Shown in pieces: positions 1 through 64,000 of a stretch of DNA of 64,000 bases. Numbering within the stretch: the stretch's first letter is position 1; the number at the start of each line of letters is the position of its first letter. The position numbers were made by a program, and so were the translations under genes. The DNA comes from a virus. The notes under the pieces are model-generated. The model worked only from the letters and a program-made list of their open reading frames with translations, did no database searches and was not told the DNA's origin. The stretch covers positions 26,773 through 90,772 of the IMG/VR virus record IMGVR_UViG_3300010157_000047; one strand, 5' to 3'.

Positions 1-2
1 TT

Positions 3-194
3 GAAGGCTATCCGTCATTTTATGATAGAGAATTAATAGAAACATCAGCTGGAGCAGCAGAAGTTTATTTTCTACCAAGAGATCATGGAAGAGAATATGA
101 AAGATATCCTAGAGTAACAAAAACAAATAATTCCTATGATTGGGTAAATCATATAAAAAGAGTTAGAAATTCAAAATTCCATGAAAATGATTAA
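3..194 (+). CDS. Gamma-glutamyl cyclotransferase (AIG2/GGCT-like), C-terminal part; truncated at the window edge and missing from the ORF track
   Basis: Frame 3 reads EGYPSFYDRELIETSAGAAEVYFLP...FHEND*. This matches the GGCT (L)EGYP..Y.R..I.T..G.A.VY motif containing the catalytic Glu, and it sits directly upstream of the ATP-grasp/amidoligase cluster. Confidence 0.75.
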   Translation, partial: EGYPSFYDRELIETSAGAAEVYFLPRDHGREYERYPRVTKTNNSYDWVNHIKRVRNSKFHEND

Positions 195-423
195 ATATAG
201 AATAGATATGTATAGAAAGTTAGCATCTTCACCTATTGAAACACCAGTATTTTTTAGGTCTCAATTTGTTACTATCTCCAAAGATAAAGAATTATCAGAT
301 ATTGTTAGTTTATTGGGCAACTATCAGCCGTCAAGACTGCAAGATGATGAATATGATTATGTATCGTCAGATGGTGCATTATCAATAAAGGAATATAATG
401 AAGATTTAAAAAAATACGTATGA
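181..423 (+). CDS. Hypothetical protein (80 aa)
   Basis: ORF overlaps both neighbours in operon fashion; no recognisable motif. Confidence 0.6.
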   Translation: MKMIKYRIDMYRKLASSPIETPVFFRSQFVTISKDKELSDIVSLLGNYQPSRLQDDEYDYVSSDGALSIKEYNEDLKKYV

Positions 424-1208
424 GTTATCCTGTAAAATTAAGAACTAAAAATCATAGTGCTAATGGATTAAAAAATCTATTAAAAACTATACGTACTACC
501 AAGCCATTTGTTGTAAGGCTTGGTAGTAGAACTCCTATTGAAATCATATTCCCTAAATCACATGCAAAGGCAATAGAAATCAATACTGTTCAATCAATTG
601 AAAATAGTAGGAATAAATTGCTTATGAAAGATTGCTTTAAGGAATTAGAAGTATCACAATCTAATTGGTGGAAAGGACCGCATATTGACATAGAATTTTC
701 AGAACCTAGATTTCCATTATTAGTGAAAAAGATATATGGATTTAAAGGGAAAGGGATGGTAAAGCTGGACAATGAAGAGCAATATCATGAATATGCTAAT
801 TCAACATATATAAATGATTGCTATTTTGAAGAATATAAAAACTTTGGTAAAGAATATAGAATTCATGCAACACAAGATGAAGTATTTTTATCTTGGAGAA
901 AAATGAGGAAACTTGAAGCTGAAGAAAAATGGTTTTTTAATTCTACAAATTGTAATTGGATATCTGAAGATAATGAGCTATTTGAAAAACCTGAAATATG
1001 GGATCTAATGTGCCAACATGCAATTAAGGCAATTAAATCTACTGGATTAAATATTGGTGCAGTAGATGTTAGATGCAAAATGAATCCTAAAAATGAATCG
1101 GACTTTATTGTATGTGAAGTAAATAGTGCACCAGAACTTGGTGAAGTAGGAACAATTAAATATTTTGAAATATTAATTAAAATAATTAAAAATCATGATT
1201 CCAATTAG
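420..1208 (+). CDS. ATP-grasp ligase (RimK/YheCD-like, phiEco32-type)
   Basis: VVRLGS, NKLLMK, FPLLVKK..G.KGKGM, KEYRIH, GLNIGAVDV and CEVNSAPELG (ExN metal motif). Confidence 0.9.
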   Translation: MSYPVKLRTKNHSANGLKNLLKTIRTTKPFVVRLGSRTPIEIIFPKSHAKAIEINTVQSIENSRNKLLMKDCFKELEVSQSNWWKGPHIDIEFSEPRFPLLVKKIYGFKGKGMVKLDNEEQYHEYANSTYINDCYFEEYKNFGKEYRIHATQDEVFLSWRKMRKLEAEEKWFFNSTNCNWISEDNELFEKPEIWDLMCQHAIKAIKSTGLNIGAVDVRCKMNPKNESDFIVCEVNSAPELGEVGTIKYFEILIKIIKNHDSN

Positions 1209-2367
1209 TTATACATTAAATAAATATTTGAATGAAAATGAAACCATTAAAAATTATTTTAATGTAACTGGATGTACTGAATATCCAGCTAAAGATTTCA
1301 GAGTATTAGAATATGTATCATTTCCCTTTTATATACTTAATAATGAAACATATAAAGAATTAGCAAGAGATGTTAAATTATTACTAGGACATACATATAC
1401 TAAAAAGAAATATATGATTGAATGCTTAAAAATGATTGACAGCATTTTTAAAGACATGAAAGATAAAGATGGCAATCAATTTTTTAGACTATATAAATTC
1501 GAGGATTTAAAAAATAATATAAAAAAAATAACAAAAAATAACTGTAATTTAGTATTAACTGATAATAAAATTAATAGTCAGAATATATTAGGAAGGACAA
1601 TTAATGAAACATCATTTAAGGATAATGATCCAGTTGGAATATTAACAGATTGCTACAATATTAGAAAATATTTTGATTGTAGAATTAAAATTGATAATTC
1701 ACCAGAAAAACCAGGTGATTGCAGAAAAGTTCAATTTGCACATACTGCATTAAGGCTTATATATTGCAATAATTATAATATTATGCTGTATGCATTAACA
1801 TTATATAAAAAATATAAAATTTCAGCTTATTATGCATTATGGTTGGCTTATAATCTTAAATATTCATGTAATTCAGATAATTCTAATTATGGTGATTTAT
1901 TTAAATTTAATGATTCATTTTCAACAGAGAAAATATTTGGAAAAAGATTTGAAGATAAAAAATTAATATATTCCGTACAATCTCATTTTGATTCTGAAAA
2001 ATCTGAATTTTATGAATATACAAAAAATAAATTTAAAAATAAAATATTTGAATCTAATAAATCAATAACTGAATTTATAACTGGACATAATAATTTTTCT
2101 CATGAATTAATTATTAAATCATTATCTAAATTAGATCTTTCAGATAAAATAAAAGATCTATATAATAAAGGCAAAGAATCAATTGAAGATATTGATGAAA
2201 AAGTTAATTTTAAATTTAATGATCAATTATTTAATTCAACAATTGTTAATGTTAAATACAAAGGTATAATCATAAGAGGCGAAAAATTAAATAGAATAAT
2301 TTTTAAAGATGAAAATGAAATAGTGTTATCAGTATTACAAAATAGTAAATTTATACAAATTATTTAA
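1195..2367 (+). CDS. Hypothetical protein (390 aa) inside the ligase cluster
   Basis: Long ORF translationally coupled to its neighbours; no motif recognised. Confidence 0.7.
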   Translation: MIPISYTLNKYLNENETIKNYFNVTGCTEYPAKDFRVLEYVSFPFYILNNETYKELARDVKLLLGHTYTKKKYMIECLKMIDSIFKDMKDKDGNQFFRLYKFEDLKNNIKKITKNNCNLVLTDNKINSQNILGRTINETSFKDNDPVGILTDCYNIRKYFDCRIKIDNSPEKPGDCRKVQFAHTALRLIYCNNYNIMLYALTLYKKYKISAYYALWLAYNLKYSCNSDNSNYGDLFKFNDSFSTEKIFGKRFEDKKLIYSVQSHFDSEKSEFYEYTKNKFKNKIFESNKSITEFITGHNNFSHELIIKSLSKLDLSDKIKDLYNKGKESIEDIDEKVNFKFNDQLFNSTIVNVKYKGIIIRGEKLNRIIFKDENEIVLSVLQNSKFIQII

Positions 2368-2368
2368 T

Positions 2369-3136
2369 ATGGAATTTTCAATAGGTAGTGACCCAGAAGC
2401 ATTTATTATCAATAATAATAGTGGGCTAGTAGTATCATCTAAAAGATTTACAGATGGTACAAAATCAAAACCAGAAGATTTAGGCAATGGTTATGCATTA
2501 TTAAATGATAATATTTTAATAGAAGGAAATGTTCCTCCTGCTAATAATAAGTATCAATTCTTAGATAATATGGCACATTTATGGAAAACTATGAATCATA
2601 GAGCTAGCGAGAGAAATGCTCATATTCATAATTCTGATTGTGAAGAAATATCTAATGCTTTAATGGAAACAGAAGAAGCAAAAGAATTCGGCTGTTCATC
2701 ATTTAATGATGCATGGAATGATTCATTTGAAATTGATACTCCTCAATTAAATGGCAATAATAGACCAGCTGGATGCCATATTCATATAGGATTAGACAAT
2801 GCCTCAGAAAGCCTTAAAATGGCCATAGTTAGATCATTTGATATGTTTGTAACACTACCAGCATTAGAGATAACTGGTATGAATTACAGAACATCAAATC
2901 TATACGGATTATTAGGTGCTTGCAGGATTAAATCTTATGGTGTTGAATGTAGGTCTTTAGGTGGCACATTTTTTAATCCTCAATATTTTGGATGGATATA
3001 TGACAATGTAAAAATAGCTGTTAATTATGCAGCTGAAAATGAAGAATTACTGTTAAATATGCCAAATATTACATCTTACATTGGAGAAGAAAGAATAAAA
3101 ATTGTAAAGAATTATAAAAAATTATTCATTAATTAA
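2369..3136 (+). CDS. Phage phiEco32-like COOH-NH2 ligase type 2
   Basis: IGSDPE, DNILIEGN, FGC, RPAGCHIHIG and YGLLGACRIKSYGVECRSL motifs of the glutamine-synthetase-like COOH-NH2 ligase fold. Confidence 0.9.
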   Translation: MEFSIGSDPEAFIINNNSGLVVSSKRFTDGTKSKPEDLGNGYALLNDNILIEGNVPPANNKYQFLDNMAHLWKTMNHRASERNAHIHNSDCEEISNALMETEEAKEFGCSSFNDAWNDSFEIDTPQLNGNNRPAGCHIHIGLDNASESLKMAIVRSFDMFVTLPALEITGMNYRTSNLYGLLGACRIKSYGVECRSLGGTFFNPQYFGWIYDNVKIAVNYAAENEELLLNMPNITSYIGEERIKIVKNYKKLFIN

Positions 3137-3145
3137 TAGTTATAT

Positions 3146-5002
3146 ATGTGTGGACTATGGGGCTTTAGCTCTACAAATAAAAAAAACTGGGATCCATTGA
3201 ATCGCTTTAAATTTGAATTATTAGGCATTCAAATGGATTCCAGAGGGGGAGATGGTTGCGGTATAGCATATGATGGATTTGTGTTAAAGTCTGAAGAAAT
3301 AAAAAAGTTTGATGATTTATTCAGAATCAATGATTTGATGCCAATTTCATTGAAATATCCAGCAATAATCGGCCATGATAGAAAAGCTTCAGTAGGTGAA
3401 AAATCATATGAAAATACTCAACCAATATTTTTCACTGAAAAAGGAAATGCCGAGGATGAAATATCATCAATATTAGCACACAATGGAACGCTATATAATC
3501 ATCAAGAATTATATGATAAGCATAAAGCAGAAATACATTATGGATTAGATACATCTAAAATGTCTGATAGTCAAATGCTTGCACTATTAATTGAAAAAGT
3601 TGGTTGGTCAATACTTAATGAATATATTGGTACAGCTGCAATATTATATATGAATGCCAATGAAAATGGTGTAATATATGCTTATCATGGTAAGTCTCCC
3701 ACAAGAAAAGATTTTGCAGAGACAGAAGAAAGACCTTTATATTATTGCATAGATCAAGATAATATATGGTTTTGCAGTACTAAAACAGCATTAAGAGTAA
3801 TTGTTAAAGATGAGAAATTAATAGAGGAATTACCATTTAATAAAGTATTTAAAATTATTGGCAATTCTATGACTGAAGTTTTTGATGTCAATAGAAGTAA
3901 TTCATTTCAAATTGAAACTATTGTTAAAGAATATCCTAAATCATTTCCAACAAGAAGTGAATATTCTATTCCAGGATATAAATATGGATATAATTATGGA
4001 TACAATTATGGATATGGATATGATGATGATATATATGATGAAACATTATCTACTAGAAATAAATCAAATAACAATACAAATCAATTAAAATTAGCATATA
4101 ATACAGTTGAAACTCCATTATTTAATGATGTTAAACCAACTTATTATCCAGTAAATACTTGTTATTGGGATAGGGGATTATATTATAGTGATGCAAAATT
4201 GCTGCATGGAATGGTGGCAATGAATAAATCTGGCGTAATTCAACATAATAAAGATAGAATAAAAAGTGAAAATTATTGTTTTTATTTCTGGAATGGAAAT
4301 TTAATAAATAAAAGAACTGATTTTATTAAAGCAACATATTATTATGAAGACTATGTAAATACTATTTCACCAAAGCAAATGTTGATTGATATCTCACAAT
4401 ATTTTGCATTTCCATATAAAATACCGTCAGAAATTGGTGGAGACGATAATATATTGTATGAAGGAGGATCTAAAGTAACAAATTCTAAATTTAATGGGCA
4501 TATTCATCCATTATTTACCACTAAAAAGTTAACATTTAGAGATGGAACATTAATAGATTTATTACTTAATAATTCATATGAAAAATTAAATAATGTTATT
4601 AATTTATCTGATACATGGCCAGAAGAATTTATTGAATGGGAAAAATCGCATTTAATTGAAATGAAAGATATTCAAAATGAAATGATTAAATCCAGTAAGA
4701 TAAATAAAGAAAGCTATGAATGTCCAGAATGCATGGGTAATGGAGGCGGAATAGAAGATGTATGCGAAATGTGTAATGGAGACGGAATAGTTGCTAATGA
4801 TATTATTATTGATGCTATGAAATATATTGTAGGAATGCAAGATGATGTAACAATACTTGCGGAAAGTGCAAAAATTGCAATTGCAATAAATAACATAGCA
4901 GATATGGGAATATCTATCCTGGAAGAGCCTAATGCGTCCGTATTAGGAAGTGAAATGTTATCTAAATTATATACAATTAAAGAATGTTTAGCAAATGATT
5001 GA
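3146..5002 (+). CDS. Class II (Ntn) glutamine amidotransferase with a C-terminal extension and CxxCxGxG zinc finger
   Basis: N-terminal MCGLWG, RGGDGCG, IGHDRKAS, AHNGTL, SDSQ, ERPLY; CPECMGNG...CEMCNGDG near the C-terminus. Confidence 0.9.
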   Translation: MCGLWGFSSTNKKNWDPLNRFKFELLGIQMDSRGGDGCGIAYDGFVLKSEEIKKFDDLFRINDLMPISLKYPAIIGHDRKASVGEKSYENTQPIFFTEKGNAEDEISSILAHNGTLYNHQELYDKHKAEIHYGLDTSKMSDSQMLALLIEKVGWSILNEYIGTAAILYMNANENGVIYAYHGKSPTRKDFAETEERPLYYCIDQDNIWFCSTKTALRVIVKDEKLIEELPFNKVFKIIGNSMTEVFDVNRSNSFQIETIVKEYPKSFPTRSEYSIPGYKYGYNYGYNYGYGYDDDIYDETLSTRNKSNNNTNQLKLAYNTVETPLFNDVKPTYYPVNTCYWDRGLYYSDAKLLHGMVAMNKSGVIQHNKDRIKSENYCFYFWNGNLINKRTDFIKATYYYEDYVNTISPKQMLIDISQYFAFPYKIPSEIGGDDNILYEGGSKVTNSKFNGHIHPLFTTKKLTFRDGTLIDLLLNNSYEKLNNVINLSDTWPEEFIEWEKSHLIEMKDIQNEMIKSSKINKESYECPECMGNGGGIEDVCEMCNGDGIVANDIIIDAMKYIVGMQDDVTILAESAKIAIAINNIADMGISILEEPNASVLGSEMLSKLYTIKECLAND

Positions 5003-6560
5003 TTCAACAATAACAACATATGATGGTCATGAAGAGCATAAAGATCATTGTGTATTTATAAGAGGTAAATATTACCATAAAGAAAGGGATTGCACTTATT
5101 ATGAAGGAACATATTATTCGCCATTTAGTAGATATTTAGTATTAGATAATGAAACAAATAAAAAAGTTCATTCATTAAATGCTAAATTAAATTTTGGTGT
5201 AATAAATTATATAAATGGCAAATATATACTTGGATATTATTCTAAGAATATAATAAAGAATTGCAATTTATATCTTCCTACAAAAATAAATACTGAAGAA
5301 TTTAATAATATTATTTCAGAAATATCTTCCAGTAATCAAAATAGCATAGTAAGTGATAATATTCATCAGAATATTTTTATTGACATAATGGGTAATTCAT
5401 TTGTTACAACTACAAGTACTGATGATATTATAGAATATATTAATTGTGAAAGATTGGTAAAATGTATGGACATTAATAAATTCATCAATAATGAAACTAT
5501 CTTATCAATGAATTGCGATTCCTTATGCAATATTAATGATATAAAATCTTACAATAAATTTTACATTGATTTTAATAAAATATCTGCCATTACTCCATAT
5601 GATTTTAATTTATCATATAATTCAGAAACTATGATGCAGACATTTCAATCATCATTTGAAAATAATAAATTCAATATGAGTGAAAATTCTAAATCATTAA
5701 GTAAATATATTAAAGATTTTACATTTGGTGTTGAATATGAAACTTGGGATGGTAGAATTCCAACATATCTATGTGCAACTAATGGACTCATACCTGTCAG
5801 AGATGGTAGTTTACGTCATGATGGAATATGTGGATTTGAATATGCATCAGTAATAATGAATGGTTTAACTGGGTTAAACGCTATAAAATCTCAATGTGAA
5901 GCATTAAATAAATATACAATATTCAATGAAAAATGCTCAATGCATATACATGTTGGCAATATAGAACGAACAAAAGATAATTTAATAAAATTATACCAAG
6001 CATTTTACAGTATTCAAGATTCAATATATTCAATGTTTCCATCTTGTTTAAAACATACTAGTGAATATAAGCTTAAAGATTATTGTTCTCCTCTTCCATT
6101 AATGCCAGATGATGAAAATGCAATTGTAAAATGGCTTAGCGATGAAACAGAGTTATTTAAGCATTTTGGAAGAAATCATCCAAGAGATATAAATTCTCAA
6201 TCCAAATGGCATATTAATTCAAGATATTCAATATGTAATTTAAACAATTTCTATTATACTGATAGGGGTACTGTTGAGCTTAGAATATCAACCCCTACGT
6301 TTAATCATAATAAAGTTGTTGCATTATTATTATTGGTATGTTTAATAGTAGATGAAGCTATAAATAATAAATTTTACAGTACTGTTGAAGAATTAATAAA
6401 TGCTACTATGGATGGTAATGAAAAAGATTGGATGATAAATTACATTAAGTTTAGGCAAGATAATCTTTCATTATTTAAAAAAGATGAAAATGGAAATGTT
6501 AAATATTTTGAAACAATGAAAAATGATAATGAAACAGGAAACGACGGAGACATTGCTTAA
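4995..6560 (+). CDS. Putative amidoligase (Amidoligase_2-like)
   Basis: TFGVEYET, RDGSL, GFEYAS, CSMHIHVG, RYSICN and GTVELR motifs. Confidence 0.88.
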   Translation: MIDSTITTYDGHEEHKDHCVFIRGKYYHKERDCTYYEGTYYSPFSRYLVLDNETNKKVHSLNAKLNFGVINYINGKYILGYYSKNIIKNCNLYLPTKINTEEFNNIISEISSSNQNSIVSDNIHQNIFIDIMGNSFVTTTSTDDIIEYINCERLVKCMDINKFINNETILSMNCDSLCNINDIKSYNKFYIDFNKISAITPYDFNLSYNSETMMQTFQSSFENNKFNMSENSKSLSKYIKDFTFGVEYETWDGRIPTYLCATNGLIPVRDGSLRHDGICGFEYASVIMNGLTGLNAIKSQCEALNKYTIFNEKCSMHIHVGNIERTKDNLIKLYQAFYSIQDSIYSMFPSCLKHTSEYKLKDYCSPLPLMPDDENAIVKWLSDETELFKHFGRNHPRDINSQSKWHINSRYSICNLNNFYYTDRGTVELRISTPTFNHNKVVALLLLVCLIVDEAINNKFYSTVEELINATMDGNEKDWMINYIKFRQDNLSLFKKDENGNVKYFETMKNDNETGNDGDIA

Positions 6561-7257
6561 AAAGCTATATATAAGTCAGGATTTAATAATGGATTTGACA
6601 TCATTTGGTTATCAGGGACATTTAATATCAGATTTCTATTTAGAAGAAGATGTTAGAATAGCCATTTCCGCATTAAATACAATTCATATGCATGAGGAAA
6701 TGTATCCTTCATTACCATTTTTGCCATTTTCATTTTGCGATATAAATGATGTAAAATGTGTTATTATTGGTGGAATGCCCAATATGTCTAATATTGAAAA
6801 ATGGACTGGGAGTGCATATTCTTATGATATTAAGAATCATAAAACTCTGTTTCATAATAAAGTAATAAAAGATCTTAATAAAGGAATTCCATATTTTAAG
6901 GATGTAGAATCAGATAATTATAGATTGCAAGATTCTGGCATTCTTATGCTTCATGAAACAATGTCTGTTAGCAGAAATAATTTTATGTCATGTGCTACAT
7001 TTTGGACGCCAATTATTTTTAGATTATTAAATTATATATCTATTAATGATGCAAGCGTTCCAATTGTATTTACAACAAAATCTGCTAAAGAAACATACAG
7101 ACTTGCTGTATTACTTTCTGAAAATGTATTTTCATTAAATTTAAAAGATGCAGATAGCATATCTGAAAATCCATTTATATTTAACGCAATACAGGTTGCA
7201 ATAAATAATAAACGAGGTAAAGATAAAGTTGATTTATTAAAATTAATAAGTATATGA
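6523..7257 (+). CDS. Uracil-DNA glycosylase-like protein with degenerate catalytic motifs
   Basis: DVKCVIIGGMPN (cf. family-1 UDG VKVVILGQDPY), GSAYS, SGILMLHETMSV (cf. QGVLLLNTVLTV), FWTP and NPFIFN; no HPSP motif. Confidence 0.65.
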   Translation: MIMKQETTETLLKKLYISQDLIMDLTSFGYQGHLISDFYLEEDVRIAISALNTIHMHEEMYPSLPFLPFSFCDINDVKCVIIGGMPNMSNIEKWTGSAYSYDIKNHKTLFHNKVIKDLNKGIPYFKDVESDNYRLQDSGILMLHETMSVSRNNFMSCATFWTPIIFRLLNYISINDASVPIVFTTKSAKETYRLAVLLSENVFSLNLKDADSISENPFIFNAIQVAINNKRGKDKVDLLKLISI

Positions 7258-8303
7258 TTATAAATAAACAATATTTAGAAGGATTACAATCATTTAAGAC
7301 TGAGGGGGAGTATAGAGATTCCCCCTCTCTTAATTATTCAACATTAAAAAGAATACCAGAAGGGCCACAATGCTTAGTTGAAGAAAAAATAGAACATGCC
7401 AGAGATGCTTTTGCTGTTGGAAATTATGTAGATAGATGGTTTACAGATAATAATTCAATAAATGACATATATGAGCTTGAAAAACCTAAAATTGAGCTCA
7501 ATGCATCATTAAATGTATTGTATTCATTTTTCATTGAATCTGGTGAAATCATTGATGTGCCATCATTAGATACTTGTGTTGAAGTTGCAAGACAATTAAA
7601 ATTATGGGATTCTATTAAAGATGATGAAAAGATTAAAACTAGAATAACGGATGAATTTTTTAATAAGATTAATCAATACAATGAAAAATCTAATAAAATT
7701 CAATTAACTGAAGATCAATATGCACAAGCACAATCATCTATTCAAAATATTGAGAAAAATGAAGATGCTTTAAAATTAATATCTGAGAAAGAAGATCAAT
7801 TTATAATTCCACAATTTAAATGGGAATTTGAAATGATTGTTCCAAGTGGTAGAATACATAAATTTAGGGTTATGTATGATTTATTATGCTTTGATATTAA
7901 GAATGGAACAATATCTGCAATTGATATTAAAACTGGAGCTAAAGAGTCTCATAAATTTGGGGAACAATTTTTAGAATACAGGTATGACATACAAGGCATA
8001 TTGTATTATTTTGGATTATTAGCTCTTAGGAAGCAACATTTCCCAAATTGGGATAACATCAAGCCTTCTGCATTTAAGTTCCTTTATTCGCCTAAAAAAA
8101 GCAATAGATCTCCAATTATAGTATCATTAACAGATACATTTATTAAAATGTATGGAGATTTATTAAATTGTGGAAATAAAAAGCAAGATGGATTTTTCAA
8201 AATACTAGATGATGCAGATTGGTACATTGAAAATTGTATATTTGATAAGCATAGAATTATTGCAGAATCAAAAGAATCTATAGAAATTGATAAATTAATT
8301 TAA
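7254..8303 (+). CDS. PD-(D/E)XK exonuclease (RecE/ExoVIII-like, crAss-type)
   Basis: LNYSTLK, FAVGNYVD, MYDLL...IDIKTG and YRYDIQGILY motifs. Confidence 0.8.
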   Translation: MIINKQYLEGLQSFKTEGEYRDSPSLNYSTLKRIPEGPQCLVEEKIEHARDAFAVGNYVDRWFTDNNSINDIYELEKPKIELNASLNVLYSFFIESGEIIDVPSLDTCVEVARQLKLWDSIKDDEKIKTRITDEFFNKINQYNEKSNKIQLTEDQYAQAQSSIQNIEKNEDALKLISEKEDQFIIPQFKWEFEMIVPSGRIHKFRVMYDLLCFDIKNGTISAIDIKTGAKESHKFGEQFLEYRYDIQGILYYFGLLALRKQHFPNWDNIKPSAFKFLYSPKKSNRSPIIVSLTDTFIKMYGDLLNCGNKKQDGFFKILDDADWYIENCIFDKHRIIAESKESIEIDKLI

Positions 8304-8304
8304 C

Positions 8305-9075
8305 ATGAATGTAGATTCAATTATAGAACTTTATCCGCATATTGAAAAATTAATAGGTGGAAGATATCCATTTGCACTAGGAGGATATCCAGCATTAGTT
8401 AAACAAGGAATATTAAAAGAATCTAGAGAGACAAAAGATGTAGATTTATGCGTATTTACAAATAGAGACTATCAAAGTGGAGGAGCAATAAGCTATTTTA
8501 ATCATAACTTACATATCAACTTGGAAAATTGGAATAATTATTTTAAAAAAACATTAGAAGATAATGTAAATTATGAAATACAAATTGAAGACAATAGTTT
8601 TTCATTAAATTCAGAAAAATCAGTTAAAGATCAAAAAGATAAATTATTATTATTATTAGGAATAGATAAAATGGCAACTATATCATTAATTAGAAACGTT
8701 AATAGCCTGAAAAATAAGATAGTATATAATGCATCTGAAATGACTAGTAAATATTTATTGAAAACTGCAATATTTTTTAATAAATTTTCTGAAATAAATG
8801 ACATTAATAAAATACAGTTTGATTTATTTTTCCTTAATTTTACAAAAATTAATAATTCAACAGTTATAATTGACGGAATAAGATATGTAGATTATTATGT
8901 TATATTAAAAGCTAAGTATGAATATTGTTTAAATAAATTAACTAATGATAAATCATTTGAAAAACATATAAATGATTTAAATGAATCTTTTAATATTGTT
9001 CATATTGATGGAGTTAATTTTCCTAAAAACGTAGATTTTTTAATTAAAAAGAGAGAAAATGAGAAAAATAAATGA
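8305..9075 (+). CDS. Nucleotidyltransferase-superfamily protein
   Basis: FALGGYPALVKQG...RETKDVDL (GG..AL / DxD signature) and C-terminal KHINDL. Confidence 0.65.
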   Translation: MNVDSIIELYPHIEKLIGGRYPFALGGYPALVKQGILKESRETKDVDLCVFTNRDYQSGGAISYFNHNLHINLENWNNYFKKTLEDNVNYEIQIEDNSFSLNSEKSVKDQKDKLLLLLGIDKMATISLIRNVNSLKNKIVYNASEMTSKYLLKTAIFFNKFSEINDINKIQFDLFFLNFTKINNSTVIIDGIRYVDYYVILKAKYEYCLNKLTNDKSFEKHINDLNESFNIVHIDGVNFPKNVDFLIKKRENEKNK

Positions 9076-9256
9076 GGAAATATTAATGAAACATTATAAA
9101 TGTTCATGGAGAAGTGAATTATATCAAGCAATTGCATTAAATCCTAATGTAGATCTTATATTGGACGCAATGGAAGAGGCTGGAAGAGAGGCAGTTGTAA
9201 GTTATTCAGATTATAAAACAGAAAATTCAACTAAAAATTATATTCATGAAAAATAA
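9059..9256 (+). CDS. Hypothetical protein (65 aa)
   Basis: Coupled ORF; ILDAMEE motif common in small phage proteins. Confidence 0.55.
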   Translation: MRKINEEILMKHYKCSWRSELYQAIALNPNVDLILDAMEEAGREAVVSYSDYKTENSTKNYIHEK

Positions 9257-9701
9257 ATCATTATCTTATATATTACCGCTAATTAAAGGATGGTCTGCGA
9301 AAGCAGATTGTCCTATTAATTGCTATTCAAACACAATAGTCCCAAATTCACTAACAGTTTCATACTATAAAAATTCAGAATATCATGAAGAAGGAATAAT
9401 AATAAGTGAAAATGATGAAATTATAAATATATCATATTTTATAATGGATGAATTTATACATGATTATAGAATTATATTAAAAGGTAATTATAGTAGAATT
9501 AGCGAAGAATGCAAACAGCTTATACTTGGAAGAACTCCCTCTATAACTGAATTTAGCAAAATAGAATCAGTATTTTATAAAACTAAAGGAAGAAAAAAGT
9601 ATTTAGAAAATAAATTAGGAATATTAAATATTGATGAATATACTAATGAATATGAAAGTAAATTTAATGAAAGTGAAATATTTAATTTAGAAGAAGCATG
9701 A
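9246..9701 (+). CDS. Conserved crAss-like hypothetical protein
   Basis: SYILPLI...DYRIILKGNYSRISEECKQLIL pattern, as recalled from the replication regions of crAss-like phages. Confidence 0.6.
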   Translation: MKNKSLSYILPLIKGWSAKADCPINCYSNTIVPNSLTVSYYKNSEYHEEGIIISENDEIINISYFIMDEFIHDYRIILKGNYSRISEECKQLILGRTPSITEFSKIESVFYKTKGRKKYLENKLGILNIDEYTNEYESKFNESEIFNLEEA

Positions 9702-9991
9702 TAGATAAAGCATTAAGATATAATAATGGAAAATTAGATTGGACATTATTAGACTTTAAATCTCTTGAGCCATTAGTAAAAGTTATGACTTACGGAGAAA
9801 AAAAGTATAATAGATTTAATTGGCAGAAACCATGTGATGATCCACGTCAGCATTTACAATCAGCAATGAGACATTTAGTAGCATTAATTAATAGCGAGGA
9901 ATTTGATGATGAATCTACAGAACGTCATACAGGCCATGTAATGGCAAATATGATGATGTATAACTTTCATACAAGGCATATAAATGAATGA
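9698..9991 (+). CDS. dATP/dGTP diphosphohydrolase domain protein (DUF5664-like)
   Basis: LRYNNGKLDWTLL, VMTYGEKKYNRFNW, SAMRHL, DDES...H..H...N. Confidence 0.85.
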   Translation: MIDKALRYNNGKLDWTLLDFKSLEPLVKVMTYGEKKYNRFNWQKPCDDPRQHLQSAMRHLVALINSEEFDDESTERHTGHVMANMMMYNFHTRHINE

Positions 9992-10121
9992 CACAAAAGG
10001 TGCTATATGCGCAGCTTGCGGTACATGGCATTATCATATAATATGTCCTAAATGTGGATCAGTAGTTTCAATTAAAAAAGTTAATTATGAAAGCGAGAGA
10101 AGATGCAGAAAATCTAATTGA
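9984..10121 (+). CDS. Small zinc-ribbon protein (45 aa), not in the ORF track
   Basis: MNDTKGAICAACGTWHYHIICPKCGSVVSIKKVNYESERRCRKSN*; two CxxC pairs, and it fills the gap between coupled genes. Confidence 0.6.
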   Translation: MNDTKGAICAACGTWHYHIICPKCGSVVSIKKVNYESERRCRKSN

Positions 10122-10305
10122 TCAATTTTTAAGACAAATAATGTATTTACATGGAGAATGGGAATCACAAGTAAATGCTGCAATAGAATGTGCAATAATA
10201 TGTGCAGAAAGTTCATTAAAAGCAAGCATGATGTCATCAGCATTAATTAAGATGCATTGGAAATTAATTATAATTGAATTAAATAATATTAAAAATGACA
10301 GATAG
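10087..10305 (+). CDS. Hypothetical protein (72 aa)
   Basis: MKAREDAENLIDQF...AIECAII...HWKLI pattern typical of small Bacteroidota-phage proteins. Confidence 0.6.
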   Translation: MKAREDAENLIDQFLRQIMYLHGEWESQVNAAIECAIICAESSLKASMMSSALIKMHWKLIIIELNNIKNDR

Positions 10306-10519
10306 AATTATTATAAGACAATTAATAAGAGAATTTATAGCAAAATATTGCATTAAAATAGAACTTAATGATTCAAAAGAATATATTGATAATATATTAA
10401 AAAATCATGAAATAATTGAATACAATGAAATAAAATATTATATACCAAATCATAATTTTTTATTTACAGTAGATGATGATATATTGGGTAGAATGTTGTT
10501 TGCAACGTATAAAGTTTAA
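10295..10519 (+). CDS. Hypothetical protein (74 aa)
   Basis: Coupled ORF. Confidence 0.55.
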   Translation: MTDRIIIRQLIREFIAKYCIKIELNDSKEYIDNILKNHEIIEYNEIKYYIPNHNFLFTVDDDILGRMLFATYKV

Positions 10520-10523
10520 TATT

Positions 10524-10772
10524 ATGACACCGAAAGAAAAACTGAAAGCATTGCGTATATACGCTGTTATAAGCCGTTTTTTATTTCCATATCAAACGTG
10601 GATTAAAATGAGAGAAGAATCCAAAGATAAATACAATGAAAAATTATGCTACTGTGGACATACGTATAAATGTACTTGTGGTAATCCAGATAAGAAATGT
10701 TTTAATGAAAGTGTAAAGCGTGGTAGCATAATTTTGTGGGATGAAAATAATGGTTGGAATATTGGCTTATAA
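10524..10772 (+). CDS. Cys-rich hypothetical protein; start is more likely ATG 10524 than 10473
   Basis: MTPKEKLKALRIYAVISRF...LCYCGHTYKCTCGNPD; the start at 10524 avoids overlap with the previous gene. Confidence 0.6.
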   Translation: MTPKEKLKALRIYAVISRFLFPYQTWIKMREESKDKYNEKLCYCGHTYKCTCGNPDKKCFNESVKRGSIILWDENNGWNIGL

Positions 10773-10789
10773 CTTACTTATAGGCGCAA
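10551..10789. repeat. Inverted-repeat pair resembling integron attC core/inverse-core sites
   Basis: GTTATAAGCC (10566-10575) and GGCTTATAAC (10764-10773) are exact reverse complements, with imperfect outward extension (TTGCGTATATAC / TTATAGGCGCAA). The ORF stop TAA lies inside the TAAC. Confidence 0.6.
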
Positions 10790-10821
10790 CAAACATATAA
10801 CAAAGGATTGGAGGAAATGAA

Positions 10822-11142
10822 ATGAAAAAGCTATTGTTACTATTTTTATTATTACCAATTTTTGTAAAGTCACAAGACAGATATTTTGCAAAAGATAAGG
10901 CATTGCATGTAATATGTTCTACTAGTATTGCAGTTGGATCTACAAAAATTGCGTATAAGTTAAATCTAAAGAATCCTGAATTAATAGGATGTGGATTTGC
11001 GCTATCAATTGGAATAGCAAAAGAATTTCTATATGATAAATCAGCAAGTCCTAAAGATCTACTAGCAGATGGTGTTGGAATAGTAGCTGGATATTATTTA
11101 AACAAATTAATTCATAAAAAATCAAATGCCAGACATAAGTAA
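10822..11142 (+). CDS. Secreted/membrane protein, YfiM/VanZ-like
   Basis: Signal peptide MKKLLLLFLLLP; DKALH...IGIAKE..D...KDLLADGVG motif. Confidence 0.65.
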   Translation: MKKLLLLFLLLPIFVKSQDRYFAKDKALHVICSTSIAVGSTKIAYKLNLKNPELIGCGFALSIGIAKEFLYDKSASPKDLLADGVGIVAGYYLNKLIHKKSNARHK

Positions 11143-11296
11143 ATGCGAAGGAACAGATTGCCCTTTAAAGGAATCGTGTTACCGATATACAGCTATAGAT
11201 AGTGAATATCTACAGTCATATTTCATGAAAGCTCCTTATAATAAGGAAGAAGATAAATGTGATTACTATTGGAATAATAGTAAATATAAAGATTAA
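11126..11296 (+). CDS. Small Cys-rich phage protein (56 aa), not in the ORF track
   Basis: MPDISKCEGTDCPLKESCYRYTA...QSYF...CDYYW*, a recurrent small phage protein pattern. Confidence 0.7.
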   Translation: MPDISKCEGTDCPLKESCYRYTAIDSEYLQSYFMKAPYNKEEDKCDYYWNNSKYKD

Positions 11297-11464
11297 ATGT
11301 CAAAAAAATACGTAAAGGTTCTAGAAAAGAAAAAATTAGGCAGAAAAAAATATCCATATGAAGAGGAAAAAGTACCTTTAACAATATACGTTAGACGTAA
11401 TAAAATTGAGGAACTTGGTGGTAGAGATAAAATTAGAAGAATGCTTAACGATATTATAACATAA
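11297..11464 (+). CDS. Small basic, putative DNA-binding protein (55 aa), not in the ORF track
   Basis: MSKKYVKVLEKKKLGRKKYPYEEEKVPLTIYVRRNKIEELGGRDKIRRMLNDIIT*; GRK motif followed by a strand-helix-helix pattern; abuts both neighbours. Confidence 0.6.
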   Translation: MSKKYVKVLEKKKLGRKKYPYEEEKVPLTIYVRRNKIEELGGRDKIRRMLNDIIT

Positions 11465-11467
11465 AAA

Positions 11468-11674
11468 ATGAATAGATATATAACTTGCATAATTAAAAAT
11501 GAATCAAAGCAAACAAAGATATATGAAAGTGAATCATATAAAGATTTGTTAAAGTTAATAAAAAGTGATAATATTGGGGATTATAAACTGAAATATGCAC
11601 GAAAAATGAATCTAGATGGAAATCATCATTTTGGTATTAATATTTCAGCAAAAGCATATCAAAATCTTCTATAA
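11468..11674 (+). CDS. Hypothetical protein (68 aa)
   Basis: Coupled ORF. Confidence 0.55.
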   Translation: MNRYITCIIKNESKQTKIYESESYKDLLKLIKSDNIGDYKLKYARKMNLDGNHHFGINISAKAYQNLL

Positions 11675-12129
11675 TGAATAAAAAAGTCAGAAATACTAAA
11701 TCTTGGAATTATGATGGAGTAAAATTTCAATCAGGACTAGAGTTGTTCTGTTATAAGGAATTACAAAATAATAAAATTCCATTTATTTATCAACCAGAAA
11801 AACAAGTACTTCTTAAATCATTCAAAATTAATTTCAAATGCTATGAAAGTGTGGGTAAAATATATCGTGATGAAAATAAGAAAATTACTAATTCAACTAA
11901 GCGATTTGATGTGGTTGATTCAATAAGGGAGATAGCATATACTCCTGACTTTATATGTCCTAATAATACGTGGGTAATTGAAACTAAGGGGTTCGCAAAT
12001 GATGCGTTCCCCTTACGTTGGAAAATGTTCAAGAAGAAATTAGTAGAAATGAATTTTACTGGATTACTATTGAAGCCAGAAAATCAAAAAGAAATATCAC
12101 AATGTATAGAAATAATTAAAAATCAATGA
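11674..12129 (+). CDS. PD-(D/E)XK endonuclease (DUF1064/endonuclease I-like, possible Holliday junction resolvase)
   Basis: YDGVKFQSGLE...YTPDF...WVIETKG...FPLRWKMFK. Confidence 0.8.
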   Translation: MNKKVRNTKSWNYDGVKFQSGLELFCYKELQNNKIPFIYQPEKQVLLKSFKINFKCYESVGKIYRDENKKITNSTKRFDVVDSIREIAYTPDFICPNNTWVIETKGFANDAFPLRWKMFKKKLVEMNFTGLLLKPENQKEISQCIEIIKNQ

Positions 12130-12902
12130 ATAATGAAATAATTAAAATATTTTATAATAGAGCTAAATTAATACAAAATTTAGATAAAATAGTTCTTAGC
12201 AGCAAAAAGAATAATCAAAATGATGGTCAACTTAGTTTATTTCAAGAAACAAATGTTAATGTTGAAATATCCCTAGATGAGCCTGAAGATTTCAATGCAC
12301 TTAAAATGGCTGATGCTGAAAGAAATGTATTAGGTTTTGATATGTTATATTCTAGATTTGATGAATATTTCTCAATAAAATGTAAATATGCAAATGGAAA
12401 TATGGCATTATTATTAGATGATGAAATGGATCATAATATTACATTGTTAGCAGAAATAAAGCTAATAGAATATAAAACAAGTCAATATGGCAATAAATAT
12501 GCTAAATTAGTATTTTCCGATAATACTGGAGAAGATAAATTATATTTATTTGGTAAGTTATATGAGAAAATGATTGCTAAATGTTTTTTAGATAAAATAT
12601 ATTTATTAACATTAAAAAAGTCTGAAAAAGATTCTAGTAAAATGGATATAGTTAATTTTATGCTAGCAAATGATATTGATGATGCATGCATATCATCCAA
12701 AAACTTATATGTAACTACGACATCAAATCACCTCCCACAATTAAGGATGTATTTAAAATGCTTTATGATGGGAGATGATCAAGATGTAAATATTAAATTA
12801 ACAGATTTAAATATTACAATGCCATCAGTATGTAAATGTTCTGTTAATAATGAGAATTTATTAGAAATGAGTAAAAATGGATTTGAAATACAATTAAGAT
12901 AA
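12126..12902 (+). CDS. Stand-alone DNA polymerase III alpha (DnaE) C-terminal region: clamp-binding motif, OB-fold and C-terminal domain
   Basis: NRAKLIQNLD...GQLSLF...AERNVLGFDM..RFDEY, then ITLLAEI...SQYGNKYAKLVFSDNTGEDKLYLF. This parallels DnaE HRAALM...GQADMF...ERETLGLY...[24 protein letters not shown]. No PHP or palm domain is present. Confidence 0.8.
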   Translation: MNNEIIKIFYNRAKLIQNLDKIVLSSKKNNQNDGQLSLFQETNVNVEISLDEPEDFNALKMADAERNVLGFDMLYSRFDEYFSIKCKYANGNMALLLDDEMDHNITLLAEIKLIEYKTSQYGNKYAKLVFSDNTGEDKLYLFGKLYEKMIAKCFLDKIYLLTLKKSEKDSSKMDIVNFMLANDIDDACISSKNLYVTTTSNHLPQLRMYLKCFMMGDDQDVNIKLTDLNITMPSVCKCSVNNENLLEMSKNGFEIQLR

Positions 12903-12907
12903 TAAAA

Positions 12908-13339
12908 ATGTATAATATAGAAATAATTAAAAAAGCAGGTGAAATGAGTTCTTTTAGTAATTCAGACATTAAATATTTAATATCAATGCTAGATGGGGCA
13001 AAGCAAATACTGTATCCAGAAGGACTAGAAGAAGATGAATCATTTGAAGTAGCTAAATACAAGCCAAATTCTTTATTAGATTTTTTCGAAGAATTTTGTG
13101 AGGAAGTTAAAATTGAACCATACAGAATGAAATCGTTAGTTAGGAATAGAATATTAACTGATCATAGATGCGTATTTGTTGCATTAGCAACTAAATTATT
13201 TAAAAATTCAACTCAAAATGATATAGCTAATTTAATATCAAGAGATAGGAGTATGATTCCAGCTTATATGAAAGAGGTTAAATCATGTCATGAAAAGCGA
13301 CAATTATATAAAAAAATAAAAAGATCAATGAATTTATAA
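12908..13339 (+). CDS. DnaA domain IV-like (TrpR-like HTH) DNA-binding protein
   Basis: FCEEVKIEPYRMKSLVRNRILTDHRCVFVALATKLFKNSTQNDIANLISRDRSMI matches the DnaA C-terminal pattern S..R......R.......  S...IG....RDHST. Confidence 0.7.
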   Translation: MYNIEIIKKAGEMSSFSNSDIKYLISMLDGAKQILYPEGLEEDESFEVAKYKPNSLLDFFEEFCEEVKIEPYRMKSLVRNRILTDHRCVFVALATKLFKNSTQNDIANLISRDRSMIPAYMKEVKSCHEKRQLYKKIKRSMNL

Positions 13340-13349
13340 TCATAATAAC

Positions 13350-13718
13350 ATGAAAAATTTAACAAGTATTTTACTGGCCGCATTGATTATGTTAAGTTGT
13401 ACTGATTCAATGCAATATATATTAAAGTCAGATACAACAACAAAAATTCTTTTTGTAGGATCAAAATCAGTAGCTTTAAAAGGTACAATGTCTGGCAAGA
13501 TTAGCTGTGTAAGAGGATTTTTAATATCAAGATACAACATTCCAACATTTAGAGATAAAGAAATTCAAATAGAATGGTGTAATGATGGAATTGATGACTT
13601 TTCTAAACTTATAAATCTTGAACATGGAATAACTTATTTTGCAGTTTCATTTTGTTACTACCCAAGACATGCTGATGATGTTTCATATGGAAATGCAGTA
13701 TATTTTAAAACTAAATAA
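13350..13718 (+). CDS. Lipoprotein with a Bacteroidota FN3-like domain
   Basis: Lipobox LIMLSC; C-terminal NLEHGITYFAVSF...VSYGNAVYFKT resembles L.PGTTYYVRAYA...YG....F.T. Confidence 0.6.
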   Translation: MKNLTSILLAALIMLSCTDSMQYILKSDTTTKILFVGSKSVALKGTMSGKISCVRGFLISRYNIPTFRDKEIQIEWCNDGIDDFSKLINLEHGITYFAVSFCYYPRHADDVSYGNAVYFKTK

Positions 13719-13721
13719 ATT

Positions 13722-13940
13722 ATGGCACAAATATCAATAGTAAGAAAAGCTTTAAAGGAAGAATGTGGTACATATTTAAGTAGAAATGACCTATATCGGG
13801 CATTATGCGATTATAATACTAATAAATTAAATATAGGACTAACATTAGGTAAATTAAATCAATTATTAATAGATAAAAAAGATGAAATGTGTAAATTTTC
13901 AGATTTTATAATTGATGAATTTGAGCCTATATACAAATAG
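13722..13940 (+). CDS. Hypothetical protein (72 aa)
   Basis: Last ORF before the terminator. Confidence 0.55.
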   Translation: MAQISIVRKALKEECGTYLSRNDLYRALCDYNTNKLNIGLTLGKLNQLLIDKKDEMCKFSDFIIDEFEPIYK

Positions 13941-13968
13941 AAAAGGGGGGCTCAACCCCCCCCTAATT
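13941..13968. terminator. Bidirectional intrinsic terminator between the convergent gene blocks
   Basis: AAAAGGGGGG-CTCAA-CCCCCCCCTAATTT: a GC hairpin with A/T-rich flanks exactly between two stop codons. Confidence 0.8.
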
Positions 13969-16900
13969 TATTGTTTATTTTGAATTACTCCAGCTGCTCT
14001 ATCTTCTATTTTATATAAAACATTTATTATTGGTAATGTTCTAGCAAATTTCTTTTTAACAGATTCATCATCATAATATGAATTTCCCTCAAGATGTTTT
14101 ATAAATCCTTCTCCAAATTTTTCATAATCCACCATGATTCCAAGTGCAGGAATTAAGTTATCAGTAGTAGTCTTAAATGACATTGGATTCATATAAAATG
14201 TTATATCTTGAATTATTTTATTTGATGTATTAAGCATCATATATTTCCATTTTTTAGATTCTTTATCATCATCATCCATTGATGCAGATATCAACAAATA
14301 TGCACTCATTAACAATAGCAATGTTTTAAATTCATACAGTTGCTTTCTGACATTAGCCATAAATAATTTCTTATCCTTACCTAGTAATTTAATGCCATCA
14401 AATGAAGATTCTCCTTGGAATAATAATAATTTTAAAAATACTTTAGATAATTGAGTTGTGCCAGATATAAATCCTTCTTTATTTACAAAATTATATAATG
14501 TTCTGTAGGTACCTTCAAAATCACGTTCTAGTACCCCTAATTCACTTCTAGGCGCAAATCTGGCATACACACCATCTGCAAGCCAAGATAGCCTATATTG
14601 AGACACTAGTCTACCTAATGCATATCTTTTGATTGCAGGAGAAGTTTCTTTTGACATATTACCATAAAGTAATTGACTTACAAATTTGGATTTACTAATA
14701 AATGTAGACATTTTTCTATTGCCAACTAATGATTCTGGCCTAGCACCCCAATCTTCATCAACGCCAAATTCTTTTTCATTCCAGCTTCCATCTGCATTAA
14801 ATGCCTCAATAAGACTTCTTTCCCTTCCGGTTAAATCTTCAACTTTTTGATTATGCATCATTGCATCTAAAACTCCAAGACGAAGTATGTAATCACCTTC
14901 ACTAAGCCATCCCATAGGAGATAGTGCACTAACATTGAATCCAGCATTATTTGAATCACCACCATAGTGTTCTGGCAATAACCCATATCTCATGCCCAAG
15001 TTATATAATTTATTATTAGATCTCCCAGATGAGTTTACAGTGTTTTTAAGAGACTTTGTAGCATGCATTATACCATTGATAGCTTCATTAGGAGTAAACT
15101 CAGTTCTACCAGCTGCATGAGACATAATTTGAACTATTCCTGAACCAATATTAGCTACTGCTGGAAATGGATTATATGCAAATACCTTATATGCACCAAA
15201 TGTAATTAATCCATCAACGATCTTAGAGCCTACAACATTTTTACCTAAATTATCTAAAAATTTATTATAAATGCTTGACTTATAATTAAAATCTTCTTTT
15301 GTTATATCACCATTATCATGAGAAAATTCCATGTCATCTAAAATTTTTACCATATTTTTATAGGCAGTTTTTTCAGATTCTACTGTAACTAATGATGGAT
15401 ACTCTTTGACTATTTTAATAACAGCAGCTTCTTGTCCAAACTTAGAAACTAAATCATTAAATTTCTTAATAATAACAATAGCTTTAGCTGGATCAGCAAC
15501 AGATATCATTTTTTTAGTTGGATCAAATACTTTCTTTCCAGATACAGCTTCTTTCTCACTACTTTTATTGTATAAAACATTATTTAATACATGATCTATT
15601 AATTTTTTTAAATTAGTAAGATCATTTTTATTTTTAACATTTTTATTTGATGCCGCAACGTCTATCGTTCCATCAGCCCTAAGAACATTTTCGTGCATAT
15701 TCTCAACCATATTCTTTATAAGCAATGTATAATCTTCTATGGCAGATAGATGTTTGTGTGCAATAGCCATTTTTGAAAATTCAATTAAACTTTCTTCAAG
15801 ATTATCACTTTTGTAATCTGCACTTATATCTTTTAAATATCTTACTGGAATAATGTTTCTAGGATTGCCATTTTCATCAAGATATTGCAATTGCATTCCA
15901 TTGCCAGATGTTATTGATTCAATAAGAGTTTCAGACATAGAAGATGGAATACCTTTCATTCCATTTTTAAGCATACTGGCCATCATTCCTTTTTTAATAT
16001 TAGGAATAAATGTTCCATCTATTTTAGTAGATGCATATCCTGGCAAATAAGCTAAATGCTTTGCAAAAATATCAGCATATTTATTATAAAATCCAAGCAT
16101 AGTTGGATTTGATTTTACATTTAGATCAAATCTATTGTCATAATTTCCAAGACTATTATTATTTTCATCTACTCTCAATGGAACTTCTGTAATATATTTT
16201 GATATAGTATTAAATGTTCTTAAATCATCAAGACTATCTCCATTATTATAAACATAATTATGATATTCTATTGGAGATGTGTTTTTAAGATTTTCATCAA
16301 TAAATACAATGGATTCTTCAGCATCCTTACCATTGGCAACATTTTCTTTTTCTTCATCTATTAAATTATTATGAAGATCTTTCCAGTTATTATACTTTTC
16401 AACTGCTTCTTCGATTAATAAATCAGAATAATTTTCATCATCAGTAATTTCAACTAATCTTGCCTTAACTTTTTTCTTTCCAGCCTCAGTAAGACAGTCT
16501 TCTGGATTAATAGTATAAACATTATTCTTTATTGCAGAAGATTTTTTCTTAATTTCTTTTAATAGTAAAACATCAGTATTTTCAGCTTTACTGTATTTGA
16601 TTTTATTTATTTTTTCTTCAAATTCTTGATCAAGCTTTTCTTTAAAATTATAATATGTCTTACTATATCTAGCAAGCATATTACCATCCCATTTGCCATC
16701 ATCATCGATTGATAATAGATCTTTAAAACTTAATCCATTATCTTTTAAATCTTTAAATAGCTGCCTAATTTCATTTGCTGTTCCAAAAAACTCATTAGTA
16801 GATCTTTGACTAGCAGAACTTAAAAATTTATGCAATAAATTAACTACTGGTTTCCCTGTATAATGACCAAGTCCTCCAAGAGTCTTTCCTCCATATGATG

Positions 16901-18101
16901 AAATATCTGATTCATTTGATAAATTTCTATCTGGAATTATTAAATCGTATAAATCTTTACCTATATTTTTTATAAAAGATGGAATTACTTTTCTATGAAG
17001 ATAATCAAAAGAGGTATTATAAGATTTTCCCTGAATAGCTAATATACCATCCAAAGTCTTTTTATCAAGTGTCATTTTTTTCTCAAAGAAATTTCCTAAA
17101 TTTTGCCACATAGAAATAGCACTACTAGCAGCTAATAATTCTTCAGCTCTAGGATTTTTAGAATAAATTATTGAATTTATCCAAGATGCACTTTTATCAT
17201 ATAGCTCAGATAAATTTTTTATTGTTTTATTTTTAAATAAATTATATAATTGAGATCTTAATTCATGTAAATTTTTTTCATGATTATCAAGTTTTTTACT
17301 TAATTCAGCTATTCTATCTATTCCTTCTTGGCTTTTTCCAATAGATTTCATCTCATTGTTAACATCAGAAATTCTATTTTCCAATTTGCTAATTAATGAT
17401 TTTAAATCATCAGATCTTGATTTTATTTTTTCAGCAATGGTTCCAATAGCACTTCTTAAATTTACGTTAATCGGAGAGTCTGTAAAAAATGCATAATCAT
17501 CATCAAATATATTATCACCATATGCATCTCTTAAGTCAAATCCATCATCAAATATATGATCTGAAATGTAATCTAAAGGATCTTCAAATTCTAAATTTAA
17601 ATCATCTTCATATATAGGCTCTTCGTTTAATGTACTTTCATTATATACTTCTTCATTTAAATCAGAATATTCGCTAGAAGGATCATAATCATCTATATCA
17701 TTAGATTCATTTTCAACCCCCATATCAGGATCCTCAATAATTTCCTCATCTTCAGGCTTCACATTACCTTCTGAATATTTATAGCTTTGATTTATAAATT
17801 TTTCACCAAAATTAATATTGAAATTTAATAGCATAAGATTACTACTATTATTCAATATCATTTTTTCATTTGCAACATCATTCCCTAATTTATAATAATG
17901 ATTTTCACCATTGCTTAAATTATAATCATCTAGCTCCCTGATTAATTGCAATGCAGTATCTTTATTTATGCTAGCTGAAATATCAAATTTCTTAATAATA
18001 GGAGATATTATATTTAAGTATTTTTTAATACCTTCTTCTCCATTATCAGTAATAAGCTTTTTTAGCGTAGAATCTTGAATATTATTTATTTCGCATGCCA
18101 T
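13968..18101 (-). CDS. Large virion/ejected protein (1377 aa)
   Basis: Third of three giant genes, next to the RNAP; helical, with an acidic N-terminal linker and a C-terminal hydrophobic helix (FKTLLLLMSAYLLISASMDDDD). Confidence 0.7.
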   Translation of the reverse strand: MACEINNIQDSTLKKLITDNGEEGIKKYLNIISPIIKKFDISASINKDTALQLIRELDDYNLSNGENHYYKLGNDVANEKMILNNSSNLMLLNFNINFGEKFINQSYKYSEGNVKPEDEEIIEDPDMGVENESNDIDDYDPSSEYSDLNEEVYNESTLNEEPIYEDDLNLEFEDPLDYISDHIFDDGFDLRDAYGDNIFDDDYAFFTDSPINVNLRSAIGTIAEKIKSRSDDLKSLISKLENRISDVNNEMKSIGKSQEGIDRIAELSKKLDNHEKNLHELRSQLYNLFKNKTIKNLSELYDKSASWINSIIYSKNPRAEELLAASSAISMWQNLGNFFEKKMTLDKKTLDGILAIQGKSYNTSFDYLHRKVIPSFIKNIGKDLYDLIIPDRNLSNESDISSYGGKTLGGLGHYTGKPVVNLLHKFLSSASQRSTNEFFGTANEIRQLFKDLKDNGLSFKDLLSIDDDGKWDGNMLARYSKTYYNFKEKLDQEFEEKINKIKYSKAENTDVLLLKEIKKKSSAIKNNVYTINPEDCLTEAGKKKVKARLVEITDDENYSDLLIEEAVEKYNNWKDLHNNLIDEEKENVANGKDAEESIVFIDENLKNTSPIEYHNYVYNNGDSLDDLRTFNTISKYITEVPLRVDENNNSLGNYDNRFDLNVKSNPTMLGFYNKYADIFAKHLAYLPGYASTKIDGTFIPNIKKGMMASMLKNGMKGIPSSMSETLIESITSGNGMQLQYLDENGNPRNIIPVRYLKDISADYKSDNLEESLIEFSKMAIAHKHLSAIEDYTLLIKNMVENMHENVLRADGTIDVAASNKNVKNKNDLTNLKKLIDHVLNNVLYNKSSEKEAVSGKKVFDPTKKMISVADPAKAIVIIKKFNDLVSKFGQEAAVIKIVKEYPSLVTVESEKTAYKNMVKILDDMEFSHDNGDITKEDFNYKSSIYNKFLDNLGKNVVGSKIVDGLITFGAYKVFAYNPFPAVANIGSGIVQIMSHAAGRTEFTPNEAINGIMHATKSLKNTVNSSGRSNNKLYNLGMRYGLLPEHYGGDSNNAGFNVSALSPMGWLSEGDYILRLGVLDAMMHNQKVEDLTGRERSLIEAFNADGSWNEKEFGVDEDWGARPESLVGNRKMSTFISKSKFVSQLLYGNMSKETSPAIKRYALGRLVSQYRLSWLADGVYARFAPRSELGVLERDFEGTYRTLYNFVNKEGFISGTTQLSKVFLKLLLFQGESSFDGIKLLGKDKKLFMANVRKQLYEFKTLLLLMSAYLLISASMDDDDKESKKWKYMMLNTSNKIIQDITFYMNPMSFKTTTDNLIPALGIMVDYEKFGEGFIKHLEGNSYYDDESVKKKFARTLPIINVLYKIEDRAAGVIQNKQ

Positions 18102-18103
18102 AA

Positions 18104-21100
18104 TTAACTACATTTGGTTTTAAATATATTATGATTTAATGCATATCTAAAGGATTCTCTTTCTATCTGACTTGCTTTGCCCAAGAAATCTCTTACGGTT
18201 CCAGATAATCCCTGACTATTATTTTCTTCTATTGATTGATATTTTGATGAAATATCTTTTTTTATTATATCTTTCTTTTTAGAATCTCTAGTATCCATTA
18301 ATTCACTAGTAAGTAACATATTTTGAAGCATTGCAGCCTCTAAGATACTTTTTGAATTAACACTATCTCCATTAAAAAATTTAACTATCGAATCAAAAAA
18401 TGATGAAAATTTAGAAAATAATGTTTCTAATAAAGATTTATTTTTTTTAACTTTTAATTCTTTATATGTTTCATCTTTAAGATATACATTATTCATTAAT
18501 TCTTGAATATGCTGTCTTGATGATAGTTCAGATATAAATTCTTCAGGACTAATAAACATATATAATGATCTTTTAAGTTCGGCTTTAGCGTCTTCATCAG
18601 AACCATATAAATCCGCAGCTATCTCAGATATGGAATTAGTTGATTTTCCACTTTTCAATTTATATTTTATCTTACCTTTTTTTACAAAAGTACCATAAAT
18701 TAATTGATTACCTTCATATTCAAGAATTGATCCATTAACAGGATTTACAATTGGCAATTCAGAAACAGCATCTGTTGCATCTGAAAATATCTTATCTACA
18801 CTATTAGCTATTTCGGCAAATTGCTTATCACCACTTTTCCCTAAATTATAAGATTCAACCATTATAGCATGATGAATTTCATGCAATAAAGTTTCTTTAG
18901 CAAAATCAATAGACCCTGTCTGATCCGTCATTTTACTAAGCATTTTAGTATAAATTATTATTTGCTTTTTACCCTTAGTTATATTAAATTCTGCTATATC
19001 TCCAGATTCTTTAATTTCATCGCTATGAATCACATTAATATCACCTATTTTATCTGATAATTTATCAATAATGGCAGACATCCAATCTGAATATGTAGTG
19101 CCAATTTGCCTTATAATTGGCACTAAAGAACGGATATTAGATTGTTCTGAAAGCATCTTTAAAAAGAATGTTTTTGCTATTGTAAAATCTTCAGAAAAAG
19201 AATCTATATCAGTTGTTCCACCAATATAATATTCTTTTGATATGTTGTCAGATACATAATCTGAAAAAAATGAATTATCAAATAATTTTCCAGATTGCTT
19301 TAATTTATTTTCTGCCATTATCTTAGCAGAACCCCTGAGTATTGAATGATCAGATTTTGTATAATATGCAACATATGATCCACCATCTTTTGCATATCCA
19401 CTATACACATAAATATTATTATGTTTTGATTTCTCTGAACTTTTAATAAAAAGAGGTATGTTTGCTAATGAAAATTTAGGACCAACAGATACAATATATT
19501 TACCAATTTTATCATTAAAATTAGATGGCATTGATTTAAATTTCACATCTTGATTTGATACAAAGGAATTTATTTCATGTTGATATTGGGGATTATTTCG
19601 ATAAAATAAATTAATAAATTCATTTACTGATGCATCTGAATTATTTTCATTTACTTTTTTAGCTAATTTATTGTAAAATTCAATATCATTTAATATATCA
19701 GTAGGTATTATTTTTATAAAACCAGATCTTGTCTTATTGCCATTAGTTAATAATTCATAAAATATAATACCTTGTGCAATTTTTCTAATTTTTTCATCTT
19801 GACTCTTAGCCATATCATAAAATCCATCAATTGCAGCTTCCATATCTGCATTATTTATCATGTCTGCATTAAATGATATATGAGTATTAGATTTATTTAT
19901 TGATATAGATCTAATAAATTTATTATTTTTATATTTATTATTTTTTTGCAATAATCGAACATCTCTAGCTAAATATTTACCAAGCTGATTTATATTTGCC
20001 TTAACACCATATTCCTCTGTTACTACTTTTGTGAATATATAAGTTTTATATCCATCTATTGCAGATGATACAAAATTTGAATAATCATTTGAATTCATTT
20101 TATTGTATGCAGACAATTTACTTATAATTGATTTTATTGCAGGATCATCATATCCCATTACGCTATCAATTTCATTAACAACGCCTTTTGCTGTTGCTAA
20201 ATTATTTCCAGTAGTATTTAATCTTCCATTTAATGTTTGAGTATATTTTTGACTATTCGCTAATCCTAAATTGTTATTTCCATGATTTATAGATTCCAAT
20301 AATTTAGAATTTGCAATAGAAGATGTTTTAAATTCCCTGTCAAATGAAGTATTATTATTAAGTGCAAATATTTTTTTTGACATTTTCGATAATGGCATAA
20401 ATATATTATCAATTATATCAATTTGCTTTGTCAAATATTCTAATTTCTCATCATATAATGCATCTACGTTTCCAAGTAATTTTTGTCCTAAATTATATAT
20501 TTCAAATAATTCAGATTCATCATAATTTAATGATTTCATCTTATCAGAAATACTTTGCGCATCAGAAAGTTTTACCCCCAATTTATCAGCAAGTTTCTGT
20601 TTTGCACGTAATACTGATTGACCTATTTCTATATTTTTAATTTCACTAATTATTCCTTTAGAATTTGATTCTATTTTAGAAGACATTTTAACTATCTCCT
20701 GATTAAGGATAGCTGGAACATATTCTAATGATAATGAATTATTTTGATCATCAGATAATATCATTAATGTTGCAGCAATATTGAATGTTAAATCATTTAG
20801 TCCATTAGGAATTAAGTTTCCATTTTTTGCATTATCAATTGATTCAGATAATAATATTACAATATTACGCAAAGAAGTTCTTTCTTCATCGCCTATTGTT
20901 GATGTTGAATATGGATTAATTAAATGCAATTCTAAACCATTTGATCCTCCTGGAGCCCTTAGTTTTTTAATTGATTTTTTAGGGTCAAATTTTATATCTT
21001 TTCTATCTGCAAGAATAACTGATGACATTAATTTTGCATAAATATCTATTCCGCTATTTGCAGATTGCTGAAGTCTGTACTCTTCATTTTGTCGTGCTAT

Positions 21101-24100
21101 AGAGTACCAAGGAGACTTTGGATTTATTGAGAAATACTTATTACCAGTATTCTTTAAATCAGGTGCATCTAGAGCTTCTAATGCACTTTGAGCAACTTCT
21201 GGATGGCTAAGTACTGATTCAAAAATTTGAATATAATCATTTTGCAATGCTTTTTCAACTACTGTATTAAAATCTGGTTTATTTTCATCTTCAAAATTAT
21301 CATTAATGAAAGAATTTACATTATCATTATTTATAATAATATCACCATCTTCAGTGTATGAGATAAGATTTGATGGAGTACCTACCAATCTATTATCTTT
21401 TGTAAGAAATGAATTTCTCCAATACTGATACAATTTATCAATATCAAAGTCGGCACCTGTTTGAGTTACAATTTCTTGAGGAACAAAACATACAGTGCCC
21501 ATTAATTTAGGGGAAAATCCAACTATTTGAAATAGCACCTGAGATTGATGAAGCTGATTTGGAAGCCTCATACCAATTATTTTAAGTAATTCTGGATCTA
21601 TTTTATTAACATCCTCAATGCTAAGTTTTCCACCCATTGATACAAAATCAAAAGGTACAATTATTTCAGCTGTTGCAGTTGTGACTAATTCTCCATTTTC
21701 CATTGTTTTAACAGTTGTATATCCAAGAGGTTTGCTAGCATCCCTTCCATTTAACCATACAACGTCATTTCCTGCCTTTGAAGACATAACCTTAACTTTG
21801 CCTCCACCAACCAATGAAAATTGAGGATTTGCCCTTCCAGGACGATCTAATTTAATTGCATCTCCATTAGCTGAAAATAAAAATTGTTCAATCAACTTTC
21901 TTCCATGTGACCATAGGAGAGGCAATCCACTTTTATTTACAGATACTAACGAATGGGCCTCATTATTAGATACACCAGAATCAGCCTTGATTGACCTATC
22001 TACAATGCTATCAATATCATATTTTCCATCAATTTTAAGTCTAGCATCAATATTAGCTTTAGCCCTTTTAGATAATTCAATATTTATGGCATGCTTTATA
22101 TTGTCAAGATTTTCTCCGCTTATTGCATTGGATCCATTGAAATCTTTAAAATTAAAAACCTTATCATATAAGCCTCCAAGTATTGATTTATCAGCTTGCA
22201 CTACATTGGTAATATATTCATCTCCAAAGTGAGTTGGAGTTTCTTGTTGATAACCAAAGCTTGACCACGGCAATTCTTCTGAGCTTTGAGATATTTTTTC
22301 ATATATAGATTGAACAGTTGATCCAGTGACAAAATTAGATTGTTTACCATATATTTTAGCAGGAGTTTGTAATCCCTGCTTAACTGCTGATGCGTGAACT
22401 ATTCTACTAATATGAATGTCTTTAGATGGATCTTCATTGTAGCCTACTTCCATTGCAGCACGAAGATTATCTAAGTCTTCATTTATTGATTTTGTAAATT
22501 GAGCTAATAATGGAATTTCAGCTGATTTTATAAATACTTTGCTAACAACAGACTCTGCACCTATAGATTTAACTAAATGTGCAACTTGTCTAGGCTTCCC
22601 TGCTCCAATAAATAATTTACCAATATATTTGTCTGCAACTGTTCCATCTGCTTGATATTGTCTTCTCATTAAAATAAAATCTTTTTCATTAATCCTTCCA
22701 GATCTAAATAAAGATTCTAATTTATTGTAAAATGAAACATATTCCATTCCATCAGTTCCTTTTCCAGTATATTGTTTTATTTGTTTTTGGAATTTTTCTG
22801 GCAATGAAGACAAATATTTTTCACCATCAGTCAACGCATCTTCAATAAATGAAACTTTATAATTTTGCTTTCCAGTAATTACTAATCCATTTTTTAATTT
22901 TATTTCATATGTAGAAACAACATCTGTTGCAGGAGATATATCAGCAGATAATCGTTTTTGATATTCATTCATAAACGAATCTATTGCCAAATTAATAGAT
23001 AGCCCATTAACATCAGCTACATTCATTTCTTTCAAAACTTTTTTGACAGCTGATACTTTGCTCTCAAGAGACTGCTGTGATGTTGCAGGATCAGATGAGG
23101 CTATAATCCCCATATTACCCATAACAGAAAAAGTATTCATATTAGATTCAATAGACAATACAGATAAAACTCTTAGCATTTCATCATTAAAAGCGGTATT
23201 GCCAGATAATGTTTTTAATGCCATAGATATTTTTCTAGACTGCTTTGTATTTGCTCCTGAATTTTCCAATAGCTGCAATGTACGAAATGGATTAAGTAGC
23301 TTTATATCATTTTCAGGAATATTTAATATTTTAGATAAATACGAATAATCTTCATCCGAAATTAATTCTGATTTTTTAACTAATTGATTTGCTGCTTCTC
23401 CTGATGCATCATCTAATTGAGACTCATCTATTTGAGATTCATCAAATTCAATTTCATCTTCATTTACAGTAGCATTTGTTTTAGATTTTTTTGTTATGAA
23501 AGGAGCATATCCTTTAGAGACTCCCCATTTATAATTTATTAAATTAGTAAACATTTTTCCTTTTCCTGCAACAACTAATCCATTTGCCTTCCAAGAAGAA
23601 ATATCTGTGCTTATTGATTCTATAAAATTTTTATATAATGCTTCTTTAAATAAAATTTCATTTGTTGAATTAGATAAATCTAATTTCTTAAGACCTTTTT
23701 CACTTATTGTTCCATCTGCATTTCTATCTATCAATGAATTTAAAGATGCCATTGAATAAAAAAACTGAGAATTATAAATATAATTTTTACCAAATATTCT
23801 TTCTAACTCTTTTGCTTTATTTTTATATGTTGTAGTGTTAGAATTATCTTTATTTGTTACAGCAAAAATCATTCTGTCAATTTCTGCAGCAATAACACTC
23901 ATTGAATCATGCATTAAATCACTTTGCATAATCCTAGCTTTAGCTCTAGGTGATATTATTAAATTACCATTATCATACGATATAAAATCTGTAAGTGCAA
24001 TTTTATTTCTTTCAGCTTCTATTGTATATGTGACTTCAAATTCTTTTCTTGGAACTTTAAATGATGGAGATTTTTTCTTGTCAGATTTAGTAGTATCTAA

Positions 24101-26104
24101 TATTCTAGTATATTTTTCTCCACCAGACTGAAATGCCTGCAATGCGCTAAATGTCAAATCAACTTCATTTAAATCATTTCTAGTTTTTCCATTATTAGAT
24201 CCAAAAGATTTTAATCCGTAATTTTCTTCATATGAAAATATTCTATTAAAATTTTCACTTCCAAATCCATCTTTACCAAACATTGACAATTTACGCAATC
24301 CTATTGAATTTGCTATAGAATTTCTAAAGGATTCATTATTTAATAATTTTTTAAATAAATTATCATTAGGAGTTGGTTGATTATAATTATAGCGCATTCC
24401 ATTAGATCCACTAGTTTTTACGCCAGCAAATGAATTTGAAAAATATCTATTGCTATTTTTACCTTCAATGCCAGATAAAAATCTAAATGAAGTTTGATTT
24501 AAATCATCAATAAATTTATCAACAACAGATTCTGCAGATAAATTTTCTATTGATGATTTATTAAATTCAGACATTATTGTTGCTATAGATCCAAATACAC
24601 CACTTTTTGTATGTGCCTTGTCGAATGACCTAGCTGATAAATTATATCCATTTTTAGTACTATATAGTTCTTTATCTCCATCCTTAAGCGCATTAAATGT
24701 ATCATTAGAAATTTCCACTCCAAGTTGATTCATCATTGTTTTTGCTAAAGATTCAATATTTGAATATTTATCATCTTTAGATTTCTTGAGACTTACATCT
24801 TTTGCATTATCAATAAATTCATTTCCTAAATCATTTATATATGAAATAATTCTATCTGGATTTTCATCTAATCTAGAGGAAATTATATCTAAAGAATTAG
24901 TTATATCTGAATTCCATATTCTAGCTACTACTTTGCCTACATTTCCACTGTTAGCATCTCCAACATTTGTTTTTGATGCATCTAATTCATTAAATGATAT
25001 TTGTACAAAATTATTTCTAATTTTATTTAATGATACTTCAAATTGAATTTTTCGTTGAACACTACTATTATCCATTATATTATATACTTGATCAAATAAA
25101 TTGTCTGCTGGATGTCGCTTAGATTCATTTAATATCAATTGCTTCATACCATCAAATGTATTATCAGTACCCGAAGTAAGTGTCATTAAAACCTGCTTAT
25201 ATACATATGATTGGTCTAATAATTGAGATACGCCAAGATTATTTTTACCATAATCCAATAATCCCATAAACATAGCCTTTATGCTTGTAGCTGAGAAATC
25301 TTTAGGATCTTTACCCAAAGAATCATCTGCATCAAATGTTCTTTCAGTTATATCATTTTTTTCAGTCTCCTCTAGATTTAAATTTTCTAAGTCTGCATTT
25401 TCTGAATTTAAATCAATATTAGGGGATGATCTTAATTTCTTTTTATTTTTAGATCTAATACGTATTCCATTCAATTCCAATGAATTAACTGCTTCTTTTT
25501 GCAAAGATTGCCATGCCATAGGATCTAATATTCTATCATAAGATCTAATTGCAGAATCATATCTATCAATCAATCTGGAATCATCTTCTGTTTTATTTTT
25601 TTTATTAGATAAGGATAATTTTCTTTGAAGTATGGTTTCTTTTAATGCACTAATATTTTCTTTTGCTTTATTAAAAATTTCTAGTAAATTAGGAGATCTA
25701 TTTTCTATAAAAGCAGCAGTAACTCCAACCAATATGCTATCTACACCAGCACGTTTTTCTGTTAAATTAAGAGTTTCTCCATTAGAGGTTTTAATTCGTG
25801 ATGAAAAATCTTTTTTGGGTCTATTGTTGGATTGATCTGGGCTATATTTATAAGATAAATCTTCTTGATTCTTCATGTTATTATATGCGGAATCAAGATC
25901 TTCCTCAGATAATGATTTGAGTATAAGCTTTTTAATGTTTTCATTTAACTTTTCAAAATCGCTTATAAATGGTAATCCATTATTAGAAACATTGCCATTA
26001 GTTTTATTCCATATATAATATGCTAAATTAATATCTCCTAATCTATTATGAAGATTTAGAAATGATTCATGATTAACATTGGGACATATTATTTTCTTTG
26101 CCAT
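18104..26104 (-). CDS. Virion-packaged single-chain double-psi beta-barrel RNA polymerase (crAss-like, phi14:2 gp66-type) with a C-terminal zincin-like domain
   Basis: IIGMRLPNQ, QTGADFDIDKLY (about 21435-21460), SESIDNAKN; LLHEIHHA...PEEFISE near the C-terminus (about 18870). Confidence 0.92.
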   Translation of the reverse strand: MAKKIICPNVNHESFLNLHNRLGDINLAYYIWNKTNGNVSNNGLPFISDFEKLNENIKKLILKSLSEEDLDSAYNNMKNQEDLSYKYSPDQSNNRPKKDFSSRIKTSNGETLNLTEKRAGVDSILVGVTAAFIENRSPNLLEIFNKAKENISALKETILQRKLSLSNKKNKTEDDSRLIDRYDSAIRSYDRILDPMAWQSLQKEAVNSLELNGIRIRSKNKKKLRSSPNIDLNSENADLENLNLEETEKNDITERTFDADDSLGKDPKDFSATSIKAMFMGLLDYGKNNLGVSQLLDQSYVYKQVLMTLTSGTDNTFDGMKQLILNESKRHPADNLFDQVYNIMDNSSVQRKIQFEVSLNKIRNNFVQISFNELDASKTNVGDANSGNVGKVVARIWNSDITNSLDIISSRLDENPDRIISYINDLGNEFIDNAKDVSLKKSKDDKYSNIESLAKTMMNQLGVEISNDTFNALKDGDKELYSTKNGYNLSARSFDKAHTKSGVFGSIATIMSEFNKSSIENLSAESVVDKFIDDLNQTSFRFLSGIEGKNSNRYFSNSFAGVKTSGSNGMRYNYNQPTPNDNLFKKLLNNESFRNSIANSIGLRKLSMFGKDGFGSENFNRIFSYEENYGLKSFGSNNGKTRNDLNEVDLTFSALQAFQSGGEKYTRILDTTKSDKKKSPSFKVPRKEFEVTYTIEAERNKIALTDFISYDNGNLIISPRAKARIMQSDLMHDSMSVIAAEIDRMIFAVTNKDNSNTTTYKNKAKELERIFGKNYIYNSQFFYSMASLNSLIDRNADGTISEKGLKKLDLSNSTNEILFKEALYKNFIESISTDISSWKANGLVVAGKGKMFTNLINYKWGVSKGYAPFITKKSKTNATVNEDEIEFDESQIDESQLDDASGEAANQLVKKSELISDEDYSYLSKILNIPENDIKLLNPFRTLQLLENSGANTKQSRKISMALKTLSGNTAFNDEMLRVLSVLSIESNMNTFSVMGNMGIIASSDPATSQQSLESKVSAVKKVLKEMNVADVNGLSINLAIDSFMNEYQKRLSADISPATDVVSTYEIKLKNGLVITGKQNYKVSFIEDALTDGEKYLSSLPEKFQKQIKQYTGKGTDGMEYVSFYNKLESLFRSGRINEKDFILMRRQYQADGTVADKYIGKLFIGAGKPRQVAHLVKSIGAESVVSKVFIKSAEIPLLAQFTKSINEDLDNLRAAMEVGYNEDPSKDIHISRIVHASAVKQGLQTPAKIYGKQSNFVTGSTVQSIYEKISQSSEELPWSSFGYQQETPTHFGDEYITNVVQADKSILGGLYDKVFNFKDFNGSNAISGENLDNIKHAINIELSKRAKANIDARLKIDGKYDIDSIVDRSIKADSGVSNNEAHSLVSVNKSGLPLLWSHGRKLIEQFLFSANGDAIKLDRPGRANPQFSLVGGGKVKVMSSKAGNDVVWLNGRDASKPLGYTTVKTMENGELVTTATAEIIVPFDFVSMGGKLSIEDVNKIDPELLKIIGMRLPNQLHQSQVLFQIVGFSPKLMGTVCFVPQEIVTQTGADFDIDKLYQYWRNSFLTKDNRLVGTPSNLISYTEDGDIIINNDNVNSFINDNFEDENKPDFNTVVEKALQNDYIQIFESVLSHPEVAQSALEALDAPDLKNTGNKYFSINPKSPWYSIARQNEEYRLQQSANSGIDIYAKLMSSVILADRKDIKFDPKKSIKKLRAPGGSNGLELHLINPYSTSTIGDEERTSLRNIVILLSESIDNAKNGNLIPNGLNDLTFNIAATLMILSDDQNNSLSLEYVPAILNQEIVKMSSKIESNSKGIISEIKNIEIGQSVLRAKQKLADKLGVKLSDAQSISDKMKSLNYDESELFEIYNLGQKLLGNVDALYDEKLEYLTKQIDIIDNIFMPLSKMSKKIFALNNNTSFDREFKTSSIANSKLLESINHGNNNLGLANSQKYTQTLNGRLNTTGNNLATAKGVVNEIDSVMGYDDPAIKSIISKLSAYNKMNSNDYSNFVSSAIDGYKTYIFTKVVTEEYGVKANINQLGKYLARDVRLLQKNNKYKNNKFIRSISINKSNTHISFNADMINNADMEAAIDGFYDMAKSQDEKIRKIAQGIIFYELLTNGNKTRSGFIKIIPTDILNDIEFYNKLAKKVNENNSDASVNEFINLFYRNNPQYQHEINSFVSNQDVKFKSMPSNFNDKIGKYIVSVGPKFSLANIPLFIKSSEKSKHNNIYVYSGYAKDGGSYVAYYTKSDHSILRGSAKIMAENKLKQSGKLFDNSFFSDYVSDNISKEYYIGGTTDIDSFSEDFTIAKTFFLKMLSEQSNIRSLVPIIRQIGTTYSDWMSAIIDKLSDKIGDINVIHSDEIKESGDIAEFNITKGKKQIIIYTKMLSKMTDQTGSIDFAKETLLHEIHHAIMVESYNLGKSGDKQFAEIANSVDKIFSDATDAVSELPIVNPVNGSILEYEGNQLIYGTFVKKGKIKYKLKSGKSTNSISEIAADLYGSDEDAKAELKRSLYMFISPEEFISELSSRQHIQELMNNVYLKDETYKELKVKKNKSLLETLFSKFSSFFDSIVKFFNGDSVNSKSILEAAMLQNMLLTSELMDTRDSKKKDIIKKDISSKYQSIEENNSQGLSGTVRDFLGKASQIERESFRYALNHNIFKTKCS

Positions 26105-26110
26105 ATTATA

Positions 26111-29100
26111 TTATTTAATACAATTTAATAAATTATCTTCACCTTCACTCTGTTCAGTACTATCTATATTATCATCAATACTTATTGATTTTGAAAATCC
26201 ATAATCAGTAACAGATGATTTAACATTATCTGAAAATAAATCATTATCTGCATCTTCAGTATAACTAGAGTCAGATGATGTGTTAATGCTTCCTGCAAGA
26301 AAATCGGGTATTTGCATAATAATGTTGTCTTCATCGATAATAGTAGGAGCCTGAGTTTCCCCAGGCTCACTAGCTTTTAGCACTTGCCTTTTTTCTTTGT
26401 TGGCATTGCTGGTTGGAACGGTTTTTTTGTTACTTGCTTTTTCATTGCTTTTTGATTTTAATCGTGAAACACTAGAACCTGTTGTTAAGATTATATTAGA
26501 CGTATGTATGGCTCTTTCTAAACTTGAAGTTATTATTAATGGAGTAGCGCCTATTTGCTTGCCAAGATCGGCAGCCTGAGATTCACCAAGTTTTGTTAAT
26601 TTAGTATCATCTGATCTAAAATTATTCTTTTTATTATCTTCTGTTTCTCCATGCCTTGCAATATTTAAAATACCATTATCACTATTTATTTTAAATGATG
26701 CACCAGTATTGCTATCTAATTTTATATATTCTTTTCTAAAATTTTCATCAAATTTAGATGGTCTACCCATTGAATCCCATAGCCTAATAAGTCCAAATGC
26801 AGTATTATGAGTTACAATAGTAGAATTATTAGGAGCAGATTTAATTGCTTTAATTAATGATGATTTAACTCTATGTGCAAATGTATTAAATGATTCACCT
26901 CCATGTATTGCATCATTAGGATGATTAAGAATCATGTCGTTAACTTCATCAATTATATCTTGATTTTGATCAGTACCTACTAAATCTCCTAAATCAAATG
27001 TTTTAAGATTATCATCAGGAGTAATATTATTTGATATTGGAGAAATAGTTTCTTTAGATCCAATTTGATCATCAACACTAAACTCTAATACTGGTTGTAA
27101 AAAATATACATTTTTCTCAGATTCACCTGATCCAATTTTTCCAGCAGCTTTAAAATTAATTGATCTACTTTTCATATAAAAATCACTAATAGATTTTGCT
27201 AATTCAGAATGACTTAAATCGTCATTTATAATTACTACGCTATTAGGTACGCTTTTATGATAATCATTCTTGAGATGCTCACGACTAAAATTGCTTTTCA
27301 TTCCAGCAAAATCTGATACTAATAAATTTGCTAGCTCAGTGCTAATTTTTTCATTTTCATTTATAATTTTACGCTTACCATTACTCGACCATGTTAAATA
27401 AAACTTACCATTATTTTTTGTTGAATACCCTAAATTAGCCTGAGCCAATTTATGATCACTGATCCAAACAAATTGAGATAAATACTCTCTAAGACCAGCT
27501 CGTCGTATCCTTCTCATGCCATCATCGGTAGATTCATTCATTGGAGCATTTTTTCTATCATGCCATCTGGCACCAAGATCATATAATATATCTTTAGTAT
27601 TCTGAGATTGAAATAATGATATTGCATTTAATATTGAAGATGCATTTTGTACTCCAACACCATTATCAATAGCCACCTCTGGAGATAATAATCCATTTGC
27701 AGTTGGAACCATAACAACTGGAACACCATTTTCTAATTCAGTTCTAATAGAATCAGGTACTTGATTTCCATCTATACCAACTGCTTCTCCTCCTTCAATA
27801 GTTGCCCATAATCTGCTTGGATCTCCAGTGTATTTAGCTACATCTAATGCTAAATCAGGAGCATTATCCATAATCATTCCAGCAGTTTCAGTTGCCATGA
27901 CTGTACCAGCTCCTACAGCAGTTATTTTAGATTGTATATTAAATGTTTTATTTCCTTTATTGAATTGCTTTTTAAATTCTTCCCTTAATTGCTTTATCTC
28001 TTCAACTTTAGCTCTAATAGTTTTTTCGTCTTCAACTTCTGCTATATGGGTTCTAGATCCAGAATCATCCTTTTCATTAAGCCACATATGCTCTGGAAGA
28101 TATCCAATTAAATCTTTTTTGCCATTAGATAATATATATATAGCAATTGGCATTTCAAATTTATTTGCATCACCATATTGCTTATTGTCCTTAGCGGCTT
28201 CTTCTGCAGATATAGTTTTTGTTTTCATTGTTCCATCTGCATTCATAATTGGTCTACCGCTGCTATTTCTTGCTATCGATGGAATTGGACCATCGGCAAT
28301 CTCCATAACTATATCTGCATGTTCAGTAAATTCTATATCTGAATTTTTTAGAAACTGATTATTAACGCCTTCTGGCTTGTTTTTCATTACCCATAAATCA
28401 CCAACCTTAACAAATGAATATTTCAATGCAAGGTAATTAACGGCAATAGCATTTATTCTTTTTTTACCAGATGACAGCGTTTTATCTTGAATATCTTTTT
28501 TTATAATAGTGGCTTTAGATCTTCTATCATTAAGATTAGATCTAGCATTTGATTTTTCCTCAACTGAATTAGATATAACTTCTTGGGCTTTTTCAGATGC
28601 AGTATATACGCCACGTTTTCTATATTCAGATTCAATATCTACATTTTCGCCATTATCAATTCTATCTAATACATCTTGAACCGTATTAATGTCTACTTTA
28701 AAATTGCCAATAGTTAGAGTTACGGGACTCTTAGCATCAGCAAATTTATTATCTATATTAGATAACTTTCCAGTTCCAAAATCTTTTTCTGAAGATAAAC
28801 CTTCTCTATAGGATTCTATTGAATTATTTAATCTAACTGCTCTTTGCGATATATCAAATAAAGCATCATCATCTGAAGTAGCTTTCTTAATATAATTTAA
28901 ATTTAATTTACTTCCAGTAGGATTAGGCTCTAATGAAAAATATCTATCATCAGATTTCTTAGCTCCTTCTTCTTTGAATAAATGGATAGATGGATTTTCA
29001 TAGTCAAAATTATCCCCAGTAATATCTTTAAATGATTTATCAGATATTTGAGTTTGAGATCTTCCTCTCTCAACTATATTGCCATCTTCATCTTCAGTTT

Positions 29101-31201
29101 TAATGCCAGACAATCCAAATATATCATGAATAGATTGATTATTTGTACCTTTAATTAATGGTATAATTGGTTTATCTAATGATGGTATTTCTTTAGTGAT
29201 AATATTATTAATTATTTTTTTATCGCTAAATGGCGTCTCATCAATAACAATAGGCTCAGTTTCCGTAGATACAGTATCTGATAAATCTGATATTTTCTTT
29301 TCGTCTATATCAGATTTAATTTCTTCTGCCTTAGCTTTTCTAGCCTCTTTAAATTTATTTTGAGTTTCATCAGATGTAGCTTGTTTATATTGATCATTGA
29401 TTGCTTCTAGAATAACATTAGCACTTGCTTTTTGTTCCTCTAAATTTTTTGTCATCTTTGTAATATTTTCCTCATTTACAGTGCCATCTGGATTTGTATT
29501 TTGAGGAAGATTTCTTATGTCTGCAATTTTTGCATCAATATCATTTATATTATTTCTTACTGCCTCCATCCCAACTATTGATGATAATATCTCTTTAGCA
29601 TTTTCTTTACCAGCAATTCCAGAATTATTTGCTAATTTAGATATAGATTCTAATGCATCAATAGCAGATTTTGCTCTTTGTTTTTCTGCATCAGATTTAT
29701 TTTTATCATCCAAAATATTTTTTAATATATCTATTTTAGCATTTGTAGATGACATATTGATAGGACCATTTTCTTCGGAGTTAACTGCATCATGAGCAAT
29801 AGATGAAGCTGCAAATTCATTAGCAAATCCATCTGGATCTTGATCTATATCAGTATTTGGATCTTCTATATAATTATTTACATCTTTAATATGTTGATAT
29901 GATGAATCAAATTTATCTATAACAGATTTCTTGCCATTAAGACCAGCTGCATCTTTTAGATCCTTAATAGCACTTTTAATTTTTGTAGTTACAGGTTCTA
30001 CTTGTGGAACTACACCATGAGTGACAATAGTGCTTCCTGCGCCACCCAATCCACCAAGCATCATTGATTCAAGACCCTGAGTTTCACCAAGTCTGCCAAT
30101 AGATCTAGTTAGATCATATTTATATTTATCTTCTTGTTCGCCTTTTAATGCAGCTTCTGTTTGTGCTATATAATTTATACCTTCTTCTAGTGCTTCTTGT
30201 CCAGTCTCTGCTAATATTGTTTTACCAAATCCACCAAATGCTTTTTCAATTGCACCTCTAGCACCAGTAAATAATCCAGCAGAAGATATATTTGAGAAAA
30301 AATTTAATCTATTAATATTCAAACTTACATCAACAGCATCAGAAGCTTTTTGCTTTGCTTCAGAATCTGAGTATCCTTGATCTAATTTCATTTTATATAC
30401 CTGATCATATGATGAAATACCTTCCATTATATTTTCAGATTGATTCATTGCAGCTGCATTTATTAATGTTGGTGCAGCATATAGTTTTTTAGATACATAA
30501 TTTTCAATAAATGCAGGAGCATCTTTTTCAGCTAATTCACCTGTATTAATTAATTTTAATGCTTTAGCTTTAGCAGATCCTTCAAGAGCTGCAATTCCAG
30601 CCTCACCAGCAATAGCTTTAGCAGCACCCGATAGTAATCCACCAGTTACCCATCCAGATAGCGCAAATGCGCCTACTGAGTTGGCTAATTGAGATATATT
30701 ATCCCATACATATCCAGAGTCTCCAAAATCAAATGATTTTCCTGCATTCTTATGATATATAGGCAATGCATTATTTATAGAATTCATTAATGAATTAGTT
30801 GTTTTTTCAATTGGATTTCCAAATTCATTATCAACATTGTAATAATCTTCAAGATCAACTGATGATGCTAAATTACCGACAGCACCAAGAACCGCATTAG
30901 GTAAAAATCTTAAAGCAGTATTTAATGCTTGCTCTCCACCAGATTGACCTTGAGCCCTAATTTGATTAATATTCGCATCAGGGCTAAGCAATGCTGGAGA
31001 AGGTATATAATTAGTATATTTACCAATATAATCTACTCCAGTATTATTAGAGTATTTTATTGGAGACGATAGAGCCGGTGCCGAAAATTGTTCATCCTGT
31101 TTAAATACTGGATTGCCAGATGCATCAGTTTCCGTTAATGATTTATTCTCTAATTGAGCTGCTCTATTTTGCTCATATAATTTAGATATTGAATCTGGCA
31201 T
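26111..31201 (-). CDS. Large virion/ejected polyvalent protein (1696 aa) with a C-terminal histidine phosphatase domain
   Basis: Gly/Ala-rich hydrophobic segments and an ETGQEALEEG motif typical of ejected proteins; RHGET...LT.LG..QA...SSLERA.T and GGESF...RV...IVTH motifs. Confidence 0.75.
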   Translation of the reverse strand: MPDSISKLYEQNRAAQLENKSLTETDASGNPVFKQDEQFSAPALSSPIKYSNNTGVDYIGKYTNYIPSPALLSPDANINQIRAQGQSGGEQALNTALRFLPNAVLGAVGNLASSVDLEDYYNVDNEFGNPIEKTTNSLMNSINNALPIYHKNAGKSFDFGDSGYVWDNISQLANSVGAFALSGWVTGGLLSGAAKAIAGEAGIAALEGSAKAKALKLINTGELAEKDAPAFIENYVSKKLYAAPTLINAAAMNQSENIMEGISSYDQVYKMKLDQGYSDSEAKQKASDAVDVSLNINRLNFFSNISSAGLFTGARGAIEKAFGGFGKTILAETGQEALEEGINYIAQTEAALKGEQEDKYKYDLTRSIGRLGETQGLESMMLGGLGGAGSTIVTHGVVPQVEPVTTKIKSAIKDLKDAAGLNGKKSVIDKFDSSYQHIKDVNNYIEDPNTDIDQDPDGFANEFAASSIAHDAVNSEENGPINMSSTNAKIDILKNILDDKNKSDAEKQRAKSAIDALESISKLANNSGIAGKENAKEILSSIVGMEAVRNNINDIDAKIADIRNLPQNTNPDGTVNEENITKMTKNLEEQKASANVILEAINDQYKQATSDETQNKFKEARKAKAEEIKSDIDEKKISDLSDTVSTETEPIVIDETPFSDKKIINNIITKEIPSLDKPIIPLIKGTNNQSIHDIFGLSGIKTEDEDGNIVERGRSQTQISDKSFKDITGDNFDYENPSIHLFKEEGAKKSDDRYFSLEPNPTGSKLNLNYIKKATSDDDALFDISQRAVRLNNSIESYREGLSSEKDFGTGKLSNIDNKFADAKSPVTLTIGNFKVDINTVQDVLDRIDNGENVDIESEYRKRGVYTASEKAQEVISNSVEEKSNARSNLNDRRSKATIIKKDIQDKTLSSGKKRINAIAVNYLALKYSFVKVGDLWVMKNKPEGVNNQFLKNSDIEFTEHADIVMEIADGPIPSIARNSSGRPIMNADGTMKTKTISAEEAAKDNKQYGDANKFEMPIAIYILSNGKKDLIGYLPEHMWLNEKDDSGSRTHIAEVEDEKTIRAKVEEIKQLREEFKKQFNKGNKTFNIQSKITAVGAGTVMATETAGMIMDNAPDLALDVAKYTGDPSRLWATIEGGEAVGIDGNQVPDSIRTELENGVPVVMVPTANGLLSPEVAIDNGVGVQNASSILNAISLFQSQNTKDILYDLGARWHDRKNAPMNESTDDGMRRIRRAGLREYLSQFVWISDHKLAQANLGYSTKNNGKFYLTWSSNGKRKIINENEKISTELANLLVSDFAGMKSNFSREHLKNDYHKSVPNSVVIINDDLSHSELAKSISDFYMKSRSINFKAAGKIGSGESEKNVYFLQPVLEFSVDDQIGSKETISPISNNITPDDNLKTFDLGDLVGTDQNQDIIDEVNDMILNHPNDAIHGGESFNTFAHRVKSSLIKAIKSAPNNSTIVTHNTAFGLIRLWDSMGRPSKFDENFRKEYIKLDSNTGASFKINSDNGILNIARHGETEDNKKNNFRSDDTKLTKLGESQAADLGKQIGATPLIITSSLERAIHTSNIILTTGSSVSRLKSKSNEKASNKKTVPTSNANKEKRQVLKASEPGETQAPTIIDEDNIIMQIPDFLAGSINTSSDSSYTEDADNDLFSDNVKSSVTDYGFSKSISIDDNIDSTEQSEGEDNLLNCIK

Positions 31202-32856
31202 TATTTATTACGTTTTGATTTATAGTAATTACTCAATAAATATTCAATATTGCTTATTGCTTGCTTATCATTTTCCGAAGAACCCTCGTGATTATATAAA
31301 ACTTTCATGGAATTAATAGATGCCTCAAGCAATCTATCTGTTGGTAATACATTTATATCTTTAGTAACTTTACCTTTTCCTCCGCTATCCAATGTTACTC
31401 TAAGAGTCATAATTGGTTTACCAGTTCCATCAACTTGTCTAATTTTACTAGATGGATCATAGGCAGACATTCCTTGTGCTGCAATGCCAACAACCTTTAC
31501 ATCATCAACAGATGATTCTTGTTTTTGAATTTTAGTTAAAATATCTTTACTATTATCATCATAAGCATTGGCAACTAGCTCTCCGTTTCGTACGGCATTT
31601 TCAGCCAAATTATGTGTTGAATTATGAGCTCTCCAATAAACATCCTTAGCATTTGATTCTCCAAGTTTCCCTATTTCATCGTCATCAAAACTAATTCTTT
31701 GAAGAGTATTAAAGAAAGGATTTTCTTTTATCATTTCTTTAAGTTGTGCTTGCTTATTATATAATCCTTCTGGATCATTTACAACTGATGAATGGATCAT
31801 GCCAGATGCTGCTGACCCAGATGATGCTGCTTGATTTTGAATTTCCTCTGGAGTATATGGCCTAGATAATGTCTTTAATTTCTCTTGCATTTTTGTGTAA
31901 TCATACTTGCCGTCTGTTAATTGCATAGTTGCTTTATTAAGCTCATTAAGCATTCCTGGATGCTTTGATGCTAAATCTAGCATATCATCACTAGGTACAA
32001 TTCCCAGTGGAACATCTTCCATCTTTAAAAAATTACCAGTTAATTTATTGCTTTCAGGTTTATTTTTATCTTTAATATATCCAGGAGGAAGATTATGTAA
32101 TTGAGTTCCCCCTACAACAGATGTCATTATACCACTCCTAATTGCATTTGCAACATCAGGATTAGATGGGTCAGTCCCAGCTGCAGATGCTGCTAATTGA
32201 GTTTGTGAATCAACCCAGCTTTTAAATTTTGGATCAGATTGATATGATGCCATTGCTTCATCTGCATTCTTAAAGCCTTTGGTAACTTCTAGCATATCAT
32301 ACTCATTAGGCTCTGCTTTTGTATTTCCAGTGGCCCATTCACTTCCAATCTTTGCGCCATGAGCAATTAATCTATCTCTATCTACAGATTGATGTGGTTC
32401 AAATGCTTTAGATTTGCTCCACTCATCATATCCAATATCTAATGGATTTCTACCAATAACAATTTTACTTGGATCTGATTTATCTTTTAAATATTGTTGA
32501 TACATCTGCTGTCTCTGTACTGCAAAATTTTCTTGAGGCTTAACTTCTTGCATAAAAATCTTTCTAAGATTTCTAGCTTTATCAATTGCTTGAGGAGTAG
32601 CACCTTCTTTTGCAATAGAGTTTAATGTTTGTTGATATTGATCATTAAACTTATCAGTAGTTGCACCCTTATCGCCAAGCATTGCTTTTAACGTAGAATT
32701 AGACTCATTCATGGCATCTAACTGCCCAGTAAGCTCTTGCTCCCTCTGATGCATTATCTGTGGAGCATAAGCCATTTCCTGCATACTCATTGGAGAGTAT
32801 GTTGCTAATGGCATTGGTGCTTCTTGTTGTCCGTTCCAATATCTATTTTGATCCAT
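31201..32856 (-). CDS. Putative capsid cargo/ejected protein (551 aa)
   Basis: NRY...YSPMSMQEMAYAP N-terminus and its position between the cargo and RNAP genes, as in crAss-like phages. Confidence 0.6.
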   Translation of the reverse strand: MDQNRYWNGQQEAPMPLATYSPMSMQEMAYAPQIMHQREQELTGQLDAMNESNSTLKAMLGDKGATTDKFNDQYQQTLNSIAKEGATPQAIDKARNLRKIFMQEVKPQENFAVQRQQMYQQYLKDKSDPSKIVIGRNPLDIGYDEWSKSKAFEPHQSVDRDRLIAHGAKIGSEWATGNTKAEPNEYDMLEVTKGFKNADEAMASYQSDPKFKSWVDSQTQLAASAAGTDPSNPDVANAIRSGIMTSVVGGTQLHNLPPGYIKDKNKPESNKLTGNFLKMEDVPLGIVPSDDMLDLASKHPGMLNELNKATMQLTDGKYDYTKMQEKLKTLSRPYTPEEIQNQAASSGSAASGMIHSSVVNDPEGLYNKQAQLKEMIKENPFFNTLQRISFDDDEIGKLGESNAKDVYWRAHNSTHNLAENAVRNGELVANAYDDNSKDILTKIQKQESSVDDVKVVGIAAQGMSAYDPSSKIRQVDGTGKPIMTLRVTLDSGGKGKVTKDINVLPTDRLLEASINSMKVLYNHEGSSENDKQAISNIEYLLSNYYKSKRNK

Positions 32857-32871
32857 GTTGTTTATTTTTCA

Positions 32872-32879
32872 CAAAAGTA
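32872..32879 (-). promoter_or_regulatory. Bacteroidota sigma-A -7 promoter element (TACTTTTG)
   Basis: Matches TAnnTTTG, intergenic, about 15 nt upstream of ATG 32856. Confidence 0.65.
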
Positions 32880-32915
32880 ACTATGATTTATTTAATAATC
32901 AATATATTAATGTAA

Positions 32916-35900
32916 TTATGCTTTATTATATTTATTTTTAGTGAATAGTCTGGCTAGAATTGATTTGGTATTTTTAGAATCTACCTCAGATTTACGAGCT
33001 GGACTATCGGTATGCATAATTTTTCTACCTTGAGAATCATATCCATATATATTTTCTAGAGTTTTACGTTGTATATTTTCTTTTCCAATTTCACCCAACC
33101 CTGTTGCAGAAGCAGCTAATCCAGACCTCATGTAACGATCTCTATCGGCACGTTGTTTTTCATTGTATTGCTGTGCTGCCATTGCTGCATCAATTCCCTT
33201 GCCTTTTTGTTCAGCATTAAATCTTTGCGCCTGATTAGCTTGCTCTACATTATATTTAGCGGCATCTGATTTAAGCATTGCATTTTTGCCATATATATCA
33301 CTAAGACCCTCAGATGCAGCTCTTCCACTAACCAATGATGCTCCAGTAAGACCTGATCTAGCTGCTGCTCCAGAACCTCCAGACATGCCGCTAAGTGCAT
33401 TGACCGCAGTTCCATATTGACTACCTAATTGCTCTCTTATTGGGGCTGTAGACAATTGTTGTGCAGCAAGAACTGATGGACTTATTGTTGGATAATTAAC
33501 ATTAGTATTCATTGGAATGCCTCGCCTAGCTGTTAATCCCAATAATGCATTGGTTGTAATTGGCATTTTTCTAAGTCTTTCATCTTGCTTGTTAGATGCA
33601 GCAATAGCAGCTAAATTTGCTGAAGAAAGATTTTCTTTAGAAGTATCTGCAGCAGTGCTTTCTGATGGTCGCGATGCATATCTATTCTTCTCAATATTAA
33701 ATCTATTAATATCAGATTGATATGCTAGATTATTTGGGCTGAGTTCTGCAGTTGATTTTATAGGTAAATTATTAGTATCATATTTTTCAGATGCCATATT
33801 TACTAATTTAGGATTAGAGATTAAATTAGATTGCTGATCTGCAATTGAATTTACATTAGATTTTTGTATATTGGATTTTTTACCATTCATTCTATCAAGA
33901 ACACTAGCTGCATATTCATTAATACTAGGCTCATCCCCCTTGCCTTGCTTTCTATTTAATGCTTCATCATTATACATATTAAATCCTTCTCCAGCATACC
34001 AAGCTTTAGCAGCATTTTCAGGACCATATTTATCGTAATATTGTTTTAATTTATATCTAGCAACTTTTTCTTGATTATCTGGTGTCATAGATGAGCCTTT
34101 AGGAAGACCTGCTTCGCTTGACCATTGATCCCAATTATTAGGCATTATTTGATATTTACCAGCAGCACCAGTTCTTTTATTGGTTTCATTATAATCTCCT
34201 CCAGATTCTTGTCCACCCATTGCAGAAACAAATGAGTTAAATTCATCTGGGCTATTGTTGGCATTAGATGAAGACATTCTGGAGCTGTAATCATTAATTC
34301 CTAGATTTGCTGAAGATACTTGTGGTAAAGAAGAAAAGTCAACATTTGATGCAGATTGATTTGTATATTTTTTGTCAGAATTTTTTAATCTTGATCCAGC
34401 TATACCAGCACCCAATAGTCCAGCACCAAGTAGTCCAGCACTAATCTTATCAGATCGCGTCAACTTATCTGGGTTAATAATAGGTTTAGGAGCTGATTCA
34501 ACACTAGCTGCATCAGCAATAGCCGTGTCCGCAGTTCCCATAGAAGTTGCATCTGGGGCTACAGAAGATGCGGTAGTTTCTGGTTGTAATAATGCCCTAT
34601 TTTTAGCAATTCGTTTTTCAGCGGCAAGATAAGATCTGCTTTTAGCAACATCTTCAGCAGCCATTGGAATGCCAGCTGCACGTTCGGCAGCAACATCAAT
34701 AGGAGATTTAACTGAACTTAATTTATCTAATAAAGTATTATATTTTGTAGCAAATGTAGCTGCCTTATTTGCAGCAATTACACTTGGGTTAGGCGCAATT
34801 TTAGGAGCAACATATTTAAGTCTTTCAGCATTACTCCATATGCCAGGAAGAAATGATTTTTCAGCATTTATACCAGGGAGCATTGCAGCCATAGCAGATC
34901 CTTCATTATCTGCAGTATTGCCAGTTACATAATCATATGCACTGCCAATCATTGGTGTAATCATTTTTGCTGCGCCCCATGGACTAGCTGAGGTAGAGCC
35001 AATTGGAGTACTTAGTACTGACTTTACAGTTGGATATGCATTCCCAAATCTATCAAGTAATTCAGAGCTACTAGGAAGAATTGCCCTGGTATTGATAACA
35101 CTTGGATCTTCAAGAGGCTTATCTCCACCAACATCGTACATTTTCCCACCATTAGCATATCCATTATTTAAATATGGATTACTATTTATTTGTTGCTTTT
35201 GTGGAAAATATTCAACTCGACCTTGATTGTATAATGTATTAGGAACCAATAATCCACCTACTGCATATTGATTTGTCTGACCATCAGGCTGATCAAATTC
35301 AATATCACCACCAAGATCATGTTTCCATTTAGCAGCATTACGTGCAAAGTTAGCCATCTGCCTAACATGTGGATCTGGGCTATGTAATGCTTCTGCAGTA
35401 GTTTTTCCAGTTCTTTCCTTATACGCTGTAAATTTACCACGATTTTCAGGTTTAATATGAATGCTGCCACCTGAACCATAATGAACATTTGAGTCTAGCT
35501 GCATGGTAGGAACACTACCGCCTAATGCATATCTATTATCAGGACCCACTTGTAATCCATCAATAGAACCACCAGTCATATATTGATTGTTGGGTGCTAC
35601 ATATCTAGCATTAATGGTACCGCCTAAATCATGATTATTAATATGATTAGATCTAGCAGAATCGATATAGCTTAATGAATCATACATTGTCTGTGGATAG
35701 TTAGCATCAATTCTGCCTCCCATTTCCATTCTACGAATTGTTTCCAATTGCTGATTGGAAACATTAGTAGGATGAACTAATCCGCCAATAGCTTTATACT
35801 CTTTTGCTTCATCGGATAAATCATTATCTATCAATCCCTTATAATATGATCCATTTGAATTAGGATGATCTTCCTTATAATCCTTAATATGATCAACAGC

Positions 35901-36263
35901 AATTGACTTAGCCAATTTAGTTTGACTAGGGAGTCTACCATTTTTATCCATATAATCTCTTATAAAGTCTAATGTAGGAGCATGTTCTTTCTCTACCTTA
36001 ATACCATTTTTTAATTCACGATTCATAGTGATTTGACCACCATTGGACATTTGGCTTTGATCAGATGGCATACCCTGACGAGCAGTTCCATTATTCATGC
36101 CTTGCATGTTTAATTGTGGAGCATTTTGCGGCTCTGGATTTTGACGTTGCTCATGTTCAAATTGCTCTCTACGGAGTGCATCAAGTTCTGCAATGGCAGC
36201 TTTTTTATTATTACCATGCTTAGCAACAATTGCCTTAGCTCTTTGTGCGAAATTAGTATTCAT
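32916..36263 (-). CDS. Cargo protein (1115 aa) with a lytic transglycosylase-like domain, a DUF5661-like segment and xxGG repeats
   Basis: QESGGDY...GAAGKYQIMP..W...NQEKVA...WYAG (SLT-like); GIKVEKEH...IAVDHI...YYKGL; IHIKPENRGKF...ANFARNAAKWKH crAss motif. Confidence 0.75.
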   Translation of the reverse strand: MNTNFAQRAKAIVAKHGNNKKAAIAELDALRREQFEHEQRQNPEPQNAPQLNMQGMNNGTARQGMPSDQSQMSNGGQITMNRELKNGIKVEKEHAPTLDFIRDYMDKNGRLPSQTKLAKSIAVDHIKDYKEDHPNSNGSYYKGLIDNDLSDEAKEYKAIGGLVHPTNVSNQQLETIRRMEMGGRIDANYPQTMYDSLSYIDSARSNHINNHDLGGTINARYVAPNNQYMTGGSIDGLQVGPDNRYALGGSVPTMQLDSNVHYGSGGSIHIKPENRGKFTAYKERTGKTTAEALHSPDPHVRQMANFARNAAKWKHDLGGDIEFDQPDGQTNQYAVGGLLVPNTLYNQGRVEYFPQKQQINSNPYLNNGYANGGKMYDVGGDKPLEDPSVINTRAILPSSSELLDRFGNAYPTVKSVLSTPIGSTSASPWGAAKMITPMIGSAYDYVTGNTADNEGSAMAAMLPGINAEKSFLPGIWSNAERLKYVAPKIAPNPSVIAANKAATFATKYNTLLDKLSSVKSPIDVAAERAAGIPMAAEDVAKSRSYLAAEKRIAKNRALLQPETTASSVAPDATSMGTADTAIADAASVESAPKPIINPDKLTRSDKISAGLLGAGLLGAGIAGSRLKNSDKKYTNQSASNVDFSSLPQVSSANLGINDYSSRMSSSNANNSPDEFNSFVSAMGGQESGGDYNETNKRTGAAGKYQIMPNNWDQWSSEAGLPKGSSMTPDNQEKVARYKLKQYYDKYGPENAAKAWYAGEGFNMYNDEALNRKQGKGDEPSINEYAASVLDRMNGKKSNIQKSNVNSIADQQSNLISNPKLVNMASEKYDTNNLPIKSTAELSPNNLAYQSDINRFNIEKNRYASRPSESTAADTSKENLSSANLAAIAASNKQDERLRKMPITTNALLGLTARRGIPMNTNVNYPTISPSVLAAQQLSTAPIREQLGSQYGTAVNALSGMSGGSGAAARSGLTGASLVSGRAASEGLSDIYGKNAMLKSDAAKYNVEQANQAQRFNAEQKGKGIDAAMAAQQYNEKQRADRDRYMRSGLAASATGLGEIGKENIQRKTLENIYGYDSQGRKIMHTDSPARKSEVDSKNTKSILARLFTKNKYNKA

Positions 36264-36265
36264 AA

Positions 36266-38173
36266 TTAAATATCTTTAAATATATAACCGCCATATTCAA
36301 ACTTACTTTTTGCTTTTGCAGTAGAAGATAATTGACTATTGCCATCTGCAAACTTCTTCATTTCTATTGCATCATCATTAGCCGATTTAAGGCGTTGTAA
36401 CGATACTTTTTGCGTGTACCTAGTAATAGGATCATTAGGCCTTTCATCTGCTAATTTAGATACTTTCTTGCTTATTTCTGAAAATGTTTTTCCAGCATAT
36501 CCATCACCTAAATTATAATCTTTAGCATTGTCTAATTTCAATCTATCAGAAAATATATAGTTGTTATATTTTGTTTCACCTTGCTCTACATAATCATTAG
36601 GACCTTGATTAATTCCACCATTAGGATTTTCCTCATGGCTGCCACCAGTATTAAAACTAGTCAATGGGGTATTTGCTTGAGCATAAGATCCACCTCCAGA
36701 ATGATTTCCAATAGGACCACCATATGCTGCACTATATATACCACCTTGATCTGGATTAGCAGTTTTGTTACCATAAATTTGCCTTCCTGCTACCATATCT
36801 TGCATTTGCTTTTCTTTTTTATCTTTTTCAGCATTAAGATATGCTAATCCGCCACCAACAACAGCACCAACTCCCATGCCTATTGGCCCTAATGCAGCAC
36901 CAGCTGCAGCACCTTCAACAGCACCTTTAGCAGCTGACATACCTGGACTATTAGGCTTGTCAGTAAGATTTAATGCAGCAGTTACAAAGGGAGCAGCTGT
37001 AGTTGCAATATTACCAGCACTAGCTCCTGCAGGATTAACAGCTTTAGTCGCATCAGAAGTAATAGGCATTTGCTTAGATTGAATAACATTACCAGATGCC
37101 ATATTTGTTAATGATGCAGGGTTAGCTCCTCTGCCAGTTGCAAGATTCATAGTCTGATCTGAATATTGTGTAGGCTGAACAGAGACATGTTGATTGGGAA
37201 CCATTGGCAATCCAGATGGATTAAACTGCTGAATTGGATCTCCAAGTGCATGCATTGTTGGCAATTCATTAGGATCTATAACTGGAGCATTAGTACCCTG
37301 GATTTCACTCCTATTATTTTTCATGAAATCCATCATAGCACCACCAGTAAAATACATTTTACCACCATGCCAATAAATATCCTTAATATTTTTATCTTGT
37401 TTCATTTTATTTAATGAATTAATTTCCCCACCATCTGCATGTTTCAATTTATTTAGCTTAATAAGAAGAGGATTCTTCTTTAAGGCATTTTGAAAGTCAT
37501 TCTCAAATGCTGGATTATTGTGCAATATTATATCATTTGCATATTGCTTTGTAAGTGGCGGCAATTCCTTTACCCATTTTTTAGCATCATATATATTAAC
37601 TCCCTTAGCTTTTTGTTTATTAAGGTAATTTAGAGTATTTCCACGGCCCATATGCCATATAACTTCTTTCAATGCGTTTAATGATTCATTACTATGTGGC
37701 TTACCTTTAACAAATGATGCATTTTCAACATCTTTGTCATGCCATCTATAAACTTTTAATGACTGATCAATATCATCTACACTTTCATATGGAGTTTTAT
37801 CTCCAGTAGCTTTTTGATAGTCACCGTATAGCCCTGCCCTAATCTGCAATGGCCCACGCGCATTTGCGGATGATATTATTGGATTACTGGCATTTTTAAA
37901 ATTTACATTTCCAGATGATTCTCTAAATGCTTTATGAGCAACTCTTTGACCAAATAAATTATCTGGGTCTAAGGTCTCATCTAATTGACTATAATCTTCA
38001 GATGGATCAATGGATCCACCTTCATCTAATCGTCCGCCATACGCCTTTAAATTAGACATAGCACCAAAGAATTTCCTTTGCTTATCAGTCAATGGATGTC
38101 CATGAACTTTTTTGTCATGAAGAATCTTTTTTGCTTTAGGTGCAGATATTGTAGGTAGATTAGCGTTGCGCAT
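36266..38173 (-). CDS. Cargo protein (635 aa) with a lysozyme-like domain and a glycine-zipper membrane segment
   Basis: RESSGN...SSANARGPLQI; GAAAGAALGPIGMGVGAVVGG; FNTGGSHEENPNGG...VEQGET...IFSDRL crAss motif. Confidence 0.7.
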   Translation of the reverse strand: MRNANLPTISAPKAKKILHDKKVHGHPLTDKQRKFFGAMSNLKAYGGRLDEGGSIDPSEDYSQLDETLDPDNLFGQRVAHKAFRESSGNVNFKNASNPIISSANARGPLQIRAGLYGDYQKATGDKTPYESVDDIDQSLKVYRWHDKDVENASFVKGKPHSNESLNALKEVIWHMGRGNTLNYLNKQKAKGVNIYDAKKWVKELPPLTKQYANDIILHNNPAFENDFQNALKKNPLLIKLNKLKHADGGEINSLNKMKQDKNIKDIYWHGGKMYFTGGAMMDFMKNNRSEIQGTNAPVIDPNELPTMHALGDPIQQFNPSGLPMVPNQHVSVQPTQYSDQTMNLATGRGANPASLTNMASGNVIQSKQMPITSDATKAVNPAGASAGNIATTAAPFVTAALNLTDKPNSPGMSAAKGAVEGAAAGAALGPIGMGVGAVVGGGLAYLNAEKDKKEKQMQDMVAGRQIYGNKTANPDQGGIYSAAYGGPIGNHSGGGSYAQANTPLTSFNTGGSHEENPNGGINQGPNDYVEQGETKYNNYIFSDRLKLDNAKDYNLGDGYAGKTFSEISKKVSKLADERPNDPITRYTQKVSLQRLKSANDDAIEMKKFADGNSQLSSTAKAKSKFEYGGYIFKDI

Positions 38174-41100
38174 TATACATCAAAATTAAATCATTTAAAA
38201 GTATTGTCTTATCTGAATCATCTGGTAAATATGTAAGTTTTACAAATAAATAATGACCCCTCATTCTATCAAAATTATTAGACTCAGCTCTTGGAACATA
38301 TATTCTAGACATTCTAAATCTTCTTTTTATTGCAGATATAGTGCTTATAGCTGTAGACCTTTGATAATCACTCCAAGATTCAAATCCAGTAATATTATCT
38401 TCATATGGATATTTAATGGATGGATCAGTAGTATTAACTATATCATGAGTCCATTCTATTGAGTTAAATATATTATCATTTTCAGCACCTTCTGGATTCA
38501 TACATATAGTAAGTTCTAATGGATATTGAACACCATAGAAATTACATGATTTATTACCAATAAAATGAGTCCATACTTTATTCTTATTAGAATCTGATGC
38601 GCCAATAGAATGTAATTTTGAATCTATTGTAAATACAAATTCTGCTGGCATATCTAATATTGCAGTAAACCGTTTAATGCCCTCATCATAAACTAATGTT
38701 TCTATAATATCAGGATCCGAAATATTAGCTTTTTGCTTACGTATAGTAATGTAGACATCATCAGTGATAGGATTAAATCCTAATACATAAGATGGTTTAA
38801 CAGACATATTAGTATCATAGCCTTTTATGTACTGAGACATTCCAAGTGTATCACTCATGCCTGAAACGGTAATTCCTTCTATAATATTTATTGTTCTACG
38901 AATCCTATCTCCATAATATGTAGCAGAAGAAGTGGAAACAATACCATTAAAATCATCACATCCAGAGTTGGTGTTTATATATTGATATGTACTTAATACT
39001 TGCCCCAGCCCAAGTTCTATTGCAACTGCATCAGAACCAGATACTTGAACACGTGGTAGCACACTAACAGCAGCTACTCCATCTCTTTGGAATACATATA
39101 GATTATCATTAAACTTAATCATTCTATTTATTCTGCCATATTCACCTTCAAGATATATCTCTTCATTGACCAATATATCTGTCCATGAATCAATAATTTC
39201 ACCAGCAATCTTAGGCTTAGTAGCCATTATTCTATTTGAAAATTTAGTATTTCTAACAAATAAAAATGGATCTGGTATTGAATATAATACATTAGATTCC
39301 TGAGAATAAACTGAATTATATTTATGAAACTGATCATTGGTTGGAAGAAACTGAGCTGTCCATCCACCATAGGAACTATCGCTTCTTTGGCGAAGATTAA
39401 TTGTAGTCTCTACTGGTATTTTAACAATCTCAGACATTTGCAGCCGATCATACGCTAATGAAGCTCCATCAATTCTTGCTATTCTTGCAAAAAGAAAATT
39501 ACCAACAAATACATCACCGCTATTAATTATATTATATGTTTTAGGTGATGATCCAGAAATTTTCTGATAAACACCAACAGCCATATATTTATTCACAGAT
39601 CTATCTTCATAATATTTGCCACCATATTGATTTTCAATATCTGCAACAATCTCCCCAAGTAATACATGATCATCTGGATTGATAGATTTTGACGAACTTG
39701 CAAATGCATAATTTACAATTGTTTCATATGGCTGATTGAATGAAGCTCCAATATTAGCTGTAAAAGTTATATTCTTAGCCGCAATAGCATCTACTCCATA
39801 AATAGGTATATCCCACTCATTATCAGGATGAGTTGTACCACGAGTAAATGATTTGGATCCATCAGCTATTACATTCTGAAGAGAATTTGTGTATTTAAAT
39901 TCAGGCAATTCATTATAAGTATTAACGCTTGAATCAAAATTAGTTAATTCTGGAATGCCATTTATACTATAATCATTGGCAGTATAATCATCTCCTTTTG
40001 TTGATAAAAATGTATTAGGAACATAGGATCTATAATATTGAATAAATTGCTCAGTTATTAATCCAGGTTCAGTAGGATATGGCCTGTTAGGACCAATGTA
40101 TCCATTATAATGAATAAAATTAGCTTTTTCATCATGCACATCATTGGCATAACCATTTCCCCATTTGCTAACATCAAATAAATTTGTTTTTAAAAGATCT
40201 TTGCGATCCCTAAGAACAGTGCTAGTATCTGCATATATCATTTTACCATGAGAAGATCTTACATCTTGACGCAAAGTCATTGCCGTCCTAAGCTTCATAT
40301 TAGAAGATAAGTTAGGAGTTCCAAAAATAGTTTCTGGAGAAAATAATTGCATCAATCTAGTATCTTGATATGATATGTGTAACCATGAAGTAGCTACTGG
40401 ATCATTATTTCTATCTCTATATATCTCAGTAAATGGACAGGGATCCCTTCCAATATTACGGTCATAATATGGTAATCCTTGACTTGGATTTGTTGGGCTA
40501 ATACATTTGTTATTCTGTAATTTATATATTTTAACATTATTTTTAGTAGCTGTTGGAGTATAATGTAATGCACTACTATCAAATGCCGTATATGGAATAT
40601 CAACTTGATCAGTCATATGACGAATCCAAGGAGATGTTATTTTTGTATTTATGTCGCTATATAGATTACCAGCAGTTTGATTAGAATCTGTTTTAGCATC
40701 CTGACCAGTAAGCTGGAATATCATTGGGGTAATTATTCCTTGTGCAACAATAGTCTTATCTGCTTCTTGCCTCTGAACGCGTAAGAATTTATAACCAACA
40801 ATTCCTTGTGCTGCTAGCCTAGATATTCCTGCAGCATTTATTGTAAATTCAATAGTTACTCTAGTATCATTCATTGTCCCATAATAACCTGGAGGAACTT
40901 TGACGTCCGCTATCCAATGAGGAGTTGACTTTCTAGATTGATTATCATAAAATTCTATGGCCCATCGATAGACTTCTCCAACTTTCATGTATCTAGATTC
41001 AATTGGATCATAGTTAGCGGCTGAAATAGATGATAAATTAGTTTGTTTTATTTTATAAGACACATGCCTTCCATCTCCACCAAATTTATCTGAAAATACA

Positions 41101-42437
41101 CTGAGATAATATTGAGGATGAAATAAAAATATGTTTTTATCTTGAACACAATCATGTTTTTCTGGAACCATATCTCCACTAGGCATATTATATTCGCCTT
41201 CAGAATTAAGACCTGATTCTATATTAAATTTATCCCATATAGCAACATATCCACTAACATTTGAAGAATATGCTCTGCTATCAAAATAATTAGAATCATT
41301 AACTTCTAATTGAACTTGATTTGTAAAATCCCAGTTTAAGTCAAATATATCTTCTACAATATTTGCTAATAATAATCTATTTTTCTTGGCAATAATGCAG
41401 CGTGGTATAATCTCAGTGCCACCTAGAAAAATTAATGATTCTATTGATATATTATATTTTACTCTACCATCATCGGTAATTGTTAATATTCCATTTCCTG
41501 GAGATGCATATTCACCAATCACGGATACAATAGGAGTAGTATCTAAATCATTGTATTTAATAGAATAGATCCTAATGTAATCATAGCCAGTATCGATAGC
41601 CTCTATTTTAATAATGTTAGTTTGACCAACAACCTCATTGACATCTCCACCATTTAAATACTTTCCAATGTATATCAATTCTGATGCAGGAGAAATCTTA
41701 GTTTGACCACCATTAACATTAAATAAATTATATGCATATTGTATTGCACCAGAAGTATGCTCCCCACCAGATACTATCTCAGACACATATGGTTGAGACA
41801 TTGTATATTGAGGAACCATATATAAAACTTTCCTGGGCTTAGATAAATCATGAATAGATGCTATATTGACGGAAAATATTTGATGTTTTCCATCAGCAAT
41901 ATACATTTTAATAACACTTTCATTTTCAATATTTACAACAATATCAAAGTTTTTCTCAGCAAGATTATTCCATCCTAAATTGTTAATGTATAATAATTCT
42001 GTACCACCAACTTCTGAATGTTTCCATATACAATCTACACTTTGAGGTGTAGTAGTTAAAAAATATGCATATGGACCATCAGATACAGCAGTAAGTATTG
42101 ACATTGGCTGACTGGAAGATACAGTGAAATCGGCTATATCTGGACTATTAACGCCAGCAAAAGTTTTTAAATATAGTGATCCACTAATTTTATATTGAAC
42201 AGATAAGCTACCAGAAGATACATGGACTTGCTCTATTGATGTAAATTCAAATGATAATTCATTTCCAGATTGACATCTAACAATGCCATTACTTGGTATA
42301 TTTAAATGATCTCCATCAGAATATGATGATGTTATTCTTCCATTACGCAATATAACATATTGATCTTTCCCCCTTTTAGCAGGAGGCATATCAACATTCA
42401 TTCCACCTAAATATGTATATTGATCTTTTTTTATCAT
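38160..42437 (-). CDS. Tail stabilization/muzzle protein (P22 gp10-like)
   Basis: GGMNVD N-terminus, beta-propeller-like composition, NQYGG, GDVFV, IIDSWT...LEGEYGRI and KRRFRMSRI.VPR...DRMRG; conserved position. Confidence 0.85.
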   Translation of the reverse strand: MIKKDQYTYLGGMNVDMPPAKRGKDQYVILRNGRITSSYSDGDHLNIPSNGIVRCQSGNELSFEFTSIEQVHVSSGSLSVQYKISGSLYLKTFAGVNSPDIADFTVSSSQPMSILTAVSDGPYAYFLTTTPQSVDCIWKHSEVGGTELLYINNLGWNNLAEKNFDIVVNIENESVIKMYIADGKHQIFSVNIASIHDLSKPRKVLYMVPQYTMSQPYVSEIVSGGEHTSGAIQYAYNLFNVNGGQTKISPASELIYIGKYLNGGDVNEVVGQTNIIKIEAIDTGYDYIRIYSIKYNDLDTTPIVSVIGEYASPGNGILTITDDGRVKYNISIESLIFLGGTEIIPRCIIAKKNRLLLANIVEDIFDLNWDFTNQVQLEVNDSNYFDSRAYSSNVSGYVAIWDKFNIESGLNSEGEYNMPSGDMVPEKHDCVQDKNIFLFHPQYYLSVFSDKFGGDGRHVSYKIKQTNLSSISAANYDPIESRYMKVGEVYRWAIEFYDNQSRKSTPHWIADVKVPPGYYGTMNDTRVTIEFTINAAGISRLAAQGIVGYKFLRVQRQEADKTIVAQGIITPMIFQLTGQDAKTDSNQTAGNLYSDINTKITSPWIRHMTDQVDIPYTAFDSSALHYTPTATKNNVKIYKLQNNKCISPTNPSQGLPYYDRNIGRDPCPFTEIYRDRNNDPVATSWLHISYQDTRLMQLFSPETIFGTPNLSSNMKLRTAMTLRQDVRSSHGKMIYADTSTVLRDRKDLLKTNLFDVSKWGNGYANDVHDEKANFIHYNGYIGPNRPYPTEPGLITEQFIQYYRSYVPNTFLSTKGDDYTANDYSINGIPELTNFDSSVNTYNELPEFKYTNSLQNVIADGSKSFTRGTTHPDNEWDIPIYGVDAIAAKNITFTANIGASFNQPYETIVNYAFASSSKSINPDDHVLLGEIVADIENQYGGKYYEDRSVNKYMAVGVYQKISGSSPKTYNIINSGDVFVGNFLFARIARIDGASLAYDRLQMSEIVKIPVETTINLRQRSDSSYGGWTAQFLPTNDQFHKYNSVYSQESNVLYSIPDPFLFVRNTKFSNRIMATKPKIAGEIIDSWTDILVNEEIYLEGEYGRINRMIKFNDNLYVFQRDGVAAVSVLPRVQVSGSDAVAIELGLGQVLSTYQYINTNSGCDDFNGIVSTSSATYYGDRIRRTINIIEGITVSGMSDTLGMSQYIKGYDTNMSVKPSYVLGFNPITDDVYITIRKQKANISDPDIIETLVYDEGIKRFTAILDMPAEFVFTIDSKLHSIGASDSNKNKVWTHFIGNKSCNFYGVQYPLELTICMNPEGAENDNIFNSIEWTHDIVNTTDPSIKYPYEDNITGFESWSDYQRSTAISTISAIKRRFRMSRIYVPRAESNNFDRMRGHYLFVKLTYLPDDSDKTILLNDLILMYNAQR

Positions 42438-43273
42438 TATTGTTTTTTAATTTTCTCAGGATATGCCATATCTCTATAGAATGTTCCGTGAGGTCTATCA
42501 TTAAGAACTAATTTGTTCATAGTGTTACTCAATGCTTCTCTACCATCTAATGAAAGCAATGCTGCATGTGATTGAGACTGACCAATATACCAGCAATATT
42601 CTTTTTCAGCTCTTTCATATGCACGAATAGTATCTTTTCCAAGATCTGATAAAATACCAAAATATTGTGATTTAATATAATTTTCAATTGCTTTTTCTAC
42701 AGTAGGATCATTAGGTATCATAGGAACACCTTCTTCATCTACCATTATGCCATCATATGATATATCAATTGTTCCAACTGGAAAAGATGCATAAATATAA
42801 TTACCATTAAACTTATATGAATTTACTGGAGATATACCTTCAACATTTGATTTATTGTAAAATTCATGAAATGGATCTGTAGCCTCATACATAGGTTGAT
42901 ATTGCTCGCCTATAGTCTGTGGATTATCAATTATATTGATGCTTGGATAAGCCCATACTCCATCTTCTGGATAACTATTTATTGTATTGGGATCTGCTGG
43001 TAAAAATGTCCACGTTGGAAATGATTTATCAGAATCCCATCCTCTAACTACACGCCTTGCTTGCTGCATATAAACCATATCTTCTGGTTTGGTGCATCTA
43101 TAATCTTCTATGCCAAGTCTCATTATTTTACGCTGCATAAATGTAGCAGATCCAATCAATCGAATAACATCGACTGACCATACAATAGCAGATTCATATG
43201 GAAGATCTGTGCATAATGGATGACGCATCACCCTATCAATAACAGACTTTAAAGAAATATAACCTGAGTACAT
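42437..43273 (-). CDS. Tail ring/tubular protein
   Basis: YISLKSVIDRV...ISYDGIMVDEEGVPMIP...WYIGQ; crAss tail-module position. Confidence 0.75.
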   Translation of the reverse strand: MYSGYISLKSVIDRVMRHPLCTDLPYESAIVWSVDVIRLIGSATFMQRKIMRLGIEDYRCTKPEDMVYMQQARRVVRGWDSDKSFPTWTFLPADPNTINSYPEDGVWAYPSINIIDNPQTIGEQYQPMYEATDPFHEFYNKSNVEGISPVNSYKFNGNYIYASFPVGTIDISYDGIMVDEEGVPMIPNDPTVEKAIENYIKSQYFGILSDLGKDTIRAYERAEKEYCWYIGQSQSHAALLSLDGREALSNTMNKLVLNDRPHGTFYRDMAYPEKIKKQ

Positions 43274-43274
43274 A

Positions 43275-43805
43275 CTATTTTGTTTTTGTTTCTAGTGAAT
43301 CAAATTCACCAATTGTTATTTGATTTGATATATTCCTTTTAATTGCTCTATTTATTTGAGCAGTATAAAATAATCTGTTACGGAATAAGCATCCTCTTTT
43401 ACGATATATTATTGTAAATATATATCCAGAGCTATGTTGATTTGTGTGATATACAAATTGTATTTTTTTAAGTTCTGGATAATCAAGCCACAATGATTTT
43501 GTTGCACTCCAATCTATTGGTCTTTTAATATATGGGTCACCATTTTCATCATATTTTAATGTTGGCTTATATTTTCTAGTTATTATCCTTCCAAGATTAT
43601 GTGGCAATTTAAAATCATATTTTTCATCTGCCATTGCATTAGCAATACCAATAAGAATATCATCTATTAAGCTATTGTAATTTTTATATTCCAAATCATG
43701 CTTAGTATCTTTATAAGTATTATGATAATTCTTATAATAATCCCTTATACCATAATCACTTATTACCTTGTGCGTTCTGATCAATCCTTTCCTCTGTCGC
43801 ATCAT
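43275..43805 (-). CDS. IHF/HU-like protein of the crAss structural module
   Basis: Y..LIDDIL...FKLPHNLGRI...IDWSATK.LW...HTNQHSSGY; basic. Confidence 0.7.
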   Translation of the reverse strand: MMRQRKGLIRTHKVISDYGIRDYYKNYHNTYKDTKHDLEYKNYNSLIDDILIGIANAMADEKYDFKLPHNLGRIITRKYKPTLKYDENGDPYIKRPIDWSATKSLWLDYPELKKIQFVYHTNQHSSGYIFTIIYRKRGCLFRNRLFYTAQINRAIKRNISNQITIGEFDSLETKTK

Positions 43806-44421
43806 TTAATGTATCTTTATTTATACCTAATATACCAGAAATTTTAGGATCAATAATTTTTCTAATATCCATTAAATCACTTTCAGCTAATGGATATTTA
43901 GCATCCCAGAAATCAAGTGTTGGATTAGATATTGCATAAACAGCTTCAGGGTCTTCAAATAAAGCCCTTACAACAACTTTATTAATTAATTTATACATAT
44001 TGTTGTTACTATTAAATATAATAGTTCCATTCTCATCTAAGGCGCAAAATATTTGATCTGATGTATATGGATTACGTCCAACAAATGGTAATCTTTCTAA
44101 TGACACTACATTTAAAGGAATGTCAAGACTTGTATCAGCAACATCTTTACCAACTATTTTTAATGGAGCATGAGGATTACCAGTAGTTTTAATGACAGAT
44201 GGAATAGGTGATACTGATTTAGCATTAACACCAATATCAACAGTAAGACTTTGATATGCTACAGATGGAACAATATTTCTAGGATCTGAATGTCTTTGTT
44301 GTAATATTGTAGCCCTTGCATTTTTAATTAAATATGCAAGAAAATCATTTGTGATGGAACTATCATCAGACATAATCCTAAATGACTCACGAATATCGTA
44401 TATTATTTCCCTTAATTTCAT
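43756..44421 (-). CDS. Tail tubular/ring protein (P22 gp4-like)
   Basis: MKLREIIYDI...SDDS...ALFEDP...YPL...ND. Confidence 0.75.
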   Translation of the reverse strand: MKLREIIYDIRESFRIMSDDSSITNDFLAYLIKNARATILQQRHSDPRNIVPSVAYQSLTVDIGVNAKSVSPIPSVIKTTGNPHAPLKIVGKDVADTSLDIPLNVVSLERLPFVGRNPYTSDQIFCALDENGTIIFNSNNNMYKLINKVVVRALFEDPEAVYAISNPTLDFWDAKYPLAESDLMDIRKIIDPKISGILGINKDTLNDATEERIDQNAQGNK

Positions 44422-44437
44422 TACTTTAAAATTTCCA

Positions 44438-44445
44438 CAAATATA
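44438..44445 (-). promoter_or_regulatory. Bacteroidota -7 promoter element (TATATTTG)
   Basis: TAnnTTTG about 16 nt upstream of ATG 44421, just after a terminator. Confidence 0.65.
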
Positions 44446-44456
44446 ATGATTATTTT

Positions 44457-44490
44457 AAAACAAAAAGGGGCACCAAAATGGCACCCCTCT
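44457..44490 (-). terminator. Intrinsic terminator after the 332-aa structural gene
   Basis: Minus strand GGGGTGCCA-TTT-TGGTGCCCC followed by TTTTTGTTTT. Confidence 0.8.
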
Positions 44491-44512
44491 TATAGCTAAA
44501 TTAAACAGTAGA

Positions 44513-45511
44513 TTACTGTGCAGATGGATGATATGTTCCAAGAGCAGTTGTCCAAGTGATTTGCTGACCATCAGTAGCGGCAGTTGTAAGATCAATAACC
44601 TGACGAACAGTGGCTAAGGTCGCATCAAATGCTGCAACATTGGCAGCAGGAACAGCTACGGTCAAATGACGAGGAGATTTTTGAACATCATGACTAACGC
44701 CATTCGTGTCATAGTGAAAATCAAATTCGTACAATGTATAAACAGTAGCAGAATTAATGTCAGACTGCAAAGCAAAATCAAATGGATATGCAAGTCCACG
44801 TAAAGAATCACCAAATGCACCACGAGTTTGGAACTCAAGGTCTTGTAAATAAGTGATAGAGCAAGGATTAACAACCCCAGGAGTAGTAGCTACAGTAAGT
44901 GAGCCAATAGCAGCAGTAGTAGGACTAACCTGAGTTGCTTTGATAGCATAATCAAGTGGGCGACCATCTTTTTTACCAGTAACAAATGGTAATGCAGTAG
45001 ATTGAAATGTTACAGCAGCTCCAGATGAAGTACATGTAAAATAAGATTGTCCCATACGAGTCTGAGCTGCATTGTAAGATGCAGCAAGACCAGTTGCAAT
45101 GGTGGTAGTGGTGTCACCAGTAACAGCTGTATAATAAGCATTAAGAAGAATAGTATCGTCCATAGACAATGCACCATCATTCCATACTTTAATTGCAACC
45201 TCATAAAGATCGCCAACAGTAGCAGTTGTAACAGTTACCAAAGTGCTAGCTAATACAGGAGATACGGGAACTTGCTTTTTAAAATAAGTAATAGCATCTG
45301 GATTGATCACATCTGATTTGCGAATACGACCATCTAAGTGTTTTACATAAATAGCAAACTTCTCCTTACCTGTAGGAGTAGCTCCATATTGATTAAATAA
45401 TTTACCTTCACCAGCGGCAGCAGATGTTGCAAAAGCTGCAGCAGTAGTCTGACTAGTAAGGCCATTAAGGACGATGAGGTCCCGTTGATTTTTAATTGTA
45501 AAAAGTGCCAT
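44513..45511 (-). CDS. Abundant structural protein, probably auxiliary capsid/decoration protein
   Basis: Thr/Ala-rich, capsid-like codon usage, own terminator; RKSDVI...DLEFQTRG..GD.LRG..YP...DVQKSP motifs. Confidence 0.65.
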   Translation of the reverse strand: MALFTIKNQRDLIVLNGLTSQTTAAAFATSAAAGEGKLFNQYGATPTGKEKFAIYVKHLDGRIRKSDVINPDAITYFKKQVPVSPVLASTLVTVTTATVGDLYEVAIKVWNDGALSMDDTILLNAYYTAVTGDTTTTIATGLAASYNAAQTRMGQSYFTCTSSGAAVTFQSTALPFVTGKKDGRPLDYAIKATQVSPTTAAIGSLTVATTPGVVNPCSITYLQDLEFQTRGAFGDSLRGLAYPFDFALQSDINSATVYTLYEFDFHYDTNGVSHDVQKSPRHLTVAVPAANVAAFDATLATVRQVIDLTTAATDGQQITWTTALGTYHPSAQ

Positions 45512-45554
45512 AATAAATAGTTTTTATTTTTAGTATTATTATTTATAAATTTAT

Positions 45555-46286
45555 TTAACTATTTGTAGATAGATTTGATGCAGCTACCTTTAAATTTGGA
45601 TCGTCTCCTTTTGCCATATAACCAATAGTTATTGCTCTATCAAGAATTTTTTCATGAAGAATGCCAAGTGGAGCTTCTAAATTTATATTAGTATTTGTAG
45701 ATAATCCATTAATAGTAGCATCAAGTAAGCTATCTGTAACTATAAATGCTGGAACCTCAGAAATGTATTTTAAATAATACTCTGGATTAGTAGCAGCAGA
45801 TATAGATGTAATAACCTCAATATATTTAGTAATAACATTACTAACGGATTCAGATATTACAACAGACCATGCATAACCTCTAGCAGAAGCCCTAAATGGA
45901 TTATCAAATGAATAGTAAGCCTCGTCATCTTGAAGCGGTTTAATTCTATTTAATATAGCACCAGTAGAATTCCTGAGAGATTCTGCAACAACATATAAAA
46001 CATCATTAGGAAGCTGATAAACAATACTATCATTTCTAAGCTTAAGTCCATTATCTAATGTTACCTGTGTTGATATTTGCGTGGACCTAGTAAGTTGAGC
46101 TAGTTGTTTTTTTATCTTTTCATTCCTATCAAAAGATGGAAGCATTTCTTTAACTATCTCATTAGCAGCCTTAGTCAGCAATAAAGACTTTTCATATTCA
46201 TCAAAGAATAATAATGTCTCTAATTTTGATTCAGCATGCCTATTTGAATAGACATCAAATGCATTAGATAGTTCTTTATATGTCAT
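45555..46286 (-). CDS. Head-tail ring protein
   Basis: MTYKELSNAFDV...EYEKSLLLTKAA...LHEKILDRAI; paralogue of the next gene. Confidence 0.75.
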   Translation of the reverse strand: MTYKELSNAFDVYSNRHAESKLETLLFFDEYEKSLLLTKAANEIVKEMLPSFDRNEKIKKQLAQLTRSTQISTQVTLDNGLKLRNDSIVYQLPNDVLYVVAESLRNSTGAILNRIKPLQDDEAYYSFDNPFRASARGYAWSVVISESVSNVITKYIEVITSISAATNPEYYLKYISEVPAFIVTDSLLDATINGLSTNTNINLEAPLGILHEKILDRAITIGYMAKGDDPNLKVAASNLSTNS

Positions 46287-47062
46287 TATTCATTACGTTT
46301 ATTAACTTCAATTTGAGATGTAAGATCTCCAATATAATCTGCTTTACATAATTCAATTGCACGACCTAGAATTTCCTCATGAAGCTCTGGAGATAGTACG
46401 CATTGAGTTGTTGAGGAGACACCATTAATAGTTAATCCACCATTAAGATCTTCAAGAACAATTGGAGTAGGTCTTTTTAAATATCTTACATAATAAACAT
46501 ATCCAATTTCATCATCAAAATTACTCTTAACAATTAATTCAACATTTATTGCAGTAGAATTACCCAATTCAATATCGCCACTTCTAATGAATCTCCATGT
46601 CTGACGAATTGGAGGATCTTTATATGCTTTACCAAGAATTGTCTGATATTGTTTATACTCAATAGGGACAACAGTTGTATCATATGCATATACTCCAGGA
46701 GAAGTAGCATTAAATGAAAATCTTTCATTAAGAATCATCATTACATCATCAACAATTTTCAGTTGTAATGCTTTAATTCCAAATGATTGAGTCATCACTG
46801 CACCATCTCCAGGGATTGCGTTTAATCCAGTACCAATAGCTTTTACTTCAATTATATTAGAAAAATCTACATCTCTTTTAGGAGACATACCAAATCCTTC
46901 TTGGTACTTATTACCTTTAGGATTAAAATAATTCTTGACAATTTCTAGTTGAGCTTGAGTTAAATATAATGATTTCTCATATTCTGTAACTCCATGCGCA
47001 AGATTGCTATCTAAATTATTAAACCTAACATCAAATTGTCTTGAAAATTCAGCTGTAGTCAT
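46286..47062 (-). CDS. Head-tail ring protein
   Basis: MTTAEFSRQFDV...EYEKSLYLTQAQ...YLKRPTPI...LHEEILGRAI. Confidence 0.75.
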   Translation of the reverse strand: MTTAEFSRQFDVRFNNLDSNLAHGVTEYEKSLYLTQAQLEIVKNYFNPKGNKYQEGFGMSPKRDVDFSNIIEVKAIGTGLNAIPGDGAVMTQSFGIKALQLKIVDDVMMILNERFSFNATSPGVYAYDTTVVPIEYKQYQTILGKAYKDPPIRQTWRFIRSGDIELGNSTAINVELIVKSNFDDEIGYVYYVRYLKRPTPIVLEDLNGGLTINGVSSTTQCVLSPELHEEILGRAIELCKADYIGDLTSQIEVNKRNE

Positions 47063-47937
47063 TATTCGGTTACTTTAATTCTATTTTCAATTTTAAGCCT
47101 AATTGGCTGATTAACCGGAGCATCTAAGAAATTTGCTGCAGCACCCATAGTGGCATCACCCTGTTCTGACAATGGCTTACCTTCAGCAGTAAAATATTGA
47201 CTATCTACAAATCTAATTGCTCCACATTGAACTCCTTTGCCAATAAGCATTTTAGTTCTGAGTTGTTTATCATTTAAAACAAGAAGTAATTCTTTTGTAT
47301 TACCTTCTATAATATCACCAATCCAACCTTGAATTGTAGCAAGTTTGGTAGTTTTAGATACAGCAGAGCCTCTTACGGCTTTACATATGTATTCAAGAAC
47401 TTCTCTATCATCTTCATATTTACCATACAATTTATATGCTTCTTGTTTTCCAGTAAGTTTACGATGCATTTCCTGCTCGCGCTCACCATCTTTAACAGCA
47501 TAAAACATGTAAGATACTTTATGATTTACTTCATCAAATGATGGTGCAATTATATTATCATTAGCTAGAACAACTTTTGCTTTAATAAAATCTTCAGGAG
47601 ATGCCATATCAAAAAAGTTTTCACCTTTTTCTAATTTAACTTTAACTCCCTCCCAATAATTATTATCTTTTTTATATACGCTTAATCCATCTTTACCTAA
47701 ACCCATATATTCTTCTAAAAATGCTTTTTCATCATTAGATAGAACATTTTTATAATCACCATTTCTTAATAGTGGTGGTGAAAATACCCTAACAGCTCCC
47801 TCCATCATTCCTCCATATAAAATATGTTTTGGATTGGTTACAAATCCTCTGGGACGTGGATGAAATTTAATTATTAATGTTTTATTTTCCAAGCAACTTG
47901 GTATAACTGTACTCCCTTGATCTTCATTCTTTGCCAT
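47062..47937 (-). CDS. Conserved crAss-like protein immediately downstream of the major capsid protein
   Basis: Position, plus LSNDEKAFLE...NNYW...PEDFIK motifs. Confidence 0.65.
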   Translation of the reverse strand: MAKNEDQGSTVIPSCLENKTLIIKFHPRPRGFVTNPKHILYGGMMEGAVRVFSPPLLRNGDYKNVLSNDEKAFLEEYMGLGKDGLSVYKKDNNYWEGVKVKLEKGENFFDMASPEDFIKAKVVLANDNIIAPSFDEVNHKVSYMFYAVKDGEREQEMHRKLTGKQEAYKLYGKYEDDREVLEYICKAVRGSAVSKTTKLATIQGWIGDIIEGNTKELLLVLNDKQLRTKMLIGKGVQCGAIRFVDSQYFTAEGKPLSEQGDATMGAAANFLDAPVNQPIRLKIENRIKVTE

Positions 47938-47954
47938 ATGAATTTTTTTAAAGT

Positions 47955-47990
47955 AAAAATATGGGGAGCCAAGCGAAACTCAGCTCCCCA
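47955..47990 (-). terminator. Intrinsic terminator after the major capsid gene
   Basis: Minus strand TGGGGAGCTGAG-TTTCG-CTTGGCTCCCCA-TATTTTT. Confidence 0.75.
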
Positions 47991-47996
47991 ATTTGA

Positions 47997-49511
47997 TTAT
48001 GCTAACTCAACTGGAATTAGACTAGCCGTACGTGACGGATCTAATACCAATGCACCTAAAGTACACTGTTTGTGGATGACTGCCTTGTCTTCATCAAAAG
48101 ACATATTGTCATTATTAATTGCTCCAGTAAATGGATTCCTGAATCCCCATTGGTATCCACGAATTTCTTCTTGACCTTTAATTTTTGCAATCTGAATGTT
48201 AGGCTCTTCCATACTACCAATATAGAGAATATCATAACGATAAGACTCTGCAGGCATGATAACTGAACCACGGAAATCAGAAGCATAAATTTTATTACGT
48301 ACTGGATCATCATAGAAAGGATCAACCTCAACAGATACTATTACACCGTTAGGAGCACGCCATTCAACAAACTGGAATCCAGCCGCAAGTGCGTTATCAT
48401 GTAGAGGAGATTTAACACTAGATAATGATTGTCCATTTGTAAAACGAGATCCAGTGGTTACATTGCCTAACCATCCAGTTGCAATGTCAGTAATTGCTTT
48501 GTGGAATTGAGCAGCTCCGCCTTCACCTGTTCTGAGAACAAATCTACGTTCTCCCATGCCAAGCTTAGAGTGAGATAAACTATATAGCATATCTTCAATA
48601 AGTTTGATCGAGAATTTTCCGTAGAACTGAGTATTTGAAACTTCCATTTGCTCACGAATACCAGAACCCATTTTAATCACATTACCTGATTTACCAATGT
48701 TATGGTACTCACCAGCTTGATCACGGTTAGTACGTGAATAAATAATAGCATGATTTTTCTCTTCAGAAAATTCTTCTTCTAGCTTGAAGTCTACGTAATG
48801 CATCCAACCATTCATGATTGATTTGTTACCAGCTTTATCAACAACTGGAATACCCATTTGGATTTTCATGTCATCAATGTTACCAGGCACTTCATGTTTA
48901 ATACGGATAGTGGTCCACTCATTACGCATAGAAGTAGGAGAGGTGAAATGAATATCACCAACTTGGCGAGACATTTTTTCTTCTACTGGAGAGAAATCTT
49001 TACTGAAACGCTTTCCAGCAATAAGTTCAGAACCAGGCATACCACCAGGAACATAACCTAAAAGCTCAACAGTGTAAACAGTGTATTGACCCTCAATTCT
49101 ACCATCTCCAATAACGCGCAATGGATACAATTCATTCTTTTCTCCAACGATTTGATTGCCATCAGCAAACCAATCTTCTTCAAACAATACTTCAAAACGA
49201 TTACCAGCTGCACCAATACCAGTATCACCTACTAATACAGTGCTACCATTAATACGTGCGCTTGCAAGCTTGATGTTCCTACGAGAAGAACCGATTAGTT
49301 GCCAAACAAATTCATCCGAAGTGTCGAAGAATTTTGTTGGAAATTGCGAGAGATAATTCTCCAACGACTTACCACGATTATAGGCCAATAGCTGAATCAT
49401 ATTTCTAGCTGCTGCTTGTGGTTGCCCACGGAAGATGGCCCTAACATGGTTTTTGTCGGTAAGTCCCTGCCACGCTTTGGGGGCAGTCATTTGAAATTTA
49501 CCTAAACTCAT
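47997..49511 (-). CDS. Major capsid protein (crAss-like HK97 fold)
   Basis: 504 aa; GLTDKNH, MRNEWTTIR, GSGIREQ, LRTGEGG..QF, GFQF..W..PNG, DPFYDD and ESYRY motifs; biased codon usage; followed by a terminator. Confidence 0.9.
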   Translation of the reverse strand: MSLGKFQMTAPKAWQGLTDKNHVRAIFRGQPQAAARNMIQLLAYNRGKSLENYLSQFPTKFFDTSDEFVWQLIGSSRRNIKLASARINGSTVLVGDTGIGAAGNRFEVLFEEDWFADGNQIVGEKNELYPLRVIGDGRIEGQYTVYTVELLGYVPGGMPGSELIAGKRFSKDFSPVEEKMSRQVGDIHFTSPTSMRNEWTTIRIKHEVPGNIDDMKIQMGIPVVDKAGNKSIMNGWMHYVDFKLEEEFSEEKNHAIIYSRTNRDQAGEYHNIGKSGNVIKMGSGIREQMEVSNTQFYGKFSIKLIEDMLYSLSHSKLGMGERRFVLRTGEGGAAQFHKAITDIATGWLGNVTTGSRFTNGQSLSSVKSPLHDNALAAGFQFVEWRAPNGVIVSVEVDPFYDDPVRNKIYASDFRGSVIMPAESYRYDILYIGSMEEPNIQIAKIKGQEEIRGYQWGFRNPFTGAINNDNMSFDEDKAVIHKQCTLGALVLDPSRTASLIPVELA

Positions 49512-49546
49512 AGTTAATTAATTAAAATTTAAAAAAAAAATAGTTA

Positions 49547-50641
49547 CTAAGCCTCCTCATCAAATCTATAATCGCGGAGTCCATAAACTGCGTCATCGTC
49601 ATGCATGGGATTGGAGACATTACCCAGCTTGTCAAAATTCGTCGAATTAAGTACAGATTCTAATTGTTGCGTAGCCTTTGATGTAGCTTTTGTTGTTACA
49701 AATGAATCAAACTTTTTAAATCCATCTGTAATTGTAAATAGCCATGCCATCTTGTGCTGAAAATCAATAGGATTTTCTACTTGATATTTTGTTATTGCAT
49801 TAACCAATGTTCCGTCTTCCAACTTAGCTACTGGTTTTACGATAGAATCATACATTTTATCTTTTAACTGTTTAGAGATAGCAAATGTATCACCTAGCTT
49901 ATCTGTTTCGTAAAAAGATTTCTTTAATGACTCTTCGTATGTTTTTTGTTCATTAATTCGATCAGAAGCTAATTGCTTTTGATAATCAAGTTCTCTTTGA
50001 TTATTTTGCAATATAGCCTGCCTAATATCATCCCTTGCTGATTTAGCCTCAGATACATCTTCTGCTAGATCTATATGCATTTGGGCTAATTTAGCAGCTT
50101 TTGCTTCTGGAACACCCTTTGATACATATCCATTAATAATAATATTCTTTCTAAGATCTTCATCCGACTCTATTGCTTCATCAGTAATAGAGTTAATGTC
50201 AAATTCATTTTGTTTAGCTTCAATAAACTTTTCAGCTGGAATGCCTTGACTCAATGCATTAAGATATTCTTTTTGCAAATTGCTGAGTTCATTAACATTA
50301 CTAATATCAAATCCTAATGCATCAGAAAGCGTTTTTTTATTTGCATCTCTAATTTGATCTCCAAGTTTGTCAAAACTATCTATTTCATCATAGTTAAGGC
50401 TAGGAAGGAATCCTTCTTCTCCGAGAGCTTTAGCTAAGGAAGAGTACAGATTCGGCAAAGATTCGTCTCCACTCTCAGTGGATTCCTCCCCTATCGCCCC
50501 TTCTTCGCTAGCTACTTTCTCCGAGCCTTTGCCCTCGCCAGCATTATCTTTATCCACATTGTCCTGTGGTTCAGTGTCTTCTAGATCTACCAATGCCAAA
50601 TCGTCATCGAATAAATCAAAACTTAAATCATTTAAATCCAT
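49547..50641 (-). CDS. Acidic scaffolding-like protein upstream of the capsid gene
   Basis: Highly acidic N-terminus, coiled coil, YSSLAKALGEEG and T.GFK.FD motifs; crAss gene-77-like position. Confidence 0.7.
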   Translation of the reverse strand: MDLNDLSFDLFDDDLALVDLEDTEPQDNVDKDNAGEGKGSEKVASEEGAIGEESTESGDESLPNLYSSLAKALGEEGFLPSLNYDEIDSFDKLGDQIRDANKKTLSDALGFDISNVNELSNLQKEYLNALSQGIPAEKFIEAKQNEFDINSITDEAIESDEDLRKNIIINGYVSKGVPEAKAAKLAQMHIDLAEDVSEAKSARDDIRQAILQNNQRELDYQKQLASDRINEQKTYEESLKKSFYETDKLGDTFAISKQLKDKMYDSIVKPVAKLEDGTLVNAITKYQVENPIDFQHKMAWLFTITDGFKKFDSFVTTKATSKATQQLESVLNSTNFDKLGNVSNPMHDDDAVYGLRDYRFDEEA

Positions 50642-50663
50642 TGCCGAATCATTTAAATTAATA

Positions 50664-50671
50664 CAAAATTA
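50664..50671 (-). promoter_or_regulatory. Bacteroidota -7 promoter element (TAATTTTG) for the capsid operon
   Basis: TAnnTTTG, intergenic, about 22 nt upstream of ATG 50641. Confidence 0.6.
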
Positions 50672-50731
50672 ATAAGTTGCTTAATATATTGTATATGCTT
50701 TACTGTATGTAGTGGCGTTTATAGCTAAATG

Positions 50732-51307
50732 TTATTTTGATATAAATTTAGATATAATGCTAACAGGACTAAAGCTGCTCAATTTTAAGACAACAATAAT
50801 TAACAATAATATAATCTCTGCTATTAAAATCCAAAATGCATATTTATATACTATTGGTATATATTTATCTTTTACAATTATTGTAGATTGAGAAGATTTA
50901 TTTACCAGTGCATTTTTTAATAAAATAGAATCTTGCACAGATTTAATTATACTATCTTTGTTTACATATCCAGTAGTAACTAATTTGGAATTATGTATAA
51001 ATGATGATACAGTAATTATTCCTTTTTTAGAAACAACTAAATTCATTTGAGCTCCAAGAGAATTTACTGTAACAGAATTATTTATTATTGCAGTATCTTT
51101 TGGTAAAGCAATACCAATATCTTTTGTTACATATATTGTAGTATCCCTGTATTTTATTTCAGTATTAGTAGCAGTAACACATATCTTAGAGAATGCTTCA
51201 CAATTACGCTGTATTCTAGACACTGTGAGACATGATTGCATGCTAAATAATATGATAGCATAGAACATGAAATATAATGCCTTAAATCGCTTAATTTTAC
51301 AATTCAT
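50732..51307 (-). CDS. Putative unimolecular spanin
   Basis: N-terminal lipoprotein signal (ILFSMQSC), beta-rich middle region and a C-terminal transmembrane helix (AFWILIAEIILLLIIVV). Confidence 0.65.
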   Translation of the reverse strand: MNCKIKRFKALYFMFYAIILFSMQSCLTVSRIQRNCEAFSKICVTATNTEIKYRDTTIYVTKDIGIALPKDTAIINNSVTVNSLGAQMNLVVSKKGIITVSSFIHNSKLVTTGYVNKDSIIKSVQDSILLKNALVNKSSQSTIIVKDKYIPIVYKYAFWILIAEIILLLIIVVLKLSSFSPVSIISKFISK

Positions 51308-51317
51308 AATATATGTA

Positions 51318-51677
51318 TTATTTGTTATTTTTCAATATTAATAAATCTAATTTATGCTCAATTCTTTTTGTAGCATCAATAACTAAGTTTACTTCAGATC
51401 TATCTGCCTTATTAAATTCAACTCTTTTGATATAATCCATCGCAATATCAATTCTTTCTTTATGGTTTTCATTATAATTATCCATAAATTCATTAACATC
51501 TGATCTTATACGTCCAGATTCTTCAAGCATCTCTCGCCTATGTTCTTCCTGATTAAATTTCATAGCTTTTAATTTTTCTTCCATTACAGATTGAGTAACT
51601 TTTATGGCTATGACGGTTGAAGCTGCACCAGCAACTATTAATGCAGATAGTTCCTGCACAAATTGAGAGTAATCCAT
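51318..51677 (-). CDS. Single-TM coiled-coil protein (holin/antiholin-like)
   Basis: N-terminal hydrophobic helix, coiled coil ending RIEHKLDLLI; adjacent to the spanin. Confidence 0.5.
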   Translation of the reverse strand: MDYSQFVQELSALIVAGAASTVIAIKVTQSVMEEKLKAMKFNQEEHRREMLEESGRIRSDVNEFMDNYNENHKERIDIAMDYIKRVEFNKADRSEVNLVIDATKRIEHKLDLLILKNNK

Positions 51678-51720
51678 TAGTATAATATTTATTAATATTG
51701 TTTACTTTAATTATTAGAAA

Positions 51721-52122
51721 TTATTTTTCTCCAAGTATGAGAGATATAATGCTAGAGCTGTCATAGCCAAGTTCAACTTGCATTAATGACTCAATAGAAA
51801 TATTAGGCTTATAAAACTCAACATCTCCTGGCTCAGATAAAAATTTGTTAATTTCATCATTATAGGTTTTTGTCAATTCTTCTTTTGTTAATTTTTCATC
51901 ATCAGTAAGATCTTCGCCTTTTTCATTTAACTCTTTAAGATCTTCAGGCATAAATTCACGAATTTCTTTTCTAAATGCCTCACATAACTCAGAAACTTTT
52001 TGAAGATTTCTAGATACAATAACATTTAAAGCTAAGCTTTTAACTTTAGATTCCACAAGTTCATTAACTGCAGTACGCAATCCATTCTCGATAACAAAGC
52101 ATTCACCATTAGTAATTTTCAT
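51721..52122 (-). CDS. Acidic helical protein, probable tail-fibre chaperone-like
   Basis: Follows the tail-fibre gene; V.RNL..V....E.F pattern common in that position. Confidence 0.45.
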   Translation of the reverse strand: MKITNGECFVIENGLRTAVNELVESKVKSLALNVIVSRNLQKVSELCEAFRKEIREFMPEDLKELNEKGEDLTDDEKLTKEELTKTYNDEINKFLSEPGDVEFYKPNISIESLMQVELGYDSSSIISLILGEK

Positions 52123-52150
52123 ATATATTATTTTAAAGTTAATAATTGTG

Positions 52151-52158
52151 CAAATTTA
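52151..52158 (-). promoter_or_regulatory. Bacteroidota -7 promoter element (TAAATTTG)
   Basis: TAnnTTTG, intergenic, about 28 nt upstream of ATG 52122. Confidence 0.55.
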
Positions 52159-52216
52159 TTATTTTTATTTTAATTATCAATTATTATAATAAGAAGTATA
52201 TTATTGAATTACATAA

Positions 52217-55200
52217 TTACCATAATGTCAATGCTGCTCTTTGCCAAGATGTTGACCCAACGCATAAATATACATATCCATTAGCCCATCGAATTTCACC
52301 TATTGTTCCAGCCATAGTTGATGATGTTGGTGCTGTGTTTAAAGCTGTTAAGCTATATTGTGCAGCAGTGAGCAATCCAGTTGAAGATAAAGTCATTCTA
52401 TCAGTGATTGTTCCTGATGACATCGGAGACCATACAAAATTTGAATTTTCAAATAGATATGTAGCATTTGTCCATCGGTTGGAAAATGATCCAGATGGCC
52501 TAATAACTCCATTAATTCCTAATTGAAAATCTATTGAAGTACCAAATCCGGCAATACCATTATTACTATTTGGGCTACTACCAAGTAGCAAAGATGGTAA
52601 AACTATATTGTTAGTTGAACCATAGTTTGCAAAAAATGACCCCCCATATGTTGAATTTGATTCTCCATATATCCCAATGCTTAATGCTGAAAATCCCCAA
52701 ACACCATACCCATTTGCAGTACTATTTCTCGATTCACCATATACGCCTGGTCCACGATACCAACCTTGCCCAATTACTCCAGCAGAATAAGTTCCAGATC
52801 CAACACCCAATACGCCAGCTATTTGCTGTCCTGGAATGGGAAGACCTGTTTTAGAAGTTATGCCATAAACGCCACTAGATCCTTCAGAACTTGCGTATAT
52901 TCCAGGTGAAGAATTAGAAGTTCCTGTTGCTATTGATTTAAATCCATCTATTGTAGCATTTGAGGTAAAAGTAAGAGAGAATGAATTAAGATCAATAATT
53001 GTATTGGCCAATAAAGTGCCACCCAATTTAAACGTAGTACTCGAAAGAGATAATCCATTATTTGCAGAATAAGATGTTCCACTAGTAGCTGCTGCTTCTA
53101 TAATATTACCAGAACTATCTACTGCTAAATATTTTGCAACTGTGCCAACAAATGTCCCAATACCATATTTGTTAAACTGCATCTGCCCATTTCCATAAGA
53201 AGTTAAATTAGCTGCAGTTACAGCATTATTAATCCCATATAAAATAAATTTAGACGTTCTTGTAGCATTTGCAGAAGTAGTCCAAACTGATTCAAGAATA
53301 TTAGATTGAGAAAGAGAGGTAGAAGTTTGATTAGTAAATATTATTTGGCCCCCAATTCCATCTCCAACAGCACCAGATGTTTGCCTTACAACGTCTATTA
53401 TAGGGAGAGGAGTGTTACCTACAGAATTAACAATAGATAATTGAGCAGATATTGATGAAGTAGATGTTGCTCGAATTGCATAGTTGCTACTACTAATAAA
53501 TACCCCACCAACTCCGCTTGAAGATGTCCCGTAAATACCCGTTAAACTAGTGGAGCTTCCCCAGACGCCTGTTCCTGAAGCAGATATTCCTTCAATTGCA
53601 ACTCCTCCTCCAGAAGACGCTGTAGATATCAATGGCGCTGTTGTTCCAGTAATATTAAGAGTGTATGAAGTTGCAGCAATAGTAGTACTATTTAACAATG
53701 TACCGCCTAAAGAAACTATTGCTCCAGTAAGAGTGAGTCCATTATTAAATGTATAAGATCCCCCACTTGTTGGTATTGGCGCTTCAATTATATATCCAGA
53801 ACTGTCTACCGAAAGATATTTCGTTATAGTTCCTGAACTAAATGAACCTGAACCATATTGATTAAATTGCATTCTTCCTGTTCCATATGCTACAAAGTTG
53901 GGAGCTGATATAGCTAATGACGTTCCAATAATTGAAAATTTAGATGTCCTTAAAGCGGATGCAGCAGTAGTCCATACAGACTCTAATATTGTAGATAAGG
54001 AATTTGCGCCAGCATCTGTTTCTAAATAATATGCTATTTGAGAGCCAATTCCATCTGCCCCATTACCAGAATCAACACTTCTAGATATTTTAAGTATTGG
54101 ATATGAAGTATTAGTGCTAGTGCTAGAAGATGTAAAATCTGCTACTATATTACCAAGTGTTGTAGATGCAATCAGTGCAGTATTACTAGTACTGCTAAAT
54201 ATGCCACCATAAGAATTTGATGAGGACCCAAGTACTCCATTACCACTAGTGGATAAGCCATATATTCCATTTCCAGATGTTGATATTCCCTGGACACCAA
54301 TACCTAATCCACTACCAGTAACACCAATTCCACCAGCTGCAGATGCCGTAGATGTAAATGGAGACATAGTTCCAGTAATACCCAAAATATATGAGGTTGC
54401 AGCTATTGTCGTATTTGCCAATAATGAACCACCTAATTGGAAATTATTACTAGTTAATGTAATTCCATTATTAGATGTATAAGAAGATGCTGCTGCGGAA
54501 AGAGTTCCTGCTGACAATGTAAGACCAGAGCCAATAATTAATGTTCCCCATGAAGAAGATCCACTATAATATGCTATCTGAGCACCACCCGTTGGCCACG
54601 TCATAGATCCACCACTAGATATTGTTGTCCATGTTAATGCACCAGTTGGACCTCCACTTGTCAATACTTGACCAGCAAGTCCAACATTATATGGATTACC
54701 TAATCTGATTTGACTTGTTGCACTTGTTATAGCCAGGAAGCTAGTAGCATATAAATAATTTCCACTTACTGCACCACTAAGACTAAGAGTTCCATTTATT
54801 GGATTATATACATAATTAGGCGAAGAAGTATATACTGTACTCAAAGAAGATCCAACAGATCCAGCAGATGTTGAAAACAATGGATAATAATTAACATTAG
54901 AGCCTACATCATTAAGTAGTGATATGGATGCATCTGATTCTATCACATTTCCAGTTGAAGTAACAGCTAAGTATTTTGCCTTTACCCCAGTATAAATATT
55001 AGTGCCATAATTATTTAAAATTAATTGTCCTGATCCATTTAATGTTAATATATTTCTTAATCCCCAGGTAGATGTAGATGGCAATACTCCATATCCTGAA
55101 AATATTAAATTAGAAATTCTAGATGCAGATAAAACAGTTGTTAATGTAGAAGATATATAATTAGATGGAGTAGCAGAACCGGATGAATCCTGAATGCTAA

Positions 55201-58200
55201 ATCGTATTGAATTTCCTATTCCAGAAGCTACAGAATCAGAAGTATATCTTTTAATTTCTAATGTATCTAGTATAGTATTTGAAATAGCAGAAGAAGTATA
55301 AATAACTCCACCAATACCACCCAATGTATTATATCCAATAATGCCAGAACCCGTTGCTGATGAAGAATAAAAGCTTCCACCTGCTCCAGTACCAGTAGAT
55401 GCAGAAGACCCTCCTATAACCCCTAATCCAGTAACAGTTGAATTAATGCTTATTAAAGATGCATATGTTGAAGATCCAGTAATGGTTAATCCAAAAGTTG
55501 ATGTATTTATTGTTGTATCTGCAAGTAAGGTTCCACCAAGCTTAATATTTGAAGAAGTATTTGCAGTTAATCCATTGTCAGCAGTTATCAGAGAAGAAAG
55601 TATTCCAGATCCATCAATAGATAGACCTAATCCAATTTTAATTCCACCCAATATTGATGATGATGCTATAGGCAATGTATATGTGTACGATGAAGTTGGT
55701 ATATTTAATACTCCACTTACAACTGTAGCACCACCTGATCCAGTTGTTGTAAGAGATGTAATATATGGCATTACCCAACTTAAATTCCCTGCAGTAGCAC
55801 CAGCGGTTAAAACTTTACCTAAATTAATTGTGCTTGTAGCAGGGACATGCAATGTACCATCTATAGATTGATGAGAATATATATTAGTTAAATTATCATA
55901 AAGTATAGGCGCAATAGCAGATATTGCAGGACTCCATTCCCAAGCAATTGCCCCTGCATTAACTCTTAAGGATTGAAGAGCATGTGCGGAAGGAGCGAAA
56001 GATGTTCCCCATGCAGAACCTGTTGAAACAGGGATTCCAACTGATGGAAATACGGTAGATGCAGATAATACTCCAGATCCATCAATAGATAAATTTGCTC
56101 CAACCTTTATTCCACCTAATATTGTAGAAGATGCAATTGGTAATAAATATGTATTATTTGGTATATTTAATACACCTGAAGCAACCGTAGCAGCTCCTGT
56201 TCCAGTAGTAGTTAATGAACCAATAAATGGTGCTATCCAACTAAATGAACCTGCTGTAGATCCTGCAGTTAAAACATTTCCCAAATTAGTTGTTGAAGTT
56301 GCAGTAACATGAAGTGTGCCATCTATTGCTTGATGAGATATTACTCCTGTTGCGCTATTATAAAAGATAGGTGCTGTTGCAGAAAGATCTGTAAGCAATG
56401 CTCCTGTTGGTGGCAATGCAAATTCAAATCCTGTTCCTGCAGAATTTGCACGAATATATTTTAATGCATTAGATGTAGGAGACAGTGAAGAATCCCAAAT
56501 AGTTCCAGTTGAAACAGGAATACCAAATGCTGGATATACCATGCCACCAGAAGTTGCAGATAGTACTCCAGTCGTACTGTTTATAATTAATCCTGAGCCA
56601 ACTTTTATTCCACCAAGAATAGACGCTGTTGCTATTGGAAGAGAATATGTTGAGCCATTATCTAGCTGTAGCCTAACACCGCTACTATTAGTCCAATATA
56701 TATGTGTTCCATCTGGTTCTATAGCGCCACTCTCAGTAGCTGAAAGAAGTGATCCGGGATTAATTTTAAATGAAGATGTGCCAACTGCAGTTCCTCCTGA
56801 TGGAAGATGTAATCTGGAAGTAGGTGTAACTATTGAAACACCTACTTTGCCTAAAGATTGACCTACTATTGATGGATTACCTGTATTCGTAGAATATGAT
56901 CCAGTGCCAAATAAAACTCCACCTAAATTAATTGCATTTGCAGTTGCATTTGGAAGAGATATATTAGTTCCAATAATAATATTATTTGATCCAATATTAT
57001 TGCTAGTAAATAATCTACCAGCTTGATATCCTATGAGATTTGAATAGGACGCGTTGGATGCTTGATAGCCAGATGCAAATCCTAAAAAATTTGAATAGGA
57101 TGCATTTGACGCAGAGTATCCAGATGCAAATCCAATCATATTTGAATAAGATGCATTAGTAGCATTTTGACCAGAACTTGATCCCATGAATACTGAATAG
57201 CTGGAATTAGTTGCATTTACTCCTGAGACAGCTCCAATAAATATGGATTGAGTAGCATTTGTTGCATTGCTTCCGGAACTAGATCCTAAAAAAATTGAAA
57301 AATGACTATTATATGAATTTAACCCAGCATTTTGACCTAAAAATATTGCTTGTCCTGATAATGATCCAACACCAGCCAATAATGGACTCCATGTAGAAAA
57401 TAAACTAGTTCCATTTTCTAAACTTATTGGACCTGTAGCGTAAGTATCTACTTCATCAGTTGCAAATTGATTCCTTGTCCACCGTATAGATTTAGTCTCA
57501 GCAAAATCAACTAAATTTTTTGTATTAATATGATAATTAAATACTGAATTATCAATATTATTATCGTAAGAACATCTTGCCCCAGAAGATAATGATGACC
57601 AATTTTCAACATCTTCTACAATTGGTATGTCTGATCCATCACGATATTTTGTTTCAAGAAGATTTTCAGTCATCCACCATTTACCAGAGGTGTAAATTAT
57701 TTTATACCATCTCCCATCATTACCAAAATAAACTCCGGTATTATTACCATAATCAATATTTGGAGAATCTACTATAAGTCTAATAGGAATTCCAATTACA
57801 GTATATCCATATTCTGCTGTTATTGATGAAGAATTATTTGAAATAATATAAAATGAACTAGAATCGCTAGGTTTAAAATAAAATCTTTCTTTTTGAAACA
57901 TAAATAATCCATCATAAAATCTGTATCCAGATGGAAGTATATTTAATCCAATTGAATTTGTTGCCCCAGAATTTGGACTTTCCCAATGAGTAATACCAGT
58001 CTCTTTAAATATGCCTCCAGCAACAGTCCATCCACCATTTGCAATTATTAAACTTTCCCATTCTAAATAAGTAGGAACGTGTGCATTGACTGCAGATATA
58101 TTAGTAAATGCATATGAATTATATAAATATCCATATTGAACTTTATCCCACAATTTCCAATATTTATATGTATTTCTCCATAATATATCCAAATCAATAG

Positions 58201-58570
58201 CTCTTGCATTTTGCTCTCCATATTTATCTAAATTTCTATAGTCAGATGGAGCAAGAAATGGTGAGTCACCATCTGCTACAGATTGAAATACTGTGCCCTC
58301 TCTTCCAACTCTAGGGCCAAAGCCATATTCAAAATCATCATTAACAGTTACCGTATATCCATCAAATAAATTTCCATCAACTAAAGTTATTGTATATCTA
58401 TTGCCAAGAGTATCTTCTATATAATATCCAGGAAGTATTCCACTCATTGAACCTGGTTGATTTATATTTAATGGAGTAACAACAACAGAATAAGTAGATG
58501 ATGTAAGTTGAACTACATCATCAATCATTGTTTGCCAGCAGACCTTACTTATATATTGTTTTGCCGTCAT
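52217..58570 (-). CDS. Long tail/head fibre protein (2117 aa): FISUMP-like domain, YadA-head-like repeats, LGGIKVG repeats and GVxGxS repeats
   Basis: Ser/Gly/Thr-rich; YGYLYN...HVPT..EW...PNSGATN...LPSGYR; S.FLG..SG..A repeats; C-terminal PTSST..G..GEIRW..GYVYLC....W.R. Confidence 0.85.
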   Translation of the reverse strand: MTAKQYISKVCWQTMIDDVVQLTSSTYSVVVTPLNINQPGSMSGILPGYYIEDTLGNRYTITLVDGNLFDGYTVTVNDDFEYGFGPRVGREGTVFQSVADGDSPFLAPSDYRNLDKYGEQNARAIDLDILWRNTYKYWKLWDKVQYGYLYNSYAFTNISAVNAHVPTYLEWESLIIANGGWTVAGGIFKETGITHWESPNSGATNSIGLNILPSGYRFYDGLFMFQKERFYFKPSDSSSFYIISNNSSSITAEYGYTVIGIPIRLIVDSPNIDYGNNTGVYFGNDGRWYKIIYTSGKWWMTENLLETKYRDGSDIPIVEDVENWSSLSSGARCSYDNNIDNSVFNYHINTKNLVDFAETKSIRWTRNQFATDEVDTYATGPISLENGTSLFSTWSPLLAGVGSLSGQAIFLGQNAGLNSYNSHFSIFLGSSSGSNATNATQSIFIGAVSGVNATNSSYSVFMGSSSGQNATNASYSNMIGFASGYSASNASYSNFLGFASGYQASNASYSNLIGYQAGRLFTSNNIGSNNIIIGTNISLPNATANAINLGGVLFGTGSYSTNTGNPSIVGQSLGKVGVSIVTPTSRLHLPSGGTAVGTSSFKINPGSLLSATESGAIEPDGTHIYWTNSSGVRLQLDNGSTYSLPIATASILGGIKVGSGLIINSTTGVLSATSGGMVYPAFGIPVSTGTIWDSSLSPTSNALKYIRANSAGTGFEFALPPTGALLTDLSATAPIFYNSATGVISHQAIDGTLHVTATSTTNLGNVLTAGSTAGSFSWIAPFIGSLTTTGTGAATVASGVLNIPNNTYLLPIASSTILGGIKVGANLSIDGSGVLSASTVFPSVGIPVSTGSAWGTSFAPSAHALQSLRVNAGAIAWEWSPAISAIAPILYDNLTNIYSHQSIDGTLHVPATSTINLGKVLTAGATAGNLSWVMPYITSLTTTGSGGATVVSGVLNIPTSSYTYTLPIASSSILGGIKIGLGLSIDGSGILSSLITADNGLTANTSSNIKLGGTLLADTTINTSTFGLTITGSSTYASLISINSTVTGLGVIGGSSASTGTGAGGSFYSSSATGSGIIGYNTLGGIGGVIYTSSAISNTILDTLEIKRYTSDSVASGIGNSIRFSIQDSSGSATPSNYISSTLTTVLSASRISNLIFSGYGVLPSTSTWGLRNILTLNGSGQLILNNYGTNIYTGVKAKYLAVTSTGNVIESDASISLLNDVGSNVNYYPLFSTSAGSVGSSLSTVYTSSPNYVYNPINGTLSLSGAVSGNYLYATSFLAITSATSQIRLGNPYNVGLAGQVLTSGGPTGALTWTTISSGGSMTWPTGGAQIAYYSGSSSWGTLIIGSGLTLSAGTLSAAASSYTSNNGITLTSNNFQLGGSLLANTTIAATSYILGITGTMSPFTSTASAAGGIGVTGSGLGIGVQGISTSGNGIYGLSTSGNGVLGSSSNSYGGIFSSTSNTALIASTTLGNIVADFTSSSTSTNTSYPILKISRSVDSGNGADGIGSQIAYYLETDAGANSLSTILESVWTTAASALRTSKFSIIGTSLAISAPNFVAYGTGRMQFNQYGSGSFSSGTITKYLSVDSSGYIIEAPIPTSGGSYTFNNGLTLTGAIVSLGGTLLNSTTIAATSYTLNITGTTAPLISTASSGGGVAIEGISASGTGVWGSSTSLTGIYGTSSSGVGGVFISSSNYAIRATSTSSISAQLSIVNSVGNTPLPIIDVVRQTSGAVGDGIGGQIIFTNQTSTSLSQSNILESVWTTSANATRTSKFILYGINNAVTAANLTSYGNGQMQFNKYGIGTFVGTVAKYLAVDSSGNIIEAAATSGTSYSANNGLSLSSTTFKLGGTLLANTIIDLNSFSLTFTSNATIDGFKSIATGTSNSSPGIYASSEGSSGVYGITSKTGLPIPGQQIAGVLGVGSGTYSAGVIGQGWYRGPGVYGESRNSTANGYGVWGFSALSIGIYGESNSTYGGSFFANYGSTNNIVLPSLLLGSSPNSNNGIAGFGTSIDFQLGINGVIRPSGSFSNRWTNATYLFENSNFVWSPMSSGTITDRMTLSSTGLLTAAQYSLTALNTAPTSSTMAGTIGEIRWANGYVYLCVGSTSWQRAALTLW

Positions 58571-60891
58571 TAATTAAATATTAAATGAATAACTATTGGT
58601 AAATTTATTGTTGCTAAATTTTTAATTAATAAATTATTTGTATTTGCAGCAATTAATCCAGAATATGCTTCATTAAACCAGAGCATTGTTTCTTCTGATC
58701 CATTAACAGAATATATTTTTACATCAATTATTCTTTTATTTAAATTATGCAATATAGATAAATCATTTGGATTTGCGCCAGATGACAATGTCCACCCATA
58801 AGGATAATCAGTAATAACAGTTGCACCGCTTATCCTACCAGCAACAGTTGAATTTGCAGGTAAAGTTATTATAGCGCAATATGGAACATTATCAGTAAAT
58901 ATAGCGCCAGTCAAATGAAGATCACCATGAGATGTAAGCCACATTGTTTTGGTTAATATACCATTTTTAAGTAGCCACCATTCTTTAGAATTATTTTCTA
59001 CTGATGTTGTAACATCGGTATAGGTCACTAACTCTCTGTGCATTACCAATGAAGCGCCTGACCCTCTATTGCTAGATCCATTCCAATCTATTGATGTTGC
59101 ATAATTTATTGCAACGGATGTAGTATTCAGAGAGTCTGTATCTAATGTTAAACAATTCCTAGTACCAGTATTGGTAATATCCAATGAAATGAATGATGCT
59201 GGAATATATGGTGATTTTGCTAATAATGCTATTCCAGTAAGAGAATCTACTTGAGAATATATGCCATTATATAATGAATTATAAGAATATATTGAATAAT
59301 CATCTACTGATGAATTTGATATTTGCCCAAGCGAAGATATTGTCGCAGTAGATTCTCTTACTATATTTCCAGTAACATCATTGAATACTGGAATTGTATT
59401 TAATGAAGAAGATTCTATAGCATTAATAAATGATCCAGCCCCTAGTGGTTCAACATAACCAAGATCTGCAAGTGTCAATGTACGTGTAGTCGCTGAAGTA
59501 ACATGGCCCAACTCATTAACATATAATGATCCAAGAACTAATGCACCAGTTAATAATGGAGATATAATAGACTGAGTTGGATGAATATAAGTATTAGCTG
59601 GCAAATCCATGTAAGTAATATTATTACTTCCATCAAGCTTAAGCCATTTGTCTGCAATTCCTTTTGATAAATTAATATTTGTAAATGCAATATTTAATAA
59701 TTGATTGTTATCATCAATTATTAATTTTTCACCATTATGATTATTTTGATAGTCACCAATTAATATTCTAGATACTACTGATCCAGTAAATGAAGTTATA
59801 ATTAAATCTCCTGATTCTGTTAATATTGCAGATTCAGTTGAAGTGTCTGAATCAAATAAGAATATGCCATAGTTTGAATAATTAGCAGAAAATGAATTAC
59901 CATTTAAATAAGCATTAAAATTAATGGCAAATAAGTTTCCATCAAGAGTTAATGAATTATTTACATATCCTGGATAATTATATTGATTTAAATAAAAATA
60001 TGCATAGCCTGGATCTGCGCCATAACGATCAAGATATGGGATATATTTAGAGTTATCCCAATGTAATATATTGTCTAATGGATCTGTAAGAATTGTAGAT
60101 AATACTCCAGTAATATTATCTATTAATAATCCTGAACCAACTTTAATTCCACCCAATAAAAATGAACTAGCAATCTGTAAATTATAATTTAAAATTCCAG
60201 ATACCATTGATAATGTAGTGCCAACTTTAATTCCTCCAAGTACGACAGATGTAGCACTAGGTAAGATATATGGATTAGCACTTAATATTCCAGATGTAAT
60301 AGTTAATCCAGTGCCTACTTTTATTGCACCAAGAACAGATGAAGATGCAGTTGGAAGCAAATAATCTAATACACCAGATGTAATAGATAATGTATTTCCT
60401 ATTTTTACACCTCCCAATATTAAAGATGTGGCAGTAGGAAGATTTAATGATAATAAACCAGATGAAATATTTAATCCAGATCCTATCTGAACAATACCCA
60501 TTTGAGATGTTGTCGCAATAAGTGGAGAATAATCAAGTGATATTAAACCATTTACATCAACATTTAATCCATTTCCTACTATTACACCTCCAATTGTAGA
60601 TGTAGTAGCAATAGGCATTATAAGTGATAATATTTCAGAAGTCCATAAATTATCAATACCTTTTGTAAATACAGATCCAATAGGAGCAGATCCCAATAAA
60701 TCATTTACATCAAGCAAATCAGCAAGATTTGTATTTGATATATATGTATTAAAAGATTCTTCTAAAGCAGTATTATTAGATATGTATGAATTAAACATAT
60801 TTATTATTTGCTCCATCGTTACTGCCGATAGATTATATGCCCCTAATCCTTCAGTTGCATCTTTTTGACAAATGGATTGTGATCCAGCCAT
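58570..60891 (-). CDS. Tail fibre-like protein (773 aa)
   Basis: Six tandem A(T/S)xxxLGG(I/V)K(V/I)G.xL.I units in the N-terminal third. Confidence 0.75.
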   Translation of the reverse strand: MAGSQSICQKDATEGLGAYNLSAVTMEQIINMFNSYISNNTALEESFNTYISNTNLADLLDVNDLLGSAPIGSVFTKGIDNLWTSEILSLIMPIATTSTIGGVIVGNGLNVDVNGLISLDYSPLIATTSQMGIVQIGSGLNISSGLLSLNLPTATSLILGGVKIGNTLSITSGVLDYLLPTASSSVLGAIKVGTGLTITSGILSANPYILPSATSVVLGGIKVGTTLSMVSGILNYNLQIASSFLLGGIKVGSGLLIDNITGVLSTILTDPLDNILHWDNSKYIPYLDRYGADPGYAYFYLNQYNYPGYVNNSLTLDGNLFAINFNAYLNGNSFSANYSNYGIFLFDSDTSTESAILTESGDLIITSFTGSVVSRILIGDYQNNHNGEKLIIDDNNQLLNIAFTNINLSKGIADKWLKLDGSNNITYMDLPANTYIHPTQSIISPLLTGALVLGSLYVNELGHVTSATTRTLTLADLGYVEPLGAGSFINAIESSSLNTIPVFNDVTGNIVRESTATISSLGQISNSSVDDYSIYSYNSLYNGIYSQVDSLTGIALLAKSPYIPASFISLDITNTGTRNCLTLDTDSLNTTSVAINYATSIDWNGSSNRGSGASLVMHRELVTYTDVTTSVENNSKEWWLLKNGILTKTMWLTSHGDLHLTGAIFTDNVPYCAIITLPANSTVAGRISGATVITDYPYGWTLSSGANPNDLSILHNLNKRIIDVKIYSVNGSEETMLWFNEAYSGLIAANTNNLLIKNLATINLPIVIHLIFN

Positions 60892-60946
60892 ATCTTATAA
60901 TATAATTATTTTGTATTTAAAATTATTAAAATATACTAAAGCATAT

Positions 60947-61246
60947 TTATTTTAATTTTCTAGTATATAATTTAAATGCTATAACAATTTTTCTAAAAAA
61001 TTCTGATATTGCATTAGACTTAGATTTTATTTTAACTTTAATTTGTTTTTCTTCTTCAATAAGATCTTTTATCAATTCAACTTTCCATGAAGAAATATTG
61101 GATTCATCTTTTTTAATATTATCAGATATCAATTTAGATTTATCTTCAACCTTCTTAATTGTTTTTTCGGTAAATATTTCTGCATTGATAACAGATTTTT
61201 CAACATTATCAATAATAACTTTTGTTTTGTCTGTAAGTTTGCTCAT
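60947..61246 (-). CDS. Hypothetical coiled-coil protein (99 aa)
   Basis: Charged helical ORF downstream of the endolysin. Confidence 0.55.
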   Translation of the reverse strand: MSKLTDKTKVIIDNVEKSVINAEIFTEKTIKKVEDKSKLISDNIKKDESNISSWKVELIKDLIEEEKQIKVKIKSKSNAISEFFRKIVIAFKLYTRKLK

Positions 61247-61252
61247 AGGATT

Positions 61253-62097
61253 TTATTTTATATAACGTGAAACTGCATAAATTTTATCTTTACTAATCTT
61301 CTTTCTTCCAACTCTATCGCCATTCCTAGATCCATTTCCACTAGTATTACCAGCTTGAATAATCCAATAGCCACTTTTATCATAAGAATAAAAAAATCCT
61401 ACATGACCTACTCTTTTTAAATATGAATAGTATTCTGTAAAAACATCTCCTGGTAAGGGATCAATACTATTTTTTTTTTAAGTTGCCATATAATATCTTT
61501 AGGATTTGCATATGCTGGAGACCATCCGCTATTGGGATTTTTAATGCTAAAAGATTTCATATCATAAGCAACATATGCACCGCACCAACTAGCAGGTGGA
61601 GTTACCCCAACAGACTTTAAAAATACATCCACCTCTGGACCTCTATTAGGATCCGTTTCACGTATGTTTAACTGAGAGTCAAGTAGATTTATTAATTTAC
61701 TGCGAACATTTGGATTTTCGTCTCCTTTGGCGCTATAAACAAGTCCTGCTATTAATGCAAATACAATAAATAATTTAAATGCATAATCAATTTGTTTAGA
61801 CGGATTCAATTGTTCAAATTTATGATAAAATGCATCTGTAAATACATTATATACTTTAGGCAATGTAATTCTAAGCATAAGATGTGTAGACCAAAATATC
61901 ATAGTATAAGTTAATAATCCATATAGTAATGTTTCAAATTGAGATGCAGGATCGAAAAATGCACTACTAGTAAATATTGATTGAAGAATCCTATTAGCCA
62001 ATAAAAACAATATTGCAATTAATGGTATTAATATTAGTTCTTCTTTAAATATTTTATAAAAATTACTATTGAAAATTTTATCTAAAATGTTTTTCAT
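61253..62097 (-). CDS. Membrane (holin-like) domain fused to a CHAP endolysin, interrupted by a frameshift at an A10 run (61470-61479)
   Basis: Frame 0 has three hydrophobic helices, then RET.PNRGPEVD.FL...SWCGAYV. The -1 frame continues SIDPLPGDVF...VGHVGF...QAGNTSG.GSRNGD.V...SRYIK* (stop 61253-61255), which supplies the CHAP His. Confidence 0.85.
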
Positions 62098-62107
62098 ATA
62101 TGAGTTT

Positions 62108-62515
62108 TTAAGTTAATATTTCATTTGCCCTTCCAGTGTTTAATAATCCAATTGATTCAAGATATTGCAATCCTGATATTGTTAATTGATTCTGCAAATC
62201 TATACTCTCAGATAGTTTAAACTTATCTAACCATATTTCAAGTAGCACAGATGTTTTTGCTTCAGTATATATTCCTACTAATTCAGCATCTGTAAATCGT
62301 GCCAAAAATTCTAACTTAGATAATGGTTGAATAGGATCAATTATTTTAGGTATTTCACAAACAATAAAATCTCCTTCTTCAAAATTACCTCCATTTCCTT
62401 CCCTATAAATAACTTCTTTATATCCATTATCTATTGCAAATTGTGTAGCATCACCTAAAATATTAGATGGTTGAACAAATTCTACTATTGATCCATTAAT
62501 TAATTTTGCTCTCAT
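62108..62515 (-). CDS. Tail-fibre-associated/assembly protein
   Basis: LSKLEFLARFTDAE...IDL...GLQYLESIGLL..RANEIL motif typical of genes following fibre genes. Confidence 0.6.
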   Translation of the reverse strand: MRAKLINGSIVEFVQPSNILGDATQFAIDNGYKEVIYREGNGGNFEEGDFIVCEIPKIIDPIQPLSKLEFLARFTDAELVGIYTEAKTSVLLEIWLDKFKLSESIDLQNQLTISGLQYLESIGLLNTGRANEILT

Positions 62516-62527
62516 AATTTATATTTT

Positions 62528-63280
62528 TTACCAAAGACTATAATCTAATCCACTTCCACTATTATACAGGGTTGTTTTTTCACCAACGGTTAATATTTTA
62601 TTCCATATTGCTAATTGATCAATACTAAACGTATAATAAACAGGTGTTGTTGAAAGACTTGAAACAGCTAAATATGGTACTGCAGATGTAAATACTAAAC
62701 TTGCCGCAGTTCCTGATGGATGCGTTAATGTTACAACAGTATTATTTATTGTAAGTATTGGCTGAGTAGATATACTTGTAGCACAAGTTATACAAATCAA
62801 TGTCCAAGATCCATATGTTGTAAATGCTCCTACAGCACTTTGCCAACTATATCTACTACCTGAACCTGCACCAACTCCATTTGTATAAGTAACAACAACC
62901 GATCCATCTACATTGACAACTATAGAAAATCCTCTATAATTAGTAGATGATGAATTTTGTGTATCATCTAATTGAAATGATTTTGTTAATGGAATATTGA
63001 CCCAAAAGGCAAAACTAAAAGGGAATGTTGTTAATCCCCAATAAGACCCAAAATTAGTATATTGTGTTCCTGTATATGAATAACATCCTGATCCAAATTT
63101 AGGAGAACTTGTACTATAAATAGATGTGGAACTATTTGTTCCATTATATCTACTTAATGAATCAATACAAGTTGTTCCTGATATTTCTTCAAATTCATAT
63201 TCAGAAATTAAATTTACTGGCAATGTAGTTAATGCTGCAGGTTGAACTTGACTAAATAATTTTGTTCCGTAGTATGGCAT
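62528..63280 (-). CDS. LamG/concanavalin A-like lectin-domain virion protein
   Basis: YEFEEISGT..D, FSFAFWVN, WTLICIT, IDQLAIWNKILT.E...LYNSG.G. Confidence 0.8.
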   Translation of the reverse strand: MPYYGTKLFSQVQPAALTTLPVNLISEYEFEEISGTTCIDSLSRYNGTNSSTSIYSTSSPKFGSGCYSYTGTQYTNFGSYWGLTTFPFSFAFWVNIPLTKSFQLDDTQNSSSTNYRGFSIVVNVDGSVVVTYTNGVGAGSGSRYSWQSAVGAFTTYGSWTLICITCATSISTQPILTINNTVVTLTHPSGTAASLVFTSAVPYLAVSSLSTTPVYYTFSIDQLAIWNKILTVGEKTTLYNSGSGLDYSLW

Positions 63281-63282
63281 GA

Positions 63283-63999
63283 TTATACATTTTTAACTGC
63301 TGTTGCCCAAATCTCAAATGTAGATCCAGTAGTATTTACTTGTTCGTAAGATATTGTCCAACTTGAATTTATTACTAATGTAGGTGTAGTACCTCTCCAT
63401 ACTATCCCCGTAGGTTGTGTTATAGTTGGAAGAGTTGCACCAATCTTAAATACATAAATTGATTCATTTACTACTCCTGTAACTGCTGCTGGTAATGCTA
63501 TTGTAAAGACGTTTGCATTAGTAATAGAACCACCATAAGTTTCAGTAGCTGCTTTAAGAGTTAATGTTCCTGTGGTTGGTGTAGTAACTATTTCTGAAGC
63601 GTATGCAGGAGTTCCCCACACTGGAGCAGCACCAACCCCATTTGATCTTAATACACTACCAGCAGCTACTGCTGCTAATCTTGTATAGGCAGTAGTTGAA
63701 GATGCATATAATAAATCTCCGATAGCTTGCGATGCAAAAGTCCAGTTAGACCCATCGTTATAAGAAATTTGTTTCCTTGCTGCGCCTGTTGTTATAGTTG
63801 CGTAATAAGCATCTGTCAAGAACTCTATCGCCCCTGCCTCTGGGGTAGTTAATAATGTACCCGATGTTAACTTAATCGGTGCTGTGGAGGCTGTGGCTGT
63901 TCCTGCCTTGATGTGAAGAACTGCTGTTGGATTGGTTCCTATGCCAATATTATTATTAGATTCGTAAATTTTAATTGCATCAGTCGTAATAACACTATT
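63283..63999 (-). CDS. Tail fibre-like protein, C-terminal part; the frame stays open to the window edge and the track's TTG start at 63819 is internal
   Basis: Upstream in-frame sequence NSVITTDAIKIYESNNNIGIGTNPTAVLHIKAGTATASTAPIKLTSGTLLTTPEAGAIEF; GDLLYA...RLA...VL.SNG...P.W fibre motif. Confidence 0.75.
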   Translation of the reverse strand, partial: NSVITTDAIKIYESNNNIGIGTNPTAVLHIKAGTATASTAPIKLTSGTLLTTPEAGAIEFLTDAYYATITTGAARKQISYNDGSNWTFASQAIGDLLYASSTTAYTRLAAVAAGSVLRSNGVGAAPVWGTPAYASEIVTTPTTGTLTLKAATETYGGSITNANVFTIALPAAVTGVVNESIYVFKIGATLPTITQPTGIVWRGTTPTLVINSSWTISYEQVNTTGSTFEIWATAVKNV

Positions 64000-64000
64000 A

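Follow-up and report, generated by a model that had tools for sequence, protein, structure and literature searches.

The alpha subunit of bacterial DNA polymerase III (Pol III), DnaE, binds the tau subunit of the clamp loader through its C-terminal domain, and the consensus for beta-clamp binding is QL[S/D]LF. The intein-split DnaE of cyanobacteria comprises a separate DnaE-N gene, with split-intein halves at the junction. Crassvirales dominate among human gut phages and are frequently found in other habitats too. Their DNA polymerases have been swapped unusually often and some lineages have none, such polymerase-less crAss-like phages having been reported by Yutin et al. (PMC7886860). Bacillus phage SPP1 supplies its own helicase, loader, origin binder and SSB and uses the host polymerases, clamp, tau-delta-delta' and primase; no alpha-like component is found among its 11 required proteins (PMC3561973). 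Host clamps are engaged by Gp168 of phage Twort, a clamp inhibitor that fills the DNA channel of the clamp (PMC8565349), and by MuC of phage Mu, a transcription factor that acts via near-consensus clamp motifs (PMC12867686). A phage-encoded, stand-alone fragment of the DnaE family was described by Iyer et al. (2021) in group 2.2 jumbo phages, whose two-gene minimal Pol III alpha consists of catalytic halves only, one a nucleotidyltransferase (NTP-binding) and the other Mg/template-binding; these phages lack other Pol III domains and also have PolB (PMC7824862).

Here, we analysed a window of 64,000 nucleotides (positions 26,773 to 90,772 of IMG/VR record IMGVR_UViG_3300010157_000047) that encodes the opposite part of DnaE (ORF A, Table 1). 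ORF A is homologous along its whole length to the tail of DnaE1-type enzymes (E. coli alpha about 890-1160, Taq alpha about 945-1220, Bacteroidota DnaE), but it is stand-alone, phage-encoded and devoid of PHP, palm/thumb/fingers and HhH. We found no published description of such a stand-alone DnaE tail. Gp168 is unrelated in sequence, and neither Gp168 nor MuC is polymerase-derived or has an OB fold or the C-terminal domain of DnaE. Unlike the jumbo phages with their additional PolB, the genome with ORF A has no recognised polymerase at all. As in SPP1, a phage helicase and initiation/priming factors are combined with a lack of polymerase, clamp and clamp-loader genes; in contrast to SPP1, a dedicated mimic of the alpha tail may provide the link to the host holoenzyme. 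Re-reading of the sequence confirmed both open reading frames, the QLSLF motif and the 5-nt gap as given in an earlier note on this DNA. The start codon of ORF A overlaps the stop codon of the upstream gene (ATGA, 12126-12129), and the clamp motif is preceded by 34 residues without extra N-terminal or intein-like extension. ORF A is the final gene of a replication/recombination module, and a convergent block of virion genes comes next.

Table 1 Features of the ORF A locus (positions in the window)
Feature	Position	Strand	Description
Upstream gene	11674..12129	+	151 aa; DUF1064 / Holliday-junction-resolvase-like nuclease (Pfam DUF1064 E = 2e-5; PHROG 190 'Holliday junction resolvase' E = 1.5e-9)
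ORF A	12126..12902	+	258 aa; stand-alone homologue of the Pol III alpha (DnaE) C-terminal region
ORF A residues 1-31	12126..12218	+	two N-terminal helices (model secondary structure), corresponding to the last DnaE helices preceding the clamp motif
QLSLF, residues 35-39	12228..12242	+	predicted beta-clamp-binding motif; codons CAA CTT AGT TTA TTT
E65..G70	12318..12335	+	E.E.LG segment (E..LG helix) after the DnaE clamp motif; aligned to E. coli ERETLG / Taq EKEALG
OB fold, residues 104-182	12435..12671	+	five-strand barrel in the AlphaFold model
C-terminal domain, residues 187-258	12684..12899	+	alpha/beta domain at the position of the DnaE C-terminal (tau-binding) domain
ORF B	12908..13339	+	143 aa; ATG 5 nt past the ORF A stop
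ORF B helix-turn-helix	about 13085-13315	+	DnaA-domain-IV-like; C-terminal half, about residues 60-136

The earlier note had described ORF A as a DnaE C-terminus with clamp motif, E..VLG motif and OB fold, and on this point NCBIfam, profile searches, hhalign and the structural model agreed. The NCBIfam Pol III alpha model PRK05673 matched residues 10-214 with positions 886-1098 of its 1146 (E = 1.3e-13). A second Pol III alpha model, PRK07373 (449 positions), which probably represents the C-terminal half of the intein-split DnaE of cyanobacteria, matched weakly. When built from stand-alone relatives only, a profile recovered Taq alpha (E = 1e-5) and residues 894-1056 of E. coli alpha (E = 5e-7), both at about 30 bits; QLSLF fell on the internal clamp motif of both enzymes and E65/G70 on their E.E.LG segment. 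The N-terminal part of ORF A, in which R12 is invariant across the family, aligned with E. coli alpha from residue 894, and the OB loop lined up with the G-N of the corresponding loop in that enzyme. Against Bacteroidota enzymes, hhalign matched ORF A to residues 988-1212 of a 1247-residue Bacteroidales DnaE (probability 97%, E = 8e-11), and the stand-alone family profile, aligned over positions 19-251, scored as high as 91.5 bits (E = 7e-26). Among the matches listed for that profile, all lay within long DnaE frames, nearly all of them of 1146-1629 aa and a few of 423-766 aa. The C-terminal domain of ORF A was covered by the alignments to Taq alpha, which reach residue 1199, and to Bacteroidota DnaE, which reach profile position 251.

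The AlphaFold model of ORF A (pLDDT 85, pTM 0.74) led to the same family. All seven best Foldseek matches were Pol III alpha (best E = 1.9e-8), and VIA-align superposed residues 10-258 on Taq alpha 948-1199 (222 residues, Z 10.2, rmsd 8.1), so that the structural match to DnaE suggested earlier was borne out by both methods. The OB domain matched 919-1099 of Mtb DnaE1 at Z 11.6, and generic OB folds were matched at Z 9-10. Scans of ORF A as a single sequence against Pfam and PHROG gave no match, phmmer against the PDB returned Taq alpha alone at a non-significant E = 1.9, and a shallow 12-sequence profile matched nothing in the PDB and yielded a poor fold (pLDDT 63); deeper alignments provided the PDB matches and the model that this shallow set had missed. 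We conclude that ORF A is a true homologue of the C-terminal quarter of DnaE alone, with the internal clamp motif, the E.E.LG segment and the OB fold in the order of a DnaE tail. It is not a DnaE-type enzyme: the PHP domain and the Pol-beta-like core (PF02811, PF07733) are absent from ORF A by Pfam, in line with the earlier reading that it lacks catalytic domains, the catalytic region has no counterpart, and an unfiltered full-length DnaE profile aligned to ORF A solely at positions 892-1128.

ORF A belongs to a family of about 40 clusters of stand-alone proteins (220-307 aa), all of them metagenomic. With five family representatives as queries, tblastn found nothing in 50,697 deposited phage genomes, so the family is visible in metagenomes only so far; scans of IMG/VR with single distant members were negative as well. 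Searches for longer relatives returned only cellular DnaEs of about 25% identity. Five candidates for fused or short relatives (P0058, P0060, P0061, P0063 and P0066) were set aside because of their HHH_6 and/or OB Pfam domains. Two of them, P0058 and P0066, group with DnaEs of 1146-1154 aa and are thus contig-end fragments of cellular DnaE; judging from their domains, the other three are probably DnaE fragments too.

Within the family, the clamp motif is the most conserved segment (3.06 bits per column). QLSLF is invariant in 12 close homologues of ORF A, and all 41 stand-alone members conform to Q-[LMF]-[SDNT]-[LMI]-[FY] at this site. The ORF A motif is also nearer to the clamp consensus than the QVSLF, QNSLF and AHSLF of five sampled Bacteroidota DnaEs. 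Residues 34-41 around it form a loop between helices with pLDDT < 50 in the AlphaFold model and are probably flexible. Low-confidence loops are where short docking motifs sit. A consensus sequence in a conserved and, by the model, flexible segment is what characterises beta-clamp-binding proteins, and QLSLF is predicted to bind the clamp on these grounds. Outside the motif, E65 and G70 are invariant in 44 sequences, and the loop SQYGNKYAK is the best-conserved part of the OB fold (G122 invariant, N123/Y125/K127 at least 90%). The C-terminal domain is missing in a subgroup of about 220-236 aa, in which residues occupy only 10-25 of the 64 reference columns of that domain. The core common to all members therefore comprises N-terminal helices, clamp motif and OB fold, with the C-terminal domain optional, and tau binding cannot be the universal core function.

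The genome measures 90.8 kb and is complete, with an exact 123-bp terminal repeat; CheckV rated the record 60% complete, the terminal repeats notwithstanding. It belongs to Crassvirales, as it encodes a crAss-type major capsid protein, portal and large terminase (PHROG matches for capsid, portal and TerL with E 1e-103 to 1e-131), the capsid protein being 54-59% identical to those of Steigviridae (cr111_1, cr108_1, cr106_1, Kehishuvirus, PhiCrAss001-like phages). A DnaB-like helicase, a primase, an AAA_24 ATPase, RNase H, a RecE-like exonuclease and a resolvase are encoded. Six-frame analysis of the whole genome gave no match to PF07733, PHP, PolA, PolB, DnaN or clamp-loader models. Against 596 open segments, the unfiltered full-length DnaE profile matched ORF A alone (next match E = 0.33), and the sole in-frame DxDxD motif of the genome lies in a 2666-aa virion RNAP-like protein. 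No complementary DnaE PHP/palm gene, of the kind that the earlier note had considered, is thus present in the complete genome, and its suggestion that ORF A adapts the host clamp and loader to a phage polymerase falls with the finding that the genome holds no phage polymerase. Several replication-module ORFs of 240-390 aa lack annotation; the unannotated ORFs of the module lie at 19445-22874 and 24808-25533 of the genome and at 1195-2367, 6523-7257 and 8305-9075 of the window. PHROG scans of seven of the eight unannotated mid-sized module ORFs (182-390 aa), a 254-aa ORF being left out, revealed no polymerase family. The 363-aa ORF that opens the module was considered as a phage sliding clamp and found unsupported (no usable match in Atlas, none in Pfam or NCBIfam; no six-frame DnaN signal). 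A polymerase beyond recognition might lie among the unannotated module ORFs, given that divergent PolAs have been overlooked before (PMC11348598).

Comparison with relatives revealed a reciprocal pattern between ORF A and PolA among six genomes, three per side. On one side, ORF A is present and a polymerase absent in this genome, in G001 and in G002 (97.7 kb, terminal repeats, complete), the latter lacking PHP, DnaE core, PolA, PolB, clamp and clamp loader. On the other, the three nearest deposited Crassvirales encode PolA (E 1e-59 to 4e-44) and have no gene of the ORF A family. ORF A occupies the module segment where cr111_1 has PolA. Six related loci all retained ORF A. Of these, L005 and L006 have a homologue of the upstream nuclease gene, and an unrelated gene of 152-155 aa stands at the same place in L003 and L004. 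For the latter gene, a RusA-type resolvase identity was considered and dropped, as it has no Pfam match.

For ORF B, a likeness to DnaA domain IV had been proposed. The likeness as such stood, at a score below the Pfam cut-off. Bac_DnaA_C (PF08299) matched with E = 8e-4 and 19.8 bits (20.8 bits in six frames) against a cut-off of 31.5 bits, and TIGR00362 aligned DnaA positions 352-429 of 437 (E = 0.037). An ESM Atlas model (pLDDT 0.63) aligned to DnaA proteins at TM 0.54-0.62, its neighbours being DnaA and viral stand-alone Bac_DnaA_C proteins; a sequence search against the PDB gave no DnaA match. We therefore regard the likeness as real but weak. The viral stand-alone proteins share with ORF B a length of about 140 aa and a C-terminal DnaA-domain-IV-like helix-turn-helix, and their Atlas clusters hold 58-123 members with PF08299 on 46-74%; ORF B differs in having no detectable sequence relative and in scoring sub-threshold for Pfam.

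The best explanation, to which we assign a probability of roughly 0.45, is that ORF A serves as an adaptor by which the host clamp and holoenzyme are tethered to the fork of the phage helicase and primase. ORF A would be a copied non-catalytic C-terminal module of a Bacteroidota-type Pol III alpha, maintained by a crAss-like lineage that lost its own DNA polymerase. To judge from its motif, QLSLF would dock the protein on the host beta sliding clamp; by domain homology, the OB fold probably contacts single-stranded DNA and the C-terminal domain the host clamp loader/tau. The host Pol III holoenzyme would thereby be tied to forks opened and primed by the phage DnaB-like helicase and primase. 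We infer this role from genomic logic, starting from the observed homology, fold, motif invariance, lack of a polymerase and reciprocity with PolA. If correct, it would be a new route of bacterial replisome hijacking. Tentatively, the captured host DnaE tail may have become, on loss of PolA, the essential connector of a chimeric replisome, a protein that would ride the host clamp (and the clamp loader where the C-terminal domain is kept) and hand the holoenzyme to phage forks. This would represent a hitherto unknown viral capture of a cellular replicase by mimicry of the polymerase docking module, and it would explain how polymerase-less Crassvirales replicate. The consensus-strength clamp motif fits an inhibitor equally well as an adaptor. 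As a decoy, ORF A would compete with Pol III alpha and other clamp clients for the beta clamp and tau, so that the host replisome would be uncoupled, chromosome replication or repair stopped, and nucleotides and factors freed for the phage. Its motif exceeds that of the sampled cellular DnaEs, and it copies the clamp surface of alpha and, by homology, the tau surface without catalysis; Gp168 (PMC8565349) sets a documented precedent for a phage clamp inhibitor, and overexpressed MuC is lethal to E. coli via its clamp motifs (PMC12867686). However, two complete genomes with ORF A lack polymerase, clamp and clamp loader, so these phages must use the very machinery that a decoy would disable, and the gene is missing from the PolA-encoding relatives that could best afford to shut down the host replisome. 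Since a phage without polymerase must use that of the host, pure shut-down is less attractive than recruitment, and we consider a decoy rather unlikely, though it is the chief rival reading. Were ORF A a decoy, it would be a protein ligand that nature has optimised for the beta clamp and possibly for tau, which are both antibacterial targets. Either way, ORF A offers a compact natural tool for separating the roles of the Pol III alpha clamp motif, OB fold and C-terminal domain from catalysis, and, being present where a polymerase gene is absent among the six genomes compared, a testable handle on replication in polymerase-less Crassvirales lineages.

Clamps left on phage DNA might instead act as a landing pad through which ORF A would assist another DNA transaction, be it recombination-dependent replication and branch resolution with the neighbouring nuclease or replication-coupled late transcription as in T4 and Mu. 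The family core of helices, clamp motif and OB fold, with its optional C-terminal domain, would suit such a factor, as would the translational coupling of ORF A to a resolvase-like nuclease at the end of a replication/recombination module, and MuC does employ the clamp for late transcription (PMC12867686). Yet the replacement of the upstream gene in L003 and L004 makes a specific nuclease partnership unlikely, nothing links ORF A to the phage RNA polymerase, and the reciprocal PolA pattern would be left unexplained; such an accessory role is thus improbable. Still less probable is a Pol III-like enzyme formed by ORF A and a divergent catalytic partner encoded elsewhere, although the two-gene polymerase of the jumbo phages (PMC7824862), the weak match to PRK07373 and the unannotated module ORFs of 339-390 aa are compatible with one. 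The six frames lack any PF07733 or PHP signal, the full-length DnaE profile finds ORF A alone, and the only in-frame DxDxD belongs to the virion RNAP-like protein; the absence of a catalytic DnaE part from a complete genome argues that ORF A is not a split polymerase. A jumbo-phage-type split minimal Pol III alpha, which would moreover comprise the catalytic halves (PMC7824862), does not fit, as no catalytic-core signal occurred in the 596 open segments. The same holds for an intein-split DnaE: the genome lacks the DnaE N-terminal part, ORF A has neither extra N-terminal sequence nor an intein-like extension, and its longer relatives are distant cellular DnaEs. Least credible of all is the two-part replisome mimic that the earlier note had proposed, in which titration of clamp and tau by ORF A would be joined to occlusion of oriC by ORF B. 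The two genes lie close together on the same strand and each resembles a domain of a replication protein, but the DnaA-C score of ORF B is sub-threshold and TTATCCACA (the DnaA box, with at most one mismatch) is not enriched in the window, with 26 occurrences where 27.4 would be expected. No homologue of ORF B was found among 5.8 billion protein clusters, and the gene is absent from all six related loci by tblastn and from G001 and G002. An ORF without homologues that is missing from relatives does not form a module with ORF A; ORF B is an unrelated accessory helix-turn-helix gene, a one-off passenger without conserved partnership. In L005 and L007, a homologue of the gene after ORF B directly follows ORF A.

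As a single sequence, ORF A had no match in Pfam or PHROGs. The NCBIfam model of the Pol III alpha subunit (PRK05673) aligned through positions 886–1098 of 1146 with ORF A residues 10–214 (E=1.3e-13), and several homologues carry the automatic JGI label 'DNA polymerase III alpha subunit'. The 12 close homologues measure 253–263 aa and share an invariant QLSLF; when 1.8 billion representatives were searched exhaustively with phmmer, 54 clusters matched, nearly all stand-alone proteins of 220–307 aa. When longer relatives were sought, only cellular DnaEs of about 25% identity emerged. A 44-sequence family profile matched E. coli alpha 894–1092 (E=8.7e-15) and Taq alpha 943–1109 (3e-13). Because some weak members of this set turned out to be pieces of real DnaEs cut off at contig ends, a second search was restricted to the 23 members at E<1e-10. 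The restricted profile still matched E. coli alpha 894–1056 (5e-7) and Taq alpha (1e-5), and in its alignment QLSLF falls on the internal clamp motif of DnaE and E65/G70 on the E.E.LG segment. By hhalign, the family corresponded to residues 988–1212 of a 1247-residue Bacteroidales DnaE (probability 97%, E=8e-11). The same stand-alone profile found matches in 154 of 201 Bacteroidota genomes, the best at 91.5 bits (E=7e-26, profile positions 19–251); all listed matches lay within long DnaE frames, nearly all of 1146–1629 aa and a few of 423–766 aa. Because these scores exceed those on the E. coli and Taq subunits, they are consistent with capture of the gene from a Bacteroidota DnaE.

An AlphaFold2 model from a deeper alignment (pLDDT 85, pTM 0.74) exhibited two N-terminal helices, a low-confidence QLSLF loop, further helices, a five-stranded OB barrel (residues 105–180) and an alpha/beta C-terminal domain. 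The top seven Foldseek matches were all Pol III alpha (best E=1.9e-8), and VIA-align placed Taq alpha 948–1199 on model residues 10–258 (222 residues, Z 10.2, rmsd 8.1) and also matched M. tuberculosis DnaE1 919–1099 (Z 11.6). Profiles, hhalign and fold matches thus confirm the anatomy proposed in the earlier note, namely a stand-alone DnaE C-terminus with QLSLF, OB fold and C-terminal domain. Across 41 stand-alone members the clamp motif always reads Q-[LMF]-[SDNT]-[LMI]-[FY] and no other stretch is as well conserved (3.06 bits per column versus 1.5–2.3 elsewhere); the OB loop (SQYGNKYAK in ORF A) ranks next. Five Bacteroidota DnaEs have QVSLF, QNSLF or AHSLF at this site, so the phage motif is nearer the consensus. 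A subgroup of about 220–236 aa lacks the C-terminal domain; the universal core therefore consists of helices, clamp motif and OB fold. Among 50,697 deposited phage genomes, no family member was detected.

Coordinates of ORF A, its neighbours and other features discussed in the text
Feature	Window	Whole record	Other sequence	Strand
ORF A, 258 aa	12126-12902			+
QLSLF of ORF A	12228-12242			+
ORF B, 143 aa	12908-13339			+
Gene following ORF B	13350-13718			
DUF1064/resolvase-like nuclease gene	11674-12129			
97-aa ORF (PF18909)	9698-9991			+
Peptide-ligase cluster	420-6560	plus 26553-26966		+
ORFs of 363, 339 and 182 aa, consecutive, head of replication genes		20222-22874	L002 (stretch of this genome) 222-2874	+
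2666-aa virion RNAP-like protein, GADFDID motif	18104-26104	44879-52882		-
152–155 aa protein in nuclease's place			L003 4747-5214; L004 9550-10008 (related loci)	
cr111_1 nucleotide-metabolism segment			MT774387.1 44505-56057 (L013)	
cr111_1 major capsid gene			MT774387.1 10981-13396 (L010)	

The viral record comprises 90,772 bp, of which the window makes up the final 64 kb; it contains every hallmark module and an exact direct terminal repeat of 123 bp. CheckV put its completeness at 60%, and at 59% for a related 97.7-kb record that also has terminal repeats; the low estimate probably reflects distance from the reference genomes. The major capsid protein shares 54–59% identity with its counterparts in Steigviridae, a family of Crassvirales, and portal and terminase agree with this placement. 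The plus-strand replication module encodes RNase H, a DnaB-like helicase, an AAA_24 ATPase, a primase, a peptide-ligase cluster, a RecE-like exonuclease and a resolvase-like nuclease, whose stop codon overlaps the start of ORF A (ATGA). Six-frame searches of the whole genome revealed no Pol III alpha core, PHP, PolA or PolB, and neither a sliding clamp nor a clamp loader was found in the genome.

ORF A is present (E about 1e-72) in both the 97.7-kb relative (G002, a second complete genome) and the partial genome G001, and neither yielded a PolA, PolB, PHP or DnaE core. Conversely, the nearest deposited Crassvirales, cr111_1, cr108_1 and cr106_1, each encode PolA (E 1e-59 to 4e-44) and have no gene of the ORF A family, a reciprocity based on three genomes per side. 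Since PolA was recovered in these three, the search would have detected a crAss-type PolA in the ORF A genomes. In cr111_1, PolA and nucleotide-metabolism genes lie between the PD-(D/E)XK exonuclease and the module end, the segment in which ORF A is located here. That cr111_1 segment includes anaerobic RNR, ThyX, dUTPase, dNMP kinase and thioredoxin, none of which was found in the present genome by six-frame and ORF scans. The lineage of the ORF A phage appears to have shed the whole DNA-precursor and polymerase gene set.

As the phage lacks its own sliding clamp, the conserved motif of ORF A can only address that of the host, and the motif strongly suggests that the protein would dock on the host clamp through QLSLF. 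By domain homology, the OB fold may contact ssDNA and the C-terminal domain may contact tau. ORF A might then act as an adaptor retaining host clamp and holoenzyme at forks driven by the helicase and primase of the phage. We favour this reading, at a probability of roughly 45%, because a polymerase-less phage has to rely on the enzyme of its host. SPP1 likewise pairs its own helicase with the polymerases, clamp and tau complex of its host (PMC3561973). The main rival, a decoy titrating clamp and tau, is appreciably less probable: it suits the consensus-strength clamp motif, the phage clamp inhibitors on record (PMC8565349) and MuC lethality (PMC12867686), but fits poorly with a phage that relies on the replicase of its host and with the lack of the gene in PolA-bearing relatives. 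That ORF A instead serves recombination or transcription coupling while tethered to the clamp seems improbable. In the literature searched, no DnaE-derived gene is mentioned; ORF A would be a new variant among the already known phage proteins engaging the host replisome and is of real interest for how crAss-like phages replicate.

A hidden split polymerase including ORF A is very unlikely. A full-length profile built from six DnaEs, run unfiltered on all 596 open segments of the genome, matched ORF A only (E=1.3e-18, profile 892–1128; next E=0.33), so that no complementary catalytic half was found by this or the six-frame searches. Some jumbo phages, which also encode PolB and lack every other Pol III domain, do have a two-gene minimal Pol III alpha (PMC7824862), but theirs are the catalytic halves, whereas ORF A is the converse, a non-catalytic tail. 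The only in-frame DxDxD of the genome, GADFDID, fits the catalytic motif of a crAss-type virion RNA polymerase. Divergent PolAs have previously been missed (PMC11348598), and a novel polymerase could be hidden among several unannotated ORFs of the module. The likeliest hiding place of unrecognised replication functions is the trio heading the replication genes, which had no match in Pfam, PHROGs or NCBIfam; the largest also had no usable Atlas match.

Least probable of all is a true module of ORF A and ORF B, as the earlier note had proposed from the sequence. ORF B begins 5 nt after the ORF A stop, and the likeness to DnaA domain IV holds for its C-terminal half, weakly: Pfam Bac_DnaA_C scored 19.8–20.8 bits, below the 31.5-bit cut-off, and TIGR00362 matched at positions 352–429 (E=0.037). 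In the Atlas it neighbours viral stand-alone Bac_DnaA_C proteins, and its model there compares with DnaA at a TM of about 0.6. The proposed partnership fails on distribution. ORF B had no homologues among 5.8 billion clusters, was missing from six of six related loci that all carry ORF A, and was not found in G001 or G002; in L005 and L007, ORF A is directly followed by a homologue of the next gene. DnaA boxes were not enriched within the window. ORF B is thus a lineage-specific insertion and no partner of ORF A.

The nuclease gene immediately upstream of ORF A also occurs in L005/L006. In L003 and L004 its place is taken by an unrelated protein without Pfam match, which may represent an in-situ non-orthologous replacement. 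The 97-aa ORF strongly matches PF18909, the dATP/dGTP diphosphohydrolase N-terminal domain (E=1e-22), and is conserved in L003 and L004 (60–73% identity); this domain family is associated with phages that replace a canonical base. The peptide-ligase cluster, directly 3' of the primase, comprises a GGACT cyclotransferase, a RimK-like ATP-grasp protein, a phiEco32-type COOH-NH2 ligase, a class-II glutamine amidotransferase and an amidoligase. The major capsid gene of cr111_1 is annotated as two pieces flanking an inserted ORF, which the RefSeq copy names a homing endonuclease.

Follow-up and report, generated by a model that had tools for sequence, protein, structure and literature searches.

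Histidine phosphatases adopt a textbook fold, an alpha/beta/alpha sandwich, described in SCOP as a sheet of strand order 3-2-4-1-5-6 in which strand 5 is antiparallel and pairs with strand 1. The superfamily is defined by an R/H/R/H quartet and a pocket asparagine (R8/H9/R58/H149 make up the quartet in HFP), and the proton donor differs between its families (PMC12051542). The usual donor is a glutamate, as in E83 of PhoE and E82 of HFP. The group comprising PhoE, CobC (alpha-ribazole phosphatase), iPSP1 and Aquifex HFP (1H2E, 6NRU, 6E4B, 4IJ5, 9MMH) provides the best HMM and structure matches to the phage domain described here, with which it shares the RHG motif, the second arginine, the second histidine, the pocket asparagine, the GES..R helix and the secondary-structure elements. 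In contrast to this group, the phage domain has a rotated chain, a threonine in place of the glutamate, an extra R1529 and D1522, and no sixth strand, and it is embedded within a giant phage protein. SixA (1UJC), a minimal histidine phosphatase that acts as a phospho-histidine protein phosphatase, resembles the phage domain in its small core (PMC12051542) and little cap, although it has the canonical order and is absent from the top matches. By analogy, SixA is a possible functional counterpart, hinting at a phosphatase that may be directed at proteins.

The carrier of the phage domain may be compared with the polyvalent proteins, which are giant, multi-module and thought to be co-delivered with the DNA (Iyer et al., 2017; PMC5512222); the word phosphatase is absent from the paper describing them. 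Another comparison, in gene order, is offered by the Crassvirales cargo and polymerase block (crAss001 gp45, gp46, gp47, gp49 and gp50; phi14:2 gp66), which shares with our locus the succession of a muzzle-like protein, cargo protein 1 and, further along, giant proteins and a polymerase with the DFDID motif. These crAss001 proteins were detected in virions by mass spectrometry, and their ejection with partial unfolding has been proposed (PMC10172136). A review likewise describes the crassvirus polymerase as pre-packaged (PMC10136315). Neither publication mentions a phosphatase on the polymerase block.

The locus comes from a virus record of 90,772 bp that has direct terminal repeats. The window, that is, the whole stretch of 64,000 nucleotides that was analysed, has a GC content of 30% and, on its minus strand, a block of late and cargo genes of the crAss type. 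Gene order in the region of the carrier agrees with that of crAss001 gp44-gp50, and the carrier gene, whose product is P0001, lies between those for the crAss_CARG1 cargo protein and the virion RNA polymerase:

36266..38173, minus strand: upstream cargo protein 1 homologue, 635 aa (Pfam crAss_CARG1, 95 bits against a cut-off of 27)
26111..31201, minus strand: carrier gene for P0001, a giant protein of 1696 aa in the cargo and virion RNA polymerase block (uninterrupted open reading frame, by translation)
18104..26104, minus strand: virion RNA polymerase, 2666 aa, adjoining the carrier, with a single DFDID motif and BLASTP similarity to crAss001 Gp50
13968..18101, minus strand: downstream 1377-aa protein of the polymerase block, whose homologue is joined to the permuted phosphatase in P0063 and P0072

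The similarity between the 2666-aa polymerase and crAss001 Gp50 (BLASTP, E 5e-12) is found around GADFDIDKLY. In P0001, the phosphatase is the sole enzyme domain recognised by Pfam.

Two profile pieces in reversed order

An earlier sequence-only reading of this DNA had proposed a circularly permuted histidine phosphatase domain at 26485-27020. The place was correct, and the measured extent is slightly wider, at 26465-27028. All the motifs that it quoted occur in the stated order in the open reading frame 26111..31201 (minus strand). Within P0001, DDNLKTFDLGDLVG starts at residue 1396, GGESF at 1434 and AHRV at 1442, with IVTH at 1462-1465; these are followed by IARHGETEDN at 1514, KLGESQA at 1537 and SSLERAIHT at 1559.

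The swapping of the two halves, also part of that reading, is borne out by profile searches, as is its expectation of two partial matches in reversed order. Residues 1392-1573 match Pfam His_Phos_1 (PF00300) in two reversed pieces, with 60.1 bits for the whole protein. Scanned alone, residues 1392-1471 align to profile positions 70-153 (27.4 bits, E 3e-6) and residues 1514-1573 to positions 3-65 (42.9 bits, E 6e-11), each exceeding by itself the gathering score of 21.7 bits. The NCBIfam CobC model TIGR03162 breaks at the same place, positions 68-150 preceding positions 3-67. The domain thus consists of the following parts:

26789..27028, minus strand: first piece, residues 1392-1471, the canonical second half (His_Phos_1 70-153; TIGR03162 68-150)
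26663..26788, minus strand: joining region, residues 1472-1513, with a helix, a W..GRP..Y..TG block, strand beta5 and a tight turn leading straight to the RHG strand
26483..26662, minus strand: second piece, residues 1514-1573, the canonical first half, with the RHG strand, a helix, the SSLER strand and a helix (His_Phos_1 3-65)

The first piece holds strand beta3, the cap helix, the GGES helix and the IVTH strand (elements E9-12, H30-42, H54-71 and E76-80 of the structural model discussed below). The joining region corresponds to model elements H82-93, H102-108 and E118-123, then E126-132, and its residues W1475, G1479, P1481, Y1492, G1500 and G1510 are kept in 96-109 of 118 sequences. When searched with phmmer, the second piece matches the N-termini of yeast PGM1 and BPGM.

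Permutations usually arise when a duplication is followed by loss, and intermediates of this process could exist, in which case the pieces might be the end of one canonical copy and the start of another, sharing no active site. Such an origin as remnants of two tandem copies is highly improbable. Between them, the two pieces span the profile a single time, with neither overlap nor gap, and therefore amount to one domain's worth of sequence in rotated order. Nothing phosphatase-like flanks them in P0001, and a six-frame scan of the whole genome recovered the same two pieces and no further copy of His_Phos_1.

Family and predicted fold of the permuted domain

A HMMER scan of 1.84 billion cluster representatives yielded 409 matches at E<=1e-3. 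Among the best 150 of these, 117 clusters are colinear over essentially the whole 190-residue permuted unit, whereas about a dozen canonical-order relatives match in two stretches of reversed order. The permuted family is large, with more than 100 clusters at 50% identity. Within the same best 150 of 409 matches, carriers span 192-5655 aa and 86 exceed 1000 aa; the permuted unit can lie near the N-terminus, in mid-protein or at the C-terminus, and most carrier proteins have no second recognised domain. At the short end, proteins of 192-219 aa contain little beyond the permuted unit. One of these stand-alone versions, P0010 (192 aa), is found on 10 contigs of up to 59 kb, and a 313-aa open reading frame within a 57-kb IMG/VR contig starts 16 residues ahead of the phosphatase domain. 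The permuted order also occurs in 19 IMG/VR contigs.

Because the unit is colinear across the family and exists in short stand-alone proteins, both misassembly and remnants of tandem copies were rejected as explanations. An assembly or frameshift artefact of the contig is scarcely conceivable: the reading frame is uninterrupted, the identical order recurs in 117 independent clusters and the 19 IMG/VR contigs, the GC content of the domain (0.288) resembles that of the rest of the gene (0.314), and the 90.8-kb record carries direct terminal repeats.

The AlphaFold2 model of the domain, computed from a 20-sequence alignment, is a single compact domain with a mean pLDDT of 94.9 and a pTM of 0.90, a result that speaks further against tandem remnants. 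Its elements follow the order strand, helix, helix, VTH strand, helix, helix, strand, RHG strand, short helix, helix, SSLER strand, helix. A control model of P0142, the closest canonical-order relative (pLDDT 92.2), has the same twelve elements in exact rotation: the five that run from the RHG strand to the last helix come first and are followed by the seven that include the VTH strand. In the permuted domain, the RHG motif, R1563 and H1465 would be expected to meet in one pocket.

These comparisons suggest a domain of residues ~1392-1579 that would constitute one complete branch-1 histidine phosphatase. The chain would begin at canonical strand beta3, continue via the cap and the GGES helix to the VTH strand and beta5, pass straight into the RHG strand beta1, and end past the helix that follows the SSxxR strand. 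The old termini are predicted to be joined by a tight beta5-turn-beta1 hairpin, which is what their closure demands with strand 5 antiparallel to strand 1 in the canonical fold, and the new termini would fall within a loop, between positions ~65 and ~70 of the profile.

Fold searches with Foldseek separate the two chain orders. The RHG half of the permuted model matches PGAM/BPGM locally (68-72 columns, 2.1-2.9 A, 38-40% identity), and the model has no global match in the PDB or BFVD. In contrast, the canonical control P0142 has 304 PDB matches at E<=1e-3, the best at 2e-14 with a TM of ~0.8. Because this canonical-order sister matches strongly, the missing global match can be ascribed to the altered connectivity, and the PDB copy and BFVD appear, from the predicted model, to be devoid of any structure of this connectivity. 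The identification of the P0001 domain as a true circular permutation of a branch-1 histidine phosphatase is fully supported.

The canonical-order sisters include P0142, P0151, P0152 and P0145, as well as P0137, which has an LPD23 polyvalent-protein domain, and P0114, which has a NUDIX domain. They resemble the permuted family in having WDLG without the glutamate (LRPWDLG), GGESFN..R, VTH, a tryptophan after the VTH helix, an extra arginine that is invariant as R18, and a five-strand core ending at beta5. They differ from it in placing RHG first and in their global Foldseek matches to solved structures. As the sisters also lack the glutamate, its loss either predates the permutation or is independent of it. 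A tree built with a quick search only, from 118 permuted sequences and 11 canonical ones, needs three changes of label, one of which is forced by strongly supported branches. Judged from these sequences, a single permutation event for the family is compatible with the tree.

Among 8 million open papers and in bioRxiv, we found none on a permuted histidine phosphatase or PGAM; literature searches for a phosphatase carried by the crassvirus polymerase were likewise negative. Searches of 50,697 deposited phage genomes by tblastn, with either the domain or the whole protein, gave no match, nor did PADLOC. PHROGs returned a canonical-order family only, on the RHG half, and the ESM Atlas generic histidine phosphatase clusters only. 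Databases tag these proteins as 'PhoE' or His_Phos_1, the permutation passing unremarked; JGI, for example, automatically names both P0005 and P0006 'broad specificity phosphatase PhoE'. The canonical-order sister group sharing the loss of glutamate and the fold-search control are additions of the present analysis.

Predicted active-site residues and candidate chemistry

Conservation was counted over 118 aligned representatives of the permuted family. The positions corresponding to the catalytic residues of the superfamily, and one family-specific addition, are the following:

26648..26656, minus strand: R1516-H1517-G1518, predicted phosphate-binding Arg and nucleophilic His (R and H in 118/118, G in 117/118)
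26807..26809, minus strand: H1465, predicted second catalytic His, in VTH (His in 112/118, Asn in 5)
26513..26515, minus strand: R1563, predicted second catalytic Arg, in SSLER (118/118)
26999..27001, minus strand: T1401, replacing the canonical proton-donor Glu (of 118 sequences, Thr in 103, Ala in 11, Ser in 2)
26615..26617, minus strand: R1529, family-specific extra Arg at a putative substrate-contact position (Arg in 116/118)

The sequence-only reading had held that RHG, the second arginine and the second histidine are retained while the usual glutamate reads threonine. Both statements apply to P0001, in which the Glu proton donor of the L-x-E motif is absent and replaced by Thr, and they extend to the family as a whole. 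Two residues past T1401, D1403 is Asp in 88, Asn in 17 and Glu in 8 of the 118 sequences. Also conserved are R1444 (116/118), N1523, the phosphate-pocket Asn after RHGET (114/118), D1522 (110/118) and E1436 (108/118). R1529 aligns to Thr20 of yeast PGM1, which we take to be a substrate-contact position. That the catalytic residues of both pieces are conserved jointly over 118 divergent members is a further argument against two tandem remnants.

In the proposed mechanism, H1517 would attack a phosphomonoester bound by R1516, R1563, H1465 and N1523 together with the additional R1529, and the resulting phospho-H1517 intermediate would then be hydrolysed. With the acidic Glu missing, D1403 is a candidate substitute; alternatively, the substrate may provide a good leaving group. 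The replacement of Glu by Thr in 87% of the family implies that turnover may be slow or the chemistry different.

The substitution of the general-acid Glu by Thr, Ala or Ser throughout the family, together with the Asn that replaces the second His in five of 118 members (P0004 among them), would also fit a folded, permuted module that binds a phosphorylated ligand and does not hydrolyse it. Such a pseudo-phosphatase might, for example, dock the cargo or the polymerase on a phosphorylated host factor or nucleotide. We consider this improbable, as the nucleophilic His and both Arg are present in all 118 sequences and the pocket Asn and second His are near-invariant, a pattern typical of selection for catalysis. 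Moreover, histidine phosphatase families do not all use the same proton donor (PMC12051542), and the canonical-order sisters are devoid of the Glu as well.

The domain could instead be an active histidine-phosphoenzyme whose main activity is that of a phosphotransferase or mutase, its phospho-His being hydrolysed slowly without the Glu. Mutases are among the members of the superfamily, the intermediate should be hydrolysed more slowly once the acid/base residue is gone, and R1529, the additional conserved Arg, hints at a substrate bearing several charges. However, the equivalog models CobC, GpmB, dPGM and PspA all score far under their cut-offs: CobC TIGR03162 reaches 59.9 bits against 162.9, in two reversed pieces, and dPGM TIGR01258 26.7 bits against 81.7, on the N-half only. 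We rate a transferase or mutase as improbable and favour a phosphatase. The domain is small (~190 aa) and soluble and has natural stand-alone versions, which makes it directly expressible and assayable.

Insertion into carriers and association with the virion RNA polymerase

The sequence-only reading had placed the phosphatase within the C-terminal ~300 aa of the giant protein. It does lie near the C-terminus, yet it is not a plain C-terminal domain, being inserted ahead of a conserved acidic tail:

27029..31201, minus strand: conserved body, residues 1-1391, common to orthologues without the phosphatase
26429..27028, minus strand: inserted segment, residues 1392-1591, comprising the permuted phosphatase and a short basic linker (~200 aa), skipped in the alignment to P0154
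26114..26428, minus strand: acidic C-terminal tail, residues 1592-1696, ending NCIK and pairing with the P0154 C-terminus, residues 1372-1473 (E 2.6e-5)

Orthologues P0154, P0155 and P0156 (1417-1473 aa, 47-49% identity) align to P0001 from residue 1 to 1391..1421 and have no RHG motif. Their tails end in ICIK or ICKK, a Cys-containing motif as in P0001. The alignment of P0154 to residues 1-1391 resumes at 1592-1696, jumping 1392-1591, and thus identifies the phosphatase and linker as an insertion before the conserved tail. The gene order of this region recurs in L021, a close relative, with a muzzle-like protein, cargo protein 1, an SLT protein, a 548-aa protein, the carrier orthologue, the polymerase and a 1377-aa-like protein. 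The phosphatase is absent from this block and from the whole 96-kb record, estimated to be 64% complete, indicating that the module is dispensable and accessory. Recent foreign acquisition was rejected on composition, given the similar GC content of the domain and the remainder of the gene.

The nearest copies of the P0001 domain, at 50-52% identity, reside on the polymerase of P0006 and P0005. P0006 (3219 aa) is a polymerase homologue with the module just ahead of a conserved tail ending FKTKC, and P0005 (4305 aa) joins the carrier body, polymerase and module in one protein. An iterated search found a polymerase region in at least 16 module-bearing clusters; in 16 of them the module lies upstream of the polymerase in seven, between polymerase segments in three and downstream in six. 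Two further architectures (P0063 and P0072) combine the module with a homologue of the 1377-aa partner protein. Polymerase similarity was found within 8 kb at seven of the 19 IMG/VR loci; another, L005, shows similarity to cargo protein 1. From these sequence comparisons, the module is a mobile cassette that appears to have moved among three carrier proteins, namely the carrier body, the polymerase and the 1377-aa partner. The insertion in a non-polymerase carrier, the module-free orthologues and the movement among three carriers are likewise additions of the present analysis, and the family offers a clean natural case of a circular permutation spreading as an insertion module.

The sequence-only reading had also described the host protein as a giant ejected virion protein. 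Its position between the cargo and polymerase genes and the polymerase fusions of its relatives agree with this description, whereas homology to gp47 is not significant. The carrier body shows no significant similarity to crAss001 gp47 or gp49, with hhalign probabilities of 1.4% and 0.1%, respectively, and a BLASTP E of 0.65 over one colinear N-terminal stretch. Because this homology is below significance, the virion-cargo reading rests on gene order and fusions. Synteny and the polymerase fusions suggest that the carrier would be delivered at infection. For the P0001 domain itself, we infer packaging, ejection, catalytic activity and substrate; the targets suggested in the sequence-only reading, a host metabolite, protein or defence signal, are candidates.

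Taken as a whole, the explanation that we regard as best, and as probably correct, is a packaged and ejected carrier bringing in a permuted phosphatase cassette that would be active early in infection. The carrier would travel in the capsid, be extruded into the cell alongside the polymerase and refold once inside. The likely purpose would be to take a phosphate off a host protein, or off a nucleotide or cofactor that bears one, in the first minutes after infection begins, beside early transcription. The cassette occurs in giant proteins, thought to be injected, of crAss-like and other phages and is repeatedly fused to the virion RNA polymerase, and these recurrent fusions point to a phosphate-removing step at the onset of infection by a dominant gut phage group.

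A more specific proposal, which we hold to be unlikely, is that the module serves the injected crassvirus transcription machine as a dedicated accessory. Tethered either to the polymerase or to one of the two partner proteins, it would act where and when the first phage transcription takes place. In this role it might dephosphorylate a host factor or a defence signal, or it might act on a nucleotide or cofactor bearing a phosphate (e.g., 2'- or 3'-phosphorylated adenine dinucleotide), converting it for use or tolerance by the polymerase. If true, early infection by the human gut's most abundant phages would include a biochemical step not known before.

Other modules accompany the phosphatase in some carriers. 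Kinase-PolyVal (PF18762) is found in seven of 117 clusters, where the module is N-terminal in 2000-2800-aa proteins of other phages. It may link these clusters to the polyvalent proteins; P0001 itself has no further recognised effector domain, and given its presence in just seven of the 117 clusters, Kinase-PolyVal was rejected as a universal partner. Separately, P0006 has a weak SprT-like match, which falls under its Pfam cut-off.

Fusions and C-terminal tails of the polymerase block

All three proteins of the polymerase block, namely the 1696-aa carrier of the permuted histidine phosphatase, the 2666-aa virion RNA polymerase and its 1377-aa partner, are found fused in metagenomic relatives.

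Fused proteins bearing the permuted phosphatase
P0005 (4305 aa): carrier body, polymerase and phosphatase
P0072 (5655 aa): polymerase, phosphatase and 1377-aa partner
P0063: phosphatase and 1377-aa partner

In the carrier and the polymerase alike, the phosphatase insertion point lies immediately upstream of a conserved C-terminal tail.

Conserved tails in the window
26114-26428, minus strand: carrier tail, terminal Cys-containing motif ..NLLNCIK
18104-18240, minus strand: polymerase tail, terminal Cys-containing motif ..NIFKTKCS

Cys-containing tails of both proteins are retained in orthologues, where they end in ICIK, ICKK and FKTKC, and these tails may represent a packaging or processing signal.

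Virion and cargo proteins

Residues ~100-288 of the carrier (30340-30900, minus strand) align with residues 113-310 of Gp47 from crAss001 at 26% identity, a similarity that is not significant (E 0.65). Because this weak match is colinear and occupies the corresponding N-terminal position, remote homology between the carrier and Gp47 is possible.

Two further proteins of the region match known families.

32916-36263, minus strand: 1115-aa cargo-block protein, SLT lytic transglycosylase domain at residues 678-763
38160-42437, minus strand: 1425-aa protein, matching phrog_28748 'virion structural protein' (E 1.5e-125)

The SLT match, at 21.6 bits, is barely over the cut-off and would be consistent with an ejected cell-wall cutter. 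The 1425-aa protein occupies the position of Gp44 in crAss001, which is annotated as 'virion structural protein' and is taken to be the muzzle protein; its counterpart in L021, a syntenic locus lacking the phosphatase, is 49% identical.

Phosphatases in other contexts

The closest canonical-order histidine phosphatases are likewise multi-domain: P0114 combines NUDIX and phosphatase domains, and P0137 carries a phosphatase, LPD23 (a polyvalent-protein domain) and a sigma-70 region 4/GcrA-like HTH.

In the IMG/VR locus L005 (7464-8879), a stretch resembling cargo protein 1 is followed immediately by the phosphatase, in whose frame ATG, GTG and TTG are all absent upstream of the domain. Since table 11 fragments this locus into many short ORFs, its sequence suggests an alternative genetic code in this phage, which has a GC content of 28%.

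What the first reader, a model, noticed from the sequence alone, without database searches (positions are those of the whole stretch)
61253..62097. Holin-like/CHAP endolysin fusion whose catalytic dyad is split by an A10 slippery run
Seen: the zero frame gives a 226-aa product with three TM helices and the CHAP Cys (WCGAYV) but no His. One extra A, or a -1 shift at CTT-AAA-AAA-AAA-A, yields a 281-aa protein with intact GHVG and AGNT motifs that ends just before the next gene. The downstream half has no stops, so it looks maintained. Inference: programmed ribosomal or transcriptional slippage setting the ratio of membrane protein to active lysin, or phase-variable lysis (relevant to the carrier-state lifestyle of crAss-like phages). 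A homopolymer sequencing error is equally possible. The membrane-domain/CHAP fusion is unusual in either case.
Basis: partly seen in the sequence, partly recalled or inferred. Interest (0 to 1): 0.72.

Follow-up and report, generated by a model that had tools for sequence, protein, structure and literature searches.

The report
Poly-A frame break in phage lysin
The only small cell-wall-cutting enzyme gene found in this crAss-like phage is split by a run of ten A's, and a related phage shares the split while the downstream half stays under selection, so the enzyme is probably made by slippage at the run, although a shared sequencing error is not excluded.

Summary
The minus-strand gene 61253-62097 reads as 226 aa in the zero frame: three hydrophobic helices plus the Cys half of a CHAP/NlpC-P60-type peptidoglycan hydrolase. 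It ends 17 codons after an A10 run (61470-61479). The -1 frame opens only inside the run. It has no start codon and encodes the His and Asn half, which is 70% identical to in-frame homologues.

About 30 relatives read through this site in one frame. The only close relative (P0003, 86% identical, a separate ENA assembly) has the same break. All seven amino-acid differences in its zero-frame tail map to third positions of the -1 frame, giving six synonymous changes and one D-to-E. The downstream half is therefore selected across a shared frameshift.

No other homopolymer of 8 or more bases breaks a gene in this 90.8-kb genome. No downstream RNA structure is predicted.

Best reading (0.57): real recoding, mainly RNA-polymerase slippage from A10 to A11, as in Citrobacter tssM1, giving a truncated membrane protein plus some full-length tethered lysin. 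Rivals are a shared A11-to-A10 assembly error (0.27), DNA-level phase variation and a pseudogene.

"Holin-like" has no family support, and the TM-CHAP fusion is common in metagenomes. Earlier notes from this scan judged homopolymer breaks in lysis genes of other genomes to be pseudogenes or artefacts.

The parts
61253..62097 (-). Whole lysin gene read across both frames. The 281-aa product needs a -1 (or +2) frame change inside the A10 run.
61417..62097 (-). Zero-frame ORF of 226 aa: a three-helix membrane module, a linker, the N-lobe of the hydrolase with Cys172, a 17-codon out-of-frame tail, and TAA at 61417-61419.
61723..62097 (-). N-terminal membrane module (about residues 1-125, three hydrophobic helices). 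It is a separate ORF in relatives L005, L027 and L028. It matches no Pfam or PHROG family.
61582..61584 (-). Codon of the invariant catalytic Cys (WCG motif), upstream of the break.
61470..61479 (-). A10 run (CTT AAA AAA AAA A). It is the slip site and the longest coding homopolymer in the genome.
61478..61480 (-). TAA in the -1 frame (T plus the first two A's). It confines the frame change to the last 8 nt of the run.
   Evidence: read directly from the sequence
61253..61477 (-). The -1 frame segment (74 codons plus TAA) encoding the beta-sheet C-lobe with His (61403-61405) and Asn (61346-61348). It has no start codon and is 70% identical to the C-terminus of P0004.
60947..61246 (-). Downstream 99-aa charged, coiled-coil-like ORF. 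It starts 6 nt after the lysin stop and has a weak counterpart in the same position in L024. Function unknown.

Best explanation
The gene encodes a membrane-anchored peptidoglycan hydrolase of the CHAP/NlpC-P60 (TIGR02594-like) kind. It has three N-terminal transmembrane helices, with the catalytic domain most likely on the periplasmic side. In this phage lineage the DNA really carries A10, which puts the His/Asn half of the domain in the -1 frame.

The full-length 281-aa enzyme is made only from decoding events that change frame inside the run. The most likely route is RNA-polymerase slippage that adds one A (A11) or drops two (A8) in a fraction of transcripts. Ribosome sliding or a -1 shift on A_AAA_AAA may contribute.

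Standard decoding gives a 226-aa membrane protein with no catalytic His or Asn. The phage would therefore make a minority of active tethered lysin and a majority of enzyme-less membrane module.

Shown here: the break, its presence in a second lineage, selection on the downstream frame, and the fold and catalytic residues. Inferred: that the run is not an assembly error, the slippage mechanism, the product ratio, the topology, and a role in lysis.
For: 1. P0003 (ENA, 1474-nt contig, 86% identical) is also 226 aa, with KKK followed by an out-of-frame tail ending at the same stop.
2. The tail is 59% identical against 88% upstream (Fisher p = 0.004). All 7 tail replacements need one change at zero-frame codon position 2, which is -1-frame position 3 (chance about 0.002). 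The unique most parsimonious DNA reads NSIEPLPGDVFTEYYSYLK in the -1 frame, against NSIDPLPG... in the window, giving 6 synonymous changes and 1 D-to-E.
3. The -1 segment is 70% identical to P0004, while the N-terminal part is 51% identical, so it is not decaying.
4. It has no start codon, so it cannot be made separately.
5. Assembly quality is good. Homopolymer runs of 8-9 lie in frame inside long ORFs of up to 2669 aa, coding density is 92%, and this is the only start-less open frame that overlaps the 3' end of a same-strand gene.
6. No in-frame close relative exists among 5.8 billion clustered proteins. The exact 226-aa protein is on 3 contigs.
7. The genome avoids uninterrupted AAA runs. 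Of 12 KKK sites, 10 contain AAG although 80% of Lys codons are AAA. This site is an exception.
8. The break lies in a loop of variable length and sequence, so one Lys more or fewer should be tolerated.
9. No Amidase_2, phage lysozyme, M15_4 or M23 domain is found elsewhere in the genome. The only other hit is an SLT domain inside a 1115-aa virion-type protein.
10. Precedents: the A11 run in C. rodentium tssM1, where transcriptional slippage makes two required length variants (PMC4256274); 12-50% corrected transcripts at poly(A) tracts in endosymbionts (PMC5009743); and ribosome sliding on poly(A) (PMC4363877).
Against: - No reads were available, so A10 versus A11 cannot be verified.
Its run length and its -1 frame are inferred by parsimony from the protein.
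- It is unknown whether the 3 contigs carrying the exact protein are independent.
- Only two lineages carry the break. About 30 more distant relatives are in frame, with A-runs of at most 6 at this site.
- No downstream RNA structure is predicted (z = -0.43 and +0.26), and A_AAA_AAA is a poor ribosomal shift site in E. coli.
- The half-domain on the truncated product has no evident use.
Confidence: 0.57

Rival explanations
1. Assembly or sequencing artefact. The phage DNA carries A11 (or A8) and the gene is an ordinary single ORF. Both metagenome assemblies under-called the same long homopolymer.
For: A10 is the longest coding homopolymer in the genome, so the clean behaviour of runs of 8-9 does not fully vouch for it. 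Indel errors grow with run length. All more distant homologues are in frame. Purifying selection on the -1 frame is exactly what this reading also predicts. Earlier notes of this scan include a phage endolysin break judged to be a sequencing artefact.
Against: The same one-base under-call would have to occur in two diverged phages from different archives (JGI and ENA). All 4 contigs carrying these proteins are out of frame, and no in-frame version exists in the protein collection. No other frame break is seen in 87 genes, including ORFs of 2669, 2119 and 1380 codons, which argues against an error-prone long-read assembly.
Confidence: 0.27
2. DNA-level phase variation. Replication slippage switches the run between A10 (off) and A11 or A8 (on) within the phage population, and the assemblies caught the off state.
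For: Homopolymers of this length are hypermutable.
Against: An off-state genome of a lytic phage would lack the only small hydrolase detected and could not release progeny. The off state would therefore be a dead end, not a useful phase. Both lineages, and every contig, show the off state.
Confidence: 0.1
3. Inactivating mutation. The gene is a pseudogene and lysis relies on something else.
For: Homopolymer frameshifts in lysis genes of prophages were repeatedly judged to be pseudogenes elsewhere in this scan.
Against: This is a terminally repeated crAss-like genome with 92% coding density, not a decaying prophage. Six of 7 inferred substitutions downstream are synonymous in the -1 frame, which has a probability of about 0.001 under neutrality (my arithmetic). 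The C-terminal part is better conserved than the N-terminal part. No alternative endolysin was found.
Confidence: 0.04

Closest known systems
Citrobacter rodentium tssM1 (and Yersinia pseudotuberculosis tssM): transcriptional frameshifting at an A11 run (Gueguen et al. 2014, PMC4256274)
   Same: A membrane-protein gene is interrupted just after a long poly-A run. There is no SD-like or structural stimulator. Added A's in the mRNA restore the frame, giving a truncated and a full-length form.
   Different: In tssM1 the mechanism and the need for both forms were shown experimentally. Here nothing has been measured. The run is A10, the gene is a phage lysin, and the truncated form ends inside a catalytic domain.
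Poly(A)-tract rescue of frameshifted genes in Buchnera and Blochmannia (cited as B244 in Atkins et al. 2016, PMC5009743)
   Same: An AT-rich genome with a frameshift at a long A run in cell-wall-related genes, where 12-50% of transcripts are corrected by polymerase slippage.
   Different: Those cases are read as tolerated decay in genomes under weak selection. Here the host is a lytic phage, and the state is shared by two lineages with strong selection downstream.
dnaX recoding: -1 PRF at A_AAA_AAG in E. coli, and A9 transcriptional slippage in Thermus (PMC5009743)
   Same: A Lys-codon A-run slip site and two products sharing an N-terminus.
   Different: E. coli dnaX has an upstream SD-like element and a downstream hairpin, and neither is seen here. 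The heptamer here is A_AAA_AAA, which is less shift-prone in E. coli.
SAR (signal-anchor-release) endolysins such as P1 Lyz, phage 21 R and Mu gp22 (PMC9239132)
   Same: An endolysin carrying its own N-terminal membrane segment, exported and tethered independently of a canonical holin hole.
   Different: SAR enzymes have one weakly hydrophobic helix and a lysozyme fold. This protein has a conserved module of about 125 aa with three helices and a cysteine-peptidase fold. Release from the membrane is not indicated.
CHAP / NlpC-P60 phage lysins (LysK CHAPK 4csh, LysGH15 4olk, LysIME-EF1 6ist, PlyPy 5udm) and NCBIfam TIGR02594
   Same: Papain-like fold and a conserved Cys...His...Asn. BFVD and PDB fold hits have probability about 1.00. 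TIGR02594 matches 19 of 20 family members.
   Different: Scores are below the curated cut-offs of Pfam CHAP and TIGR02594. The family has an N-terminal membrane module and belongs to phages of probable Bacteroidia hosts.

Membership tests
CHAP / NlpC-P60 papain-like peptidoglycan hydrolases | Papain-like alpha+beta fold | tested here: met
   An AF2 model of the in-frame homologue P0004 (pLDDT 83) hits NlpC/P60 and CHAP lysins in PDB (probability about 1.0, E 2e-3 to 1e-1) and viral CHAP proteins in BFVD (E down to 4e-7). This was tested on a homologue, not on the window's own joined product.
CHAP / NlpC-P60 papain-like peptidoglycan hydrolases | Conserved catalytic Cys and His, plus a polar third residue | tested here: met
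   C172, H232 and N251 are invariant in 20 family members. In the window the Cys lies in the zero frame and the His and Asn in the -1 frame. The geometry was not measured.
CHAP / NlpC-P60 papain-like peptidoglycan hydrolases | Score above the curated cut-off of Pfam PF05257 or NCBIfam TIGR02594 | tested here: not met
   The window's two pieces give no Pfam hit. PF05257 reaches only E = 0.002 in 3 of 6 homologues. TIGR02594 matches 19 of 20 with a best E of 3.6e-8. Six-frame scans of the genome with PF05257 and TIGR02594 give no match. This is a distant relative, not a member by curated score.
Programmed -1 ribosomal frameshift site | X_XXY_YYZ slippery heptamer in the zero frame | tested here: met
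   A_AAA_AAA lies within the run, and the -1 frame is open from the third A.
Programmed -1 ribosomal frameshift site | Stimulatory element: a downstream hairpin or pseudoknot, or an upstream SD-like sequence | tested here: not met
   Folds of the 60 and 100 nt downstream are no better than shuffles (z = +0.26 and -0.43). No GGAGG-like motif is seen upstream.
Transcriptional slippage (reiterative transcription) recoding site | Uninterrupted A or T run of 9 or more, with the frame restored by adding or removing A's | tested here: met
   The run is A10. A11 or A8 joins the two halves and changes only the number of Lys residues in a variable loop.
Transcriptional slippage (reiterative transcription) recoding site | A heterogeneous mRNA population and both protein products | not testable with these tools
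   This needs RNA and protein data from infected cells.
Transcriptional slippage (reiterative transcription) recoding site | Evolutionary conservation of the out-of-frame arrangement | tested here: inconclusive
   It is shared with one 86%-identical relative, with selection on the -1 frame.
SAR endolysin | A single N-terminal weakly hydrophobic signal-anchor-release helix on a muralytic enzyme | tested here: not met
   There are three helices in a conserved module of about 125 aa. It may work like an exported tethered lysin but is not a SAR endolysin.
Holin | A small membrane protein of a recognised holin family that controls endolysin access | tested here: inconclusive
   The module, alone or as the stand-alone ORFs of L005, L027 and L028, matches no Pfam or PHROG family. 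Its occurrence as a separate ORF directly upstream of an exported CHAP gene is suggestive only.
crAss-like phages (Crassvirales) | crAss-type major capsid protein and a genome of about 90-105 kb with giant virion-protein ORFs | tested here: met
   The MCP matches phrog_11589 at E = 1.7e-105 and is 54-59% identical to crAss-like phages including Kehishuvirus. The genome is 90,772 bp with a 123-bp DTR. ORFs of 2666, 2117, 1696 and 1425 aa are present.

The most novel reading that the evidence does not exclude
The A10 run is a built-in ratio device for lysis. Standard decoding yields the enzyme-less three-helix membrane module, which related phages encode as a separate gene. Slippage yields a fixed minority of membrane-tethered active hydrolase. 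One gene would then supply both partners of a holin-like/lysin pair, and the slippage rate would set the timing of lysis in a crAss-like phage.
Probability: 0.25. Interest if true: 0.75.

Novelty: new variant of a known kind. Interest (0 to 1): 0.55.

Why it matters
Lysis control in crAss-like phages is poorly understood, and recoding by homopolymer slippage has so far been documented mostly in bacterial genes, IS elements and endosymbionts. My searches of the open literature found no case in a phage endolysin (limited coverage).

If the A10 state is real, this is a lytic phage whose only small wall hydrolase depends on polymerase or ribosome infidelity. That would give a simple, testable way to dose a dangerous exported enzyme. 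It would also warn annotators not to discard such split genes as pseudogenes or silently "fix" them.

The work also defines a large, uncurated family of membrane-module plus CHAP lysins in phages of probable Bacteroidia hosts, with natural fused and split forms.

Tried and rejected
The DNA of P0003 and the three contigs carrying the exact 226-aa protein therefore could not be read.
- Megablast of the locus against GenBank phages gave no match.
- The metagenome and genome-collection scans returned only relatives of 54% identity or less to the 226-aa product.
- Pfam and PHROGs on the two separate pieces gave nothing useful.
- The profile search against PDB sequences gave only a marginal hit to PlyPy.
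- Separate translation of the C-terminal half was rejected because the -1 segment has no start codon.
- A +1 shift was rejected because that frame is full of stops.
- Stop-codon reassignment was rejected. The genome has long ORFs under table 11, and the problem here is a frame change, not a stop.
- tRNA-based explanations were rejected because aragorn finds no tRNA in the genome.
- The window's own joined product was not folded, because it is not a contiguous translation. The closest in-frame homologue was folded instead.

Full report
**What is there**

The window lies in a 90,772-bp IMG/VR virus record with a 123-bp direct terminal repeat. Its major capsid protein is 54-59% identical to crAss-like phages, and it carries ORFs of 2666, 2117, 1696 and 1425 aa. 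The crAss-like assignment therefore holds.

On the minus strand, ORF 61417..62097 gives 226 aa. It contains hydrophobic helices at about residues 20-38, 54-77 and 103-121, followed by the WCGAYV motif. The reading frame then meets CTT AAA AAA AAA A. This is exactly ten A's, at 61470-61479. The frame continues for 17 more codons to a TAA.

The -1 frame is closed by TAA at 61478-61480, so it opens only inside the run. From 61477 it gives 74 residues with GHVG and AGNT, ending at the TAA at 61253-61255. The next gene's ATG follows 6 nt later. The joined product is 281 aa. The +1 frame is full of stops. The -1 segment has no ATG, GTG or TTG, so it can only be translated by a frame change.

**Identity of the protein**

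The two pieces alone match nothing in Pfam. In-frame homologues do exist: six proteins of 236-295 aa in the 5.8-billion-protein collection, plus about 30 loci from IMG/VR, JGI metagenomes and Bacteroidia MAG bins. The -1 segment aligns end to end with their C-termini and is 70% identical to P0004. The N-terminal part is only 51% identical.

- The AlphaFold model of P0004 (pLDDT 83) matches NlpC/P60 and CHAP lysins in PDB and viral CHAP proteins in BFVD (E down to 4e-7).
- NCBIfam TIGR02594 matches 19 of 20 members.
- PHROG endolysin families match a longer member.
- Cys172, His232 and Asn251 are invariant.

The break therefore separates the nucleophile from the His and Asn, and from all of the beta strands.

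The family is large: 3288 representative clusters at E of 1e-3 or better. Many of them have the full membrane-module plus CHAP layout, so the fusion is not rare.

In three relatives (L005, L027, L028) the membrane module and the CHAP domain are separate adjacent ORFs. There the CHAP ORF has its own signal or lipoprotein-type leader. This argues that the enzyme works outside the cytoplasmic membrane and that the membrane module can act on its own. "Holin-like" remains unsupported by any family match.

**Error, decay or recoding**

The run length itself is not surprising: 2 A/T runs of 10 or more were observed against about 2.8 expected. The second one is intergenic, upstream of the capsid gene.

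All more distant relatives read through the site. It is a variable Lys-rich loop whose longest A-run is 6, often interrupted by AAG.

The key datum is P0003, an 86%-identical protein from a separate ENA assembly. It is also 226 aa, with KKK followed by an out-of-frame tail ending at the same stop.

- The tail is 59% identical, against 88% upstream (Fisher p = 0.004).
- All seven tail replacements are explained by one change at zero-frame position 2, which is the third position of the -1 frame (chance about 0.002).
- The unique most parsimonious DNA reads NSIEPLPGDVFTEYYSYLK in the -1 frame, which means six synonymous changes and one D-to-E.

The downstream half has therefore stayed under purifying selection across a frameshift shared by two lineages. 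This all but excludes a pseudogene.

Several results count against an artefact:
- Homopolymer runs of 8-9 sit in frame inside long ORFs of up to 2669 aa.
- The genome is 92% coding, and this is the only start-less open frame that overlaps the 3' end of a same-strand gene.
- No in-frame close relative exists in the protein collection, and the exact 226-aa protein occurs on three contigs.
- The genome otherwise avoids uninterrupted AAA runs. Of 12 KKK sites, 10 contain AAG although 80% of Lys codons are AAA.

No other small wall hydrolase was found. The only other hit is an SLT domain inside a 1115-aa virion-type protein. A lytic phage would therefore need this gene.

**Mechanism**

No downstream RNA structure is predicted, there is no SD-like element, and A_AAA_AAA is a weak ribosomal shift site in E. 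coli. Runs of nine or more A's are known sites of RNA-polymerase slippage:
- The A11 run in C. rodentium tssM1 gives transcripts with 10-15 A's and two required protein forms.
- Endosymbiont poly(A) tracts give 12-50% corrected transcripts.
- Ribosomes also slide on poly(A).

A11 or A8 in the mRNA would restore the frame and change only the number of Lys residues in a tolerant loop.

My best reading (0.57) is real recoding, mainly transcriptional. It would yield mostly a truncated membrane protein and a minority of active tethered lysin.

**Caveats**

No reads were available. Only two lineages carry the break. A shared A11-to-A10 under-call remains possible (0.27). Earlier notes from this scan judged similar breaks in lysis genes of other genomes to be pseudogenes or artefacts. 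Those cases were decaying prophages or error-rich assemblies, which this genome is not.

Noticed in passing
L005:3001-3914, L027:482-1470, L028:49-1096: Natural split forms of the family. The three-helix membrane module and the CHAP domain are adjacent separate ORFs, and the CHAP ORF starts with its own signal peptide. L027 has a lipobox-like IIGC and L028 has NNGC.
   Followed up: partly
window 33975-34235 (inside ORF 32916-36263, minus strand): An SLT lytic-transglycosylase domain (PF01464, 25.5 bits, above the cut-off) sits inside a 1115-aa protein of the virion block. It is probably an entry enzyme and not the endolysin.
   Followed up: no
window 49531-49540: This is the only other 10-base homopolymer in the genome. 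It reads as T10 in the sense of the genes and is intergenic, ending 19 nt upstream of the major capsid protein ATG. It could be part of a terminator or an upstream element.
   Followed up: partly
window 13945-13963: G6 and C8 runs 5 nt apart, in the gap between the plus-strand block and the 1377-aa minus-strand ORF. They look like a GC hairpin terminator between convergent blocks.
   Followed up: no
whole genome: Of 12 KKK tripeptides in coding regions, 10 are interrupted by AAG although AAA makes up 80% of Lys codons. By my binomial arithmetic, 2 or fewer all-AAA sites has p of about 0.016. This suggests selection against long coding A-runs in this phage.
   Followed up: yes
P0014 and about 25 other representatives of 400-480 aa: A subgroup of the family carries an extra C-terminal extension of about 150 aa after the CHAP domain. 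Its nature was not examined.
   Followed up: no
genome 1513-4965 (outside the window, upstream of it): About 3 kb with no ORF of 60 aa or more and no tRNA. This is unusual for a genome that is 92% coding.
   Followed up: no
L032-L034: Family members lie on contigs binned into uncultured Bacteroidia/Bacteroidales MAGs, according to the record titles. This is consistent with a Bacteroidia host for these phages.
   Followed up: no
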